Positions 1-64,000 of a stretch of 64,000 nt of DNA are shown here, one piece after another. Made by a program: the position numbers and the translations under genes. Under the pieces are notes generated by a model, which was given only the letters and a program-made list of their open reading frames with translations, ran no database searches and had not been told where the DNA came from. The DNA is taken from positions 57,228,001-57,292,000 of the forward strand of contig NW_024704742.1 of NCBI RefSeq assembly GCF_018977255.1, in the 5' to 3' direction. How positions within the stretch are numbered: position 1 is the stretch's first letter; every line of letters starts with the position of its first letter. This DNA is from Callorhinchus milii (taxonomy: Eukaryota).

Positions 1-1009
1 ATATGTTGATGTGATGAGCAAATATATCAGATGCAGTCATTAATATTACTGCCACTTTCCAGGAAATTGCACTTTGGACTCTACTGTAGTTTGTTTCCCA
101 GTGAGTGTTTACTGCTGTTGAATTTTTACTTCACATCTTGTGACACAAAAGGGAATTTTACTGTCAAAGTGTGGAGTTATGTGATTTTTTAAAAAAGTTA
201 TGTTATTTTTTAAAAGAAAATGAAGTCCTGATTTCTGGGATATTTGATTTACTTTTATAGAATGAATTGCTTAGTTGCATTTTGTATTGCAGCGAAGGTT
301 GAATTAAATCAAACTGTTTATGTACTTGACCTGGTCAATGCAGATAGAGCTATTTGTACATTTCGGTAAATATACAGCTGGTTGTGCACTTTGTTCAGAT
401 TCAGTAACTACACTGGCAAAAGCTGTGAGCACCAAAACTGAATAAAACCTTACATTAAATTTATATATTTGGATGTTTGGGAGTAGTTTCAAAGCTATAA
501 TCGGGGGACTATTTTAAATTGGTTACAATTCATGATATCCCTCAAATTCAATTATTGCCTTATAATCCTGCTCAATTAATCCCTCTCACATAATTATTAT
601 TATCTATACTTGTGATCTGGAAACATCAAATTGCTTTCAGACTGCAAGAAAATGAATGCTGTAGAATTGAGATAAAATAGCAGTGTGTTTATAACTAAAG
701 AATTTTCTAAGTGTTTAGAGGGGATAGAGGAATGTCTTCAAATATTGTCGAATATGGTGCTCAACTTTCCAAGGGTTTGGTGCCTGATTTCTAAATTGCT
801 ATATTGAGTGCTTTGCAACAGGGCAAAGTTTAATTGAGGAATTCAAAACTCCCCGAGTTCAATGTCGATCTTAAACCTGAAATTGGTGGTAGCTGTGTTT
901 GAACCGTATTTAACGGACCTTAATTCAGCAGGATATTTGATGCTTGAATGAATCTAAATAACAAAAAAAAACTGTTGAATCTGAGCTGGGGGAGAAGGGG
1001 AAGCCTAAG

Positions 1010-1255
1010 AGATGGGGTGGGCTGGGTTGTCAATGCCTGTCGATGGTGGGATGGGGGACATGAAGTGGGATAGTGTTCGCTGAGTGAAGGGAATGGCTGG
1101 AGCGTTGTGGTTGGTGGAGTTCGTAGAGGTAGAGTGGGGCAAGACTGGTGAGGAATTTGAATGTGAGCTTGGGGATCTTGAGCGCTATCTGCTGAGGGAT
1201 GGACCCGAGTGACTTGCAGAGCCTGGCACAGAAAAGGACGCAGACCTTATTCATG
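1010..1255 (-). mobile_element. Old L2 LINE fragment
   Basis: Degenerate IPQQI..KI..LTFK...LAPLYLYEL similarity. Confidence 0.6.
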
Positions 1256-2134
1256 TGAATTAATGGGGACTGGTGTATTAATTCAACAATGTTGCTTCAA
1301 TTTTAAGCTTTACTCTTTGCCTTTAGATATATAGTTGAACACTGTTATCACTCATTTCATTATTGCGATGTTTTGCTTAAGTGTTGAAATGTGGACCTGA
1401 TGTCAGTCACTTTCTTTATCTTGCAAAAAGCCGGCTAATATCTTGAAGTGCATTGTCTTTCTGGACACATGTCCAGTTACTGCGGAAGTGTTGACTGGCG
1501 ATTGTGCCCTGTTATAGAGCCAGTGGGATTTTATGGATTTACTATATTATACTGGAACTCCACTGTAATTGAATACGTACATTCAATTTTGTTTGGAATG
1601 AGTTTTTCAGCTGAATCTGAGTTTTTGTTAGAACCTACGCTGAAAATATATATTGCTCTGTGCCACACGTACAATAGCAATTATTAAAGTAGGCCTAAAG
1701 ATCATCTTTCATCTCTGGAAAAACAAAGCAATTATATATTTGTAATCATATTTATTGAGTCTTAGTAGAATGGAGCTTAAATCAGTACTTGACCTGAGCA
1801 ACTCGTTGGGTTGGATGCCAGAATTTTTTGGGGGTGGGCGGAATTCCTTGTACTAGTTCAGTGGCCACTTTGAGATGTTCATCCAAGTCGATCGATACTA
1901 AATAGGTGTACGTTTCTGTTGGTGATTACAGTCTGGGTGAGGGAAGGTGGAGAACATTACTTTCTCATCATTGCAGATAATATATTTTTTCATTTTTGCT
2001 ATAAAAATTGCTTGCATATTCCTTAAGTTTTAGAGAGGGTAATTGCAACACATGACAATTTTTATCCCTAGTCGTGAAATGGGAAAGGAATTTCAAAACT
2101 TATCTTAGAAGATGAATTTTGAGACTACACTTAA

Positions 2135-2351
2135 AATACTGCAGATGTTGGAAATCTGAAACGAAAACAGAAGTTGCTGGAAACACTCAGCAGGTCAAGC
2201 AGCATCTATGGAAAAAGAAAAGTGAGTCAACGTTTCGGGTCCACAACCAGTTCTGACGAAAGGTTGTGGACCCAAAACATTGACTCATTTTCCTTTCTCG
2301 ATAGATGCTGCCTGACCTGCTGAGTGTTCCCAGCGACTTCTGATTTTGTTT
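2135..2351. mobile_element. Palindromic Penelope-like (pLTR-derived) element with hammerhead-like cores
   Basis: About 90-bp inverted arms (2159-2248 / 2262-2351); CTGACGA at 2253-2259. A second single-arm copy sits at 18804-18908. Confidence 0.7.
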
Positions 2352-4380
2352 GAAATCTAACAGATTGTATGTAGAGTCTGAACTGTTATCAAGGAGCCAT
2401 CATGGCACTATTTGGCGCAAACTGTCTAGAAGCTAAAAATGGTGGAATTGCAGTTAGTATTGGAGCGCTCATGCTTAGTGGCACAGAGTGGGAAGTTGCC
2501 TTCCGTGAAAATGCCCTTTTCACTATGTTTAGTTCGCATCATTAGGGAAATAAATTGTGATGGAATGCTGTGGGTGGCCAAAGGTTAGGGTGTAATTATT
2601 ATCTTGCAAGAGATATTGAATATGATCTTTGGTTGAAAAATGTCAATCGTGTACGGAGTGTGTGGAATATTAAACACTTCTGGAAGAAATCTTGCCAGGA
2701 TATACATTTGTGTGTTTGAGAGAGATTTTTAACAAAGGCAAAGTGATTTTTATTGTACAGTTCAGTATAGAGTGAGTGGGGATGGCCAAGAAATTAATTT
2801 ATTGTTGTGCAGTGAGTGAGAATTTCCAAGGCAGGTTGATAAATTACAGGTAGTGTAGAGAATGTTTAGCTGAAAGGCCATGATAACAGAATACCTTTTC
2901 CTTTTTATATACAAAAAAGGAGTGGCTAATGAGCAGTCTTCCTCAGACGTTTTTCATTTCAGCAATGTCCATTGTTAAGGAGGCTGCAGATGTGATTTAA
3001 ACGACTTTATAAGAGTGAATGAATAAACACTGACATTGTGGGAGGCTCAGCACCGAATGCCCACGCTAAAGCAATTGTTGAATGCTATGAATGCTATGTA
3101 AAGTGATTTCTTAATTTTAAAAAATTGTAGCATTCTTGCAAGCAGAAATGTGACTTCTTGTAATTAGAATTGACCAACTTGTATTGTAAAAACCTCCTAT
3201 TCAATAAAAAGAAGACTGAATCCAGTGGAAGGGTTCAGATAATACTTATTAACAAAGTGTCATATTTTCCCCCTCCCTTACTCTTTTGAAGACATTGTTC
3301 ACTGTGTTTGGCATTCGGCTCCGTTCTGCAAGGAAATTTGTGACGTTCTCCCAATGTGCAAGGCCTTATATAAATGTATATTGTATTATTCCACAAAGGC
3401 TGATTTTGCTTGGGTAACTTGACCAAGTTGCCATCTTTAATGTGTGAATATTCACTATTGGACTATGAGGTGCTCTGATCCTGATATTAGTGCATGTGTA
3501 CTTTGTAGTGTGTGTTTGTGGGGTGGGAGGATCATTGGATAGGAATCAGTGCAAATCTGCATGAGATTCATTAAGGCATAATTTCTACACTATTTTAACT
3601 TTTGATTCTTTATTATTGTAAAAACAATCAGTAAAGTTATTTTTTGAAATGTCTGAGAATACAGATTGAAGAGGAATATTTTTGTATCGAGTCTAGATTT
3701 GAATTGACTGTCCTACGAAGATGTTTAGTATCTTTTTCATGTCTAAATACTTCACAAGTAATTATTGCCGATCGTAGTGACTGTTACTATAGGTAGGCAG
3801 AGGAGCTATTTGCCTACACCTTGAGGTGAATACCAAAGTAAACTGTTAGATTGTTGGTTGACTTGTGGGATATAGAGGATTGGTTTAATCAATTAACCTT
3901 GAATTATCACTTTTCTTTTGCCAGATTTACACTTCCACGAATATTTGTAGTAGCACAAATTCAATGAGTTATCTAGAGTGCTTTGGGACGCTATCCTGCG
4001 TGAGGGGCGCTATGCTATATAGATGCAAGTTGTTGTTGAGCAACACTTGCAAAATTAAGCACAACAACGCAAAAGAATCCAGTGCATACCATAATTTAGA
4101 TAACGATATCATGCTTCAGTATGATGCTTTTTGACCAGTCAATTGGCATCTCTTTTTTTTTCCCCTTCTTCCTTCTAGCTTGGTGTCCAACCCTGTGCAG
4201 TGTTTCAAGATGTCATCCTACATGAAGAGAGCTATATAAGTGCATGTTGTTGTTGTTGCCACTTTCCAGGTGGTGTGTGCCAGGAGGCAGCTAAAATGTG
4301 CTCTCCAAATCCTAGTGATTGATATTAAAATTGTCTGGTTGCTGATAGTGAAGTGGCATTATTTTAGTGACAAATGACAT

Positions 4381-5620
4381 TCTGTCCATCTGCGACCAGG
4401 GCTCCCTCTGCCTCCTTGACCTCTCTGTTGCCTTTAGCACTATCGACCACTGTATCCTCATTCCTCATCCACCACCTCTCCTCTCACCTCAACCTTCACG
4501 GCTCTGTCCTTGACTGGTTCAGATCGTATCTCTCACTCTGCCTCCACTTCATCTCCACAAACGGTTTCTCCTCTAGCCCTTGCACTGTCTCGTGTGGCAT
4601 TCCTCAGGACTCTGTCCTTGGTTCCCTCCTCTTCAATATTTATATGCTCTCTCTTGGTGACATCATCCGCAGACATCGGGTCAACTTCCACATTTTTGCG
4701 GATGACGCTCGACTCTATCTCACTGCCTCCACCCTTGACTCCAGGACCACTGCTGTCCTGACAGAATGTCTGTCCGACATCAAGTCCTGGATGAGAGCTA
4801 ACTTTCTTCAGTTGAACAAGACCGAGGCTCTCCTGAGTGGCTCCCTCCAGAGCCTCCTCATCTCAGACATTGACAGCATCACCATCCATGGTTGCACATT
4901 CCACCTTGCCAAACCAGTCCGGAACCTTAGCATCTCGTTTGACCCTCTCAACTATCCTTTCTACCGCACATCTGCGCCATGACATGCTCTGCCTTCCCCC
5001 ACCTCCGCAACATCGTCCGGCTCTGCTGTCGAAACTCTCATGCTTTCATTACATCGAGGCTTGACTATGCAAACTCATTGCTTGTCGGCCTCCCCAGTTC
5101 CTCCCTGCATAGGCTGTAGATCATTCAGAACTCTGCAGTCCGTGTCCTCTCCCGCACCAGGCTCCGTGACCCTATCACTCCCATCCTCGTCCGCCGGCTT
5201 CCAGAGGACACAGAGGATATAGTTCAAGATCTTGGTCCTCGCCTTCAAAGGCCTCCGTGGGCTTGCTCCCCCCTACTTCTGCGATCTCCTAATCCCCTAC
5301 CATCCTGCTCATTCTTTCCACTCAGCGGGCTCCGGCCTGCTTCATGTCCCCTGCCTCGCCCCACTATTCTGCCACTCTGCCCCCACCCTCTGGAACTCCA
5401 TCCCGCAGTCACTCCGCCTCATCCCCTCCCTTGCCACCTTCAAGACCCATCTCAAGACCCTTCTCTTCGACCATGCTTTCGATCTCCCTGCTTCTCCCCC
5501 ACCCCCACCACCTTCCACGCTCCCCGGCCTTGAACCCCAGCTCGGATCTGAAACTCTGTCCTCCGCCTTGGGACGTCCTCCCGACGTGAAAGGCACTATA
5601 CAAATGTAATTTTGTCGTTG
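4381..5620 (+). mobile_element. L2-clade LINE, 5'-truncated and frameshifted (RT C-terminal half plus 3' tail)
   Basis: GIPQDSVLGSLLF and FADD (YADD) motifs, WMRANFLQLN, APTLWNSIP, FKTHLKT; 3' stem-loop plus GTT-rich tail. Confidence 0.9.
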
Positions 5621-8600
5621 AATTAATTGCGATGTCTGCTTGGCTTGTTGTTAGTATAGTCGTCTCACTGTCAACTGGGTTCAAGCCCCATATCAGGGGT
5701 TTGGAGATCACCATCTAGGATGATACTCAGGGCAGTGTTGTGGAGCGCTGTAATGTCAGATGTGCGTTCTATTGGTTGAGGTGTAAAACTGAGCTCCAGT
5801 CTTTCTTTAGGTGGATGTTTAAGAACGCATGACACTATTCAAAAAAAGAAGGGTGTTTCTTCTGGCACCATGACCATCAATCCTCCAGATAAATAGGTCA
5901 TTCGTATTAATAATTACACACTGAATAGTAATTATTGTAAAGTACTGTATACTATGAGATATTTTGATTTTGCAGGCACAATAGCAAATGGAGGGATTAT
6001 TTAGTAAAATCCAGTTATTGGATACAAGGTATCAATTTTAAGATTAACAATTATTTGGTTGTCAGCTGGAAATCCATCACCATGCAAACCAAGCTGAGCT
6101 TTCCATGTATGGCACCTACACATAGAAATTTCGGAGACAGATTGTTGGAATAGAATGTGCACTCTCTCCCTGGAGGGACGCTTCCTCCTTACCCAATTCT
6201 GGAAAGTATTAGACACAGGTTAGCAAGAACCAAGGCTTGGGGACCCCAGAGCATGCATTGAGGTACTGCTGGAATCTAACCAGCTAAAATTGCATAGCGC
6301 TGTCTGTCAAGCTTTCCTGCTTCTTGTCCAGCTGATACTACCCTACCCGTTAAGGCTTTGGATTGCTTTGGATGACAAAAAAAAAGGGGTGTGAGGTTGT
6401 TTAATGGTTATTCGGAAATGAAATGCCTCACCAAAAACGATAGTTGAAATAGAATTCAAAATAGTGTTTAAAAGGGAATTTGATAAATATTTAATCAAGA
6501 TTATGGGGAAAGAACATAAATGCATAGCTTTTTCAAACATAATGGGCCACAAAGCTGGCCTCCTTTGCTATAAAATTCTGATTCTACCTACCAGTTATAG
6601 TTTGTCATTTGAATGTTTTTAAGATTAAGATTTGGTAATAAGAATCCTCTCCTTAGCAAAGTATAATATATGCCAGTGTCTCTTGGATCCTAATGGAATC
6701 AGTGTCTTTAATTTTTTACTGGTGCCATCGTTGAACTCGATTGGTTTCATCAAAGTGAATAGCATGGTTTGGTTTTGCATGTAAATCCACAAATTTCTGT
6801 GCCGGGTTACATCATCTCTCACTTCACGATCCTACAATTCTGTATTGATTAAACCAATATTGCTGAACAAACAGTGGCTTGTTGCTGTGAAACTAAGTGA
6901 TCCAGCTTTTTGGTAGAGAAGAGAATGAATATGTGCATTTCCACTCTTTTCTGGAAAGGCACTTTGACTGTGTAATGCACGTAAAAGTTGCTTTGCAAGT
7001 GCAAGTTGACCCATCGATTTTTAGTTGGTAAATTCTACGTATATTGACAGAGCCCTGTGAATTTCCTAGTCTTAGCAGAGTTAGCTTATAAACATGGCAT
7101 TAAAATGCCACAATTGGGTCTCAGTCGTCCTGGACTAGCAATAATTATCCAGGTTGCCCACTTTTGATCGTTTATGTAATTATACATTCTCTTTTTTTTT
7201 TCTCCTGGATCGGGCTCTATGGGCACATTTCTGTAGTCCACTGACACTGACTATTCAGGTTGCTGCCCTCACCTGTCACTGTTGTTAAGATGAGAGGACA
7301 AGAGTAAGTATGTTCTAAGACATCTGCTGTGCCATACATCAAACAACTGACAAGTCGCATAAACCTCTACTGGTACTGCCATGAAATGGCACTTACAAAG
7401 TTACAAAAATCTATAGCATGGAAACAGGCCACTCAGCCCAACCAGTCCACACAAATCTTAACTTATTCTTTCCCATACCCTTCTATTCCCCTCCCTCTTG
7501 GGAACGTCTGGCTTTCTCTTGAATGCATCTACACTATCTGATTTAACCACCGCTTCAGACAGCGAGTTCAACAATCTCACTACCATCTGCAAGAGATAGT
7601 TCTTCCTAAGTTCTCTTTTAGATCACTTTTATCGTACTGGAATCAATACAACATTGCTTTAATTTGTTGAATGATTCAGAGCAGGAAACAGAATTTATAG
7701 TTAGTTCTTGATTGTAATTGCATTGCCAATTGGCTGAGTGTAGCTTTGTCCAATTGCAACAATATTGCTTCCATCAGTAAATGGAAATGAAGCAGGAGAC
7801 TTCCTCCTCCTTAATTGCAGTGTCTTGGTAGCCCGGTTCCTGAGCCAGGGGGGTCCATGGTACTACAGGCCACTGTTGATGATCGACCAGCCAGCCTGGC
7901 TTATCATCAGGATTAGGAAAGGCAGATCTGGGGGCAAGGATTCTTCCCATTCGAATCCTGTAACTGCAAGCCAAAACCTCAACAGGTAGGGTGGTCCTAG
8001 CTGGACAAAGAGCCATACATTTGCTAGAAGGTGCTTTCAATGGCAAGCTGTGCAGTTTTAGCTGGTTAAACTGCAGCGGTACCTAATGCCCAAGTCTGAG
8101 CTCTTGCTGGCCTGTGACTTGTGCCGTCTGGAGTTAAGTGAGCAATATGCAGCCCTCCAGCGAGAGTGCATTTCATTCCTGACACAGGAAATTCCTATGT
8201 TTAAGTGACACGTATGGAACTTTGATGGCATTGATACGCCAAAGTATGATGATGGGTTTCCTTGTGTGTTGCCGCCTCCTCCACAAAAATCCAAACTTCA
8301 TGATAATCTTTGTTTTTGATATAGTGCCTTGTCACTTCATTGACATATCAAAGTGCGTCATAGGATGTACGGTAAAGTGGTGTGACTATGTGTATTTTGT
8401 GTCCAAACGTGCCAAGTAATCTACACACAGCAATGTCTCACAAATGGGCATGATGCAAATGTGGATGGTTGGCCAGGATACCTGGAGAAATTCCCTTCTC
8501 TTTTCAAATAGTGCTATGGAATCTTTAACGTCCACCTGGACAGGCAGACAGTACATTGATTTAATGATTCGCCCCAAGGACAGCATCTCCATTAATATAG

Positions 8601-9503
8601 CACAGCACCAGAGCTGCATTGGAGTGTCAGCTTCGACCATATCTATTCCAGGGCGCAGCAGTTTCAGCACCCCCAATATAAAAATTGTTCCAGCGCCACT
8701 GCACCAGAGGTTTTATTTAATCGGTCAACACCATATAGCTTGTCATTGAGAGCGCTTTTATTTCGGAGAGTCCAGGGAGTTTTTTTTTCTAAGGCGGTAT
8801 AGCTTGCCGCCGAAGGCAAATGGGCTGCAACTGAGGTTAGGTGTCAGTTTGACTTTGTTGATAGTAATCTTGCCTCTGAGACAAAGTTGTCAGTAAAAGG
8901 CTTGAGGCATTGAACTCACATTCCAAAGCTCTTATCCAGAATGCATCATTTGAATGAGAGTGTGAGTGTCCTCCAGTTCCTGAGCCCAAGTGGATCTGCA
9001 GTATTCCAGGGCACTGCTAATACCAGCACAGCCAGCCCGGCTCATCGGGAGGACCTGGAAGGGCAGACCAATCATTGGGGGCAGGGAGTCATCCCCCTCG
9101 GCTCCTGTTAACCCGACAGTCCAAAGCCCTAACAGGTTGGCTCAATTTTTTCTGTGCATACAGGCTTTAAACTTTCTTTTAAATGTACTGCTATAGTTCC
9201 TCTTCTCGCCTTCAGTTTATCAAAGTGAGCATGTTACTGTAGTGTTTTTTTTAAAAAGATCATGTTTCTTTAATAAAAAATGATTTTACTCCGTGACACT
9301 GTACAAAAAGATCAATGGAGTTTCTGAAGTTTTTCAGGTTTATAACCACTTTGATTATATCTGTCAATCGTCGCACTAGTTTGAGGAAAATATGTTCACA
9401 AAAGATTCAAACTAATAGTAATTGCTGTGAATGTTAAATGTAGTTTTAAGGCTCTTCAAAAACATTGACAGTCAGTCATTTTTGATCTATTCCTTATTCT
9501 TCT

Positions 9504-9520
9504 AACTGGGTGAAAGGGCA
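9504..9520 (+). promoter_or_regulatory. Candidate PPAR/RXR response element (DR1 with 5' extension)
   Basis: AACT-GGGTGA-A-AGGGCA against the consensus AACT-RGGTCA-A-AGGTCA; one mismatch per half-site. Lies outside recognisable repeats. Confidence 0.4.
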
Positions 9521-10932
9521 CATTTTTTGGACTGTGTTATAACCTGTACACAGGTTTACAGCGGTACATAGTTCTTTATGTTTTTGAGCACTGGAGGAGA
9601 CTTCCTGGCACTTATTCTTTTTTTGGCAAAGCAACAACCACAAATTTAGGAGTACCGTCTTTCAAGGTGATAGGTATTAGCTACTTTAAATGTGTGCATA
9701 AAAGTACAATTGACTACATCTAATTATTTGCACACTTCTTTCCAGAATCCTAGCAATTGCAATGCAATTATGAACTACAAGTAATTGTCTTGAATTTTTA
9801 TTACATCTTTTATCAAGTTTAATGTGCAAACACGTCAGCCAGTTGCCAGTAAGGTCTCATAAACTGACTCAAATTGACTCAATTGCCAATTATCTGGAGG
9901 ATTAGGGAAACCAAGAGAAAGTCCTTTCTCTTTTGAAACCGAGGAAGAATTCTCTAAAGTTCACCTGAAAGAAAGGTGGACCTTATGTTTAACATCTCAT
10001 CTAAAGGATTGTGCTTCCTGGTGTGTGTGTGTGTGTGTATATATATATGATCACAAAAGTTTCAAACTAATATTAATTGCTGTGAATGTTAAATGCAGTT
10101 TTAAGGCTCTTCAAAAATAACTGATTGCCAATTTCCTTTTTGATCTATCGCCCACAAAATATAGTCAGTTCACTTACAGTATATTCTGTGAAGCACTTTG
10201 AGATATCTAGAAGATGTGATAAGGCACTATATCAAATGCAAAGATTATTATTATTACTGCACTAAACTATCATTCTCGTCTGTGATCATAAATCCCAGAG
10301 TTTAGTTTGAACCTTCTGACTCAGAAACTGAGAATACTGCCATACCGGTCGGTGTATGACAAGCAATAATGCAAAACCTAATTCTTTAACAGAGAGCTGG
10401 AAAAATTCTGGTGAGAAACTGTTTTAAAGGTTATATGAGTATTTTCCGCCTTTCCTTCTCCCCTCGGATGGCTAAGTAACTGCATAGTGCTAATGGAATA
10501 ATCCCTCAATTGAGGTCTGAGGTAATATCAGACCTCAATTATCACCAGATTGCTTTTCCAGGGATAATAGTCCCTCAATAAAACAATAATAATTAAGTCA
10601 CTCAATCCACGACTGTTTGTGGGACACTGCTTTGCGCAATTGGCTGCCGTGTTTTGCCCACTAATATACAGTCAATTCACTTTACAGTATATTCTGTGAA
10701 CTGTTCTGGGGCATCTAGAAGATGTGAAAAGCGCTATATCAAATGCAAGGATTATTATTATCTTTGCTAAAATAGTGCTGGCGATACAGTTAATCTCTGC
10801 TGTCCATTGAGAACAATTTGGGATTATGGCCTTTGATAGTTGTCTAGTGCTCCTTCCTGTTAATGGAATTGCAGTTGGATATATACTGACTGGTGCTATA
10901 ATAATAATCCTTGTATTGGATGTAGCACCTTT

Positions 10933-11470
10933 CAACAACAATAACAACAAGATTCCATTTATTGAGCGCCTTTCACGTCGGGAGGACGTCCCAAGGCCCT
11001 GTACAGTTGGGTCAGGACCCGAGCAGCGGGAAATGGTCAGGGTGAGGGGAGGGAAGGGAGGGAGCGAGGAGGGGGTAGAGAGTCGAGAGGGGAGCTGAAG
11101 GCTCGGTCAAAGAGAAAGGTCTTGAGACCAGCCTTGAAGGAGGAGAGGGAGGAGGCGGCGAAGGCACTGGGGGATAGAGTTCCAGAGCCTCGGGGCTGAG
11201 AGGCTGAAGGCCCGACCACCGATGGTAGGGCGATTGGGGCGGGGGACGTGGAGCAGACCGGAGCCGGAGGAACGGAGGGTACGGGCAGGTAGGTAGGGGG
11301 ATAGTAGGTCGGAGAGGTAGGAGGAAGCGAGGCCGTGAATGGCCTTGTAGGTGAGGATGAGGAACTTGAATTCGATCCTCTGGGGGATGGGGAGCCAGTG
11401 GAGGCGAGCGAGGGTGGGAGTGATGTGGTCCCGAAGCCTGGTGCGGGACAGTACACGAGCTGCAGAGTTC
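10933..11470 (-). mobile_element. L2 LINE 3' fragment (young subfamily)
   Basis: HITPTLARLHWLPIPQRIEFK...APRLWNSIP; (GTT)n tail; near-identical to 28677-29140. Confidence 0.9.
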
Positions 11471-11708
11471 ATATCGAGAGGATGTTTCAAAAGTGCTTCA
11501 CAGTATTTACTGTAAAGTGTAGTTGGTGACTATTTTGTAGGGGCACATGGCAGCCAATTTACGCACAGCAAAGTCCCACATCAGCCTAGATATTTATGAA
11601 CAATTTTATTTGGGGGATTTATGGTTTTGCTGAAGGGAATTGAGTTTGCGTTTAATACTTTTTTTTGTTGACTTGTGCTTGAAAAATCCTATTGGATTGG
11701 ATCTTGTA

Positions 11709-12063
11709 GAATCCTGTAGCATATTGATTAAAGCACTCACCTCACAAGCGAGATGAACCGGGTTCGATTCCTGGCCAGGTTGAAACCCTAGGCAAGTTTC
11801 CTTACCCCACATGCCTCTGTTTACCTCGCAGTAACTAGAAAACTGTTTGTTAGTCGATTGGCGGTTCGCTTTTCTGGGGGTAATAATCCTTCCAAAAAAA
11901 ATAATAATTTGATCACTCAATCCACGACTGTTTCTGGGACACTGCTGTGCAAAATTGGCTGCAGTGTTCCACTCACAAAATATACAGTCAATTCACTTTA
12001 GAGTATATTCTATGAAGCACTACGATATTTTAAGGCATTGTATCAAATGCAAGGATTATTATT
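11709..12063 (+). mobile_element. tRNA-derived SINE, intermediate subfamily with a longer linker
   Basis: Same head and tail plus an extra GTTAGTCGATTGGCG segment shared with 35680-36050. Confidence 0.8.
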
Positions 12064-14418
12064 AAATCCTAAAGTAAAGTGCAGAGGAGATCTGAAAGGC
12101 ACGATAAGTGCAAGTTGTGTTTGGCTTTGCACCAGATAAAGCTTACAAATCTGTTTCAATACCCGTGCAATCGGTGAAGTGATGTGTTATAATCGCCTAA
12201 GAAGATTACCTTAAGACAAATTGATTAGTTTCAAATTCTCCTCCAAATGCTGCCATATTTGTCAACAAAATACTGATCACCACACTTTAAAGTATGGGTT
12301 GTGAAGCACTTTGACACTTCATGTTTTTCAGACAAGGTGCAATATCAAATTTAAATTACTGTATTATTGTGTTACAATTATTGGGTAGAGATCTGGCTGC
12401 CTGCCTAATATTAGTCTGTATAATACAGTCCAGCAGTCAGAAGATGTGATAATATTGTACTAAATCATTTGAGCACTGAACCCATTTTCTCCTCTCTCCA
12501 CTTACAAACTTGTGTCCACATGCAAGGACAACCCTGGAATGGCAGTATGATTGCATACTTCCTGCTTGCAAAGCTACTCAAATGGTACCAGCGTTGAACT
12601 GGTGCCACCAGCATTCTGACAGCACTGGAGTAGATCACTGTGATTGTTGAATGATTTTCCTCAATGAAATTGCCTCAAATGCGCAGGGCAGAATGTTTAC
12701 AAACGTCCTGTTTTCTGGAATTCAATCCAAGCTGATATGTTTAATGATTGTTAAAACATTTCTTATAACCACTTCATTGAAGATACATTATTTTTTATAC
12801 ACTATACAAAAATGAGTTTCAAGAAACGCTTACAAATTAAAATACTGTGACTTGATTTTTGTTTGACAGAAAGTGAAAAGTAAATGGACAGAGATTGAAA
12901 GTTGTCGATAAAATCATTATCCCACATGGTTTATTCACTAAATCTCTCTTTCTTCTTATTTTCAACAAAAGTACATTTGTCAGGTTTGGCACTTGATCTG
13001 TTCTCTACACCAAATGTTATCTGGTGGTTGCATAAAAAAAGTTTGTCTCTGCAGCTGGAATGGATGATCAGGATTGGTGGAGTGAAAACCACGCGAGTGT
13101 CTCGCAACTTGTATAACCTCTGATTAAACCAGCAGCAGCAGCTTGTAGGACTTTGAATTTTCAATGTTTGTGTTGACTTTTTTCAACTGCAGTGTTGCAA
13201 GAGCTCTCAGCCCTGAAAATTGTATTTTTGCAGACTTTTGCAAAATAATGTTCACCCTTGTTCTGTTTCTCCTCCCCCCACCCACCCAACCGCACACCTA
13301 GGTTTCATACACAGAAAATGTACAGTCAATTCACTTTACAGTATATTCTGCAAAGTGCTTTGAGACGTCCTAAAAGGTGATAAAGTGCTGTATCAAATAT
13401 TATTATTGACTGCTATCCAGTCTTGGTTTGTGAGCAGCCTGTCTAGTTTCACTCTGCTTTATTTCTGTAGAATTGTAAGGCTCTCAAAGGAAGTACTCTA
13501 TCTAGTGTTACATTTTCAAATCAACCCAACATTTTTAAATATATAGTGCTCTCTCTCCAGCTTGAATAGCATTTTAACAGCAAAATTATTTATTCTTTTG
13601 TTCACTGTTAATGGATTATGATGATATAAAATGGGCCACAAGCCATGAAACTTAAATAACGTTCATTCCACTGCAGGACATATTTCTGCAGTATGATCTC
13701 AGTGGCTTATATTGGTAGCTATTCTATGCTTTACCCATTACCTTAGCCTGCTTCATACTGTACTTTGGAAGCCAGAGTGTATTCAGTTTCCACTGCTGCT
13801 GAATTATTGTACAATTGATTTGGCCTGAACTATTTCTAATAATCTCAGTAAATCAGATTCAATAAAACGGCTGGCTAGTTTCTCCGTAATGCTTCCACTC
13901 CATAATTCTTTACTTTGAAATCTATTAAAATGAGAAAAAGGTATTGTAAGGATATACCTTTACCATGGAGGAGGAAAAATGAGACATATTGTCATGTTTC
14001 AGATGTTCTTGTTTAACCTGGATGAGACCCAACTGTGCGCAGCATCATTATTATGCATGGAAGTTGTGCACTAAACAGTGTTTGTTCCGAGTAAGATTTT
14101 GGGCAGAATTGAAGTGTGCAAACATGTTAAAAAGTGAAATGAAGGAGATCAATTGCTACACCAAGTCTCGCCCTGCGTAGTATGAAGTAGCCCAGGTTTC
14201 CATTTTGTCCCCAAGCAATTTTGAATATAATTTATTTTTGAAAAATAAAATGTGAGGGGTAAAGCATTACACACAACATCTCTTCCACAAGCTGACAGCG
14301 TGGTCTCCTTCAGAAGGTTATTTTGTTCTGAAAGCGCTCCGAGACGCTGCCCTGCGTGAAGGGCCTATATAAATGCAAGTTGTTGTTGTTTGGCATTGAC
14401 CTGGGGTGAATCTGGTAG

Positions 14419-14597
14419 ACAACAACAACAACAAGATTGCATTTATAGAGCGCCTTTCACGTCGGGAGGACATCCCAAGGCCCTGGACAGTTGGGTCGGG
14501 ACCCGAGCAGGGGGGAAATGGTCAGGGTGGGGGGAGGGAAGAGAGGGAGCGAGGAGGGGGTAGAGAGTCGAGAGGGGAGCTGAAGGCGCGGTTGAAG
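14419..14597 (-). mobile_element. L2 LINE 3' end
   Basis: Same 3' UTR and tail as 10933-11100. Confidence 0.85.
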
Positions 14598-15839
14598 TCT
14601 GTGCCTCACTTTCCTGGTCGCTGACCCATTTATCCATCTTTCTGTAATCCAGCATTCCATAATATTTCTCGTACTGTATCTCTGTTCCTTGGAATTATTT
14701 TTAAAAATATATGTCTATTTTTCTGCGGTGATTTTAAGGCACACCTGGTTACAATTGTGTTATATCCAGCTACCAATACCATCACCAAGTGAGAAAGGAA
14801 TTTTTAATGCTGCATTTACAATAGGGATTTAGTTCAATAACTGCATTTTCTGCAGTGGACAAGGAGATGCTTGTAGGTTCTAATAGTTTTTCTTTGGTAA
14901 TTCTCACCTACTGTTGGCTAAAGGTAGAAATGAGGTATACCACCCCGTTGAAGTCTCTGATGTTTTTTGGTTTACTGGGGCAATTATTTTTGGATAAGAA
15001 AACAAATCACTCCATACGACTGAGCCTTTACTGAAATTAACTTGATAACTTAGCAATCAAATACCGTATTTTGTCGTGTTAGTTGCCCACACGCAGATTG
15101 TTGCCTTTGCTAAGAAAATGTATGCAGTTCAGTCCACTTGTTCATTCAGAATAGCCGCCCCATGCACGCGAGCAGCACATAACAATCCCCATACCCACTT
15201 GCTGACCTTTATAACACTGCAATGAGTTCATTGTGAGCTTGGGGAAGAGTGGGAGGAGCACGGCCTGCTATCCTGGCTTGCTGCCAAATGGACAATTGAA
15301 TGGTTGACTTTGAAGGTTACTACAGGGCACAAGCTTAGGTTTCCTGCAGCCTTAAAAGCTTAGCGCTGTATAATATCTTGAGCTTTTTTTATTTCAAAAA
15401 AACTGTGCCTTCTCAGTCAGAAGCGAGACATCCTAGTGTTCAGTACTTTTTTCGGCAGTCGGGTGGGTATCCGATACATGCGGAAACGCATTACCCTGCT
15501 TCAGAATATTCAAAACACAGTTTTGTGCATCTCACTTATACGTGGAAATTCCAGAGATATTTATTGGAATGGATATTTTTCCGTACGTGATGGAGTGCTT
15601 ATCACTTAGTAAGTAGGTAGTGGGCTGAGTAATTACTTCTGTAGTGTTTAGTACTCTGTTTTGACATAACATTGAATAATCTGAAAAATGCATCCATTGT
15701 GTTCCTGCTGGCTGGTGTATAATACTGGATTTATGTGGCAAAGTACAGGGGGGAAATTACAGCTCCTCACAATTCGCTCTCTTTCTCTTGCCGCTCCCCC
15801 TTTTTCTTTGGCTATTGTACGGCTGTTGAATCAGGATTT

Positions 15840-15900
15840 CTATAAATAAGCTCCAGGATTGTGCCGACTTCTGCCGCTGCACATCTCTACCCAGGTATGT
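15840..15900 (+). promoter_or_regulatory. Candidate TATA/MEF2 promoter with a short non-coding first exon
   Basis: CTATAAATAA (TATA box overlapping YTAWWWWTAR) at 15840-15849, then donor CAG|GTATGT at 15894/15895. Confidence 0.35.
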
Positions 15901-17959
15901 TTAATTAAAGCTTGACAAATCCCTCAAAGCTGGTGCCAGGCAATGGTGTAGCATCAGAATTGATGCACAAACATGTTGTGCTGTGATGTGGCTTTTTGAG
16001 CCTGTGGTTGCATTTATTGCTGGCATAGTACCCAACCACCTTCCCAGGAGACATGAAAATGCTTGATGTAAAAGACAAACTTCCTTAGAGACTGTAGAGC
16101 TTGTTGACTACACCTTTCTGCAGAGCGAGAGGTGGGGTAGGGACTGTTACTGTAAGATGGCTGTTTGTTCATCCACTGTCGGTAAATGTTGTTAAGGGCT
16201 TTGTGCCTGACGTGTGACTGAAACAGAGTAAATAAAGCTAGATCTGGTGAGATTGACTCATTTTTGTTCTTGGTGGGGAGGTTATGAAATTGCATTTAAA
16301 TCATAATTTCTTTAAATGCTTGTGTCTGGAAAAGGTAGATAAAAATACAAAGTTGCTTTATAGACAGTCACTATCTTTATGCTGGTTAGCCATCACAAGC
16401 CACACCACCACTTTCGGCATGTGGGCAGTATAAGACAGGTAGCATTATTCCCTCTGGAGTTGGTGTGATTTTCTTACGATTGCCTCCCTGTCCATTTTGG
16501 CAAATTAAGTAGTGTCCATATTGGTTTGCCTTTGGAGATGCTGAAGGGTTAAGTGACTGCTTGTTTGTACAGGCCAGAGGAGACAGTTTTGTATTCACTG
16601 ATCTGCATAAACATTCCCCCGTGCATTGAAGGCACGGCGGGCAGCTGTGTAGTGTTTTTTTTCTAAACTGGGTGTTGTGTAACATTATGGTTCATAGAAC
16701 TTGGGCTCCTCTGTAACCCCATCATGTGCATTGATTTTTATAGTCAAGAGGGGTTGGCAATAATAGATCAAGAAGATATTTGGAAGTACAGCAACAGCTT
16801 GCACTCATAAAGCACCTTCAATGCAGGTAGCGTCTCAGAGCGCTAAATACAGCTTAGAATATCCTAATACAGTAGTGGTTTGTTTCTAGAATGGCAGGGT
16901 GTGTACTGCATACACAAGCTTGCACTTTCAAGTTGGTTTCACTAGAGAGAGAAAACTGGAACGCTGTGCTCTTTTTTTTTTCCTTTATCCACCCTCATGT
17001 CTAGAGATCCCAAGACCAATTGTAGGGACTTCTGTAACTACCCGGGTTGAATCTTATAAACAGATTATCTATATAAACAGGGAATTAAACATTGTGATTT
17101 TCTAGTCTGTAAAGTTTATGCAATGCATCTCTTTATGACCTCTGATAAATGACTTCCCACCATGGAATTCAATCACCAGTAGAAACTGTTATCTTCACTG
17201 ACTACTAGCTGCTAATCTACTGAAATCTGCCACTAGTCTGATCAGTTTATTCTCTTCCCCACCCCACCCCCACCAAAAGTTGTTCTAGATGTGTCTACAG
17301 TTCTTACCGAGATTCACTGCAAAGATTGTGGCATTAGACAATGACCACATTGAACGGATGCCAAGCATAATGTTCTATGCTTCCGTGAAGTCGTCGAGCA
17401 TTGTAAACATCAAATTAAAATGGGTATTCAGGAGGGACAAAGGAACACCAGTCCCAAACATCGATTGCTGCCTTGCCTAAAGGATAGTGATCTTCTCTTG
17501 GCTGCTGACAAGCAAACCTTGAATTGTTAACGACCAGTGCAGAGGCGACACATTACCCAAAGTGTTCACTAAAATTGTGTAATTAGAATCAAATGAAAGG
17601 TTAGGTAAAGTCTGTTCATTTGCAAGAAAATCGTGGATTGCAACTTTCCCCCTCTATCCTTTCCAGTCAGTAATCCCTAATAATAAGGGGCTGACTGCCA
17701 TCACAGTTGCTGTTCCAGTGACTTTCTAGATCATTAAATCAGAGCAGTGAAGCAAAACTGTATTTCGATGTAATGTTCAAAAATATCCTGAGTTTGGTGT
17801 TTGGATTCTATTTCTTTTTAACCTTGTGATTCCAGACTTCAGTGCTTGTTTTGACTTGAATCAGGTCAGTAATTGTTTACGGTAATTAGTTTTCCAGTAT
17901 TGTTGGCAGAATTGAGAGGGAGGCAATGATTTGGGTGTGACTTGAGTTACTAATAATAG

Positions 17960-18629
17960 ACTGTCTTCCCCCACCTCCACAACGTCACCGGGCTTCGTCA
18001 CTGTCTCGCACCGTAGGCTGCTGAAACCTTCATACATGCCTTCATTACATTGAGGTTCGACTATGCAAACTCATTGCTTGTCGGCCTCCCCAACTCCTCC
18101 CTCCACAGGCTGCAGATCATCCAGAACTCTGCAGCCCGTGTCCTCTCCCGCACCAGGCTCCGCGACCCTATCACCCCCATCCTTGCCCGACTCCCCTGGC
18201 TTCCCATCACACAGCGGATACAGTTCAAGATCCTGCTCCTCACCTTCAAAGCCCTCCACGGTCTAGCTCCCCCTACCTCTGCAACCTCCTAACCCCCCAT
18301 CAGCCTGCTCACTCCCTCCGCTCAGCGGGCTCCAGCCTGCTTCACATTCCCCGCCTTGCTCGCTCCACTAGCCAGGCGGGCCTTCCAGCACTCTGCACCC
18401 ACCCTCTGGAACTCAATCCCGCAATCCCTCTGCCTCGCCCCCTCCCTTGCCACCTTCAAGACCCATCTCAAGACCCTCCTCTTTGACCGTGCTTTCGATC
18501 TCCCTGCTTCACCCCTGCTCTCCACCCTCCCTGACTCCCAGCTCAGGTCCATAACTCTGTCTGTCCAGCGCCTTGGGATGTGCTCCTGATGTGAAACGCG
18601 GTATACAAATGTAATTTTGTTGTTGTTGT
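17960..18629 (+). mobile_element. L2 LINE 3' fragment
   Basis: RFDYANSLLVGLP..LQIIQNSAARVL..ITPILARLPWLPI; (GTT)n tail. Confidence 0.9.
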
Positions 18630-18803
18630 AGACTGAATTATTATAAAGGAGAGAATGTTAGCCATTTGTAGCTCCCAATGCAATCGGGTATTAGCAAAAG
18701 GTAAGTGTGTTTAATATGCACTCTGAAATCTAACAATGTCTTCAAAATGTGAGCCTCATCAAAGAACTACGAATTGCACAGTGCCAGTCTCGTATAGGAT
18801 TGT

Positions 18804-18908
18804 GAAACAAAAACAGAAGTCGCTGGGAACACTCAGCAGGTCAGGCAGCATCTATGGGGAAAGGAAAGTGAGTCAACGTTTCGGGTCCACGACCCTTTGT
18901 CAGAACTG
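18804..18908 (-). mobile_element. Single-arm copy of the same Penelope-like element
   Basis: Near-identical to 2159-2248. The minus strand reads AGTT-CTGACAA-A-GGGTC-GTG-GACCC-GAAA-CGTT-GACT. Confidence 0.7.
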
Positions 18909-18964
18909 GGGCATGTTGGGAGGGAGAGACTTTTAAGGACTCTGACCTTTCCATCCACAGTCGT

Positions 18965-19200
18965 AGACATTTGCATTGCGGAAAGAGTCCATGCAGTCTA
19001 TCGAGTCTGCATTGATTCTGAGAGCAAGGTGTTTGTTCAATCCCACTGCCCTGCCTTATCCCCATAACCCTTCAAACCTCAATCTTTCATATACCTCACT
19101 ACTTCCCTCTTAAAACCCACAATGGACTCTCCCTCTACCACCTTCCTGGGCAGTGCAGTCCAAATCCCAACAACGGAGAGGTAGAAAAATTCTATTTTAA
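18965..19200 (-). mobile_element. CR1 LINE 3' end
   Basis: VVGIWTALPRKVVEGESIVGFKREV. Confidence 0.75.
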
Positions 19201-19534
19201 GTGACTTATTTTTCCTCCCCATCCCGATTCTCCTTCTCCATCCCCACCCCCATGTGCTGCACACTTCATTATAATGAATATGAAAATGTTCTGTTTGAAC
19301 CAAGCAATTGGTTAGGTGATTTGCTCTTATTTTCCCCTTTCCTCCCCCTTAACATCCATTCTGCTTTTCACTCAGCACAGGAATGTCAGCTCCATTGGAG
19401 GCAGTTATTAAATATAATTCATCTTAATGTGATTAGTAGTTTTTGAAATATAATTAATCTTAATGCGTTTTTCTAATTCTTTATAGATTATGTAAAGTAT
19501 TTTGCAGCAGGAGCAGCCACTTGTGTTAATTGTT

Positions 19535-21135
19535 ACCATCTTGGGCAACTTTAATCTCTACTTCACCCCTTCTTGTTCCATATCTGCTGACTTTTCATCC
19601 CTCCTGTCCTCTCTCAACCCCTCCCTCAACATCCATTCCACCATTCACATCCATGGCACCCCACCCAGACCTGAAGCCTTACCGTCTCTGATGTCACCGT
19701 CACTGACAAAATACATTTCATATCACTATTTCATCTCACTTAACTCCTCCATCTCCCTCCTATTTGCACAAAGCCCCCACCCTATCCCTCCCTCCACTCG
19801 TTTGACTCTGTCTCCCCCTCTTCGCTAACCTCCATCATTTTCCATTTGAACCCCACCACCTGCTCTCTTGACCCCATCCCTACCGCTCTCCTCACCTCCC
19901 AGCTCCACCTCCTTGCCCCCCTACTAACAGACCTTGTTTATCTCTCCCTGTCCACTGGCACCATACCCATCCCCCTAAAGTAGCCGTAATAATAATTATT
20001 ATTATTATACCTTTCCCACCATCTGCACTTTGTGGCCACCAACAGCTTCTCCTCTAGCCCCCGCACTATCACATGTAGCGTCCCTTGGGGCTCTGTCCTC
20101 GGTCCCCTCCTCTTCAATCTACACATGCTCCTGCTAGGCAATGTCATCTGCAGGCATAGGGTCAATTTCCACATGTATGCGGATGACACCCAACTCTATC
20201 TCGCCGCCTCCACCCTCGACTCCAGGACCATTGATGTCCTGACTAATGTCTGTCTGACTTCAAGTCCTGGATGAGAGCTAACTTCCCCCAGCTCAGTGTT
20301 GACAAGACAGAGGCCCTCCTGCTTGGCTCCCGGAAGCGCCTCCTCACCTCAGCCGCTGACACTATCACCTTTCATGGCTGCGCTGTTCACCTCACTAAGC
20401 CAATCCCAAAAGTTGCTGTTCTTTTTGACCCTCAGGTATCCTTGAAACCCCACATTTGTGCCTTTCCACACGTCTGCAAACGTTGCCCGCCTCCTCCACT
20501 GCCTCTCACTGCAGGCCGCCGAGACCCTGATCCACGCTTTCATCATGTCCCTGCTTGACTACGACAACTGCCTACTCACTGGACTTCCCAACTCTTCCCT
20601 CCACAAGCTGCAGATTATTCAGAACTGCAGCTTGTGTCCTCTCCCGCATCAGGCTCCAGGAACCTATCACCCCCGTTCTTGCCCGGCTTTACTGGCTCCC
20701 CATTCCTCAGAGAATTGAGTACAAACCCTCATTCTTACCTTCAAGGCCCTCCACGGTCTTGCTCCTCCCTACCTCTCCAACCTCATAACCCCATATCAGC
20801 TTGTCCGCCCCCTCCACTTGGTGGACACCAGCCTGCTCCCGGTCCCTTGCACTTCTCATTGACGGTTGGGCATTCAGCATCTCTGCCCCCACGCTCTGGA
20901 ACTCTATCCCGCAATCCCTCTGCCTCACCCCCACTCTTGTCTCCTTCATGTCCTGTCTGAAGACCTTCCTCTTCCACCGTGCCTTTGGCCACCATCCCAA
21001 GCCCGCCCCCCCCCACCCACCTCCCCTTCTGACCACGACTCCCAGCTCGGGTCCAAAAGCCCTGATTGTCCAGTTCCCTGGGATGTCTTTCTGATGTGAA
21101 AGACGCTATACAAGTGTAATTTATTGTTGTTGTTG
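19535..21135 (+). mobile_element. Fragmented L2 LINE (degenerate 5' pieces plus RT/C-terminus and tail)
   Basis: LGNFN (GDFN-like), VPWGSVLGPLLF, HMYADDTQLY, APTLWNSIP; (GTT)n tail. Confidence 0.85.
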
Positions 21136-21499
21136 TCCATTATGTGCAGTTTTATGCATTAACATTTCCTTCCTTTTAATTTAACTATGCTAATTTATCG
21201 TTCAGAAGTCTCTTCTTCCAGTCCGATATCATTTGTCTATTCTGACTGAACTTGATTGTACAGTATGATGATTCTGCTGTAAATTCTCTTCAGGGTTCAG
21301 GTCAATTGTTTTGTATGTCAGCTGGCTCAGTTGGAAACTCATACAGTCGGAGCTGAGATGTGTTGATTTTTGTACTTTCTCCCGAGAAGGGAGAAGAGAA
21401 GAAGTTCCGCTTGGTATCCTGGCTAACAGTTCCTCAAATAAAACTGATCATTCACTTTATTCATGTCCACAAATCTCTAAAAGTAGGTACATAGGAAGC

Positions 21500-22020
21500 T
21501 GAGGCTATATTAAAAAAAAGCCAATGGTGTCTTGAACTTGATATCCAGAGGCATAGGATATAATATCAAGGAAGTAATGTTGAATTTAAACAAAATTTTT
21601 CTGCTATTGTTATTAGGGTGGACTAGATAGGTGAGGCCTTTTTTTTGCTAGGGAAGAGACATTTAAGGGTGGACCTAATAGAAGTGTTTAAAATTATAAA
21701 AGGGTTCGATAAAGTTAGCATAAATGGGCTGTTTCCACTGGATGGGAAGTCCATAACCAGGGGACACAAATATAAGATAGTGACTTGGAGGTCTAAAAGA
21801 GAATTTAGGAGGAACTACTTCACACACAGAGTAGTGAGATTTTGGAACTTGCTGTCTGAAATAGTGGTTGAATCAGATAATGTAAATGTATTCAAGTGGA
21901 AGCTAGACCTTCACACAAGGGAGATGGGAACAGGAGGGTATGGGTGAAGACTTGTGTGGAGTATAAACACCAGCATGGATTGGATGAGCCGAGTGGCCTG
22001 TTTCCATGCTGTACTTTCTT
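21500..22020 (+). mobile_element. CR1-clade LINE 3' fragment
   Basis: LRVDLIEVFKIIKGFDKV..TRGHKYKI..RRNYFTHRVVRFWNLL; CR1 3' hairpin. Confidence 0.85.
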
Positions 22021-22264
22021 AATCTTTGTCAATGGCTGTTTGAGGGTCAATGCTTGTACATTGGCTTCCAAGTTCGCCCAAAGTCGCTCTACTTTACTAT
22101 ATACCCATCCTATGATGTTGTTTGTAACGTCATCCTGATGTGAAAGGTACTATACCAAATGTAAGGTTTATTATTCTCATATTGGATGGACAACAAATTC
22201 ATTGAAAAAGCAATCTTGGAGGTTTCTAGGATTTAGTTACTAACCTGTGTGGAGAAGTGGAAGT

Positions 22265-22582
22265 GGAGTCCTGTAGCTCAGTGGTTAGAGCACTCACTTT
22301 GCAAGTGAAAGACCTGAGTTCAATTCCAGGCAGAGGGCGAAACCTTGGGCAAATTTCCTTACTCCACACGCCTCATAATAATCCCTCCAAAACCCAAAAC
22401 AATAATAAAAATTGGTCATTTACAATCTACAACTGTTTGTGGGACATTGCTGTGCGCAATTGGCTGCCGCGTTTGCCCACAAATATACAGTCAATTCACT
22501 TTACAGTGTGCTCTGTGAAGCGCTTTGGGACGTCCTCCCGACGTGAAAAGCGCTATATCAAATGCAAGGATTATTATTATTA
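22265..22582 (+). mobile_element. tRNA-Ala-derived SINE with partial Deu-type core and L2 tail (young family)
   Basis: A-box TAGCTCAGTGG, TGC anticodon loop, B-box GTTCAATTCC, core CTGTTTGTGGGACATTGCTGTGCGCAATTGGCTGCCGCG, (ATT)n tail. Confidence 0.9.
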
Positions 22583-23156
22583 TATTATTATAACCTCAGG
22601 ATACAAACATTTTTTTTCTTTTCCTCCCCTTGATGACTTATTTCCTAATATTTCTACAAACCTTGTGGAATAGTCTTCAAATATTTTTCAAGAACCATAA
22701 AGGATCTCATTGAACCTAGTTTTGATTGCAGTCAACTTAATTTTCCTGAAGCTACATCTGTAATGAAAAAACTTATGGGTGTACATTTCTTTGTGTCTAC
22801 TTACCCACTCCCACCAACAAGTTTCTAGTACAGTAATATTTTTTTGCAGTGGGATATTTAACATTCTCCAATTTTGTTGCTTTGTTTGGTTTCTTGAATA
22901 CTTCTGTTGAGTGCGAAGGTTGGTTATTAAAACAATAACTTTCAAATTTTTCAGCACGTTTACCTCGGGTAATGGACTACCAATAATTCCGTCAAGTGGA
23001 ATGCTTCTCCTTTGTGATCATGGAGCCTGTGTTTATTCTTTATCAGCTTTAAGTGGGTACTTGAGAACTTAAGCATTTCCAAATGTGAAGTAATGCTGGT
23101 TACTAGATGTTATGAGCGAGTATCAACATTACCACACAAAACAAAAAATTGATGAA

Positions 23157-23456
23157 ATAATAATAATAATCTTTGCATTTGATATAGCGCTTTTCACGTC
23201 TTCTCGACGTCTCAAAGCACTTCACAGAATATGCTGTAAAGTGAATTGACTGTATATTTGTGGGCAAAACGCAGCAGCCATTTGCGCACAGTAGCGTTCC
23301 ACAAACAGTCGTGGATTGAAATGACCAATTTATTGTTTTTTTTGAGGGATTATCATTAGGTGTGTGGGGAAAGGAAACTTGCCCAAGGTTTTGCCCTGCC
23401 TAGAATTGAACCCAGGTGTCTTGCTTGCAAGGCGAGTGCTCTAACCACAGGACTCC
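23157..23456 (-). mobile_element. tRNA-Ala-derived SINE (young family)
   Basis: Reverse complement of the 22265 copy. Confidence 0.88.
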
Positions 23457-24347
23457 AATGAGTCCCCTCTCTCTCCTTCTTTCTTTCTACTGACTTTATT
23501 TATACTGCACCAGAAAAGCTAAGAATGCTATTGCACATCATGGGAGTGGACCAAAGTGAACATTTTTTAATTTGACAATTTTTTGTTTTGTCCATTATTT
23601 AAATAGCTACAGATGGAAAGGGCTTATTTAAAAATATTTTTTTTAAAAAAAGCCATAAGAGGTTTTGCTTTATTTTCTCTCCTTTGGGCTTGCAAATTTT
23701 CATTTAGACAACTAGGCACTCCCCATTCCTGAAACTTGAGCTCTTGAAGCAGACTTGAACAATCTGCCGTGAGAGACCAACCAGTTCTCTAAAACATTCC
23801 ACAGGCAGAATCTGCTAATTTAGAATTTATTTTGCACCCCAAAGCTTGTATGAAGTCATTCTCTTCAATTGAAAATCTTACTTTAGATTTCTTTCAATAC
23901 GTTTTCTATATTGTGAGTTCAATGCTGTAGTAACTTGGCAGACAGATTACATTGCCTTGTCTCGCCTGTATTATTGCCATCTGTGCAGGATTTCCATTTG
24001 TGTCAATTTTCAGGTAATGAATGCTAATTGAGCTTAAAAGGGAAATGTGGTAAGAAATTACACTTTGATCTAAACAAAGAAACGAGTTGGGTCAGAATAC
24101 TCCTAATGACTCATAAAAGATATTTTGGGAAGGAGTTAAAATTTTAAATCTTTCAACACTTCTGAATAAGTTAGAAAATGATGTATACTAGAGTCGAGTT
24201 CTAACACAGTAAATAAACTCCACATAAGTCGTATCAGTCGGGGACATTCCATTTAAAATGACTTGCGCAAAGTCTGAGTTACAGGCAAACTATAGAAGTT
24301 GTAAAAAATCCAATTGTAATCACTGGGTAAGGAATTCATTCAAGTAA

Positions 24348-24630
24348 GGTCCTGTAGCTCAGTGGTTAGAGTTGAACCTGAGTTCAATTCCAGGCAGGGC
24401 GAAACTTTGGGCAAGTTTCCTTACTCCACACACCTAATAATAATCCCTCCAAAAACAATAATAAAATTGGTCATTTTCAACCTACGGCTGTTTGTGGGAC
24501 ATTGCTGTGCGCAATTGGCTGCCGCGTTCGCCCACAAATATACAGTCAATTCACTTTACAGTGTATTCTGTGAAGCGTTTTGGGACGTTCTCCCGACGTG
24601 AAAAGCGCTAAATCAAATGCAAGGATTATT
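24348..24630 (+). mobile_element. tRNA-derived SINE with anticodon-arm deletion
   Basis: Same family, deletion between the A and B boxes. Confidence 0.88.
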
Positions 24631-25454
24631 AAGTGTGTGAGCAATGGAGGGTTGGGGAGTGGCATTCTTAGTTAGGAGGTGATTAATATGAGTATTGTAT
24701 AGAAATCTAAGTAGTTTTGATAGGAAACTGAATAGGACTCAGATGAATGTACAATTTAGGGGTTTATACGAGTTATAAAGATAAGACTTATTTAAGTTTT
24801 ACTGTAGTTTGGTTCCTTGAAATCCCAGCACTTTCAGGTTTCACCGCTGATGGACACAGAAAGTTAGTTTGCTTCAAAGCACTGGGCAGCTTTCTCTGGG
24901 CATTTTAGATTTTGGGGTTAAAAGAATGTTGGTATTGTATAAACACAGCCATGGTTATAATTGAGTGTGTTTATAAATAGAATGAGTTATACAAATGAGT
25001 AGGAACTCCTAACTGTTTAAGCATGGGACTGTTGCATTTACATGCTCTGATGCTCAGTTCTTGGGCTTGAGTGGAGAAAATATTCTGCAAAGGAAGGGAA
25101 CTGATACAGTTGGGGGAGTTGACAGCTTTCAATCAATTAAGGGCTTTAACACTGACGTAATTGAATTTCAGCCTTTTATTCCCAAATTATTTGCTGAAAA
25201 AAAAACAACCTGCAGTTACGCCCATCATTACATCTCTTGAATATCATCACACCCCTGAACTTGGAGCATGACACCATGCTTGATTGGAGTACTGGCACAT
25301 TGCTAAGCCACAAGAGATACTGGGCGAGGGTTTGTCTGGCACTTAACCTAATCTCAAGCATGAATTTCTCAGTTTATTTGCAAAGGTTTGATTTCTAAAT
25401 CCTGTTATTAGATTTAAATCTAATGAACTTAAATTTCCACTTGTTGCTGAGTCA

Positions 25455-25710
25455 TAAACAAGGGAGTATAACTATAAGATAGTCACTGGCAGATCTAAAA
25501 GAGAGTTTAGGAGAAATTTTTTTTAACCCCCCACAGAGGGTGGTGAGAATGGAACTCAATGGAAACTTGATGCATACACGAAGGAGAAGGGAATTTGTGA
25601 TGTGAGAGGGGATTAGGAGGGATTGTTACTCATGTGGAGTATAAACATTCACACAGACTAGTTGGGCTGAATGGTCTGTTTCTGTGTTGTGATTTTCTAT
25701 GTAATTCTAT
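25455..25710 (+). mobile_element. CR1 LINE 3' end
   Basis: Homologous to 21760-22020; TTCTAT-type tail. Confidence 0.7.
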
Positions 25711-28676
25711 TCACTGTGGATTCTTTAGGTTTCTACACAGGTGATTTTGGTTTCCAGCATATGGATTGCCTGGTTATTATGTAAGATGCATTCTTATGAA
25801 CTGCTGACACAATTCTAATGCATGATGAATAACCGTGAAAAGAATGGAACAGAGACATACAATACTATGGGCGTAAAGCAGAATTGATTTCTTGGATCAA
25901 CTGGAAATAATGCAACAGAGATGTTAATAAAATCATGATCTTTGCATTATTTGAAATGGTGCTTTTCACGTCAGGAGGGCATCTCAAAGAGCTTCACAGA
26001 ATTTACTATAAAATCTAGTGACTATTTTTATGGGCGAACACAGCAGCCAATTTGCACGCAGCAATGACTGACAAGTAGCTATAAAGTAAATTTATCTGGT
26101 GGTTGGTTGGCTAGGATACTAGGAGAAAATCTCCTCTCTTGTCAACTAATGTCATAGGATCTTTAATATCCCCCTGAACGAGCAGTCTGGAGCTTGGTTT
26201 AATGTCTCATTGCTTTGTCGGTATTTGTGGGACATTGCTGTGTACAAATTGACTGCTGTGTTCACTTACATAAGATGTAGATATTACAATAAATCCTGTG
26301 AAAAGTTTTGAGACATCCTCCTGACCATGAAAGATGCTATATCAAATACAAGTATTATTTATTTGAGGATCAGGTTTTGGGATAGACCTAGGAGAGGGTT
26401 GGTGCTCCACTCAGGATTGTGCAGGAGATTGCATTTATATTGTACCCTTCATGTCGGGACGATGTCCCAAGGAGCTGGAGAGTTTGCACCCAGGCTGGAG
26501 GGAGGATATGGGAGGTGTGAGGACCAAGGGGCTGGGGGGCGGGAAGGAAGAAGATAGCCAAAGGTCTGGTCAGAGGAAGGTATTGATCAAAAAGGATACA
26601 AAGAGCATCTAGAATTGTCCCAGCAAATATAGCTTCTAAAGGCAAATAACTGTTAAACATTAGCTTATGTAATATCAACTTGTTGATGGTACACAAAGCT
26701 GCCTTGTGTTACAGTACCTTGTGCACAAGCTGCTCGTGTCCATTGCAGGTAAAAATTCTGTAACTATTTTTAATGAGGGTAGAGTTGTAAAGAATATTGA
26801 AGACCCAAACGCACATGTGACCATTACATTCTGTGCTACTAAACGCTCTTGGGTTTAGTTCTTGGGGTGGCCATGTCATTGAGAAGTTTGGAAGCACCAT
26901 TTTGGAATATAATGGGGTTGAGGTTTATACACTGCACTTGCTTTCCTAAAAGTAGGGTGACATTGATATGGCAGTTTGGTCTGCACAAGCCAAGTAAAGA
27001 CTCATTCGAGACTTTTCACCTTTGTCCTGGAAAGAAGTAGCTTAGGAGTAAACATGACTGCTGCCCTCTGGGACCTTGGCTGCAGAGGAAGAGCCAGCTG
27101 ACAGTAACAATTTCTGGCCTCTGATCACTAGAGCATGTGTCAGTCAGGAGCTGGAGAGGCAGATGGTGAGCGAAGTTGCCGTATTAACTCCTTGAACACT
27201 TGTTACTCCAATTTAGTGTTTGTCGTTACCTTGACTGCACTGATTCTCCCGCTATTTAAACTCTTTACATTCCTGTGCTGAGTCGATACTTTAAAACGTT
27301 ATCATCCACAGCAAGTGGGCTAATATTTGTCTGACCAGCTACCCAGTTTAAAGCACACGAACATTGTTTGCCCATCACTATTAAAAGTCTGGGAATACTA
27401 TTTTACTTGCAATGGATTGCAATCTACTTTACTCGTGTCATCACTTTTTTTTGCTTAATGTTGACGCAGGATAAAACCTTGATTAACTTGTAATACTGAC
27501 CTTTGAAAACTAAAAATGTTGACTTTGAGAAGTCTTGTGACCTGGTTGCACAGGAAATAGTACCTGTGTACACACTGGCCTTTTTAAAAAAAGTCACATG
27601 TAAACTGCAGGATCATTTGAGCTGCAGCAAACCTGTATAGTAGGTTTGCAAGACTGTGTGCTGCAGGTCAGTATTCATAATGTTTATCAAATTATTTTGT
27701 GGAGAAATTATACCTATTTTTGAACTCTGTTTTGGTTATATTCCTATTTTGGCTTGTTATGCACAAGTTTGAAATTGTGTGCTCAAGTTTTCCTTCCAAT
27801 TTATGGTGCAACCTCTATATTTTTCTCTTTTTTCCTTATTTTGACCTGCTTCCATTCACAAGTGGCAATTTGCAGACGCTCGCCTTGACAGCAAGTGTTT
27901 GCAGGCCAGTCCACTGTAAGAGACGCCATGCTCAATGTCCAGACACTTTACAGCAGGAATCTCTGAAAAATAAGCGGAGAGAGAGCTCTAGCTTTTAATC
28001 TTCTTTCGTCCGTCTCTCACCAAGAGCTAGGTTTGAGTTGATTGTGTCCAGTTGAGATATGTTAACAGCATATTCAAGTCTGGAGTCTTTAATGTTACAT
28101 AGTTTTTTGTCAATTAGAAGCTGGTAGCGTGCATTAGTTGACATGAAAGTCAACTAGATTTTGGTGGTGATTTTTTTGTAACTATTTATATGCAGAATTT
28201 TGATTGTGATTGCTAACACTAGTCTGTTCAATTTCAGTGAAATTAAGTTGCTTTCTTTAAACTAATTAGACTTGCTGTGGACAGTGGACCGAAATTCTAA
28301 CCAGTAAGTCATATTAAAGTGTGTTATATTTTATCAATTATCATTATTGTGCCTATTTTTGACTAGAGGGATCATGTTACCTTTTCATTATTTAAGAAAG
28401 CTGTGTGAATGTTTTTGATAAATGCTCTTGCTCATTCAGGGGGCTTCATGGGCTCTTGGCACAGTTATTGCATGCAATATGTTGGAAGCTGATTAGACTC
28501 CATCAATACCCTAACCGGTACCCTACTCCCCAAGCCTTGGCTCTTTCCAATGTGCACCTAATACTTTCGGAAATAGTTAAACCGATGGTGCCCTTTCAGG
28601 ATTGTGTGCATTCCTTTCCAGACGTGGAGACATTATCATGTGTTGATGGACTTGACAGTCTGGTTTCTTAAGCACA

Positions 28677-29140
28677 GCAACAACAACAAGGTTCCAGCGC
28701 CTTTCACGTCGGGAGGACGTCCCAAGGCGCTGGACAGTTGGGTCGGGACCCGAGCAGGGGGGAAATGGTCAGGGTGAGGGGAGAGAAGGAAGGGAGCGGG
28801 GAGGGGGTAGAGAGTCGAGAGGGGAGCTGAAGGCACGTCACAGAGAAAGGTCTTGAGACCGGCCTTGAAGGAGGAAAGGGAGGAGGCGGCGAAGGCACTG
28901 GGGGATGGAGTTCCAGAGCCTCGGGGCTGAGAGGCTGAAGGCCTGGCCACCGATGGTAGGGCGGTTGGGGCGGGGGATGTGGAGCAGGCCGGAGCCAGAG
29001 GAACGGAGGGTACGGGCAGGTAGGTAGGGGGATAGTAGGTCGGAGAGGTAGGAGGGAGCGAGGCCGTGAATGGCCTTGTAGGTGAGGATGAGGATCTTGA
29101 ATTCGATCCTCTGGGGGATGGGGAGCCGGTGGAGGCGAGC
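28677..29140 (-). mobile_element. L2 LINE 3' fragment (young subfamily)
   Basis: LPIPQRIEFKILILTYKAIHGLAPSYLSDLL; tail. Confidence 0.9.
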
Positions 29141-29751
29141 ACAGCGATGAGTTTCCACCTTGCTGACCAAGAAAACATTCTGGTGTAAATGTGATTGGAT
29201 AACCTTTGTTTAGAGTTGGGATAGATATGTTTTGTTTACTTTAGTCCATTGAATTCCCTCCTGTACTGAATCCATCACAGCCGTCCTAACCACAAATATG
29301 AGCCAGTCCAATGTTGTTTTCCTACTCTCTCAGTGTAGCCCGAAAGCCGGTGTGAAGTGTGGGAGAAATTGGTTCAAATACAAGTTCTTAATTTAGGATA
29401 TCAGTTTAATAATTAGCACAGTTTTACATTTCAAGCCTGAGTTTTATTGCCTTCTGTAGTGTAATATTGTACAGTTGGAACTTAATGTATCTGTGTCACC
29501 TGTTATGTCAGCTCAAATATGTCCTGTGCTTTTGTTTTCCACTCCAAGCAACTAAGTGGAAAAACTGAACTGAAAAGGTGCGCTTGTATAACGTCTTTCA
29601 TGTTTGAGAACGTCTCACAGGCACAGAGTGATCTTGAAAATTAGTATGAGAAACTTGAAATCGATTTGCTGGAGGACAGGAAGTGAGTGGAGCCCGGTAA
29701 GGTTACAGGCACATGGAGCCAAGAGAATGAGGTGGATAACTCAAAATTTGT

Positions 29752-30070
29752 GGAGTCCTGTCGCTCAGTGGTTAGAGCACTCGCTTTGCAAGTGAGAGAC
29801 CTGAGTTCAATTCCAGGCAGAGGGCGAAACCTTGGGCAAGTTTCCTTACTCCACACAGAGCCTAATAATAATCCCTCCAAAACCCAAAACAATAATAAAT
29901 TGGTCGTTTTCAATCTACGACTGTTTGTGGGACATTGCTGTGCGCAATTGGCTGCCGCGTTCGCCCACAAATATACAGTCAATTCACTTTACAGTGTGTT
30001 CTGTGAAGCGCTTTGGGACTTCCTCCCGACGTGAAAAGCGCTATATCAAATGCAAGGATTATTATTATTA
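29752..30070 (+). mobile_element. tRNA-Ala-derived SINE, full length
   Basis: Near-identical to the 22265 and 53039 copies. Confidence 0.9.
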
Positions 30071-33000
30071 ACGTGTGTCCCAGAGGTGGAGGTGGGCAGT
30101 CTTTGTCAAGACGTGAGGTTTAATAGAGAGTTGAGGTTTAACAGTAGAACACCAAGGTTTAATAGAACACCGACTTCCTCAGTGAAGGTGAAATGTAATG
30201 TATTAAAGCCTTTTAACGCATGATGCCAAAGAATGTACGATCATACCACCAACCCCAAGCAAAATATATATTACAGCACGGCTTAACAATTTTGTAGACT
30301 TAATCTTACAATCAGCACTACCTCTTTTCCCTCAAGAGAACTACTGATGAGCTTTAATTTCCTTCAAGACGTCGTTCATTTTGTTTAATTCATAAATTTT
30401 AATTACCTTGGAGGAAAGGGTTTGCTGAGTCAGCTGTTTTTTCTTTTGAAGAATTTTAGAATAATCATTGGAATAACCATTTACGTAAATTAAAGATGTT
30501 TTCTTGAACATAATTTCAACTATGTTGAGCTCCTACAGCACATTAACTTCTTTTTGAACCAATACCCCTAATATCAATGGTACTTGGTAAAAATAGGCTC
30601 ATGTGAGTTGAGAGCAGCAATATAAAATAATATATATTAAGACTAAGATGTATGATGGAACTCAGAACCTCAACTAGATTGTAAGTTGCAGTAAGAATAA
30701 TAATAATCCTTGCATTTGATTTAGCGCCTTATATCTTCGAGACGTCCCAAAGTGCTTCACAAAATATACTGTAAAGTGAATTGACTGTATATTTTGTGGG
30801 CGAAACAACAACAATTTTCATTATATAGCACCCCTCACTCGGGGTAGCGTCTTGGAGTGTTTGAAGAGCAAGTTGTTGTTGTAAATTGCAGAAATGTGTA
30901 AATATTTGTTTGTACATTCTTATTTTAGGATAGATTTATTGCATTAAGATTTGACATTAAACCACAGTGCTCCATTATGTTTATGTGTGCTATTGATTAT
31001 ACATTATGCGCCTTATGTGCATACATTATGTGACAAAAAGTACTTTAAATTCAAGAAATTGACTGATTGAGCATTTATTCCTCCCTTCCCCTCAACATAT
31101 GGTTGTGGGAGTTGTTACTTCTATATGTACCTATACCTATAAATTCTATAAAATTCTTATTATTTTAAATACATGTTTAAAAAAAAACAATCTTGGCAAT
31201 CAGTGTAATGTTACCAAAAGTTAATCCTGCTTTTGATTTAAAAAAGACAATCTGGGATGGATGAACGTGATTAGCAACAAATTCAGACTCTGAAATTTTA
31301 CTTTAATGATTATGCTATGACTGTTGGTTGGTTGCTGGACAGCTTTGAAGCACCTTTGGTTTGCAAACCAGTTAGTGCTGGTTCTAAGCATCTCTCATGG
31401 AAGGGGCAGAGGAAGAGAGAGGGGAGTAAAGGTATTTTTAACAATCGTGACACTGGACTGATTACGGAATAAGTTCTCAATCCATTTTTACTTGTGCTGA
31501 GATGCAATCATTCTTGTATTTGTAAAGAATTAATTCTATGCTGTTTTAAAAAAAAATCTGTTAATTTGTTTTAGGTTAACTTTATTCCTGTAAACTCTGA
31601 GGAAGTTACCTGGAGGAATTGCTGAACACACCAGTGTGAGGAAGCAGAAACCGCTGCCAACAGATCCAGAGATAATGTATGTATTATCCATACAGCTCCA
31701 TTCTTTAAGTCTTGTGACTCTACGTCTTCAAATTGTTCATCCACGATTTCCCAGTTTTAAATGCACTCAGCTTGGGGATGGGGTAGAAAAAGTATATTGA
31801 TTTACATTTTACTGTTCATATTTATTGGTTCATTCGTCAACCCTCAACCTTTTTTTTCTCTCCAATGCCTTCCTTAGCAGACTCCCCATTCATAAAAATG
31901 CAAAAACTCCACTGCCCGAATCCTCATCCGCACCAAACTCCGCATCCCCATTTTGTCATTGTTCCATGTAGTATGTTCCACTTCAGGTACACAAGTGTTT
32001 TTCAGGAAGAGCTCTTTCCTTTTTCTCCTCCACCATCTCTTCCATGTTCTTTTCCGCACCAAGCTCCATGACCCCCTCCCCATGTTCAGGCCTTGCACTG
32101 GAGACTCGTGCATTCAAAAGATGATAGCTTTTCTTGTGTTGGTGGAGGGGAATAGGTGGGGTATTAAATGGATTGGTCAAGGCATGGTGTGGAGGTGTAG
32201 AGATATCTCTGTCCTTCATTTAATCCTCATATTCCTTTTTGTGCCAGACAAGTTGTTAGTCGACCAACTAGTTACTATTTTTCTTGGAAGTGAGATAAGT
32301 GGGTCCCTTTGAGGTTGGGTTGGTTTCCAGGTAGCATATCTAGTGATGGAAGATTAGAATCAAGTCATTTTTGTGTCGATCTCAGCTGAGCCAGGTAGAT
32401 CTGCAGTTCTCTCCAAAGCACTATTGATGAAGGACCATCCAACCTGCATAGTTGGCAGCAATTGGAAGGTAGAACCAATTTTTGGGAGCAGGGTTTCTTC
32501 CCACTTGGCTTCAGCTAACCCTGTAAGCCAAAGCCCTAACAGGTTGGGTGGTCCTAGCTGGTAAAGCAGCGGGAAACTTGACGGTGCTTACAGTGGCAAA
32601 GTGTAGTTTTAGGTGGTTAAACTCCAGCAGTATCCCAGTTCAGTATTTGAGATTGCCAAACTTTGACTCTTGCTAATCTGAACCTAAATTTTCCAGGATT
32701 AAGTGAGCAACTATTCTCTGGGGAAAGAGTGTGCAATCCATGCCAGCCAACCCAAAGCCTTCATTTGTGGTTTCTAACTTGGTTTGATTTAGAAACATTC
32801 ACGTTTGGATAATTGTTTCCACATATGGCAGATGCCCAGAGAAAGATGAACAAAAACGTACTGGCACTGGGAAGTAATTTACAGAAAACATTACCTTTCA
32901 AATTCCACCTTTGTCCTGATTTACTTCAGACAGTCTCCAGAGTTGGGCAGATTCTTAAACTAGTCTTAATCTGTTTTTCTTTTAAAATCTCCAGAAAATA

Positions 33001-33185
33001 AACTTCAAAGTTACAGACTGAATTTAATAAATTACCAAATCCTGGACCTTCTGAAATGCTTAGAAAATGTGACGCATGGATTATCTTCACAGAAGTTGGG
33101 CTGAAGGTTTCCGTGCCGTATCTCTCTGCTTATGTCTTGGCCTTTTTTTATATATAGTTACAGCAGTGAGGTACCGACTGCAACA

Positions 33186-33380
33186 ATGGAAACGCATGAG
33201 CTGATAAATCACCTACGTGTCCCAGAGCTTTGGGAGCTCCGACAGTACATACGCTCTCTCCCAACATACACGTTAATGGGCATTGGTGCTATTGCTGCAC
33301 TTGTAACTTACTGGTATGCTACAAGAACCAAGCCACCAAAACCGGCATGTGACCTGTCCATGCAATCGATTGAAGTTGCG
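33186..33380 (+). CDS. ACSL1: ACSL1 coding exon 1 (METHEL...SIEVA; includes the N-terminal membrane anchor)
   Basis: Start codon context ACAATGG, upstream polypyrimidine tract plus AG (33156-33166), donor GCG|GTAAGA; 195 nt. Confidence 0.95.
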
Positions 33381-36300
33381 GTAAGATTCAAAATATTACA
33401 GGCATTATTCCAAGGTGCTTTCATGTTATGATTAGCCTTAAAACAATTCATGTTTGCATATTACAGTCCAGCACAGCTGATATCCCTTTGTTTGGAATGC
33501 ATATTACTATGGATTATTGATGCTTGTTCCTTATCACGTATGTAGTCTTTGCTGCACAGGCCTATGAAGGCTCCCTTTTTTGTTCCTTCCTTGAAGGTAT
33601 ACAGAATCTCAGATCTCAAGTATTTATCTTCTGTTTTATTTTTAAATAAAGGAGTCAAAGCCAATTGTGGTTGTTTTTAGAAAAACAGAAGTTATGGCAG
33701 AAGAGCAATTTGCATTTATATAGTTCTCTTCAATCAGAATAGCATCTCCAAGCTCTATACAGAGAAGGGTCGGACCCTGAGAAAAGGAGGAGGTGACTAT
33801 AGGTTCAGTCAAAAAGGTAAGTTGTAAAGTGGGACTTGAAGATGGATAAAGAGGGTGTGTGTCAGGAAGGGAGGTCCAGTGATTAGGGGTGTAGTGGCAG
33901 AACACGTGGCCATCGATGGTCAGGGGGACGTGCAATAGGCCTGTGCCAGCTGAGCAAAGAGCAAGTAGAGGAGTGGAGTATGAGCATGACAGAGAAGTAG
34001 GAATAATCTACTTGTGACTGGATTTGTACTGAGGATGGGGATCTTGAAATGTGTCCTCTCAGAGACGAGGAGCCAGTGGAGCTTGGCGAGGATTGGGATA
34101 ATGCAGAGGTTGCCTCTGTGATCTTTTGTGATCCTCGCCCCCTGGCTTGCTTCATGCCTACACCCCCCACCACACGCACACACGCTTCACCCTATATTCT
34201 CCTGTTCTGAAAGGTGCTATGAGTGCAAATCGTTTTAACTTCTCATATGTTTGGAACATTGCAGGCACAGATTAGCTCTTGCTTTTGCCTACATAAAATT
34301 CTGTACTATGTACATTTGTTATTATTTCCAGATAATATATTCGTCTGATTTTCTTTGCCAACAAATGATCTCTACACTAACTCCTGTGAAGTGCTAAGAT
34401 ATCCTCCTTACTTGATGGGTGCTGTATCAAATGCACGTATTAATTTTTAGGTTCTATCTGCTTTGCAATACAGTTGGATGTAAAGGGTCTAAGGGTCATA
34501 GCTATAAGAGTCACAAAAAAGAGCGAAAGGATATCTTAGGAGAAACACTTTCACTGAGAGTTCTGAAAATGTTATCGTGAAGTAAGGTGGTAGAGACGGA
34601 GTTCATTGTGGATTTCAAAAGGGAAGTAGACAGGTATATAAAAGGGGTAAGGGGATAGGGCAGGGGGCTTGATTAAGCAAGCACCTTACTTTGAGAGCCA
34701 GTTTAGACTCAATGGACCAAAATGCCCTCCTTTGCTGTAAATTTCTACCACAAATATTGTGTACAAAGAGGTTGTCATTGCTATTTAAACATGCATGGAA
34801 TCTTTTTCCTTGTTACCCAGGTTTATATTCCCAGCCTAATCCAAATTTTCTAAATAATTGGCTGCTCATCTCGTTGGTCTCGGCATCAGGCTCCGCAACT
34901 GTTAACAGCAACCACAACAAAAAATTACATTTGTGTAGCGTCTTTTATGTCGGGAGGACATCCGAAGTACTCTGAGACGCTACCCTACTTGAAGGGCACT
35001 ATATAAATGCAAGTTTGTTGTTTTTTTTATGTGATATTACTGGCACAGATTAGGATTTATCTATTTAACATTCAGTTCCTTTCTAATCTAACATTTGTTA
35101 AACATATAGATGTTTTTAATGTGAAAGATGCTATTAATCTTGAAGAAATAGAATTGTTTCAGAAGCATCCATCCGTTTTATTTACTGAAGCTGAACAAGT
35201 CGACGCCAGTCTACTGTTTTCTCACCATCCCCAAGATTTAATAGTAAAACTTGAGAATGATCGAATCAGATTTCCTTAGAGATTAGAATTTCTTTTAAGT
35301 CACGCAATGCAGAACTTCAAACTTGATTGTATTTAGTACTGTCTGGGACTTTTCTCAAAATGCAGGATTCAAAAGTTGTTCCAACCTGATAATCAAAGGT
35401 CCATTGTATTGCTGATTCCTTTTTGACTGGTGGCTTGGTTATTTGAGCTATGTTAATTTGTTCGACCACAGCTGCATGTAGATATTAAAGCATTGTGATT
35501 GTAATCATGAATCTGACTTGCTGGTCACAAAAGTACAGGGCATTGTTAACCCTTTATATGCCCAATTCCCTCATATTTGCTACTTGTGACCATCTGTTTC
35601 CAAGTTTAACAATTTTTTTGTGGGAAATTTTCTTCTGCTTTTTTTTAAAAAAAAAACTTGGGTGTTTACAGTAAAACTCAAGGTAGCAGTAAGGAGTGCT
35701 ATTGCCTCGCAAGCGAGAGACCTAGGCTCAATTCCCGGCAGGGCGAAATGTTAGGCAAATTTCCTTACTCCACACGCCTCAACGAGTATTGGTTACTCAT
35801 TGGGTACCCATTGGTTAGTCGATTGGCGTATCACTTTTCCGGGGGTAATAATTCCTTATAATAATAATAATTTGGTTACTCAATCCATGATTGTTTGTGG
35901 GACACTGCTGTGCACAATTGACTGCCGCATTTCACCCACAAAATATACAAAATACACAATTCACTTTGCAGTATATTCTGTGAAGCTCTTTGAGACGTCT
36001 CGAAGACGTGATAAGGTGCTATATCAAATGCAAGGTTTATTGTTATTCATTATTAACTAACTGCTATTAGCTTTGATTTCCCTGGTTTTGGAAGAGAGAA
36101 ATCGGGTATGGTTCTTGCTGACTAGATTTCAAGAACTTTACACTTGGTTAAAATGACCTTGACGAGCAGAGGAAAATTGGATAAAGAACATTTTGACTTG
36201 ATAATCCTGGCCTCACTAAATTCTGTAGCATTTAGTGTTCTATAGCAGATGTTCAGATCACCATACCTCAAACAAGATGATAGGACACGAGATCCCTTAA

Positions 36301-39300
36301 CACATTCTAAGGTATTCAAAGTGAAATCTCGTGCAGTGGAAAATCAGGACCTTGGTTTATTGACATCATATATGGAGTGATAAGATTCTCGATGAGGATA
36401 TATAAAGAGGATAAATCCCATATGGAGGTGCAGCATTTCTGCTGATCTTAGCCTTAAGAGCAAACTGTTGATTCTATTGATTTTTTTTCTTAAAGATTTT
36501 TTAAAAAAATCTTAATCTGTCTTAATTTGGATCAAAGAAGCTTTTATGCCTCTGAGTGGATCTTTAGCCTTTTAAATTGTCTAGATTCTTTCTACCTATT
36601 TTGAGTGTGCAATTCTAGTAGTGTAGAAACAGAATCCATGCCCAAGATTAAATTGCAGTTGAATTTCTTTCCTCCCCCTTCCCCCACGTTGCCTTTGTCC
36701 ATTTTTTGTACAGACTCTTCTACTCTTTCTGGACTGAAATTAGCTTTTAATCATTTACAGCTACAGTATATCATTGAGAATATTGACTGCTGTAAACTGC
36801 ATTTCATAGCTTGTCAGGATGATTTAGTTGAGGAATGTGACCTTTAGCATAGTGGACTGTTCCAACTAGTACAGCTTTGCAGAGGAAGATTGGTCAACTG
36901 AGCAATTGTGCACTAGTGCCTACCAGCACGCAATCCGATCTCTTATCACATCTATCAGACTACACAGATGGCAGTGGGAAGTACTGGAGTGTAGCTTGTA
37001 AATTTTTTTTTGGTTCTATTCATTTCATACCAGTGCTTCAGCTTCACCTGAATTGTGCTTGTACGTCATGCAGGTGTTTGCACAATTGGTGACCACACCA
37101 TTTAACCAGGCTATGATGCTTTCTTTAAAAGTTTTGCATAATTTAGTAAACTGCTATTGGATACTAAGGCTGCATCCAGATATCACTATGTAGTCATTTG
37201 GCAGTTTCTTCACTGAATTTGTGCAACATGCTGTAATGCACACCAAACCTGTAATGGTGTTAGCTTTTTGTGCAGATCAATCCAGGCTTGGAGTGATGGG
37301 GATGCAAATAGATTTATAGTTGTATATGAACTTTTTTCAAGTTAAAAATGTATATTCCCTCCTTCCAATGGAATAATCAATAATCCTTGTTTTCCTATAA
37401 TGCTGAAAAAACAAATTGATTCATGCACTATGTATTTGAGGACAAACAGAATTTGCACACAGCAAGATCCCCAAAATAGCTATGGACTGAGTGTCCAATT
37501 TATCCAGTGAATTGTTGGCCAGAACACTGGGAAAGACCCTATTCTCTTTTTAAATCATATTGTGGGGTCTTTAAACATTCACCTGAGCAACTTATTTTAC
37601 ACTCGAGCTCACAGTTCTCATATGCAGCATGATTCTATTGCCTTCCACCCACATTGAGAGTGGCATCTACTGAGCCAAGCTGACAACAACAAATTACATT
37701 TGTATAGCGCCTTTTATGTCAGAAGGACCTCCCAAGGTACTGGATAATCAAGGATTTGGACCCGAGCTGAGGGTTGGGATCAGGAGGGGTGGAGGGTGGG
37801 GAGAGTAGGGGTAGGAGTGTGACCAAAGGCACGGTTGAAGAGTGCAGGCTGGAGCAGAGGGAGGTTGTGGGATGGTCGAGCAGGGATAGGAGACAGGAAA
37901 GACGGTGGAAGAGAAGGATCGAGCGGGAGTAGTGGAGAGTAGAGGACAGGGATGGGAGCATTTTGGGCAAAGCAGCTCGGGTTGGTGGTGGCAGCCAAAA
38001 TACGCACCTGAGACTAAGAACGGGTGGGGGTGCACAGCGTGGAATGCTGGCATGGATCATGGTGTAGGACAGTGTAGTCGTCCTAAAGCACTTTTCATGT
38101 TGGGATGACTTAAATCACTTCACAGGATTTACTGTTAAGTGTAATGGCTGTATTTTGTAGGCTGAAATGGCAGCCAATTTGCAGAGACCCATTAAATGAA
38201 TGACCACAATGTTATGTGGGGGATTGTTGGCCAAGACATTCGAAGAAGTAACCATCCCTTTTTTAATATTGCTTTGGGATTTTAATGCCCACCTGAACAG
38301 TTAGAAAGGGCCTCAGATTAACGTCTCATCCAAAGCATGGCATTTCCAACTTTTGATATGGTGCATTATAAAAATGCAATTTCTTCGTAGTGACATAATG
38401 ATTGTTGGTGGTTTTTGGAAAGTGAGTCTATGTTACCGTTTCATAATAGAATATTGGCAGGTTTTTTTTAAACAAATGCCTCAGTCTTAGTTTTCCAGAC
38501 TCTTAATTATGAACGATGGATCATTCACCCTTAACAATGTCTCAAATTGAACTGCCGACGGCTGCAAAGATCCTTTAAAGACTAAAGTAAATTCTTTGCT
38601 TGTGTACTTGCTGCACAAAAATTAAATTGATGTGAATTTACTGCTGCCCAATGTTTCTTGGAAATATGTCTTTATGCAGAGATGAATAAACTGCTTGAAC
38701 TAGTTACCGGGAAGGGGGTGGTGGAGGTTAGGTCACTGACTTAATTAAGAAACTGCTTGATGCTGAAAATGGAGTAAGGTCGGATGGGTATTCTGGAATG
38801 ATGAGATCAATTGGGCCAAAGGGCCTTCTTCATCCCAAGCCTCTCGTGTTAAAAAAGAGCAACATAAATCACATTGCGCCGTTTTAGGTACTCTTTTGAT
38901 GAGCACTGTTATCAATGCACTCAAGTACTGCACCAATCTAGAACATCTGATATTGATGGTATGTTCCCTGTTTTTGTGACGGTTGTCTTTCATTTGTGCC
39001 TAAATATGTTTTCAACAAAGCGCAACAGCACCGCTCGCTGGTGTTTGTTGGTATTGCAACCATGCGGTTGTGATGAAAGGTTGGGAATAGATGAAGTGAA
39101 CATATTCTGTCAATAGTTGTAATCCTCATTCATGGTTTGATTGACTAGAATCTAGTCCGTATAAACTTCATGAAAGCTGAGGCACTAGTTGTACTACACA
39201 ATTCAACTGCGGCCAAAATTGGGATCATTTTGGCCAAGCATACAGAATTGTTTTTCTTGAAGGAGTTTTAAGTCGCGTATTCATCATTTGGGTTCAGCCA

Positions 39301-40294
39301 ATTTCACTTATTTGTTGCAAAAGAGTTAGTGACAATCTATTTGTAGACAAACACTGGTGCCAATTTACATTCTGCAATATCGCCCAAATATCCATGAAAT
39401 GGAGAATTGTTGGCCGCGACGTATTCCATTCTCATAGTTTCTTGTAATTAACATCCATCTGAACAGGCCAACGGGACCTTGGTGTAATATCTCATCCAAA
39501 TGGCTGCACCTCTCGTAATGCAGCTTGCCCCTATATCGCACTGAAATGTCTGTCTAGACTTTGAACTCAAAGGCCTGACACAGGGCTTGAAACAAAACCT
39601 TCCTATCCCCTAATACCTATTTCTCCTCTTGTTTGGTTTCTGTTCTCTTTCCATGACTTTTTCAAGAATATGGGAAATACTGTTATTAAATAAAGTTTAA
39701 TGATCATTTCTAGTGACCTTGTTATAATGTGGCTGTGCATCGGATATGTTGTACTCCTTACTTTGTTTTCTAATGGGTTGACCCTTATCATTTCAGAGCG
39801 GTGAGCGTGCTCGAAGAAGCGCTCTGCTTAACAGTGATGATTTACTAACTCGGTACTATGAGGACATAACAACACTATACGAAGTGCTAAAAAGAGGGTT
39901 GAGAGTATCTAGTAAGTATTGCTTAATATGGTATTCTTTGAATTATGGTAATGTTTTAAGTCCACGATTGCTTTAACACCTAATGAATTACAGAATTAAC
40001 ATGGAGTTTGCTTCTATTTTTAAAAACATCTAAACGTTTGGTGGTGGGTGGGAATGTGTAAGAAAATACAAGTTTTCTCATGCATTGTGAATCTCAAGCT
40101 TTGGAGGTGTGAAGAATGAAGATGAGTCATTTCTCGCAATGGAAAGTAGGAGAGCTTGATAGACAAATCATCAACTACAATTATATATTTTGTATAGTGC
40201 TTCTAACATTAAGAGGACATCTCACACAGCTGATTGGGAGTTGTGTGTTTGTGTGTGGGGGGAGGGGGGTGGTGTGGGGGCTGGAGTGGGTGTT

Positions 40295-40325
<31 letters not shown>

Positions 40326-43300
40326 GAGACTTGTTTCTATAAATAGCTTGTAACAGAACAGTTATTGAAGCCTTTGAGCAGATTGCCTGTCTGACAAAGG
40401 AAATCGAAACATGTAATAGAGATCTCTTTGTAGGAAGAAAGAGACGTCAGGCAAAAATGGAAGGAAGAAGGAAAACAGAAGTGGGGGAGAGACTGTTTTT
40501 CCCTCTCCTCTCTCTGTGCCACAGCTTACTTTCCCCTTTTACTCTGATGATATTGCCAGTACAAAGCATAGTAATGAGCACTAGCTGCCAAGGTTCTCAA
40601 CCTTGCCCAAAAATGCCCCGTTCCTAACCAAAATTGAAGAATTTTTAAAAGTTCTAAAATTGTTTCTTTTGAAAGAAGTGTATGATTGAACCTAATACTT
40701 TAATATAAGGTATATACAGTATTTATGTTTTTTGTAAAATCAAGTTGTCTAATTCAGGAACATTATAATGGCCTGTCAGTCCAAATCTGGAGTTTTAACA
40801 CTAAACTTGCATATAAAATAGCTTTCGGATAACAATATTGAATGAAGTTTTAAACTTCAACTTTAAATAACTGTATATTATACTAGCTAGCTTTTTCAGA
40901 TTCATTCTGCAATTGAAATCTTATATTTAATAACGAAGCATTTAGAATGACTTGAATTTTCTACACAAAGTGTTGATTGTTATTATTCCGATATTTAGGG
41001 AATGGGCCTTGTTTGGGTTCCAGAAAACCAAATCAGCCTTATGAATGGATGTCCTACACAGAAGTAAGATTTTCTTCTTCAAAAGTAGATTGGTATTCGG
41101 TGGTGGTGGGTGGGTAAGGAGGAGATTTAGTATGAATATATGGAACCCTTGATGTCAGTTCTGCTTTAGTTTGTCCTTTAGTGTTATGATGTTATCAAAT
41201 GCAAGGATTATTATAATGATGTTGGAAGATGTTTTTTGTATTTTTAACTTTTGCACAACTCATTGGATTTTTTTCCATCTCTACTGTGTATTTTTAAATT
41301 ACTGTTAAGATTCTTCTCCTCCCCACAACTTCTTCACTCTGAAATGTTCTTAAAGTTCCTTCCCAATAGTCAGTTAACATTGTTAAATTGACCATTTTAG
41401 TGCAAAATCCTGGCTTGTGCAGGCAGGAAGCAAGTGGGCTGCTGATTGTGCATATGGGCAATGAATGAGGTCCACAGTGAAGCTACTTTATAAGCAAAAT
41501 GAAGAAAATGTATAATTTGCTTGCATTTATAAGAAAATTTGTGCTATAGTTGAAGTACATTTATAACCAGACTGCATTATACTGTGCACATACTGGGTCA
41601 GTTTGTCTCATTGGTAGCTTTTTCATGGCTGAGTCAGAAGGTTGTTGGTTCAAGCCCCACGTTGGGACGTGGAATCACATAGTCTGAGCTGACACTCCAA
41701 TGCAGTGCTGGGGATGTGTTGCATTGTTGGAGGTGCCTTCCTTCGACTGAGACGTTAAACTGAGCTCTTGTCTGCCTGTCCAGGTGGACTTTAAAGATCC
41801 CATGGCACTATTTGAAAAGAGTAGGGAGTTTCTCCCGGCCAACAAATCCCCTAAATAAAATTGGCCACTCACTCCGGGGGTGTTTATGGAACTTGTGTTG
41901 TGCGCAAACTGGGTGTTTCACCCAGCAAATACAGTCAATACACTTTATAGTTTATGCTGTGAAGCACTTTGAGATGTCTCAATGACAAGATAAGGTGCTA
42001 TATCAAATGCAAGATTATTATGAAGATTATTTATTACTTTAATATAAGGTAGTTGGATTTGCATTATTTTTGTCTTTCAGGTCTCAGACAAGGCAGAATT
42101 TCTGGGGTCAGGTTTAATTAATCAAGGATGCAAAGCAACAAATGATCAATTTATAGGAATCTTTGCACAAAATAGACCAGAGGTGAGTTTTCTAGGTGAA
42201 ACTGATGCAGCATAAAGTTTTTTCCTACCCACCAAGAAATATTTTGCCAGGAATTTAAATTGATGTAAAACAATTTGTAACATGCGACCTTCACTATCAT
42301 TTAACTTGTATTCTAGCATTCTTAAATGTACCTTTACTTGGTTATTATGGANTTTTTTTGGTCGGCCGTGTCTGGCATCGACTTGCTTAAGAGTATCCAA
42401 GCCAAGCTGAGTTCCATGCATTCCACCTACACGTGGAGATCCCAGAGATATTTGTTGGGATGGAATGTGTACTCTCTCCCTGGAGGGACACATCTTCTTA
42501 CCTAATTCTGGAAAGTATTAGGTGCAGGTTGGCAAGAGCCAAGGCTTGGGAACCGCAGAGTGTGTGTTGGGGTACTGGAGTCCAACCAGCTAACACTGCA
42601 TAGCTTGCCATTGAGAGCACTGCCTGGCAAGCTTTCCAGCTGCTTGTCCAGCTAGGACCACCCTGCCCCTTAGGGCTTTCGTTTGCAGGGTTAGCAGGAG
42701 CTGAGTAGATAGAGTCTCTGCCCCCGTTGACTGGTTTGTCTGTCCAAACTCTCATCTGTGGTGAATGCTAATTAGCTACAAAGCCAGGGCAGCAGTGATC
42801 GTTGTTCTTGATATCACTGTGCTAGGGAGAGGAAATGCATGTGTATTAATTGGTACATACCCGCAGTTTAAGAAGCCAACGGAAAAGGAGGGAATCTCTT
42901 CAAAATCTTTGCTGTTGAATTCTGTTGACTCTCTCCACAGTTTAACATTAACATTTCATTCAAATGTAGATTCAATCATACAAGTGTCAACACATAAACA
43001 TTATTTTATCTCTCTTTAGTGGGTTATTGTTGAACAAGCCTGCTATGCCTACTCCATGGTGGTTGTGCCTCTTTATGACACATTAGGGTCTGAAGCTATT
43101 TCCTTCATCTTAAAACAAGGTAGGTCTGCTATCAACGAGGTAACTTTTTTTTTAGGGGTGGCGGGGGATTGTGAGTGAGGGGTCCTCATTCTTTCTGGCA
43201 ATTTCAAGTTTTGCCTTCTTCAGACGATAAGGTAAAGGCTCTTTCAATGTCCTGTATCTAAAATCAGGACTGGTTCTGTCAGCGATTATAAATGTATATG

Positions 43301-46300
43301 TTGGGACTGAAATAGCTATTTTAATGAAACTTTGGATTGATGTCAAATGAGAAATTAACCTGATATCTATCCCCTTTCTCTTAGCGGAGATTGCTTTTGT
43401 GTTCTGTGATACGTCGATCAAGGCACATAGTTTACTGGCAGGTGTGGAAAGGGGGCAAACCCCACTCCTAAAGGTGATCATTGTGATGGATCCTATTGGG
43501 AATGATCTTCAAGAGCGAGGAAGGAATTGTGGAGTGAAAATTGTTCATTTTAAGGAAGTAGAGGTGAGGTGTTAAAGAATATCATATCGTGCAATATCCT
43601 ATCAGTAAGCCAGCAGTGCATTTGGAATACTAGGGACCCGCTCATTTTGGGAACCAGACAACTGATGCAGGTTTAGAGGCTCTATTTTGATATTCGTTTG
43701 TGAAGCAAGTCACCGTAGAGGCAGCTCTGCTCCAAGGAGATTCATCTTATCTCCGCCTTCACCTCTCTCCCCACCACCCCTGCCCCTGCCTCATGATATA
43801 CATAATGCATAATAAAGCTTACATGTGGAGTGTAATTGATCCTAGCTTTGCTGATGTGCTACTACAGAACCAATAGTCCAGTACATAATAAACTGTCTCT
43901 TGGGTATAACTTGTAAACTAGTGTGTAATAGTTGTTGTGGTGTTATACTCTGTACATGCAAACAAAATAGTGCATTTATCTTTCATTTATTTTCCTTCTA
44001 GGATGAAGGAAGGGAGCAGAGACGACCTGTAGTAGTAAGTATCTCAGTTTCTTTGCTTCTTATTAAAATGAAGATATGATACTCCAAGTTTGTTGGAGCA
44101 CGGGAATGCCCTAATTAAATCTGTGGGTGAAGCAGAATCTAATAGTTCTTAAAAGGAAGTTAGACAGATGTTTGCAAAAACAAAATGGGCGTGTGGGAAA
44201 TTAATAAATGGGATGCCCCTTTCGCTGTGCTGAATGGTGTCCTGTGCTGTATAACTGTAATGATTCTGTATTGAATTTAAAACTGAAAACTGCACCATCT
44301 TGTCTCATGGGAGGGACATCGCCAGGGGTCCTGACTGCCCAGATCATGCCATATTCCTTATGACAGTTTATTACGGACCACAGAATGTTACAGGAGAGAA
44401 AAAGGTCATTTGGACCATCGTGTTTGCACTAGTATTTTATTCTGCATGAGCCACCAATCAAATCCCACTCTCTTGCTGATCTCTAAACCTTCTGAAAGGC
44501 TTTTTATTGAGCATCTATCTAATTGCCATTAAAGCTTCATGGCTGCTTGTAGGACACTGCTGTGTACAAATTGCTCGCTGGATTTGCCTACAACCACAAT
44601 TACTGTACTACAGTTTGAAGTAAATCCTGTGAAGTGTTTGGAACATTTTGACGATGTGATGTGGAGCTATATCGAATGCAATGTTTATCGTCATTATGAT
44701 TATTAATTTATGGTACTCAGGAACGATTTGTGGCAGAGAATTCAACATTCTGGTTATGCTTTGTGTTAATTTTTTTAGAAAGGCCTAGAAAGATAACAAG
44801 ATATCTTTTGATACAATAAAAATTGAGGGCAGCTTCTTTTCGATGTTCCCTGCTATATAGACACACACAATTTAAACCACATCTAGTTTTTGTTTCTCAC
44901 TTTGAACTAATTAATTCCTATCAATCTGTTCTACATATCTCAACAAAAAAAAGTTTGGCCTTAGGTTTATGCACTAATGAAATTGCACTCACCTTGTCTA
45001 GATAATAGCTTGATCTTGTTCTCCATCTTTTTCAGCCGCCAAAGCCTAGTGATTTAGCTGTTGTTTGTTTCACTAGTGGGACAACAGGTAAATAAACCTC
45101 CAGGACTTTTATGAGCACTGTTTACAGTAGCTTGCTCTGAAATTTCAGAACTTGTTTTGTTGTGTTAATTTATGCTTCTGTTGCATACCCCAATGTTAAT
45201 TTGGCAACTTCTATTACCGTTAAAAGTATATATTTCATATTAAAGCCTTGAACCAACTGTCTGTGTTTCAAAACATTATTTTGCTTATATTCGACTAAAA
45301 TGAGTTTGACTGAAAATCTTAGAAAATATCCTGTTTGTGGTTTGTAGATGATTGTCAGATAATTATAAGCAGATAAGCATAATAGCATAATGCTGCTTTT
45401 TTTTACTTTGACAGATGATATATTCTTATGCTGAATAATTGTAATTGCATTAATAAACCTTGATTGCTTTTACAGGAAATCCCAAAGGGGCAATGCTGAC
45501 TCATGGGAATATCGTGTCTAATCTTTCAGCATTTTTAAAAGTTACAGAGGTAAAAGCCAGCGGCTGCCTTCCATGATGTGGTGGTTTTCCAAAAGGGTTA
45601 ACTAAATATGTATTGGCGAAAACCCAATGTGCTTGTTGAATAGCCAAGGCCCATAGTATATGGTCCCAGGATTGAAAGAGCAGCAGAGAAAATCAGTTCA
45701 ATTAAGATAGTTGGTTCAAGTCGAGCTTGTGAAAATGATTGTATAAGAAATGCAAGGCAGAATGAAGTAAGAGCTTCACTCTTGAGGTCCTGAGAGTGAG
45801 TTAGAACAGGAAGATATTCAGGAGGACCTGTTTGAAGCTTGTGAGGAACACAAGCAGTGAAAATTACTGGCAACACAAAGTATTAGTTAAAATCCAATAA
45901 TAAAGGAAAATTTACAAGGCTGAAGAGGGAGAGGATAGAGTGCTAGAGATGAAGGAACAGTCAATTATTTTGTTTAGAAATGCAAGATGAATGCTCAGAG
46001 CACTCCAGATGTAGGAGCATTTTGGAACTCGGGCATTATAATTACAAATTGTTGAGAGAAAATGAAATGGTGTTAGGGAGGGAACCAAAGCTTTTTGTAG
46101 TGGAGGTTACCAGAAAAGAATATTTATTGATTGAGCAAAGGGCAAGTTGTAGGTTGTTTGAGAAGTACAAGAGATTGAAATTGAATGAGTCAGATATTTT
46201 TAAGCGCAGGAAGTCTGGTCTGGTGATTAAGTGAGCAGAGTAACTGAGACAGCAAAATGAACATAAGCAATAATAATCTTTGGAGTGAGAGTAAACAGGA

Positions 46301-49300
46301 AATTGTGACGTGGTGAAATCTGAGGATCAGCAGATCAGTACAACTTGCAGCAAGTGACCTGATGACCCAGAAGTTGGCTACTTTTTAGCGTGTCACGTGT
46401 ATCATAATTCTGGATGGTTTAGTAGACCTATAAGAAAAATAGTGCATTGCCCTGGAGTGAGTGTGGGGTGGTGGGAGGGTGGGGGGTGCAGAATGCTATG
46501 ACGGGTTTCCTCTATATGTCTTGTTTTGAACATCTCTGCTCATATATCTGACAAAATAAATGTGGTAGCCAAGATCAGTATGGCTATAATTGGTGTTCTG
46601 TATTACTGCTGCTAATGGAATGCAATGCTCCCAAAAATAATAATCAAATTTAAATAGAGTATTTTCCATAAGCTTATAGCTTTATGGATTTTTTAAAATA
46701 CTAATTGTAGCTTTATTATTAAAATACATAATGAAATTTGCTGTAAACTACTTGATGGAAGCATCATTAAAATTGGTTTTGAGCACTTACTGAACATTTT
46801 AATAATGTGCAGATGTGAGGGATAACCTTAACTATTGTAAATCTTTCTCTTCATTGATGGTGATTTAAAAAATTACGTTGAATTCTGCTAATTTAAAAAG
46901 AACTTTGAATTTTGTAATTGTGCTTGTGAATAATCAGCATGTTGTAATTGTGCAAATTGTGCCTTGAAGGTTGTGATTATTGTATAATTTCTTTTAATTT
47001 TGTGCATCTTTCCATCTTTCTTCCTCTAATCATGCAGAAAGTGGGCGTCCCAACTCCAGCTGATTCTTTAATTTCTTTCTTACCCCTGGGTCATATGTTT
47101 GAAAGAATAGTTGAGGTAGGTGTCATAGTTGGCCTGAGATGTGCATTGTGTTTTTACAGGGCCATTGGGTTCCATTGTCCACTGACATACACCTTTCCTT
47201 TTTACCACTTGCACACATGTTTGAAAGATTGGTGGAGGTAAGGTGCAGAATGTTTAGAATAAGGTATATTGGAATTGACCATTCTCCTGCTCATAATTGA
47301 TAAGATAACCATTGTATAATTCATATAATTTTTTTCTGAACTCGCAGTGACCTAGGTTCAGGGGCATAACATGAAGAATATAGCTTAGTAAAATTATACA
47401 ATTCATAATTCCCTGTTTGGGTGCAGTCAGTTCACTACTTAATGCAAAATCAGGAAACCATAACTATTTGATCGTTTTACAGATACAGAGTACAGTATAA
47501 TCATTGGCGGATTATTGTATGAACATCTTGACACAAAATTATAATCCTGAAAAGTTATGAATAGTTGGTTAATGGGACTTGTAGATTTCATTCTACACAT
47601 TTCTATATCGCATCCAGAGAAATTTTGTGCCAAAAGGTTTCAAAACACTTTAACCCGTTTTTAGATAAAGATCTAATTGCTTTAAGTGTTATCCTCTCAA
47701 CGTGAAAGGCACTGTATGAGTGTAAATTGTACTGTAAGATTTGAGTAGGATGGAAGTCTCTCGCAATGAGCCAATTTCTTTTTTATGTTACCTGAAAAAT
47801 ATTGTTGTGCTCTTTAATAATCCCAATATTTGATGCAGCATCAATGGCGTCAATGTCTCCAATCCTTCACAGAATTGCTGTAACGTCTGTGTAATTGTAG
47901 ATGAAATTGCCAGCTAATTTGCATGCAGTAAAGCTCCACAAGCTGGATTATCAAGAATTTTTGGCCAGGATACCTGGGAAAAATTCCCTTCTATTTTTGA
48001 ATTGTGTGTGAGATCTTTAATATCCATCTGAATAGGCTCCCAAGACTTTGGTTTAATATCTCATTCAAAGGACAGCATCTCAATCATTGCATTGTCTTAT
48101 TTTGTGAATCTAATGTACAATGTAGAATATGTAGTGCACTTATTATATGAATTGAATGTTTTGTTTTGATAGATAGACCTTTTTAAAAAATTATAAATAT
48201 TACAATTGATTAAGCTAAAGAGTAAACATTGACATTTGTACCAAATTACAATATGTGGCGATGTTAAAATTGAATTACAAAGAACAGTTTGGAGAGAGAA
48301 ATGAGTAATCCATTGAAGTAAAGGGGCTTTGAACGATGGAGTTGAAATGCACTTTGGAGCAGGGTAAGAGTTGTATATAATACACATACAAATAGGATCT
48401 TGCTCAGAAGGGGGACAGGGCAGGAGGGCAATTTGAGGGAAAACTTGCCACCTAATTACATTGTTACCAAATAAATTTGCCCTTTACGATATGTAAAGTC
48501 CTCCTTTTGTATCAAATCTTTATATTTGTTGACTTGAATTATGTCAGTTGATTTCTCACGTCTCCCAAATAAAAAAAAGGCTATTCCTTACTGGTGGTTC
48601 AACTTAAAAAAAAAAAAAAAAAAAATCCAGTCTCTTCTTAGATCTTTAGTGGGTACCATGTAGTTGAGTTTTGATTTTGAGGTGAGAAAGTATTTCAGTT
48701 CCGCGTTGCTTGGAAAGATGCTCCTCGTGATTAGTTCTCACTTTTGGTGGGTGTAAATGACTGGTTATTTGAGATTTACTTGATTTCATGAAATATTTGC
48801 AAAGCTTAACATTTTGAAAATAAGGCACTGATTGATGTTAATGAGAGCAATTTGTCTTTGGTATGTTTTTTTCTAACTTGTGGCCTCAATACAAAATATC
48901 ACACTAAATTACATTTGTAAAGCACCTTTCGTTTTGGGAGTGCATCCCAAAGCACTGAACAGTCAGGGATTACGACCCGAGCGGGTGTGGGAGTTTGGGG
49001 GTTTGGGGATCAGGGAGGGTGGAGGATTGTTCAATGCTGAACAACAAAAGAATCTGAATTAAATATTCAGGTTACAACAAACTTAATAGCTTATTGTAGA
49101 GTTGCAGAGTTTGTATGTATTTTCTGGTTGACGTTTCAGGCTGTGGTTCTCTGTCATGGGGCACGGATCGGATTCTTTCAGGGAGATATCAGACTGCTTA
49201 TGGATGACCTAAAAGCATTAAAACCAACTGTCTTGCCTGTAGTTCCCCGGCTACTCAATAGGATGTTTGATAAGGTGAGTCAGAATTGTTTGTGGAATTT

Positions 49301-52300
49301 GGTTTATGAATTAATTTTTTAAAATCAAACTTATTTATTGAAATGAATGTTTCTTTTATTTAATTGGAACAATTGCATTTTATTTGTTCAACTTTTGTGT
49401 ACATAGGATATAGGCTGTCCGATTTTTTTCCGGTGAGGGAGGAGGAATTTAGGGCAAAGGAAAGGATGTTGATGCATTTTTCTCTTGTTTTTGATTGTTT
49501 TGTTCTGCTATCAGCAAGTCTTTGCTTTCACAGCATCACTAATAACAACTTGGTTTTTAGATAGCAATCTTCATGTAGAATAACATCACAGAGCACTCCA
49601 ACAAAAGTTTGATCTTTTTCTCTCTCATAAACTGTTTTAAACCCTTCTCTATATTATCTGGGGACAATAGAGGGGTTTATTGTACATTTTAAGTTGCAAA
49701 GTTCTTTTCTGCTTTTCATCAACATTATTTTTAGTTGTAGACCCCTAAGGCTCATCTTGATGACACTGATTCCATTCAACACCTTCCACTGTAGCATGTT
49801 GGGTCCCAGATATAAAAAATATTTTGAATGCTATTCCATTCCAAAGACATTTCTCTTTCTTTGGTCTTTCATTTCATAGAACCTGTTCTTAACTTGGCTA
49901 AAGGCCTCAGTGGTGCCAACCAATTTCTTGGAAGGCAATCCTGCCTACCAGAAAGTCAAAGCCCAAAACATCCTGATCATGTCACAAATTCAAGGGATAT
50001 GAGGACTTGCTGAAGACACTTCATCTGATTAATGGTAGAATCATGGATGAGCTGCTTCTTTTGTGCAGACAACATTCAGTTCATTTCTAATCTGGTTTGT
50101 AAAGTGAAAGGCACTGTTTAAACGCAAGTTGTTCTTTACTTGCCGTCTTTCAATTCCTTCTACCCCTAGAAATGTCTAATATCTGGTCATAACCGTGCTG
50201 GAATTTATTTATTTATTTATTTAACCGTGTGTTGGGAATTTATTTTTCAGGTGCACAACCAGGCTAACGGCCTTATAAAACGGCAGGTGTTAGAATTTGC
50301 AGCTTGGAGGAAAGAAGCACAACTTCAAAATGGGATAGTGTGTCGTGACACTATATGGGACAAGTTAGTCTTCCATAAAGTACAGGTATGCAATTTGTCC
50401 AGTGAATGATTAACATTAAACTCTATTAATAATGTAAATCTGTATTCCCTGTACAAAGAACAGTATTTTATTAAGACGTCTTTTTAATCCATTTGATTTC
50501 GTCACCATCTCACTCGCTCATCATCCAGCAGCTCTGACTCTGTTTTATTAAAAACCTGTGTTTTTTAAAAAAAGAAACTATGTTGAATTAATCTTTGTGA
50601 CTTGAAGCCTATTTTTGTTTGAAATGCAATTTCTGCCTGTAGGACAATCTTGGTGGTCGGGTAAAATTGATGGTGACTGGAGCTGCTCCTGTGTCTGAAA
50701 CTGTACTTACTTTTCTCCGGGCAGCCATTGGTTGCCAGGTAAGTTCAAGTTTTGTTTTTATTTCTCCAAGAGGTACAAAGACTGGCAAGCTTATACAGGT
50801 TTCTGGGACAAGTGGATCAAATCAATGAACGAAATGACTAGTATAGTTATACAGGGCAACACTGTAATAATGCCTTCGACTGAGTCCAGTATCTCAGTGA
50901 CCACGTCATCAAAAAAAAAAATGGCCTGGCCTGGCCCACTTGTGGGATTGGCTTAGTTGTCTTAATGGAAGTCTTTTAAAGAGGAATAATATTCAGGGGA
51001 GAAACAAGACTAAAACAGACCCATTCCATGGCTATAAAATTTCTCCTCGAAATCCCAAACGGTACAACTCGATTAGAATGCAGTTTTTCGGGAGTCTGTA
51101 TTTTTAACTGGGTGCAATTGAGAGCGGCTGCTGGTCAGAGCTTCAGCATTACGACATCACTGATCGCTTAACTGGTGATATCTGTACATACTAGTCAGCA
51201 ATCCACAGGCATCGTGCTTCGAATCCTGTTTTGTGCCGATGTGTCTTGCAGCGTGATGAGAGGATTTCAAGAACGATGACGCAGTTTGAAATGTCAATGG
51301 CTGGTTTGGATGGTGCCCTGTCAGGATTTGGGATTTTTAGATATGAAAATGTCAGGGTCCACAACCCTATTGTGTTATAAGTGAACCCGTGTTACATGAA
51401 CCATATTATAAATGGGTTCTACAATATCAAAATATTTATACTGTATTCTAAGGCTAAAGTGACTGACTGCGCAAAAAGCAGCCTCCTGAAGATGTACAAA
51501 ACTGAACATCTCTAAAACGACATACCTTGGTTTATTCTATTCTTTGTCTTTCTTCCCCCTTCTCTTTACCCACCCACACACACACACACACACAGACTTC
51601 CCACATGAAAATGGTGATTTTGGTAACCCAATCCATTGAGACCGGTAACCATGTTGAAAAGAGATTCTGTTCTAACTTTTAGTTGCAGTATTTACTTTTT
51701 CAAACTTAAAATTAACTTTTTAACCCCAAATAATTGAAAAGTAGCCTTTTCTTTGTGTGTCATTTGTAGATGTTAATGAAGAATGAGAGCTATGAACCAT
51801 TTGTGGAACTTACTTGCTCAGCAATAATGCATATTCCATCACCTTTTCCTTTGAACCACCACGCCAATAAAAACATTGTCACTTGCTGCCTAGCACTCCT
51901 AGATCTTTGTGCATTAAATATCCAACTGTGAAACGTGTGGTCAACCTACCTAAAGGAGTGTAATATTGCATATGCTTTTGATACTTTTGCAGTTTTATGA
52001 GGGCTATGGACAAACTGAATGCACAGCAGGTTGTACAATGAGCATCCCCGGCGACTGGACAGCAGGTATAAGCATAAGATGGAGTTATATAAATTGTATT
52101 TTTTTTAATATAGTGAAAAGCAAATTTTTGTTTTGTTTCTAGACTTTGAAGCAAACTTATTAAATTTAGTGAAAATTAAGTTGATTACATAATTCATTAT
52201 TGACTAGCTGACAGTTAAATTATTTTGCTTTATGAACTCATTTACTTATAGCATCAAATTGATGTATAGCTTCATATCAGCAATGCATAGTCTAACTGCA

Positions 52301-53983
52301 GAGGTGAATTTTTGTTATTTGTCCCACAAATTACGACTGATAACTGTTTCTTTTAAATACAGGTCATGTTGGAGCTCCAATGCCTTGTAATATTATTAAG
52401 CTTATTGATGTAGAAGATATGGATTATTTTGCAGTTAAAGGAGAGGGAGAGGTAAGTGGAAAAGGTTCTGTTCAGCGTGTGTTGCTTAATTTGTGTTTGT
52501 ATACTTTACCAACCAAGTATGCTGTGAATGAGAAAAGCTTTGGTCTCTACTTTAAGTCCTGAATGCTAGAAGTTTACAAACAGGAATTTAAAAAAACTGA
52601 ACCCTCTTTGTTTACTCAATCTGACTTACCTAATCATTGGTAGGTAAACCTTCAGTCATTCTTCTGCTCTCTGGAGCTCCAATCCAGAGTCCCTCTCCCT
52701 TGCCCCTCCCTCCTTTCCTGCCTTCAAAACCCATATTAACACTTATCTTTTCAGCTTCCCTCTCTCTGTGTCTGTCTGAATGTTTCTCCCTCTCTTTTCC
52801 CCCCTTCTCAAGTTTCGGTTCTCATTCAGCTGTGTGAATTGCCTTAAGATCCAGATAAATTGAAGGAACTAAGGACAGGAAAGGTGTGTGTACTTCATGG
52901 ATAAGAGCGAGCTTGCCAAGTAGGAAGCTGAAAAAAGATCTAGGCGTATTAGTTGACTCTTTGCTCACAATGTCAAAACAGTGTAAGACAGCATCAAAGA
53001 TGGCCAGTAGGCTGCTGGGCTATATTGCTAAATCAGTTGAGTCCTGTAGCTCAGTGGTTAGAGCACTCGCTTTGTAAGTGAGAGACCTGGGTTCAATTCC
53101 AGACACAGGGCGAAACCTTGGGCAAGTTTCCTTACTCCACACAGAGCCTAATAATAATCCCTCCAAAAACAATAATAAATTGGTCATTTTCAATCTACGA
53201 CTGTTTGTGGGACATTGCTGTGCGCAATTGGCTGCCGCGTTCGCCCACAGATATGCAGTCAATTCACTTTACAGTGTGTTCTGTGAAGCGCTTTGGGACG
53301 TCCTCCCGACGTGAAAAGCGCTATATCAAATGCAAGGATTATTATTATTATTATAGTTGAGTTCAGATTCCCAGATATCCTAATCGAGCTATACAGTATT
53401 TTGGTCACCAGCCCCTAGAGTATTGCATGCAGTTCTGGTTGCCACAACATGAGCTACTACTCCATTGACGCCTCTTTGTACAGTAAAATAATAATAATTT
53501 GCTGATTCAGCCCACACCTAGGTCAAGAACTAAGCTTATGGGGAGCAGTGCAGAGGAGAGCAACACGGATTACAAGAATGAGCTATGAGCTGGGCCAGTA
53601 GAAAAGTGTGGCTGCACTTTTTCCATGGAATCCACTATCAACAGTGCCTCTGCTACAAACCCACTAAAAATGTAGTTTCTGGCCCTCGGGTCTCTCGCTG
53701 TTTACCAGACCTCCCTGTAGGCAGGGCGGCTCTAGACATGTGTGCGCAGCGATGTGCAAGCGGGAAATGGGCTTCACTCAGAGACCCTTGTTGAGATTGT
53801 GCGTGAGTGTGTCTCTGTCTTTCTGTGTCTCTGTCTGTGTGTGTCTCTGTCTGTGTGTGTGTGTCTCTGTCTGTCTGTGTGTGTGTCTCTGTCTGTGTGT
53901 GTGTGTGTGTCTCTGTCTGTGTGTGTGTGTGTGTCTCTCTGTCTGTGTGTGTGTGTGTGTGTCTCCCTGTCTGTGTGTGTGTG

Positions 53984-54022
<39 letters not shown>

Positions 54023-54785
54023 GTGTGTGTGTGTGTGTCTGTGTGTGTGTGTGTGTGTCTCTGTCTGTGTGTGTGTGTGTGTGTCTCTGTCTGTGTGTGT
54101 GTGTGTGTGTCTCTGTCTGTGTGTGTGTGTGTGTGTCTCTGTCTGTGTGTGTGTGTGTGTGTCTGTGTCTGTGTGTGTGTGTGTGTGTCTCTGTCTGTGT
54201 GTGTGTGTGTGTGTCTCTGTCTGTGTGTGTGTGTGTGTGTCTCTGTCTGTGTGTGTGTGTGTGTGTGTCTCTGTCTGTGTGTGTGTGTGTGTGTGTGTGT
54301 CTCTGTCTCTGTCTGTGTGTGTGTGTGTGTGTGTGTCTGTCTGTGTGTGTGTGTGTGTGTCTCTTGTGTGTGTGTGTGTGTGTCTCTGTCTGTGTGTGTG
54401 TGTGTGTCTCTGTCTGTGTGTGTGTGTGTGTCTCTGTCTGTGTGTGTGTGTGTGTCTCTGTCTGTGTGTGTGTGTGTGTCTCTGTCTGTGTGTGTGTGTG
54501 TGTCTCTGTCTGTGTGTGTGTGTGTGTGTGTCTCTGTCTGTGTGTGTGTGTGTGTGTGTCTCTGTCTGTGTGTGTGTGTGTGTGTCTCTGTCTGTGTGTG
54601 TGTGTGTGTGTCTCTGTCTGTGTGTGTGTGTGTGTGTCTCTGTCTGTGTGTGTGTGTGTGTGTCTCTGTGTGTGTGTGTGTGTGTGTCTCTGTGTGTGTG
54701 TGTGTGTGTGTGTCTCTGTGTGTGTGTGTGTGTGTGTGTCTCTGTGTGTGTGTGTGTGTGTCTCTGTGTGTGTGTGTGTGTGTGT

Positions 54786-54817
<32 letters not shown>

Positions 54818-55428
54818 CTCTGTGTGTGTGTGTGTGTGTGTGTCTCTGTCTGTGTGTGTGTGTGTGTGTCTCTGTCTGTGTGTGTGTGTGTGTGTCTCTG
54901 TCTGTGTGTGTGTGTGTGTGTCTCTGTCTGTGTGTGTGTGTGTGTGTCTCTGTCTGTGTGTGTGTGTGTGTGTCTCTGTCTGTGTGTGTGTGTGTGTGTC
55001 TCTGTCTGTGTGTGTGTGTGTGTCTCTGTCTGTGTGTGTGTGTGTGTCTCTGTCTGTGTGTGTGTGTGTGTCTCTGTCTGTGTGTGTGTGTGTGTCTCTG
55101 TCTGTGTGTGTGTGTGTGTCTCTGTCTGTGTGTGTGTGTGTGTCTCTGTCTGTGTGTGTGTGTCTCTGTCTGTGTGTGTGTGTCTCTGTCTGTGTGTGTG
55201 TGTGTCTCTGTCTGTGTGTGTGTCTCTGTCTGTGTGTGTGTGTCTCTGTCTGTGTGTGTGTGTCTCTGTCTGTGTGTGTCTCTGTGTGTGTGTGTCTGTG
55301 TCTGTGTGTGTGTCTGTGTCTGTGTGTGTGTGTCTGTCTGTGTGTGTGTGTGTGTCTGTGTGTGTGTCTCTGTCTGTGTGTGTGTGTGTGTGTGTCTCTG
55401 TCTGTGTGTGTGTGTGTGTGTGTGTCTC

Positions 55429-55461
<33 letters not shown>

Positions 55462-56110
55462 CTCTGTCTGTGTGTGTGTGTGTCTGTGTGTGTGTGTGTG
55501 TCTGTGTGTGTCTGTGTGTGTGTGTGTGTCTGTGTGTGTGTGTGTGTCTCTGTGTGTGTGTGTGTGTCTCTGTCTGTGTGTGTGTGTCTCTGTCTGTGTG
55601 TGTGTGTGTCTCTGTCTGTGTGTGTGTGTCTCTGTCTGTGTGTGTGTGTGTGTCTCTGTCTGTGTGTGTGTGTGTGTCTCTGTCTGTGTGTGTGTGTCTC
55701 TGTCTGTGTGTGTCTCTGTCTGTGTGTGTCTCTGTGTGTGTGTGTGTGTGTGTCTCTGTCTGTGTCTGTGTGTCTGTGTGTGTGTCTCTGTCTGTGTGTG
55801 TGTCTCTGTCTGTGTGTGTGTCTCTGTCTGTGTGTGTGTCTGTGTGTGTGTGTGTGTGTCTCTGTCTGTGTGTGTGTGTGTGTGTGTGTGTCTCTGTCTG
55901 TGTGTGTGTGTGTGTGTGTGTGTCTCTGTCTGTGTGTGTGTGTGTGTGTGTGTCTGTGTGTGTGTGTGTGTGTCTGTGTGTGAGTGTGTGTCTCTGTCTG
56001 TGTGTGTGTGTGTGTGTCTGTGTGTGTGTCTGTCTGTCTGTCTGTCTGTGTGTCTGTCTGTCTGTCTGTCTGTCTGTGTCTGTCTGTCTGTGTCTGTCTG
56101 TCTGTGTGTC

Positions 56111-56146
<36 letters not shown>

Positions 56147-56269
56147 TGTCTGTGTGTCTGTGTCTGTGTGTGTGTCTGTCTGTGTGTCTGTGTGTCTGTG
56201 TCTCTGTGTGTGTGTCTGTGTCTCTGTGTGTGTGTGTCTCTGTGTGTGTGTGTCTGTGTGTGTGTGTGT

Positions 56270-56301
<32 letters not shown>

Positions 56302-56339
56302 CTCTGTGTGTGTGTGTGTGTCTCTGTGTGTGTGTGTGT

Positions 56340-56378
<39 letters not shown>

Positions 56379-56595
56379 TCTGTGTGTGTGTGTCTCTGTG
56401 TGTGTGTGTGTGTGTCTCTGTGTCTGTGTGTGTGTGTCTCTGTGTGTGTGTGTGTGTGTGTCTCTGTGTCTGTGTGTGTGTGTGTCTCTGTGTCTGTGTG
56501 TGTGTGTGTCTCTGTGTGTGTGTGTGTGTCTCTGTGTGTGTGTGTGTGTGTCTCTGTGTGTGTGTGTGTGTGTCTCTGTGTGTGTGTGTGTGTGT

Positions 56596-56679
<84 letters not shown>

Positions 56680-56692
56680 CTCTGTGTGTGTC

Positions 56693-56723
<31 letters not shown>

Positions 56724-59700
56724 CTGTGTGTGTGTGTGTGTCTGTGTGTGTGTGTGTGTGTCTGTGTGTGTGTGTGTGTCTCTGTCTGTGTGTGTCTCTG
56801 TCTGTGTGTGTCTCTGTCTGTGTGTGTCTCTGTCTGTGTGTGTCTCTGTCTGTGTGTGTCTCTGTCTGTGTGTGTCTCTGTCTGTGTGTCTGTGTCTGTG
56901 TGTGGGTCTCTGTGTCTGTGTGGGGGGGTCTCTGTGTCTGTGTGGGGGGGTCTCTGTCTGTGTGTGTGTGTCTCTGTCTGTGTGTGTGTCTCTGTCTGTG
57001 TGTGTCTCTGTCTGTGTGTGTCTCTGTCTGTGTGTGTCTCTGTCTGTGTGTGTGTCTGTGTGTGTGTCTGTGTGTGTGTCTGTGTGTGTGTCTGTGTCTG
57101 TGTGTGTGTCTCTGTCTGTGTGTGTGTCTGTGTCTCTGTCTGTGTGTGTGTCTGTGTCTCTGTCTGTGTGTGTGTCTGTGTCTCTGTCTGTGTGTGTGTC
57201 TGTGTCTCTGTCTGTGTGTGTGTCTGTGTCTCTGTCTGTGTGTGTGTCTGTGTCTCTGTCTGTGTGTGTGTGTGTGTCTCTGTCTGTGTGTGTGTGTGTG
57301 TGTGTGTGTCTCGGTGTGCGTCTGTCTCTCTCGGCGTGTGTGCGTCTGTCTCTCTCGGCGTGTGTGCGTCTGTCTCTCTCGGCGTGTGTGCGTCTGTCTC
57401 TCTCGGCGTGTGTGCGTCTGTCTCTCTCGGCGTGTGTGCGTCTGTCTCTCTCGGCGTGTGTGCGTCTGTCTCTCTCGGCGTGTGTGCGTCTGTCTCTCTC
57501 GGCGTGTGTGCGTCTGTCTCTCTCGGCGTGTGTGCGTCTGTCTCTCTCGGCGTGTGTGCGTCTGTCTCTCTCGGCGTGTGTGCGTCTGTCTCTCTCGGCC
57601 TGTGTGCGTCTGTCTCTCTCGGCCTGTGTGCGTCTGTCTCTCTCGGCCTGTGGGCGTCTGTCTCTCTCGGCCTGTGTGTGTGGCCGTCTGTCTCTCTCGG
57701 CCTGTGTGTGTGGGCGTCTGTCTCTCTCGGCCTGTGTGTGTGGGCGTCTGTCTCTCTCGGCCTGTGTGCGATGCCAAGCCTTGAGAGGCAGGAGGTGGTG
57801 AGCTCTTGTAACCTCGCTGGTGTCCATCCTCCACCACCTCCCCCCAAAAAAATTGGCACGCAGTTTTGTTAAAGAAGCAATTCATAATATTTTTTGTAAC
57901 AATCTAATATGTGCTATTTCTTCATGTTTTGTTTTCCTGAACTACCAGTTTAATCAGCTTGAATGTTAGTAAAACATTTAATAAAGTGTCATTGGAATAG
58001 AGCTATTTTAGCGCATTATTCAAATCTATAAATTGTGGTTGATTATTATTATTATTTATGCCCCAAATAAAAATCCTTGTGGAGATGTTGACTGCATTGA
58101 AATATACTTAGTATGTGTGTGCATGTGGGAGCTCATACTGAAGTGCACAGATAGATTATAGTCAAAATGCTTTGGTTACTGTGTGTAAATCCCTCTCTTC
58201 AATTGTGCTAACATTTCAGGTGTGCGTAAAAGGTCCAAATGTGTTCAAAGGTTACCTCAAAGACCCTGAGAAAACTGCAGAAGCTCTGGATGCCGATGGC
58301 TGGTTACGCACAGGAGACATCGGGAAATGGTTGCCTGTAAGGATGAAATACAATAAGACCGACTTACATTTTTATAGCACCTTTCACATAGGATAACATC
58401 TCAAAGTGTTCACAGAGTATGAGTCGGAACCCAAGCAGAGTGGGTGAAGCGGGATTTGTAGGGGCACATTTGGAGGGAGATGACTAAATTGCTGTTAAAG
58501 AGATGAGTTTTGAAAGGTCAGAGGAAGGGCGCAAGGCAGAGGGATTTGGGGAGAGTTCCAGAGAACAGCAGGAAAGCGGCTGAAAGGTGTCCACCAAAGG
58601 TGGGGTAGGATATTTGCAGAAAGCCTGAGTCAGCCGAGGACAGGGATGGTACCGCACAATCTCGCATTTCTTCCGCACACTCTTGTAAACCAATCGAACT
58701 TGTCAGTGTGACCAACTGGGCATTTTGGAATCTCTGGGATTTATAAGTGCAGAAGCCTCATGTGAACTTCCCTTGTTAACAAGGTTTTATTTTCATCCCC
58801 CGCTTTAGTTTCTCCTTGTTGTATAGGTTCCCTTTATTTCCTGTAATACAACAACAAAATTACATTTGTATAGTGCCTTTCACTACTGTTCACTGAGCTG
58901 TCCCAAGAACTGTGGGAAGCCGTTTTATCCCAGCCAGCTGTATCTCTCATTGCTCTGTGTATAATTACATATTTTTTGATTGAATGGAGCATCAGTCAAA
59001 GGTATTGCAGTGCAGTGTTTTCATACTTTTGCCTTGGGACATCCTCTGACATGAAACGTGCTACATAAATTGTAATTTGTATTGTTTGATGTAAGTCCTA
59101 TACAATTACTTTAATTTATAATGATTTGTGTGTTGAATCCATTAGCATCCATGTGATCGGTTTTGCAAACTTGAAAAAGCGGTTTGCAAATATTCGCAGA
59201 TGCTACCCCGCGTGAAGAGCACTGTATAAATGCAAAGTGTTGTTAATTAAAACATTTATTTCACTTCACCGAATGGCTTCCACAATCTTCCACAAATCCA
59301 GATAAACCATAATCTTTCATAATTTCCTGATCTTTATTTTGAGCACCAGTGTGCTAACCCACTACATCTCCCATCCCTCAGTAAATATTATACCAATGTG
59401 CCATATCTCCCAATTTCTGTGTATGCTAAAACACAGTGAATTGTAACTTTCAACTTATCTTTATAAGTTTATAATATAGAAGTGATTTTATTTTCATAGC
59501 AATTCATCATCACGAGGTTACCTATATCCTCTAAATATATTTTAGAGGATCTAGTTAGGGAAATAGCATTGATTTATTTGACAGTAGCTTCTTGGTTTTT
59601 TTTTCAGCTATAGTATACCAGTAAAATGTTTGTAAGGTGAGGCAACCTTAAGTAAGGTGTTCTTACCATTACCCGTCTTATGTACAAAATACAGTATATC

Positions 59701-62700
59701 CTTCAAAGCAATTTCAGAAGTCTTCCTGATGGCAAAAGGCAGTGAATCAAATGTAAGTATCATTGGTATTTTAAAGATGCTGAGAGTGTTTTTTTTTCTG
59801 CACAGAACGGCACTCTGAAGATTATTGACCGGAAGAAGCACATATTTAAACTTGCTCAGGGAGAGTATATTGCACCAGAGAAAATTGAAAATGTCTATGT
59901 GCGCAGTACACCAGTTGCCCAGGTGTATGTTTATGGTGAAAGTCTGCAGGTTAGTACCAGCACAGAATCCATTTATGAATGCTTCAGTGCTTAGGCATCT
60001 AGTCCCTATTTTTAGATTTAATTGCACTGCATCCGAGTGTTCAAATGTATTTCACCTGCTATTTAACCTTTCTAAATTCATTGGAATCTTGTGCAATGTG
60101 CAAACCAAAAGATCTGTATCAAACTTAAATATTTTCATGTTATTCTTCCCTCTTGATTTTGTAAAAATGTCTGCTTGGAAGACACAGTACCCTCAATCCC
60201 TCTGCCTTGCCCCCTCTCTCCCTCTTTTCAAGTCCTGCCTGAAAACCTTCCACTTTGAACGTGCTTACGATTACCTCCCCCCGGCTCGGAGTCAGGCTCC
60301 GCCACTGTTAAGCGCTCTGACATGCTACCCTGTGTGGAGCACGTTATATAAGTGCAAGTTGTTGTTGTACAAATTCTGCTGAATTACCATTGCATCCACA
60401 GTGCTCTGCAATGTTCCTGTTGTCCTCTCCAATACCAGGAATAACCTGAACATTATTGTTCAATATACTTAGTGATGTGTATGCAGGCAAAAGAAGGCAG
60501 CTAAATATTGTCTTAAAGTAGAATCACTAACATTAGGGAGGGGAGATTAAATGAAACCACACTGTGAATCCACAGTGTGAATGAGCATCAGAACAAGGCA
60601 GGTTAATACAGCACTTTGGGTATCGTCCTTTACCAGAATGTGATGCAATGGTGCATTACACAGGCTCTGCTGAAGAACATGTTAACATGTGTTGCTCTTT
60701 CAAATGCTGAGGTGGTGTGAAATTCCAATATATAATTTTGTTACTTTTTATTACATCACTCATTTCTTGCCCTGTTTATGTTTTAAGCACTACAAGATGC
60801 TACCTTGTGTAAAGGGGATTATATGAATGCAAGTTGTTTGTTTTATTAGCCAAGCTCTCAACCTCTGCTTAACCAATACTAACAGGGTGACGGTACCCAT
60901 TTTATATGGTCGGTTCTTGTTGAGGGGGATGGGGTTACATTATATCCTTGGGCAGGCTGTAAATCCATAATCTGAAATGAAAATCTTAAGTCAAGTTTTT
61001 AGATGACCTTATGCTTTTGAATGTTTTTTGTTGGGTAATGTTCAATATTGTTTGTTTTATTGTAGGCCTGTCTGGTAGGTATTGTGGTGCCTGATCCTGA
61101 AACATTTTCTGAATGGGCACAAAAGACAGGAGTTAGAGGAGCATATGAGGAATTGTGCAAAAATCAGGTGAGACCACATCGTTGTGTAAAATTGCAGTTT
61201 GTCATCCAGCTGATTATTACCCTTCTGAAGTTTTAGAAGCAGTATTTTCAGGAGTATATTGCAACTTTTTAATATTGTTGTAGGTTTAAACATTAGTAAA
61301 ACTAAACTATCACATAAGTCTGAGCCATAATTCTGCGAACATTGGGTCTCTCCATACCATCTGTTCACCTCTGGATCTTTCAAAGTTGTTTGAAGGAAAT
61401 TCCCAAATCTTTGCTGCAGTTTGATCTCCTAGTTTTAACAACATCTGACTTGCTGGCAGTAGCAGCACTACGATCGTACTGAAACAGTATAAATGTAGAT
61501 GGTGCAAAAAAAAATCATTTGCGGCTCCATTCCCCACTTGGAAAGCCCAGTAAGTATTAAGGGAGCTTTTTTAAATAAAGAGAGACACTTAGCCAGTTGT
61601 CTGTACTTTTTTTGTTCTGCAGAATAAACGCCATGTAGATGTCCTTTGAAATTAAAACAAGACTTGCCTGAAATATTGTACAATCTACATCAGTTCATTT
61701 CCGTTAAGCAACTAGTTCATAAATTAAATGATTCTCCAGAAATACTAACCCTTTTTGTTCACTTATTTTTTTTAAAAAAATCAACTTTTCTTCCTTGTAG
61801 AAAGTTAAACAAGCTGTTTTAGAAGACATGGTGGCTCTTGGAAAGGAATCTGGACTCAAGTCGTTTGAACAAGTGAGTGTTTCTGGTTTTAGATTTATAG
61901 CATGTAACATCTATTAATTGATTCAAAGTAGTTTACTTCTTTCTTGGGACGTCCTCCCGACGTAAAAGGAGCTCTATAAATGGAATCTTGTTGTCGTTGT
62001 TGTTGTTTCTTAACATTATATCATTTGTCAGTTTTTGCATTATTGGTAACATTGTTGGCTGAGTTTTGGGTTCAAATCCACATCGGGACTTTGAGCTTAC
62101 AGTCTGGGCTGACATTTCATGAAAACTTCTAGGGGAGATCCTGTGTTGTTTAAGGTGCCGTCCTTTTATTGAAAATTTAAGACAGTATCTTTACTGTCTG
62201 CTTATTCAGGTAGGTGAAAAAGATTCCATGATGCTATTTGAAGAAAATAAATTTCTCCTGGTGTCTTGGCTGATAATCCTCCAGAAAAATTGGTCATTCA
62301 CTTCATGGTTGTGGGACATTGCTGTGCACAAATTGGCTGTCACATTTGCCCACAAAAAGCAGAGACTCCCTACTGTACAGTATATCCTGTAAAGCGCTTT
62401 GGGATATCCTAATGTGACAGATGCTATGCCAAATGTAAGGATTGATTGATTTATTGTTGTCATTTACTTAATTTCATGAGTCCTGGACAGATACTGGACA
62501 AAGTATCTGTCTCGCTACCGTAATTGAGATTTCAATGCATCAGAAGATGTGGATTATGGTATAAATAAGAAGGAAACTAAAGGCTGCAAGAGATTATGAC
62601 TGCCTCAAAAGCTAAAATCAGCTTTTTCATGCAGCAGCACAAGAACTATCCATGATCTTCTGTTCTAATTCTTCTGTTTGGACTTAGTTCAAGTCCAGTG

Positions 62701-62920
62701 CATCTGTACCCAAAAAACTAACGCCTACAACAAATCCTGGACTCCATCTCTGATAATCTTTGTTTCTTACCTTCTAAAGGTGAAGGATATCGTTCTCCAT
62801 CCTGAGATGTTAACTGTTCAAAGTGGCCTTCTGACTCCAACATTCAAGGCAAAGAGAGCAGAACTAAGGAAATACTTCCGTTCACAACTTGACGAACTTT
62901 ATGCAAACATCAAAATGTAA
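33186..62920 (+). CDS. ACSL1: Long-chain-fatty-acid--CoA ligase 1, spliced CDS (20 coding exons using one of two alternative gate exons; 2097 nt, 698 aa)
   Basis: Exon lengths 195,115,65,102,100,179,33,52,74,78,135,135,96,73,89,117,144,102,72,141 join in frame across GT-AG introns. Motifs: N-terminus [15 protein letters not shown]...[16 protein letters not shown] (ACSL1-like, not ACSL5/6), AMP-binding [29 protein letters not shown] signature [26 protein letters not shown]-terminus [15 protein letters not shown]. Confidence 0.97.
33700..34140 (-). mobile_element. Old L2 LINE 3' fragment
   Basis: [24 protein letters not shown]; decayed tail. Confidence 0.7.
34500..34745 (+). mobile_element. 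CR1 LINE 3' end
   Basis: Homologous to the other CR1 3' ends (GGACCAAAATGCCCTCCTTTGCTGTAA). Confidence 0.6.
35680..36050 (+). mobile_element. tRNA-derived SINE, intermediate subfamily
   Basis: Shares the linker with the 11709 copy. Confidence 0.78.
37683..37900 (-). mobile_element. L2 LINE 3' end
   Basis: (CAA)n-ATTACATTTGTATAGCGCC tail; ALFNRAF. Confidence 0.75.
38850..39130 (-). mobile_element. Possible decayed hAT transposase C-terminal (dimerization domain) fragment
   Basis: Minus-frame LFPTF...[21 protein letters not shown] resembles the hAT motif FP...IP.TS...ERSFSAL..KTYLR. Confidence 0.35.
39797..39911 (+). CDS. ACSL1: ACSL1 coding exon 2 ([11 protein letters not shown]...KRGLRVS)
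   Basis: tttcag| ... |gtaagt; 115 nt; frame continuous. Confidence 0.95.
40295..40325. repeat. (TG)n microsatellite
   Basis: Direct observation. Confidence 0.9.
40999..41063 (+). CDS. ACSL1: ACSL1 coding exon 3 ([21 protein letters not shown])
   Basis: atttag| ... |gtaaga; 65 nt. Confidence 0.95.
41595..42020 (+). mobile_element. Old DeuSINE-like element (SacSINE1-like) with a long central domain
   Basis: Degenerate tRNA head (GGTTCAAGCCCC), core GCTGACACTCCAATGCAGTGCTG...GGTGGACTTTAAAGATCCCATGGCACTATTTGAA, L2-type tail. Related decayed copies at about 5640-5900(+), 62050-62445(+), 8330-8640(-), 9830-10340(-), 25940-26210(-), 38100-38350(-), 39350-39600(-), 47850-48085(-). Confidence 0.7.
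42081..42182 (+). CDS. ACSL1: ACSL1 coding exon 4 ([11 protein letters not shown]...IFAQNRPE)
   Basis: ctttcag| ... |gtgagt; 102 nt. Confidence 0.95.
42365..42760 (+). repeat. Unassigned dispersed non-coding repeat family (best copy)
   Basis: Shares long strings with 6075-6365(+), 7800-8225(-), 8965-9142(-), 15530-15580(+), 28420-28630(-) and 32375-32760(-). Confidence 0.75.
43020..43119 (+). CDS. ACSL1: ACSL1 coding exon 5 ([23 protein letters not shown]...)
   Basis: ctttag| ... |gtaggt; 100 nt. Confidence 0.95.
43385..43563 (+). CDS. ACSL1: ACSL1 coding exon 6 (EIAFVFCD...HFKEVE)
   Basis: ctcttag| ... |gtgagg; 179 nt. Confidence 0.94.
44002..44034 (+). CDS. ACSL1: ACSL1 coding exon 7 (33-nt exon, [11 protein letters not shown])
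   Basis: ttctag| ... |gtaagt; 33 nt, phase 0-0; bridges exons 6 and 8. Confidence 0.9.
45036..45087 (+). CDS. ACSL1: ACSL1 coding exon 8 ([17 protein letters not shown])
   Basis: tttcag| ... |gtaaat; 52 nt; first half of the P-loop. Confidence 0.96.
45476..45549 (+). CDS. ACSL1: ACSL1 coding exon 9 ([24 protein letters not shown])
   Basis: ttacag| ... |gtaaaa; 74 nt. Confidence 0.96.
47038..47115 (+). CDS. ACSL1: ACSL1 gate exon A ([26 protein letters not shown]), mutually exclusive alternative
   Basis: atgcag| ... |gtaggt; 78 nt, phase 0-0; gate motif D-x4-F-LPL(G)H-x2-E. Confidence 0.93.
47160..47237 (+). CDS. ACSL1: ACSL1 gate exon B ([26 protein letters not shown]), mutually exclusive alternative
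   Basis: tttttacag| ... |gtaagg; 78 nt, phase 0-0, no stops; gate motif D-x4-F-LPLAH-x2-E. Not visible in the ORF track. Confidence 0.9.
49140..49274 (+). CDS. ACSL1: ACSL1 coding exon 11 ([20 protein letters not shown]...RMFDK)
   Basis: tttcag| ... |gtgagt; 135 nt. Confidence 0.96.
50251..50385 (+). CDS. ACSL1: ACSL1 coding exon 12 (VHNQANG...[10 protein letters not shown])
   Basis: tttcag| ... |gtatgc; 135 nt. Confidence 0.95.
50643..50738 (+). CDS. ACSL1: ACSL1 coding exon 13 ([18 protein letters not shown]...GCQ)
   Basis: ctgtag| ... |gtaagt; 96 nt. Confidence 0.96.
51993..52065 (+). CDS. ACSL1: ACSL1 coding exon 14 ([24 protein letters not shown])
   Basis: ttgcag| ... |gtataa; 73 nt. 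Confidence 0.96.
52363..52451 (+). CDS. ACSL1: ACSL1 coding exon 15 ([29 protein letters not shown])
   Basis: atacag| ... |gtaagt; 89 nt. Confidence 0.96.
52925..53590 (+). mobile_element. CR1 LINE ORF2 fragment interrupted by a SINE
   Basis: [36 protein letters not shown] resumes after the SINE as [15 protein letters not shown]...LEYCMQFW. Confidence 0.8.
53039..53353 (+). mobile_element. tRNA-Ala-derived SINE, full length, with target-site duplication
   Basis: AGTTGAGT at 53035-53042 and 53355-53362; inserted in CR1. Confidence 0.9.
53805..57770. repeat. About 4-kb compound (TG)n/TCTC microsatellite ending in a 24-bp minisatellite
   Basis: (TG)n runs punctuated by TCTCTGTC. 57310-57770 is tandem GCGTCTGTCTCTCTCGGCGTGTGT and variants. 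Lies in the intron between coding exons 15 and 16. Confidence 0.98.
58220..58336 (+). CDS. ACSL1: ACSL1 coding exon 16 ([12 protein letters not shown]...[13 protein letters not shown])
   Basis: tttcag| ... |gtaagg; 117 nt. Confidence 0.96.
58360..58630 (-). mobile_element. Old L2 LINE 3' fragment
   Basis: Tail plus [12 protein letters not shown] similarity. Confidence 0.6.
59806..59949 (+). CDS. ACSL1: ACSL1 coding exon 17 ([28 protein letters not shown]...GESLQ)
   Basis: gcacag| ... |gttagt; 144 nt. Confidence 0.96.
60185..60367 (+). mobile_element. L2 LINE 3' end (second tail type)
   Basis: [22 protein letters not shown]; tail ...ATAAGTGCAAGTTGTTGTTG. Confidence 0.75.
61066..61167 (+). 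CDS. ACSL1: ACSL1 coding exon 18 ([12 protein letters not shown]...ELCKNQ)
   Basis: ttgtag| ... |gtgaga; 102 nt. Confidence 0.95.
61801..61872 (+). CDS. ACSL1: ACSL1 coding exon 19 ([24 protein letters not shown])
   Basis: ttgtag| ... |gtgagt; 72 nt. Confidence 0.95.
62780..62920 (+). CDS. ACSL1: ACSL1 last coding exon (VKDIVLHPE...YANIKM*)
   Basis: ctaaag| ... TAA at 62918-62920; [10 protein letters not shown] motif. Confidence 0.96.
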   Translation: MKDIVLHPEMLTVQSGLLTPTFKAKRAELRKYFRSQLDELYANIKM

Positions 62921-63360
62921 ACTGTAAAGAAAATGAACCTTTTTTTAAGCAAACCTAATTATTGGCCTTGATGATTCAAAAATTGATAAAACTCTTAACA
63001 GATACTTTGCAATGACCCCCTAGCAGATTACGTATTCGTATTTTGTATTATGAGCCAAAAATTTCAGAGCAGGTCACTGTTCAATGGTGTTGATTTCCAA
63101 AATGCCTTATTTTAAACATCCATCTCTAATAGGGAGACTGGCATAGGGAAACTTGGAATGGAAGCACAAATGAAAGCTGCACTTAGGTGAAAGTATGTAC
63201 AGTTGTCATAAATGCACTATTGTAACATTCTTTTTATACTTGTGTATGCCGCACCTGTTGCACAAATGTCCTGAGGTGAAATGAAGAAAACACTGAAAGC
63301 TTTAACAAGATTACATATTTAATTTATATCACCCTAAGAATGATATTAAATGGTTGCTTA

Positions 63361-63470
63361 AATAAAACGCTTGGCAGTGTAAATGTTTTGTACACAAGAA
63401 CCAAGAGATCTACAAACTGGTTGGCAAAACTAAATAAAAGTATGTTTTGTGTATTTCATTGTGATCACTG
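63361..63470 (+). terminator. Candidate polyadenylation signals of the ACSL1 3' UTR
   Basis: AATAAA at 63361-63366 and 63433-63438, each followed by GT/T-rich sequence. The UTR could extend further. Confidence 0.45.
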
Positions 63471-63614
63471 CAGTAATTGGGATATACCTATGCACAAATT
63501 GAGATGTCCTACCCAACATCAATCAAGATATTAAATACGAAAAAAAATTCAGTTCTATGTATTGTTCACACATACACTGAGCTGAAATGTATACATACAT
63601 GTACACATACACTC

Positions 63615-64000
63615 ACTTGCTCTCTCGACCCCATCCCTACCCCTCTCCTTACCTCCCAGTTCCACCTCCCCTACTCAAAGACATCATAAACCTCTCCCTA
63701 TCTACTGGCACCATCCCATCCCTTTAAAAATGTCCGTAATTACTCCTATCCTTAAAAAACCCTCCCTGGACCCATCTTGCTCTCAAATTACCACCCCATC
63801 AACAACCTCCTTTTCCTTTCCAAGGTCCTGGAACAAGTTGTTGCTTCGCTCCTCCCTCTCCCTTCACCAACCCCTCCAATCGGGTTTCCGTGTCACCCAC
63901 ATCATAGAATCAGCTTTCGTCAAAGTGACAAAAGACATTTTGTCCCATCTACGACCAGGACTCTCTCTGCTTCCTCGTCCTCTGTGACATTTTGGGGTGG
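63615..64000 (+). mobile_element. L2 LINE internal ORF2 fragment (RT N-terminal region)
   Basis: TCSLDPIPT, VITPILKKPSLDP, PLQSGFR..H..ESA..KV..DI. Confidence 0.8.

What the first reader, a model, noticed from the sequence alone, without database searches (positions are those of the whole stretch)
47038..47237. Tandem mutually exclusive 'gate' exons of ACSL1, both with Phe (F/F instead of F/Y)
Seen: two 78-nt phase 0-0 exons with good splice sites encode [26 protein letters not shown] and [26 protein letters not shown]. Known: mammalian ACSL1 and ACSL6 have mutually exclusive F-gate (D-x-L-I-S-F) and Y-gate (D-x-H-I-S-Y) exons that alter fatty-acid preference. Exon B has the Y-gate hallmarks (D-x-H and an upstream Trp as in the ACSL6 Y exon) but TTT (Phe, 47199-47201) where TAT (Tyr) is expected, making a His/Phe hybrid gate. 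Inference: the alternative-gate system predates the split of this lineage from bony vertebrates, and the Y-type exon here has changed specificity, which may matter for unusual liver lipid metabolism.
Basis: partly seen in the sequence, partly recalled or inferred. Interest (0 to 1): 0.75.

Follow-up and report, generated by a model that had tools for sequence, protein, structure and literature searches.

The report
Ordinary alternative gate exons of ACSL1
The two tandem 78-base exons are the real, already annotated, mutually exclusive "gate" exons of the chimaera ACSL1 gene, and the phenylalanine in the second exon is the commonest state in vertebrate ACSL1 genes, not a peculiarity of this lineage.

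Summary
Observation confirmed; interpretation mostly not supported.

**The exons.** Exon A (47038-47115) and exon B (47160-47237) are each 78 nt, phase 0-0, with AG/GT sites. They encode the reported peptides, and TTT is at 47199-47201. Together they are coding exon 10 of a 20-exon, 698-aa gene.

**The gene.** It groups with elasmobranch "ACSL1/1a" proteins and lies outside the ACSL6 clade. A caspase-3-like gene sits about 39 kb downstream.

**Expression.** RNA-like contigs of 4 of 4 runs (2 studies) join exon 9 to A to exon 11. No joint with exon B was seen, but contigs drop minor forms. Exon B is in the public UniProt model for Callorhinchus milii. Both exon types are RefSeq isoforms in 8 shark and ray species.

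**The His/Phe "hybrid".** It is common: 89 of 124 non-ACSL6 species rows have F. That is 11 of 16 chondrichthyans, 71 of 84 mammals and 4 of 4 sauropsids, with at least 12 F/Y flips on a gene tree. ACSL6 second exons are H/Y in 44 of 44 proteins.

**Side point.** This natural H..F pair is the one that nearly inactivated human ACSL6 mutants (PMC2868784).

The parts
33186..62920 (+). Coding part of the ACSL1-orthologue gene: 20 coding exons, 698 aa with either exon A or exon B. Exons: 33186-33380, 39797-39911, 40999-41063, 42081-42182, 43020-43119, 43385-43563, 44002-44034, 45036-45087, 45476-45549, A or B, 49140-49274, 50251-50385, 50643-50738, 51993-52065, 52363-52451, 58220-58336, 59806-59949, 61066-61167, 61801-61872, 62780-62920.
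   Evidence: tblastn of P0003 and P0123 on the window. Splice-consistent model with AG/GT at every junction and one terminal stop. Joints 45087>45476, 45549>47038, 47115>49140, 49274>50251 and 50385>50643 seen in contigs. Pfam AMP-binding 8.6e-83 on P0003.
45476..45549 (+). Coding exon 9 (...[24 protein letters not shown]), the donor exon for both gate exons.
47038..47115 (+). Gate exon A (first type, Leu at gate-3, Phe gate, LPLGH): [26 protein letters not shown].
   Evidence: Joined to exon 9 and exon 11 in the high-depth contig of 4 of 4 runs. 21 of 26 residues identical to the Scyliorhinus exon-A isoform.
47116..47159 (+). 44-nt intron between A and B, too short for A-to-B splicing; the inferred cause of mutual exclusion.
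   Evidence: Length. Threshold (<50 bp from donor to branch point counts as potential steric interference) from a PMC5740500 passage. 0 of 44 chondrichthyan isoforms carry both exons.
47160..47237 (+). Gate exon B (second type, His at gate-3, Phe gate, Trp at position 3): [26 protein letters not shown].
   Evidence: Present in UniProt model A0A4W3J6G6 (P0003). 19-20 of 26 residues identical to elasmobranch exon B. No spliced contig seen in 4 runs.
47199..47201 (+). TTT (Phe) codon at the 'gate' position of exon B.
   Evidence: No other letter listed there in the X2 and X3 contigs that cover it.
49140..49274 (+). Coding exon 11 ([16 protein letters not shown]...), the acceptor exon for both gate exons.

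Best explanation
These are coding exons 10a and 10b of the ACSL1 orthologue of a chimaera. The window encodes, exon for exon, the UniProt protein named Callorhinchus milii A0A4W3J6G6. The two exons are an ancient tandem duplicate, and each encodes the 26-residue segment D-x4-[F/Y]-LPL[A/G]H-x2-E next to the ATP site of a long-chain acyl-CoA synthetase. One of the two is included in each mRNA. The 44-nt intron between them is too short to be spliced out, so A cannot be joined to B (inferred). Skipping or including either one keeps the frame. Exon A is the first type (Leu at gate-3, Phe) and is the form seen in the RNA-like contigs examined. Exon B is the second type (His at gate-3), homologous to the human 'Y-gate' exon. 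Its Phe is not a local novelty. By parsimony it is ancestral for chondrichthyan ACSL1, and it is the commonest state of this exon in ACSL1 of mammals and sauropsids. The stable difference between the two ACSL1 exons is therefore Leu versus His at gate-3 together with the N-terminal half of the exon, not Phe versus Tyr. Shown: exon structure, exon A splicing, orthology, and the distribution of F and Y. Inferred: use of exon B in this species, the steric mechanism, and any kinetic difference.
For: Sequence and frames. Exon A joints in 4 of 4 runs from 2 studies. Exon B is part of a public model of this gene (P0003, whose exons match the window at 100% in most HSPs). Orthology has two supports. 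In a 35-row tree with gate exons removed, the window is sister to 9 elasmobranch ACSL1/1a/1-like proteins (SH-aLRT 100) and lies outside the ACSL6 clade, which holds 2 chondrichthyan ACSL6-like proteins (100). A caspase gene lies at G000:C1:57330692-57333492 on the same strand, and its last exon hits caspase-3 best (5jft 1.5e-32); Casp3 flanks Acsl1 according to a PMC3890633 passage. In relatives, 11 isoform proteins from 8 species carry an A-type exon (all LPLGH), 31 carry a B-type exon, 2 carry none and 0 of 44 carry both. The gate residue of the second exon is F in 89 and Y in 35 of 124 non-ACSL6 species rows: chondrichthyans 11 F and 5 Y, mammals 71 and 13, sauropsids 4 and 0, amphibian 0 and 1, ray-finned fish 3 and 16. 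A FastTree gene tree needs at least 12 changes, 2 of them in chondrichthyans. ACSL6-type second exons are H/Y in 44 of 44 proteins, and first-type exons are L/F in 107 of 108. The same genome holds an ACSL6-type pair with a 45-nt intron.
Against: No contig in the 4 runs laid joins exon B to exon 9 or 11. X1 and X4 have no cover at 47212-47412, and X2 and X3 cover exon B only with low-depth unspliced contigs. Contigs drop minor isoforms, tissues are unknown, and the runs are only guessed to be RNA. The UniProt model that contains exon B is faulty elsewhere: it lacks exons 6 and 7 and reads into introns, so it may rest on protein alignment rather than on transcripts. The F/Y tally comes from the best 120 hits of each of two searches whose queries themselves carried F, plus cluster members, so the proportions are biased towards F. 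The tree has no ACSL5 or ACSL2 outgroup, and ACSL1 of all vertebrates is not recovered as one side of a branch. The steric mechanism was not tested.
Confidence: 0.85

Rival explanations
1. One reading: the Y-type exon underwent a lineage-specific Tyr-to-Phe change that altered fatty-acid specificity and is linked to the unusual liver lipid metabolism of this group.
For: Exon B does have F where human ACSL1 (PMC1543647, Table 2 passage) and all 44 ACSL6 second exons have Y. In human ACSL6, Y-to-F in the Y-gate context strongly lowers activity (PMC2868784, section 6), so the residue can matter.
Against: F is shared by 11 of 16 chondrichthyan species, 71 of 84 mammal rows and 4 of 4 sauropsids. 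On the gene tree only 2 changes are needed within chondrichthyans, with Y confined to Orectolobiformes and Narcine, so F is not derived in this lineage. Nothing ties it to the liver.
Confidence: 0.04
2. Exon B is an unused, decaying relic in this species, and only exon A is functional.
For: Only 9-A-11 joints were seen in contigs of 4 of 4 runs. The one public model with exon B is defective elsewhere.
Against: Exon B has an open frame, AG and GT sites, an intact D-x4-F-LPLAH-x2-E motif and 19-20 of 26 residues identical to elasmobranch exon B, despite a very old split (age recalled, not computed). B-type isoforms are annotated in all 15 elasmobranch species retrieved. Contigs show presence, not absence.
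Confidence: 0.08
3. The gene is not ACSL1 but another 2R paralogue (ACSL2 or ACSL5), so comparisons with ACSL1 are misplaced.
For: The tree lacks ACSL2 and ACSL5 sequences, and vertebrate ACSL1 is not monophyletic on the unrooted tree. The caspase neighbour scores only slightly better against human caspase-3 (102 bits) than caspase-7 (101 bits).
Against: The best caspase hit is zebrafish caspase-3a (114 bits). A separate single-gate, ACSL5-like exon lies on contig 7 near other caspase genes. ACSL5 is reported to encode only one gate exon (PMC1543647 passage). The Acsl2 locus is flanked by other genes (EGR3, BIN3, STC1; PMC3890633 passage). NCBI names all the sister proteins ACSL1, 1a or 1-like.
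Confidence: 0.05

Closest known systems
Human ACSL1 Ex(F)/Ex(Y) mutually exclusive gate exons (Soupene & Kuypers 2006, PMC1543647)
   Same: Two tandem exons of 26 codons encode D-x4-[F/Y]-LPLAH-x2-E, with the F/Leu-type exon upstream and the His-type exon downstream. Protein length is 698 aa. No-gate forms exist, and two elasmobranch isoforms also lack the motif.
   Different: Human and chimpanzee have Tyr in the second exon (paper), whereas the window has Phe, as do most other mammals listed. Exon A here has LPLGH rather than LPLAH, a trait of all 11 chondrichthyan A-type isoforms. Exon B keeps a Trp at position 3 that ACSL1 of bony vertebrates lacks.
ACSL6 F-gate/Y-gate exon pair (PMC1543647; PMC2868784)
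   Same: Homologous exon pair in the same order. The Trp at position 3 and D-x-H in the second exon resemble exon B. The copy in this same genome also has a very short intervening intron of 45 nt.
   Different: The ACSL6 second exon is H/Y in 44 of 44 proteins. The window gene lies outside the ACSL6 clade.
RefSeq isoform sets of elasmobranch ACSL1a (e.g. Scyliorhinus canicula X1/X2, Carcharodon carcharias X1/X2)
   Same: Orthologous genes with the same A-type (LPLGH) and B-type (x-x-W...D-x-H-x-S-F/Y) alternatives, never both. Up to 74% identity with the window protein.
   Different: Species only. Orectolobiform sharks and Narcine have Tyr in exon B.
Mutually exclusive exons enforced by steric interference (class described in Hatje et al. 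2017, PMC5740500; the alpha-tropomyosin exon 2/3 example is recalled, not checked)
   Same: The intron between the alternatives (44 nt) is shorter than the <50 bp donor-to-branch-point distance used as the criterion.
   Different: Not tested here. In bony vertebrates many predicted isoforms carry both exons, so the block may be weaker there.

Membership tests
Long-chain acyl-CoA synthetase (AMP-binding superfamily) | AMP-binding domain over Pfam's threshold | tested here: met
   PF00501 scores 278.7 bits (cut-off 29.9) on P0003, the public model encoded by the window. PF13193 reaches 24.1 bits, just under its cut-off of 24.5.
ACSL1 orthologue | Groups with ACSL1-named proteins and not with ACSL6 | tested here: met
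   Sister to 9 elasmobranch ACSL1/1a/1-like proteins (SH-aLRT 100) and outside the ACSL6 clade (100). No ACSL2 or ACSL5 outgroup was included, so monophyly of all ACSL1 was not tested.
ACSL1 orthologue | Linkage to CASP3 | tested here: met
   Caspase exons lie 39-41 kb downstream on the same strand, with best PDB hits to caspase-3. The margin over caspase-7 is small for the human proteins.
ACSL1/ACSL6 mutually exclusive gate-exon pair | Two tandem 78-nt phase 0-0 exons, each encoding D-x4-aromatic-LPL-x-H-x2-E | tested here: met
ACSL1/ACSL6 mutually exclusive gate-exon pair | Transcripts carry one or the other exon, never both | tested here: inconclusive
   9-A-11 was seen in 4 of 4 runs. No B joint and no A-B joint was seen, but the data are contigs only. 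In relatives, 0 of 44 isoforms carry both.
'Y-gate' exon as defined in PMC1543647 (D-x4-Y-LPLAH-x2-E) | Tyr immediately before LPLAH | tested here: not met
   TTT (Phe) at 47199-47201. By position, His at gate-3 and overall similarity the exon is still the homologue of the Y-gate exon.
'Y-gate' exon | His three residues before the gate residue (H316 of human ACSL6, PMC2868784) | tested here: met
   D-I-H-L-S-F in exon B.

The most novel reading that the evidence does not exclude
The His(-3)/Phe(gate) pairing nearly abolished activity when engineered into human ACSL6, and its authors concluded it 'cannot be present' (PMC2868784, section 7). Yet it is the natural, long-conserved state of the alternative ACSL1 exon in most jawed vertebrates sampled, including this chimaera. 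So the Phe/Tyr switch would not be what keeps the ACSL1 exon pair alive. The exon-B isoform would be either a low-activity or regulatory partner (ACSL isoforms form mixed oligomers, per the same paper's abstract), or it would depend on compensating residues specific to ACSL1. Two searches found no paper in the searched library that discusses H/F second exons in ACSL1.
Probability: 0.3. Interest if true: 0.4.

Novelty: already known. Interest (0 to 1): 0.2.

Why it matters
For this window, it matters little. The gene, both exon types and their antiquity are already in public annotation and in print, and the Phe is not a lineage-specific event.

The comparison has one useful by-product for people who work on ACSL enzymes. 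The textbook "F-gate/Y-gate" description of ACSL1 is drawn from human and mouse. In the proteins retrieved here, the second ACSL1 exon carries Phe in about 7 of 10 species rows and has flipped between Phe and Tyr at least 12 times, whereas ACSL6 keeps Tyr without exception. That weakens the published idea that the Phe/Tyr substitution is the reason the splice choice is conserved. It points instead to the Leu/His position and the first half of the exon.

Tried and rejected
- **Short query.** One search used the 61-aa stop-to-stop frame around exon B with lengths 'longer' and gave only 4 candidates and 1 hit.
- **RNA evidence for exon B.** The look-up of sequencing runs listed no holder on record as RNA (10 'RNA? 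guess' rows). Read laying on X1-X4 showed no joint that uses exon B. Because these are contigs, this is no evidence against its use. Both caps are now spent, so raw-read junction counts and tissue differences could not be obtained.
- **RNA pairing that might guide exon choice.** There are 10 inverted pairs in 45550-49139. One of them (45621-45636 with 47156-47171, 16 nt, 81% complementary) covers the exon B acceptor. About 24 nine-base seeds are expected by chance in 3.6 kb (my estimate), and no conservation data are available, so I treat it as chance.
- **Earlier notes of this scan.** Nothing was noted near this place. One unrelated note concerned arthropod FATP gate exons and was not used.
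- **Solved structures.** No ACSL structure was among the best 60 hits. The nearest are carboxylic acid reductase adenylation domains, so no residue-level structural reading of the His/Phe pair was attempted, and no structure prediction was run.
- **Upstream neighbour gene.** A Pfam scan of 12 long open frames in 1-33000 found only a reverse-transcriptase fragment.
- **dN/dS on exon B.** This was not possible, because the tools gave no DNA of relatives.
Full report
**1. Observation**

Exon A runs from 47038 to 47115, preceded by AG and followed by GTAGGT. Exon B runs from 47160 to 47237, preceded by AG and followed by GTAAGG. They translate to [26 protein letters not shown] and [26 protein letters not shown]. 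The Phe codon TTT of exon B lies at 47199-47201. The exons share 45 of 78 bases and 15 of 26 residues. A 44-nt intron (47116-47159) separates them.

**2. The gene**

A search with the open frame around exon B returned one protein, P0003. Its source names it a long-chain-fatty-acid--CoA ligase of Callorhinchus milii (UniProt A0A4W3J6G6, 650 aa), and it contains exon B.

- tblastn of P0003 and of a catshark isoform (P0123) on the window mapped the gene to 33186-62920 on the + strand.
- With splice sites enforced, the gene has 20 coding exons and gives 698 aa with either gate exon. Every junction is AG/GT.
- The public model lacks exons 6 (43385-43563) and 7 (44002-44034) and reads into introns instead.
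- P0003 matches Pfam AMP-binding at 8.6e-83.

**3. Which ACSL**

I built a tree of 35 proteins with the gate exons cut out.

- The window protein is sister to nine elasmobranch proteins that NCBI calls ACSL1, 1a or 1-like (SH-aLRT 100).
- ACSL6 of tetrapods plus two chondrichthyan ACSL6-like proteins form a separate clade (100).
- The tree has no ACSL2 or ACSL5 outgroup, and tetrapod, teleost and chondrichthyan ACSL1 groups are not one side of a branch. The tree excludes ACSL6 but does not by itself prove ACSL1.

Synteny supports ACSL1. A Pfam caspase search of the genome found exons at contig 1 57330692-57333492, about 39-41 kb downstream on the same strand. The last exon hits caspase-3 best (zebrafish 5jft at 1.5e-32; human caspase-3 about 7e-29; caspase-7 2.2e-28). 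Lopes-Marques et al. (PMC3890633; passages seen) name Casp3 among the genes flanking Acsl1 and place Acsl2 in a different neighbourhood. The same genome also holds a single-gate, ACSL5-like exon on contig 7 and an ACSL6-type tandem pair on contig 13.

**4. Transcripts**

The look-up of sequencing runs listed ten contig sets guessed to be RNA, from three studies. I laid X1-X4 (two studies) on 44800-50800.

- In all four runs, one high-depth contig (depth 53-146) joins 45549 to 47038 and 47115 to 49140, and also joins the neighbouring exons. Exon A is therefore spliced as predicted.
- No joint uses exon B.
- X2 and X3 cover exon B only with unspliced contigs of depth 5.7 and 12. Those contigs list no other letter at 47199-47201.
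- These are assembled contigs, which drop minor isoforms, and the tissues are unknown. Use of exon B in this species therefore stays open.

**5. Relatives**

A search scored on residues 240-300 of P0003 gave 1685 hits, of which the best 120 were listed. Cluster members of ten chondrichthyan representatives added 34 isoforms. Of the 44 chondrichthyan isoform proteins from 15 species:

- 11 proteins from 8 species carry an A-type exon, all with LPLGH;
- 31 carry a B-type exon;
- 2 carry no gate motif, with lengths that fit skipping of both exons;
- none carries both.

So the pair is annotated as mutually exclusive across sharks and rays. The Gly in LPLGH of exon A is a chondrichthyan trait, not a peculiarity of the window.

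**6. Is His/Phe unusual?**

No. A third search, scored on the second exon of a gibbon ACSL1 isoform, gave 275 hits, of which the best 120 were listed. I labelled every retrieved non-ACSL6 protein by species, using the names printed, and read the second-type exon. Two further mammal rows had no readable second exon.

| Group | F rows | Y rows | Notes |
|---|---|---|---|
| Chondrichthyans | 11 | 5 | Y in four orectolobiform sharks and Narcine |
| Mammals | 71 | 13 | Y in chimpanzee, rats, mouse, woodrat, four marsupials, pig, Tamandua, Dasypus, Pteronotus |
| Sauropsids | 4 | 0 | |
| Amphibian | 0 | 1 | |
| Ray-finned fishes | 3 | 16 | F in notothenioids |
| Total (124 scoreable rows) | 89 | 35 | |

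On a FastTree tree of these 124 proteins without their gate exons, the F/Y state needs at least 12 changes: 7 in mammals, 2 in chondrichthyans and 1 in ray-finned fishes. By contrast, ACSL6-type second exons are His/Tyr in 44 of 44 proteins, and first-type exons are Leu/Phe in 107 of 108.

Caveat: both searches were seeded with Phe-bearing exons and list only the top 120 hits, so the proportions lean towards Phe. The existence of many H/F exons does not depend on that bias.

Within chondrichthyans, Phe is found in the chimaera, skates, a stingray, and in hexanchiform, pristiophoriform, heterodontiform, lamniform and carcharhiniform sharks. By parsimony Phe is ancestral there and Tyr is derived twice.

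**7. What is conserved**

- The second exon keeps His three residues before the gate residue in nearly all rows. Exceptions are Gln in murid and cricetid rodents, Glu in Jaculus, Leu in one seadragon protein, and Tyr in second forms of elephants and armadillo.
- The first exon keeps Leu at that position.
- Chondrichthyan exon B keeps a Trp at position 3 in 16 of 16 species, as do all ACSL6 Y exons. None of the bony-vertebrate ACSL1 second exons listed has it. It reflects retention of an ancestral, ACSL6-like first half of the exon.

**8. Mechanism**

Shown: the two exons are alternatives at one position of an AMP-binding enzyme, and exon A is used.

Inferred from established knowledge: an intron of 44 nt cannot place a branch point at a workable distance from the donor. 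Hatje et al. 2017 (PMC5740500; passages seen) count less than 50 bp as potential steric interference. So A cannot be spliced to B, and the mRNA carries one of them, or neither. The ACSL6 pair of the same genome has a 45-nt intron, which suggests the arrangement is old. In bony vertebrates many predicted isoforms hold both exons, some with an in-frame retained intron of 57 or 69 nt (spacings), so the block may be weaker there.

Function of the segment: in human ACSL6, changing the aromatic residue to Ala nearly abolishes activity, and the two exon forms differ in activity (PMC2868784; abstract and sections 6-7 read).

**9. A point that deserves mention**

The same paper reports that His316 with Phe319 gives nearly inactive enzyme. 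This held whether the pair was made by Y-to-F in the Y-gate form or by L-to-H in the F-gate form. The authors conclude that His cannot be present with Phe. [quoted passage not shown]

The natural second exon of ACSL1 in most species retrieved here is exactly His with Phe. Either ACSL1 tolerates what ACSL6 does not, or these isoforms are weak enzymes with another role. Two literature searches (the latter found 4 papers with the terms Y-gate or F-gate) turned up no discussion of this in the searched library. This is a property of ACSL1 in general, not of this window.

**10. Comparison with the literature and verdict**

- The exon pair in ACSL1 and ACSL6 was described in 2006 (PMC1543647).
- Its origin before the ACSL1/ACSL6 duplication in jawed vertebrates is listed by Abascal et al. 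2015 (PMC4494069; Table 2 passage).
- The isoforms are in RefSeq for sharks and rays, and exon B is in a UniProt model of this species.

The finding is therefore a correct reading of an ordinary, known feature. Its interesting claim, a lineage-specific hybrid gate, is not supported. Supplementary files of PMC3890633 (Additional file 1, with the chondrichthyan sequences) were not opened and might hold the elephant shark sequences that the authors used.

Noticed in passing
G000 contig 13, about 3706692-3706882, minus strand (L005 1340-1620 read on '-'): This is the ACSL6-type gate pair of the same genome. The F exon ([26 protein letters not shown], 78 nt) is followed by a 45-nt intron and then a Y-type exon that is 80 nt as assembled. 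Two extra bases put its first half (SQWLPTSDDV) and second half (HMSYLPLAHLFERMVQ) in different frames. This is either a real frameshift in the ACSL6 Y exon or an assembly error.
   Followed up: partly
window 45621-45636 and 47156-47171: A 16-nt, 81% complementary inverted pair links intron 9 (72 nt past the exon 9 donor) with the acceptor of exon B. It could mask or present that splice site, but it is at chance level for this AT-rich 3.6 kb and no conservation data are available.
   Followed up: no
window 47038-47115 (exon A): Exon A has LPLGH where all 97 other first-type exons of bony vertebrates retrieved have LPLAH. The Gly is shared by all 11 chondrichthyan A-type isoforms (8 species).
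   Followed up: yes
window 54001-58000: Extreme composition (AT skew -1.0 to -0.86, GC skew +0.55 to +0.34, GC about 0.5) marks a simple repeat of several kb, poor in A and C, inside the long intron 52452-58219.
   Followed up: no
window 4371-4979 (+): This open frame matches reverse transcriptase (PF00078, 4.3e-10) and is a retroelement fragment upstream of the gene. No other gene was detected among 12 long open frames in 1-33000.
   Followed up: partly
window 43120-43160 and 45009-45035: The public 650-aa model of this gene (P0003) reads into introns here and omits coding exons 6 (43385-43563) and 7 (44002-44034). The junction from exon 7 to exon 8 is confirmed by the loose end of contigs at 45036.
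   Followed up: yes
Proteins P0160, P0208, P0209, P0211 (woodrat, rats, mouse) and P0096 (seadragon): Murid and cricetid ACSL1 second exons have Gln, not His, at gate-3 (D-T-Q-I-S-Y). In one seadragon protein the His/Leu states of the two exons are swapped (first D-V-H-I-S-F, second D-V-L-V-S-Y).
   Followed up: no
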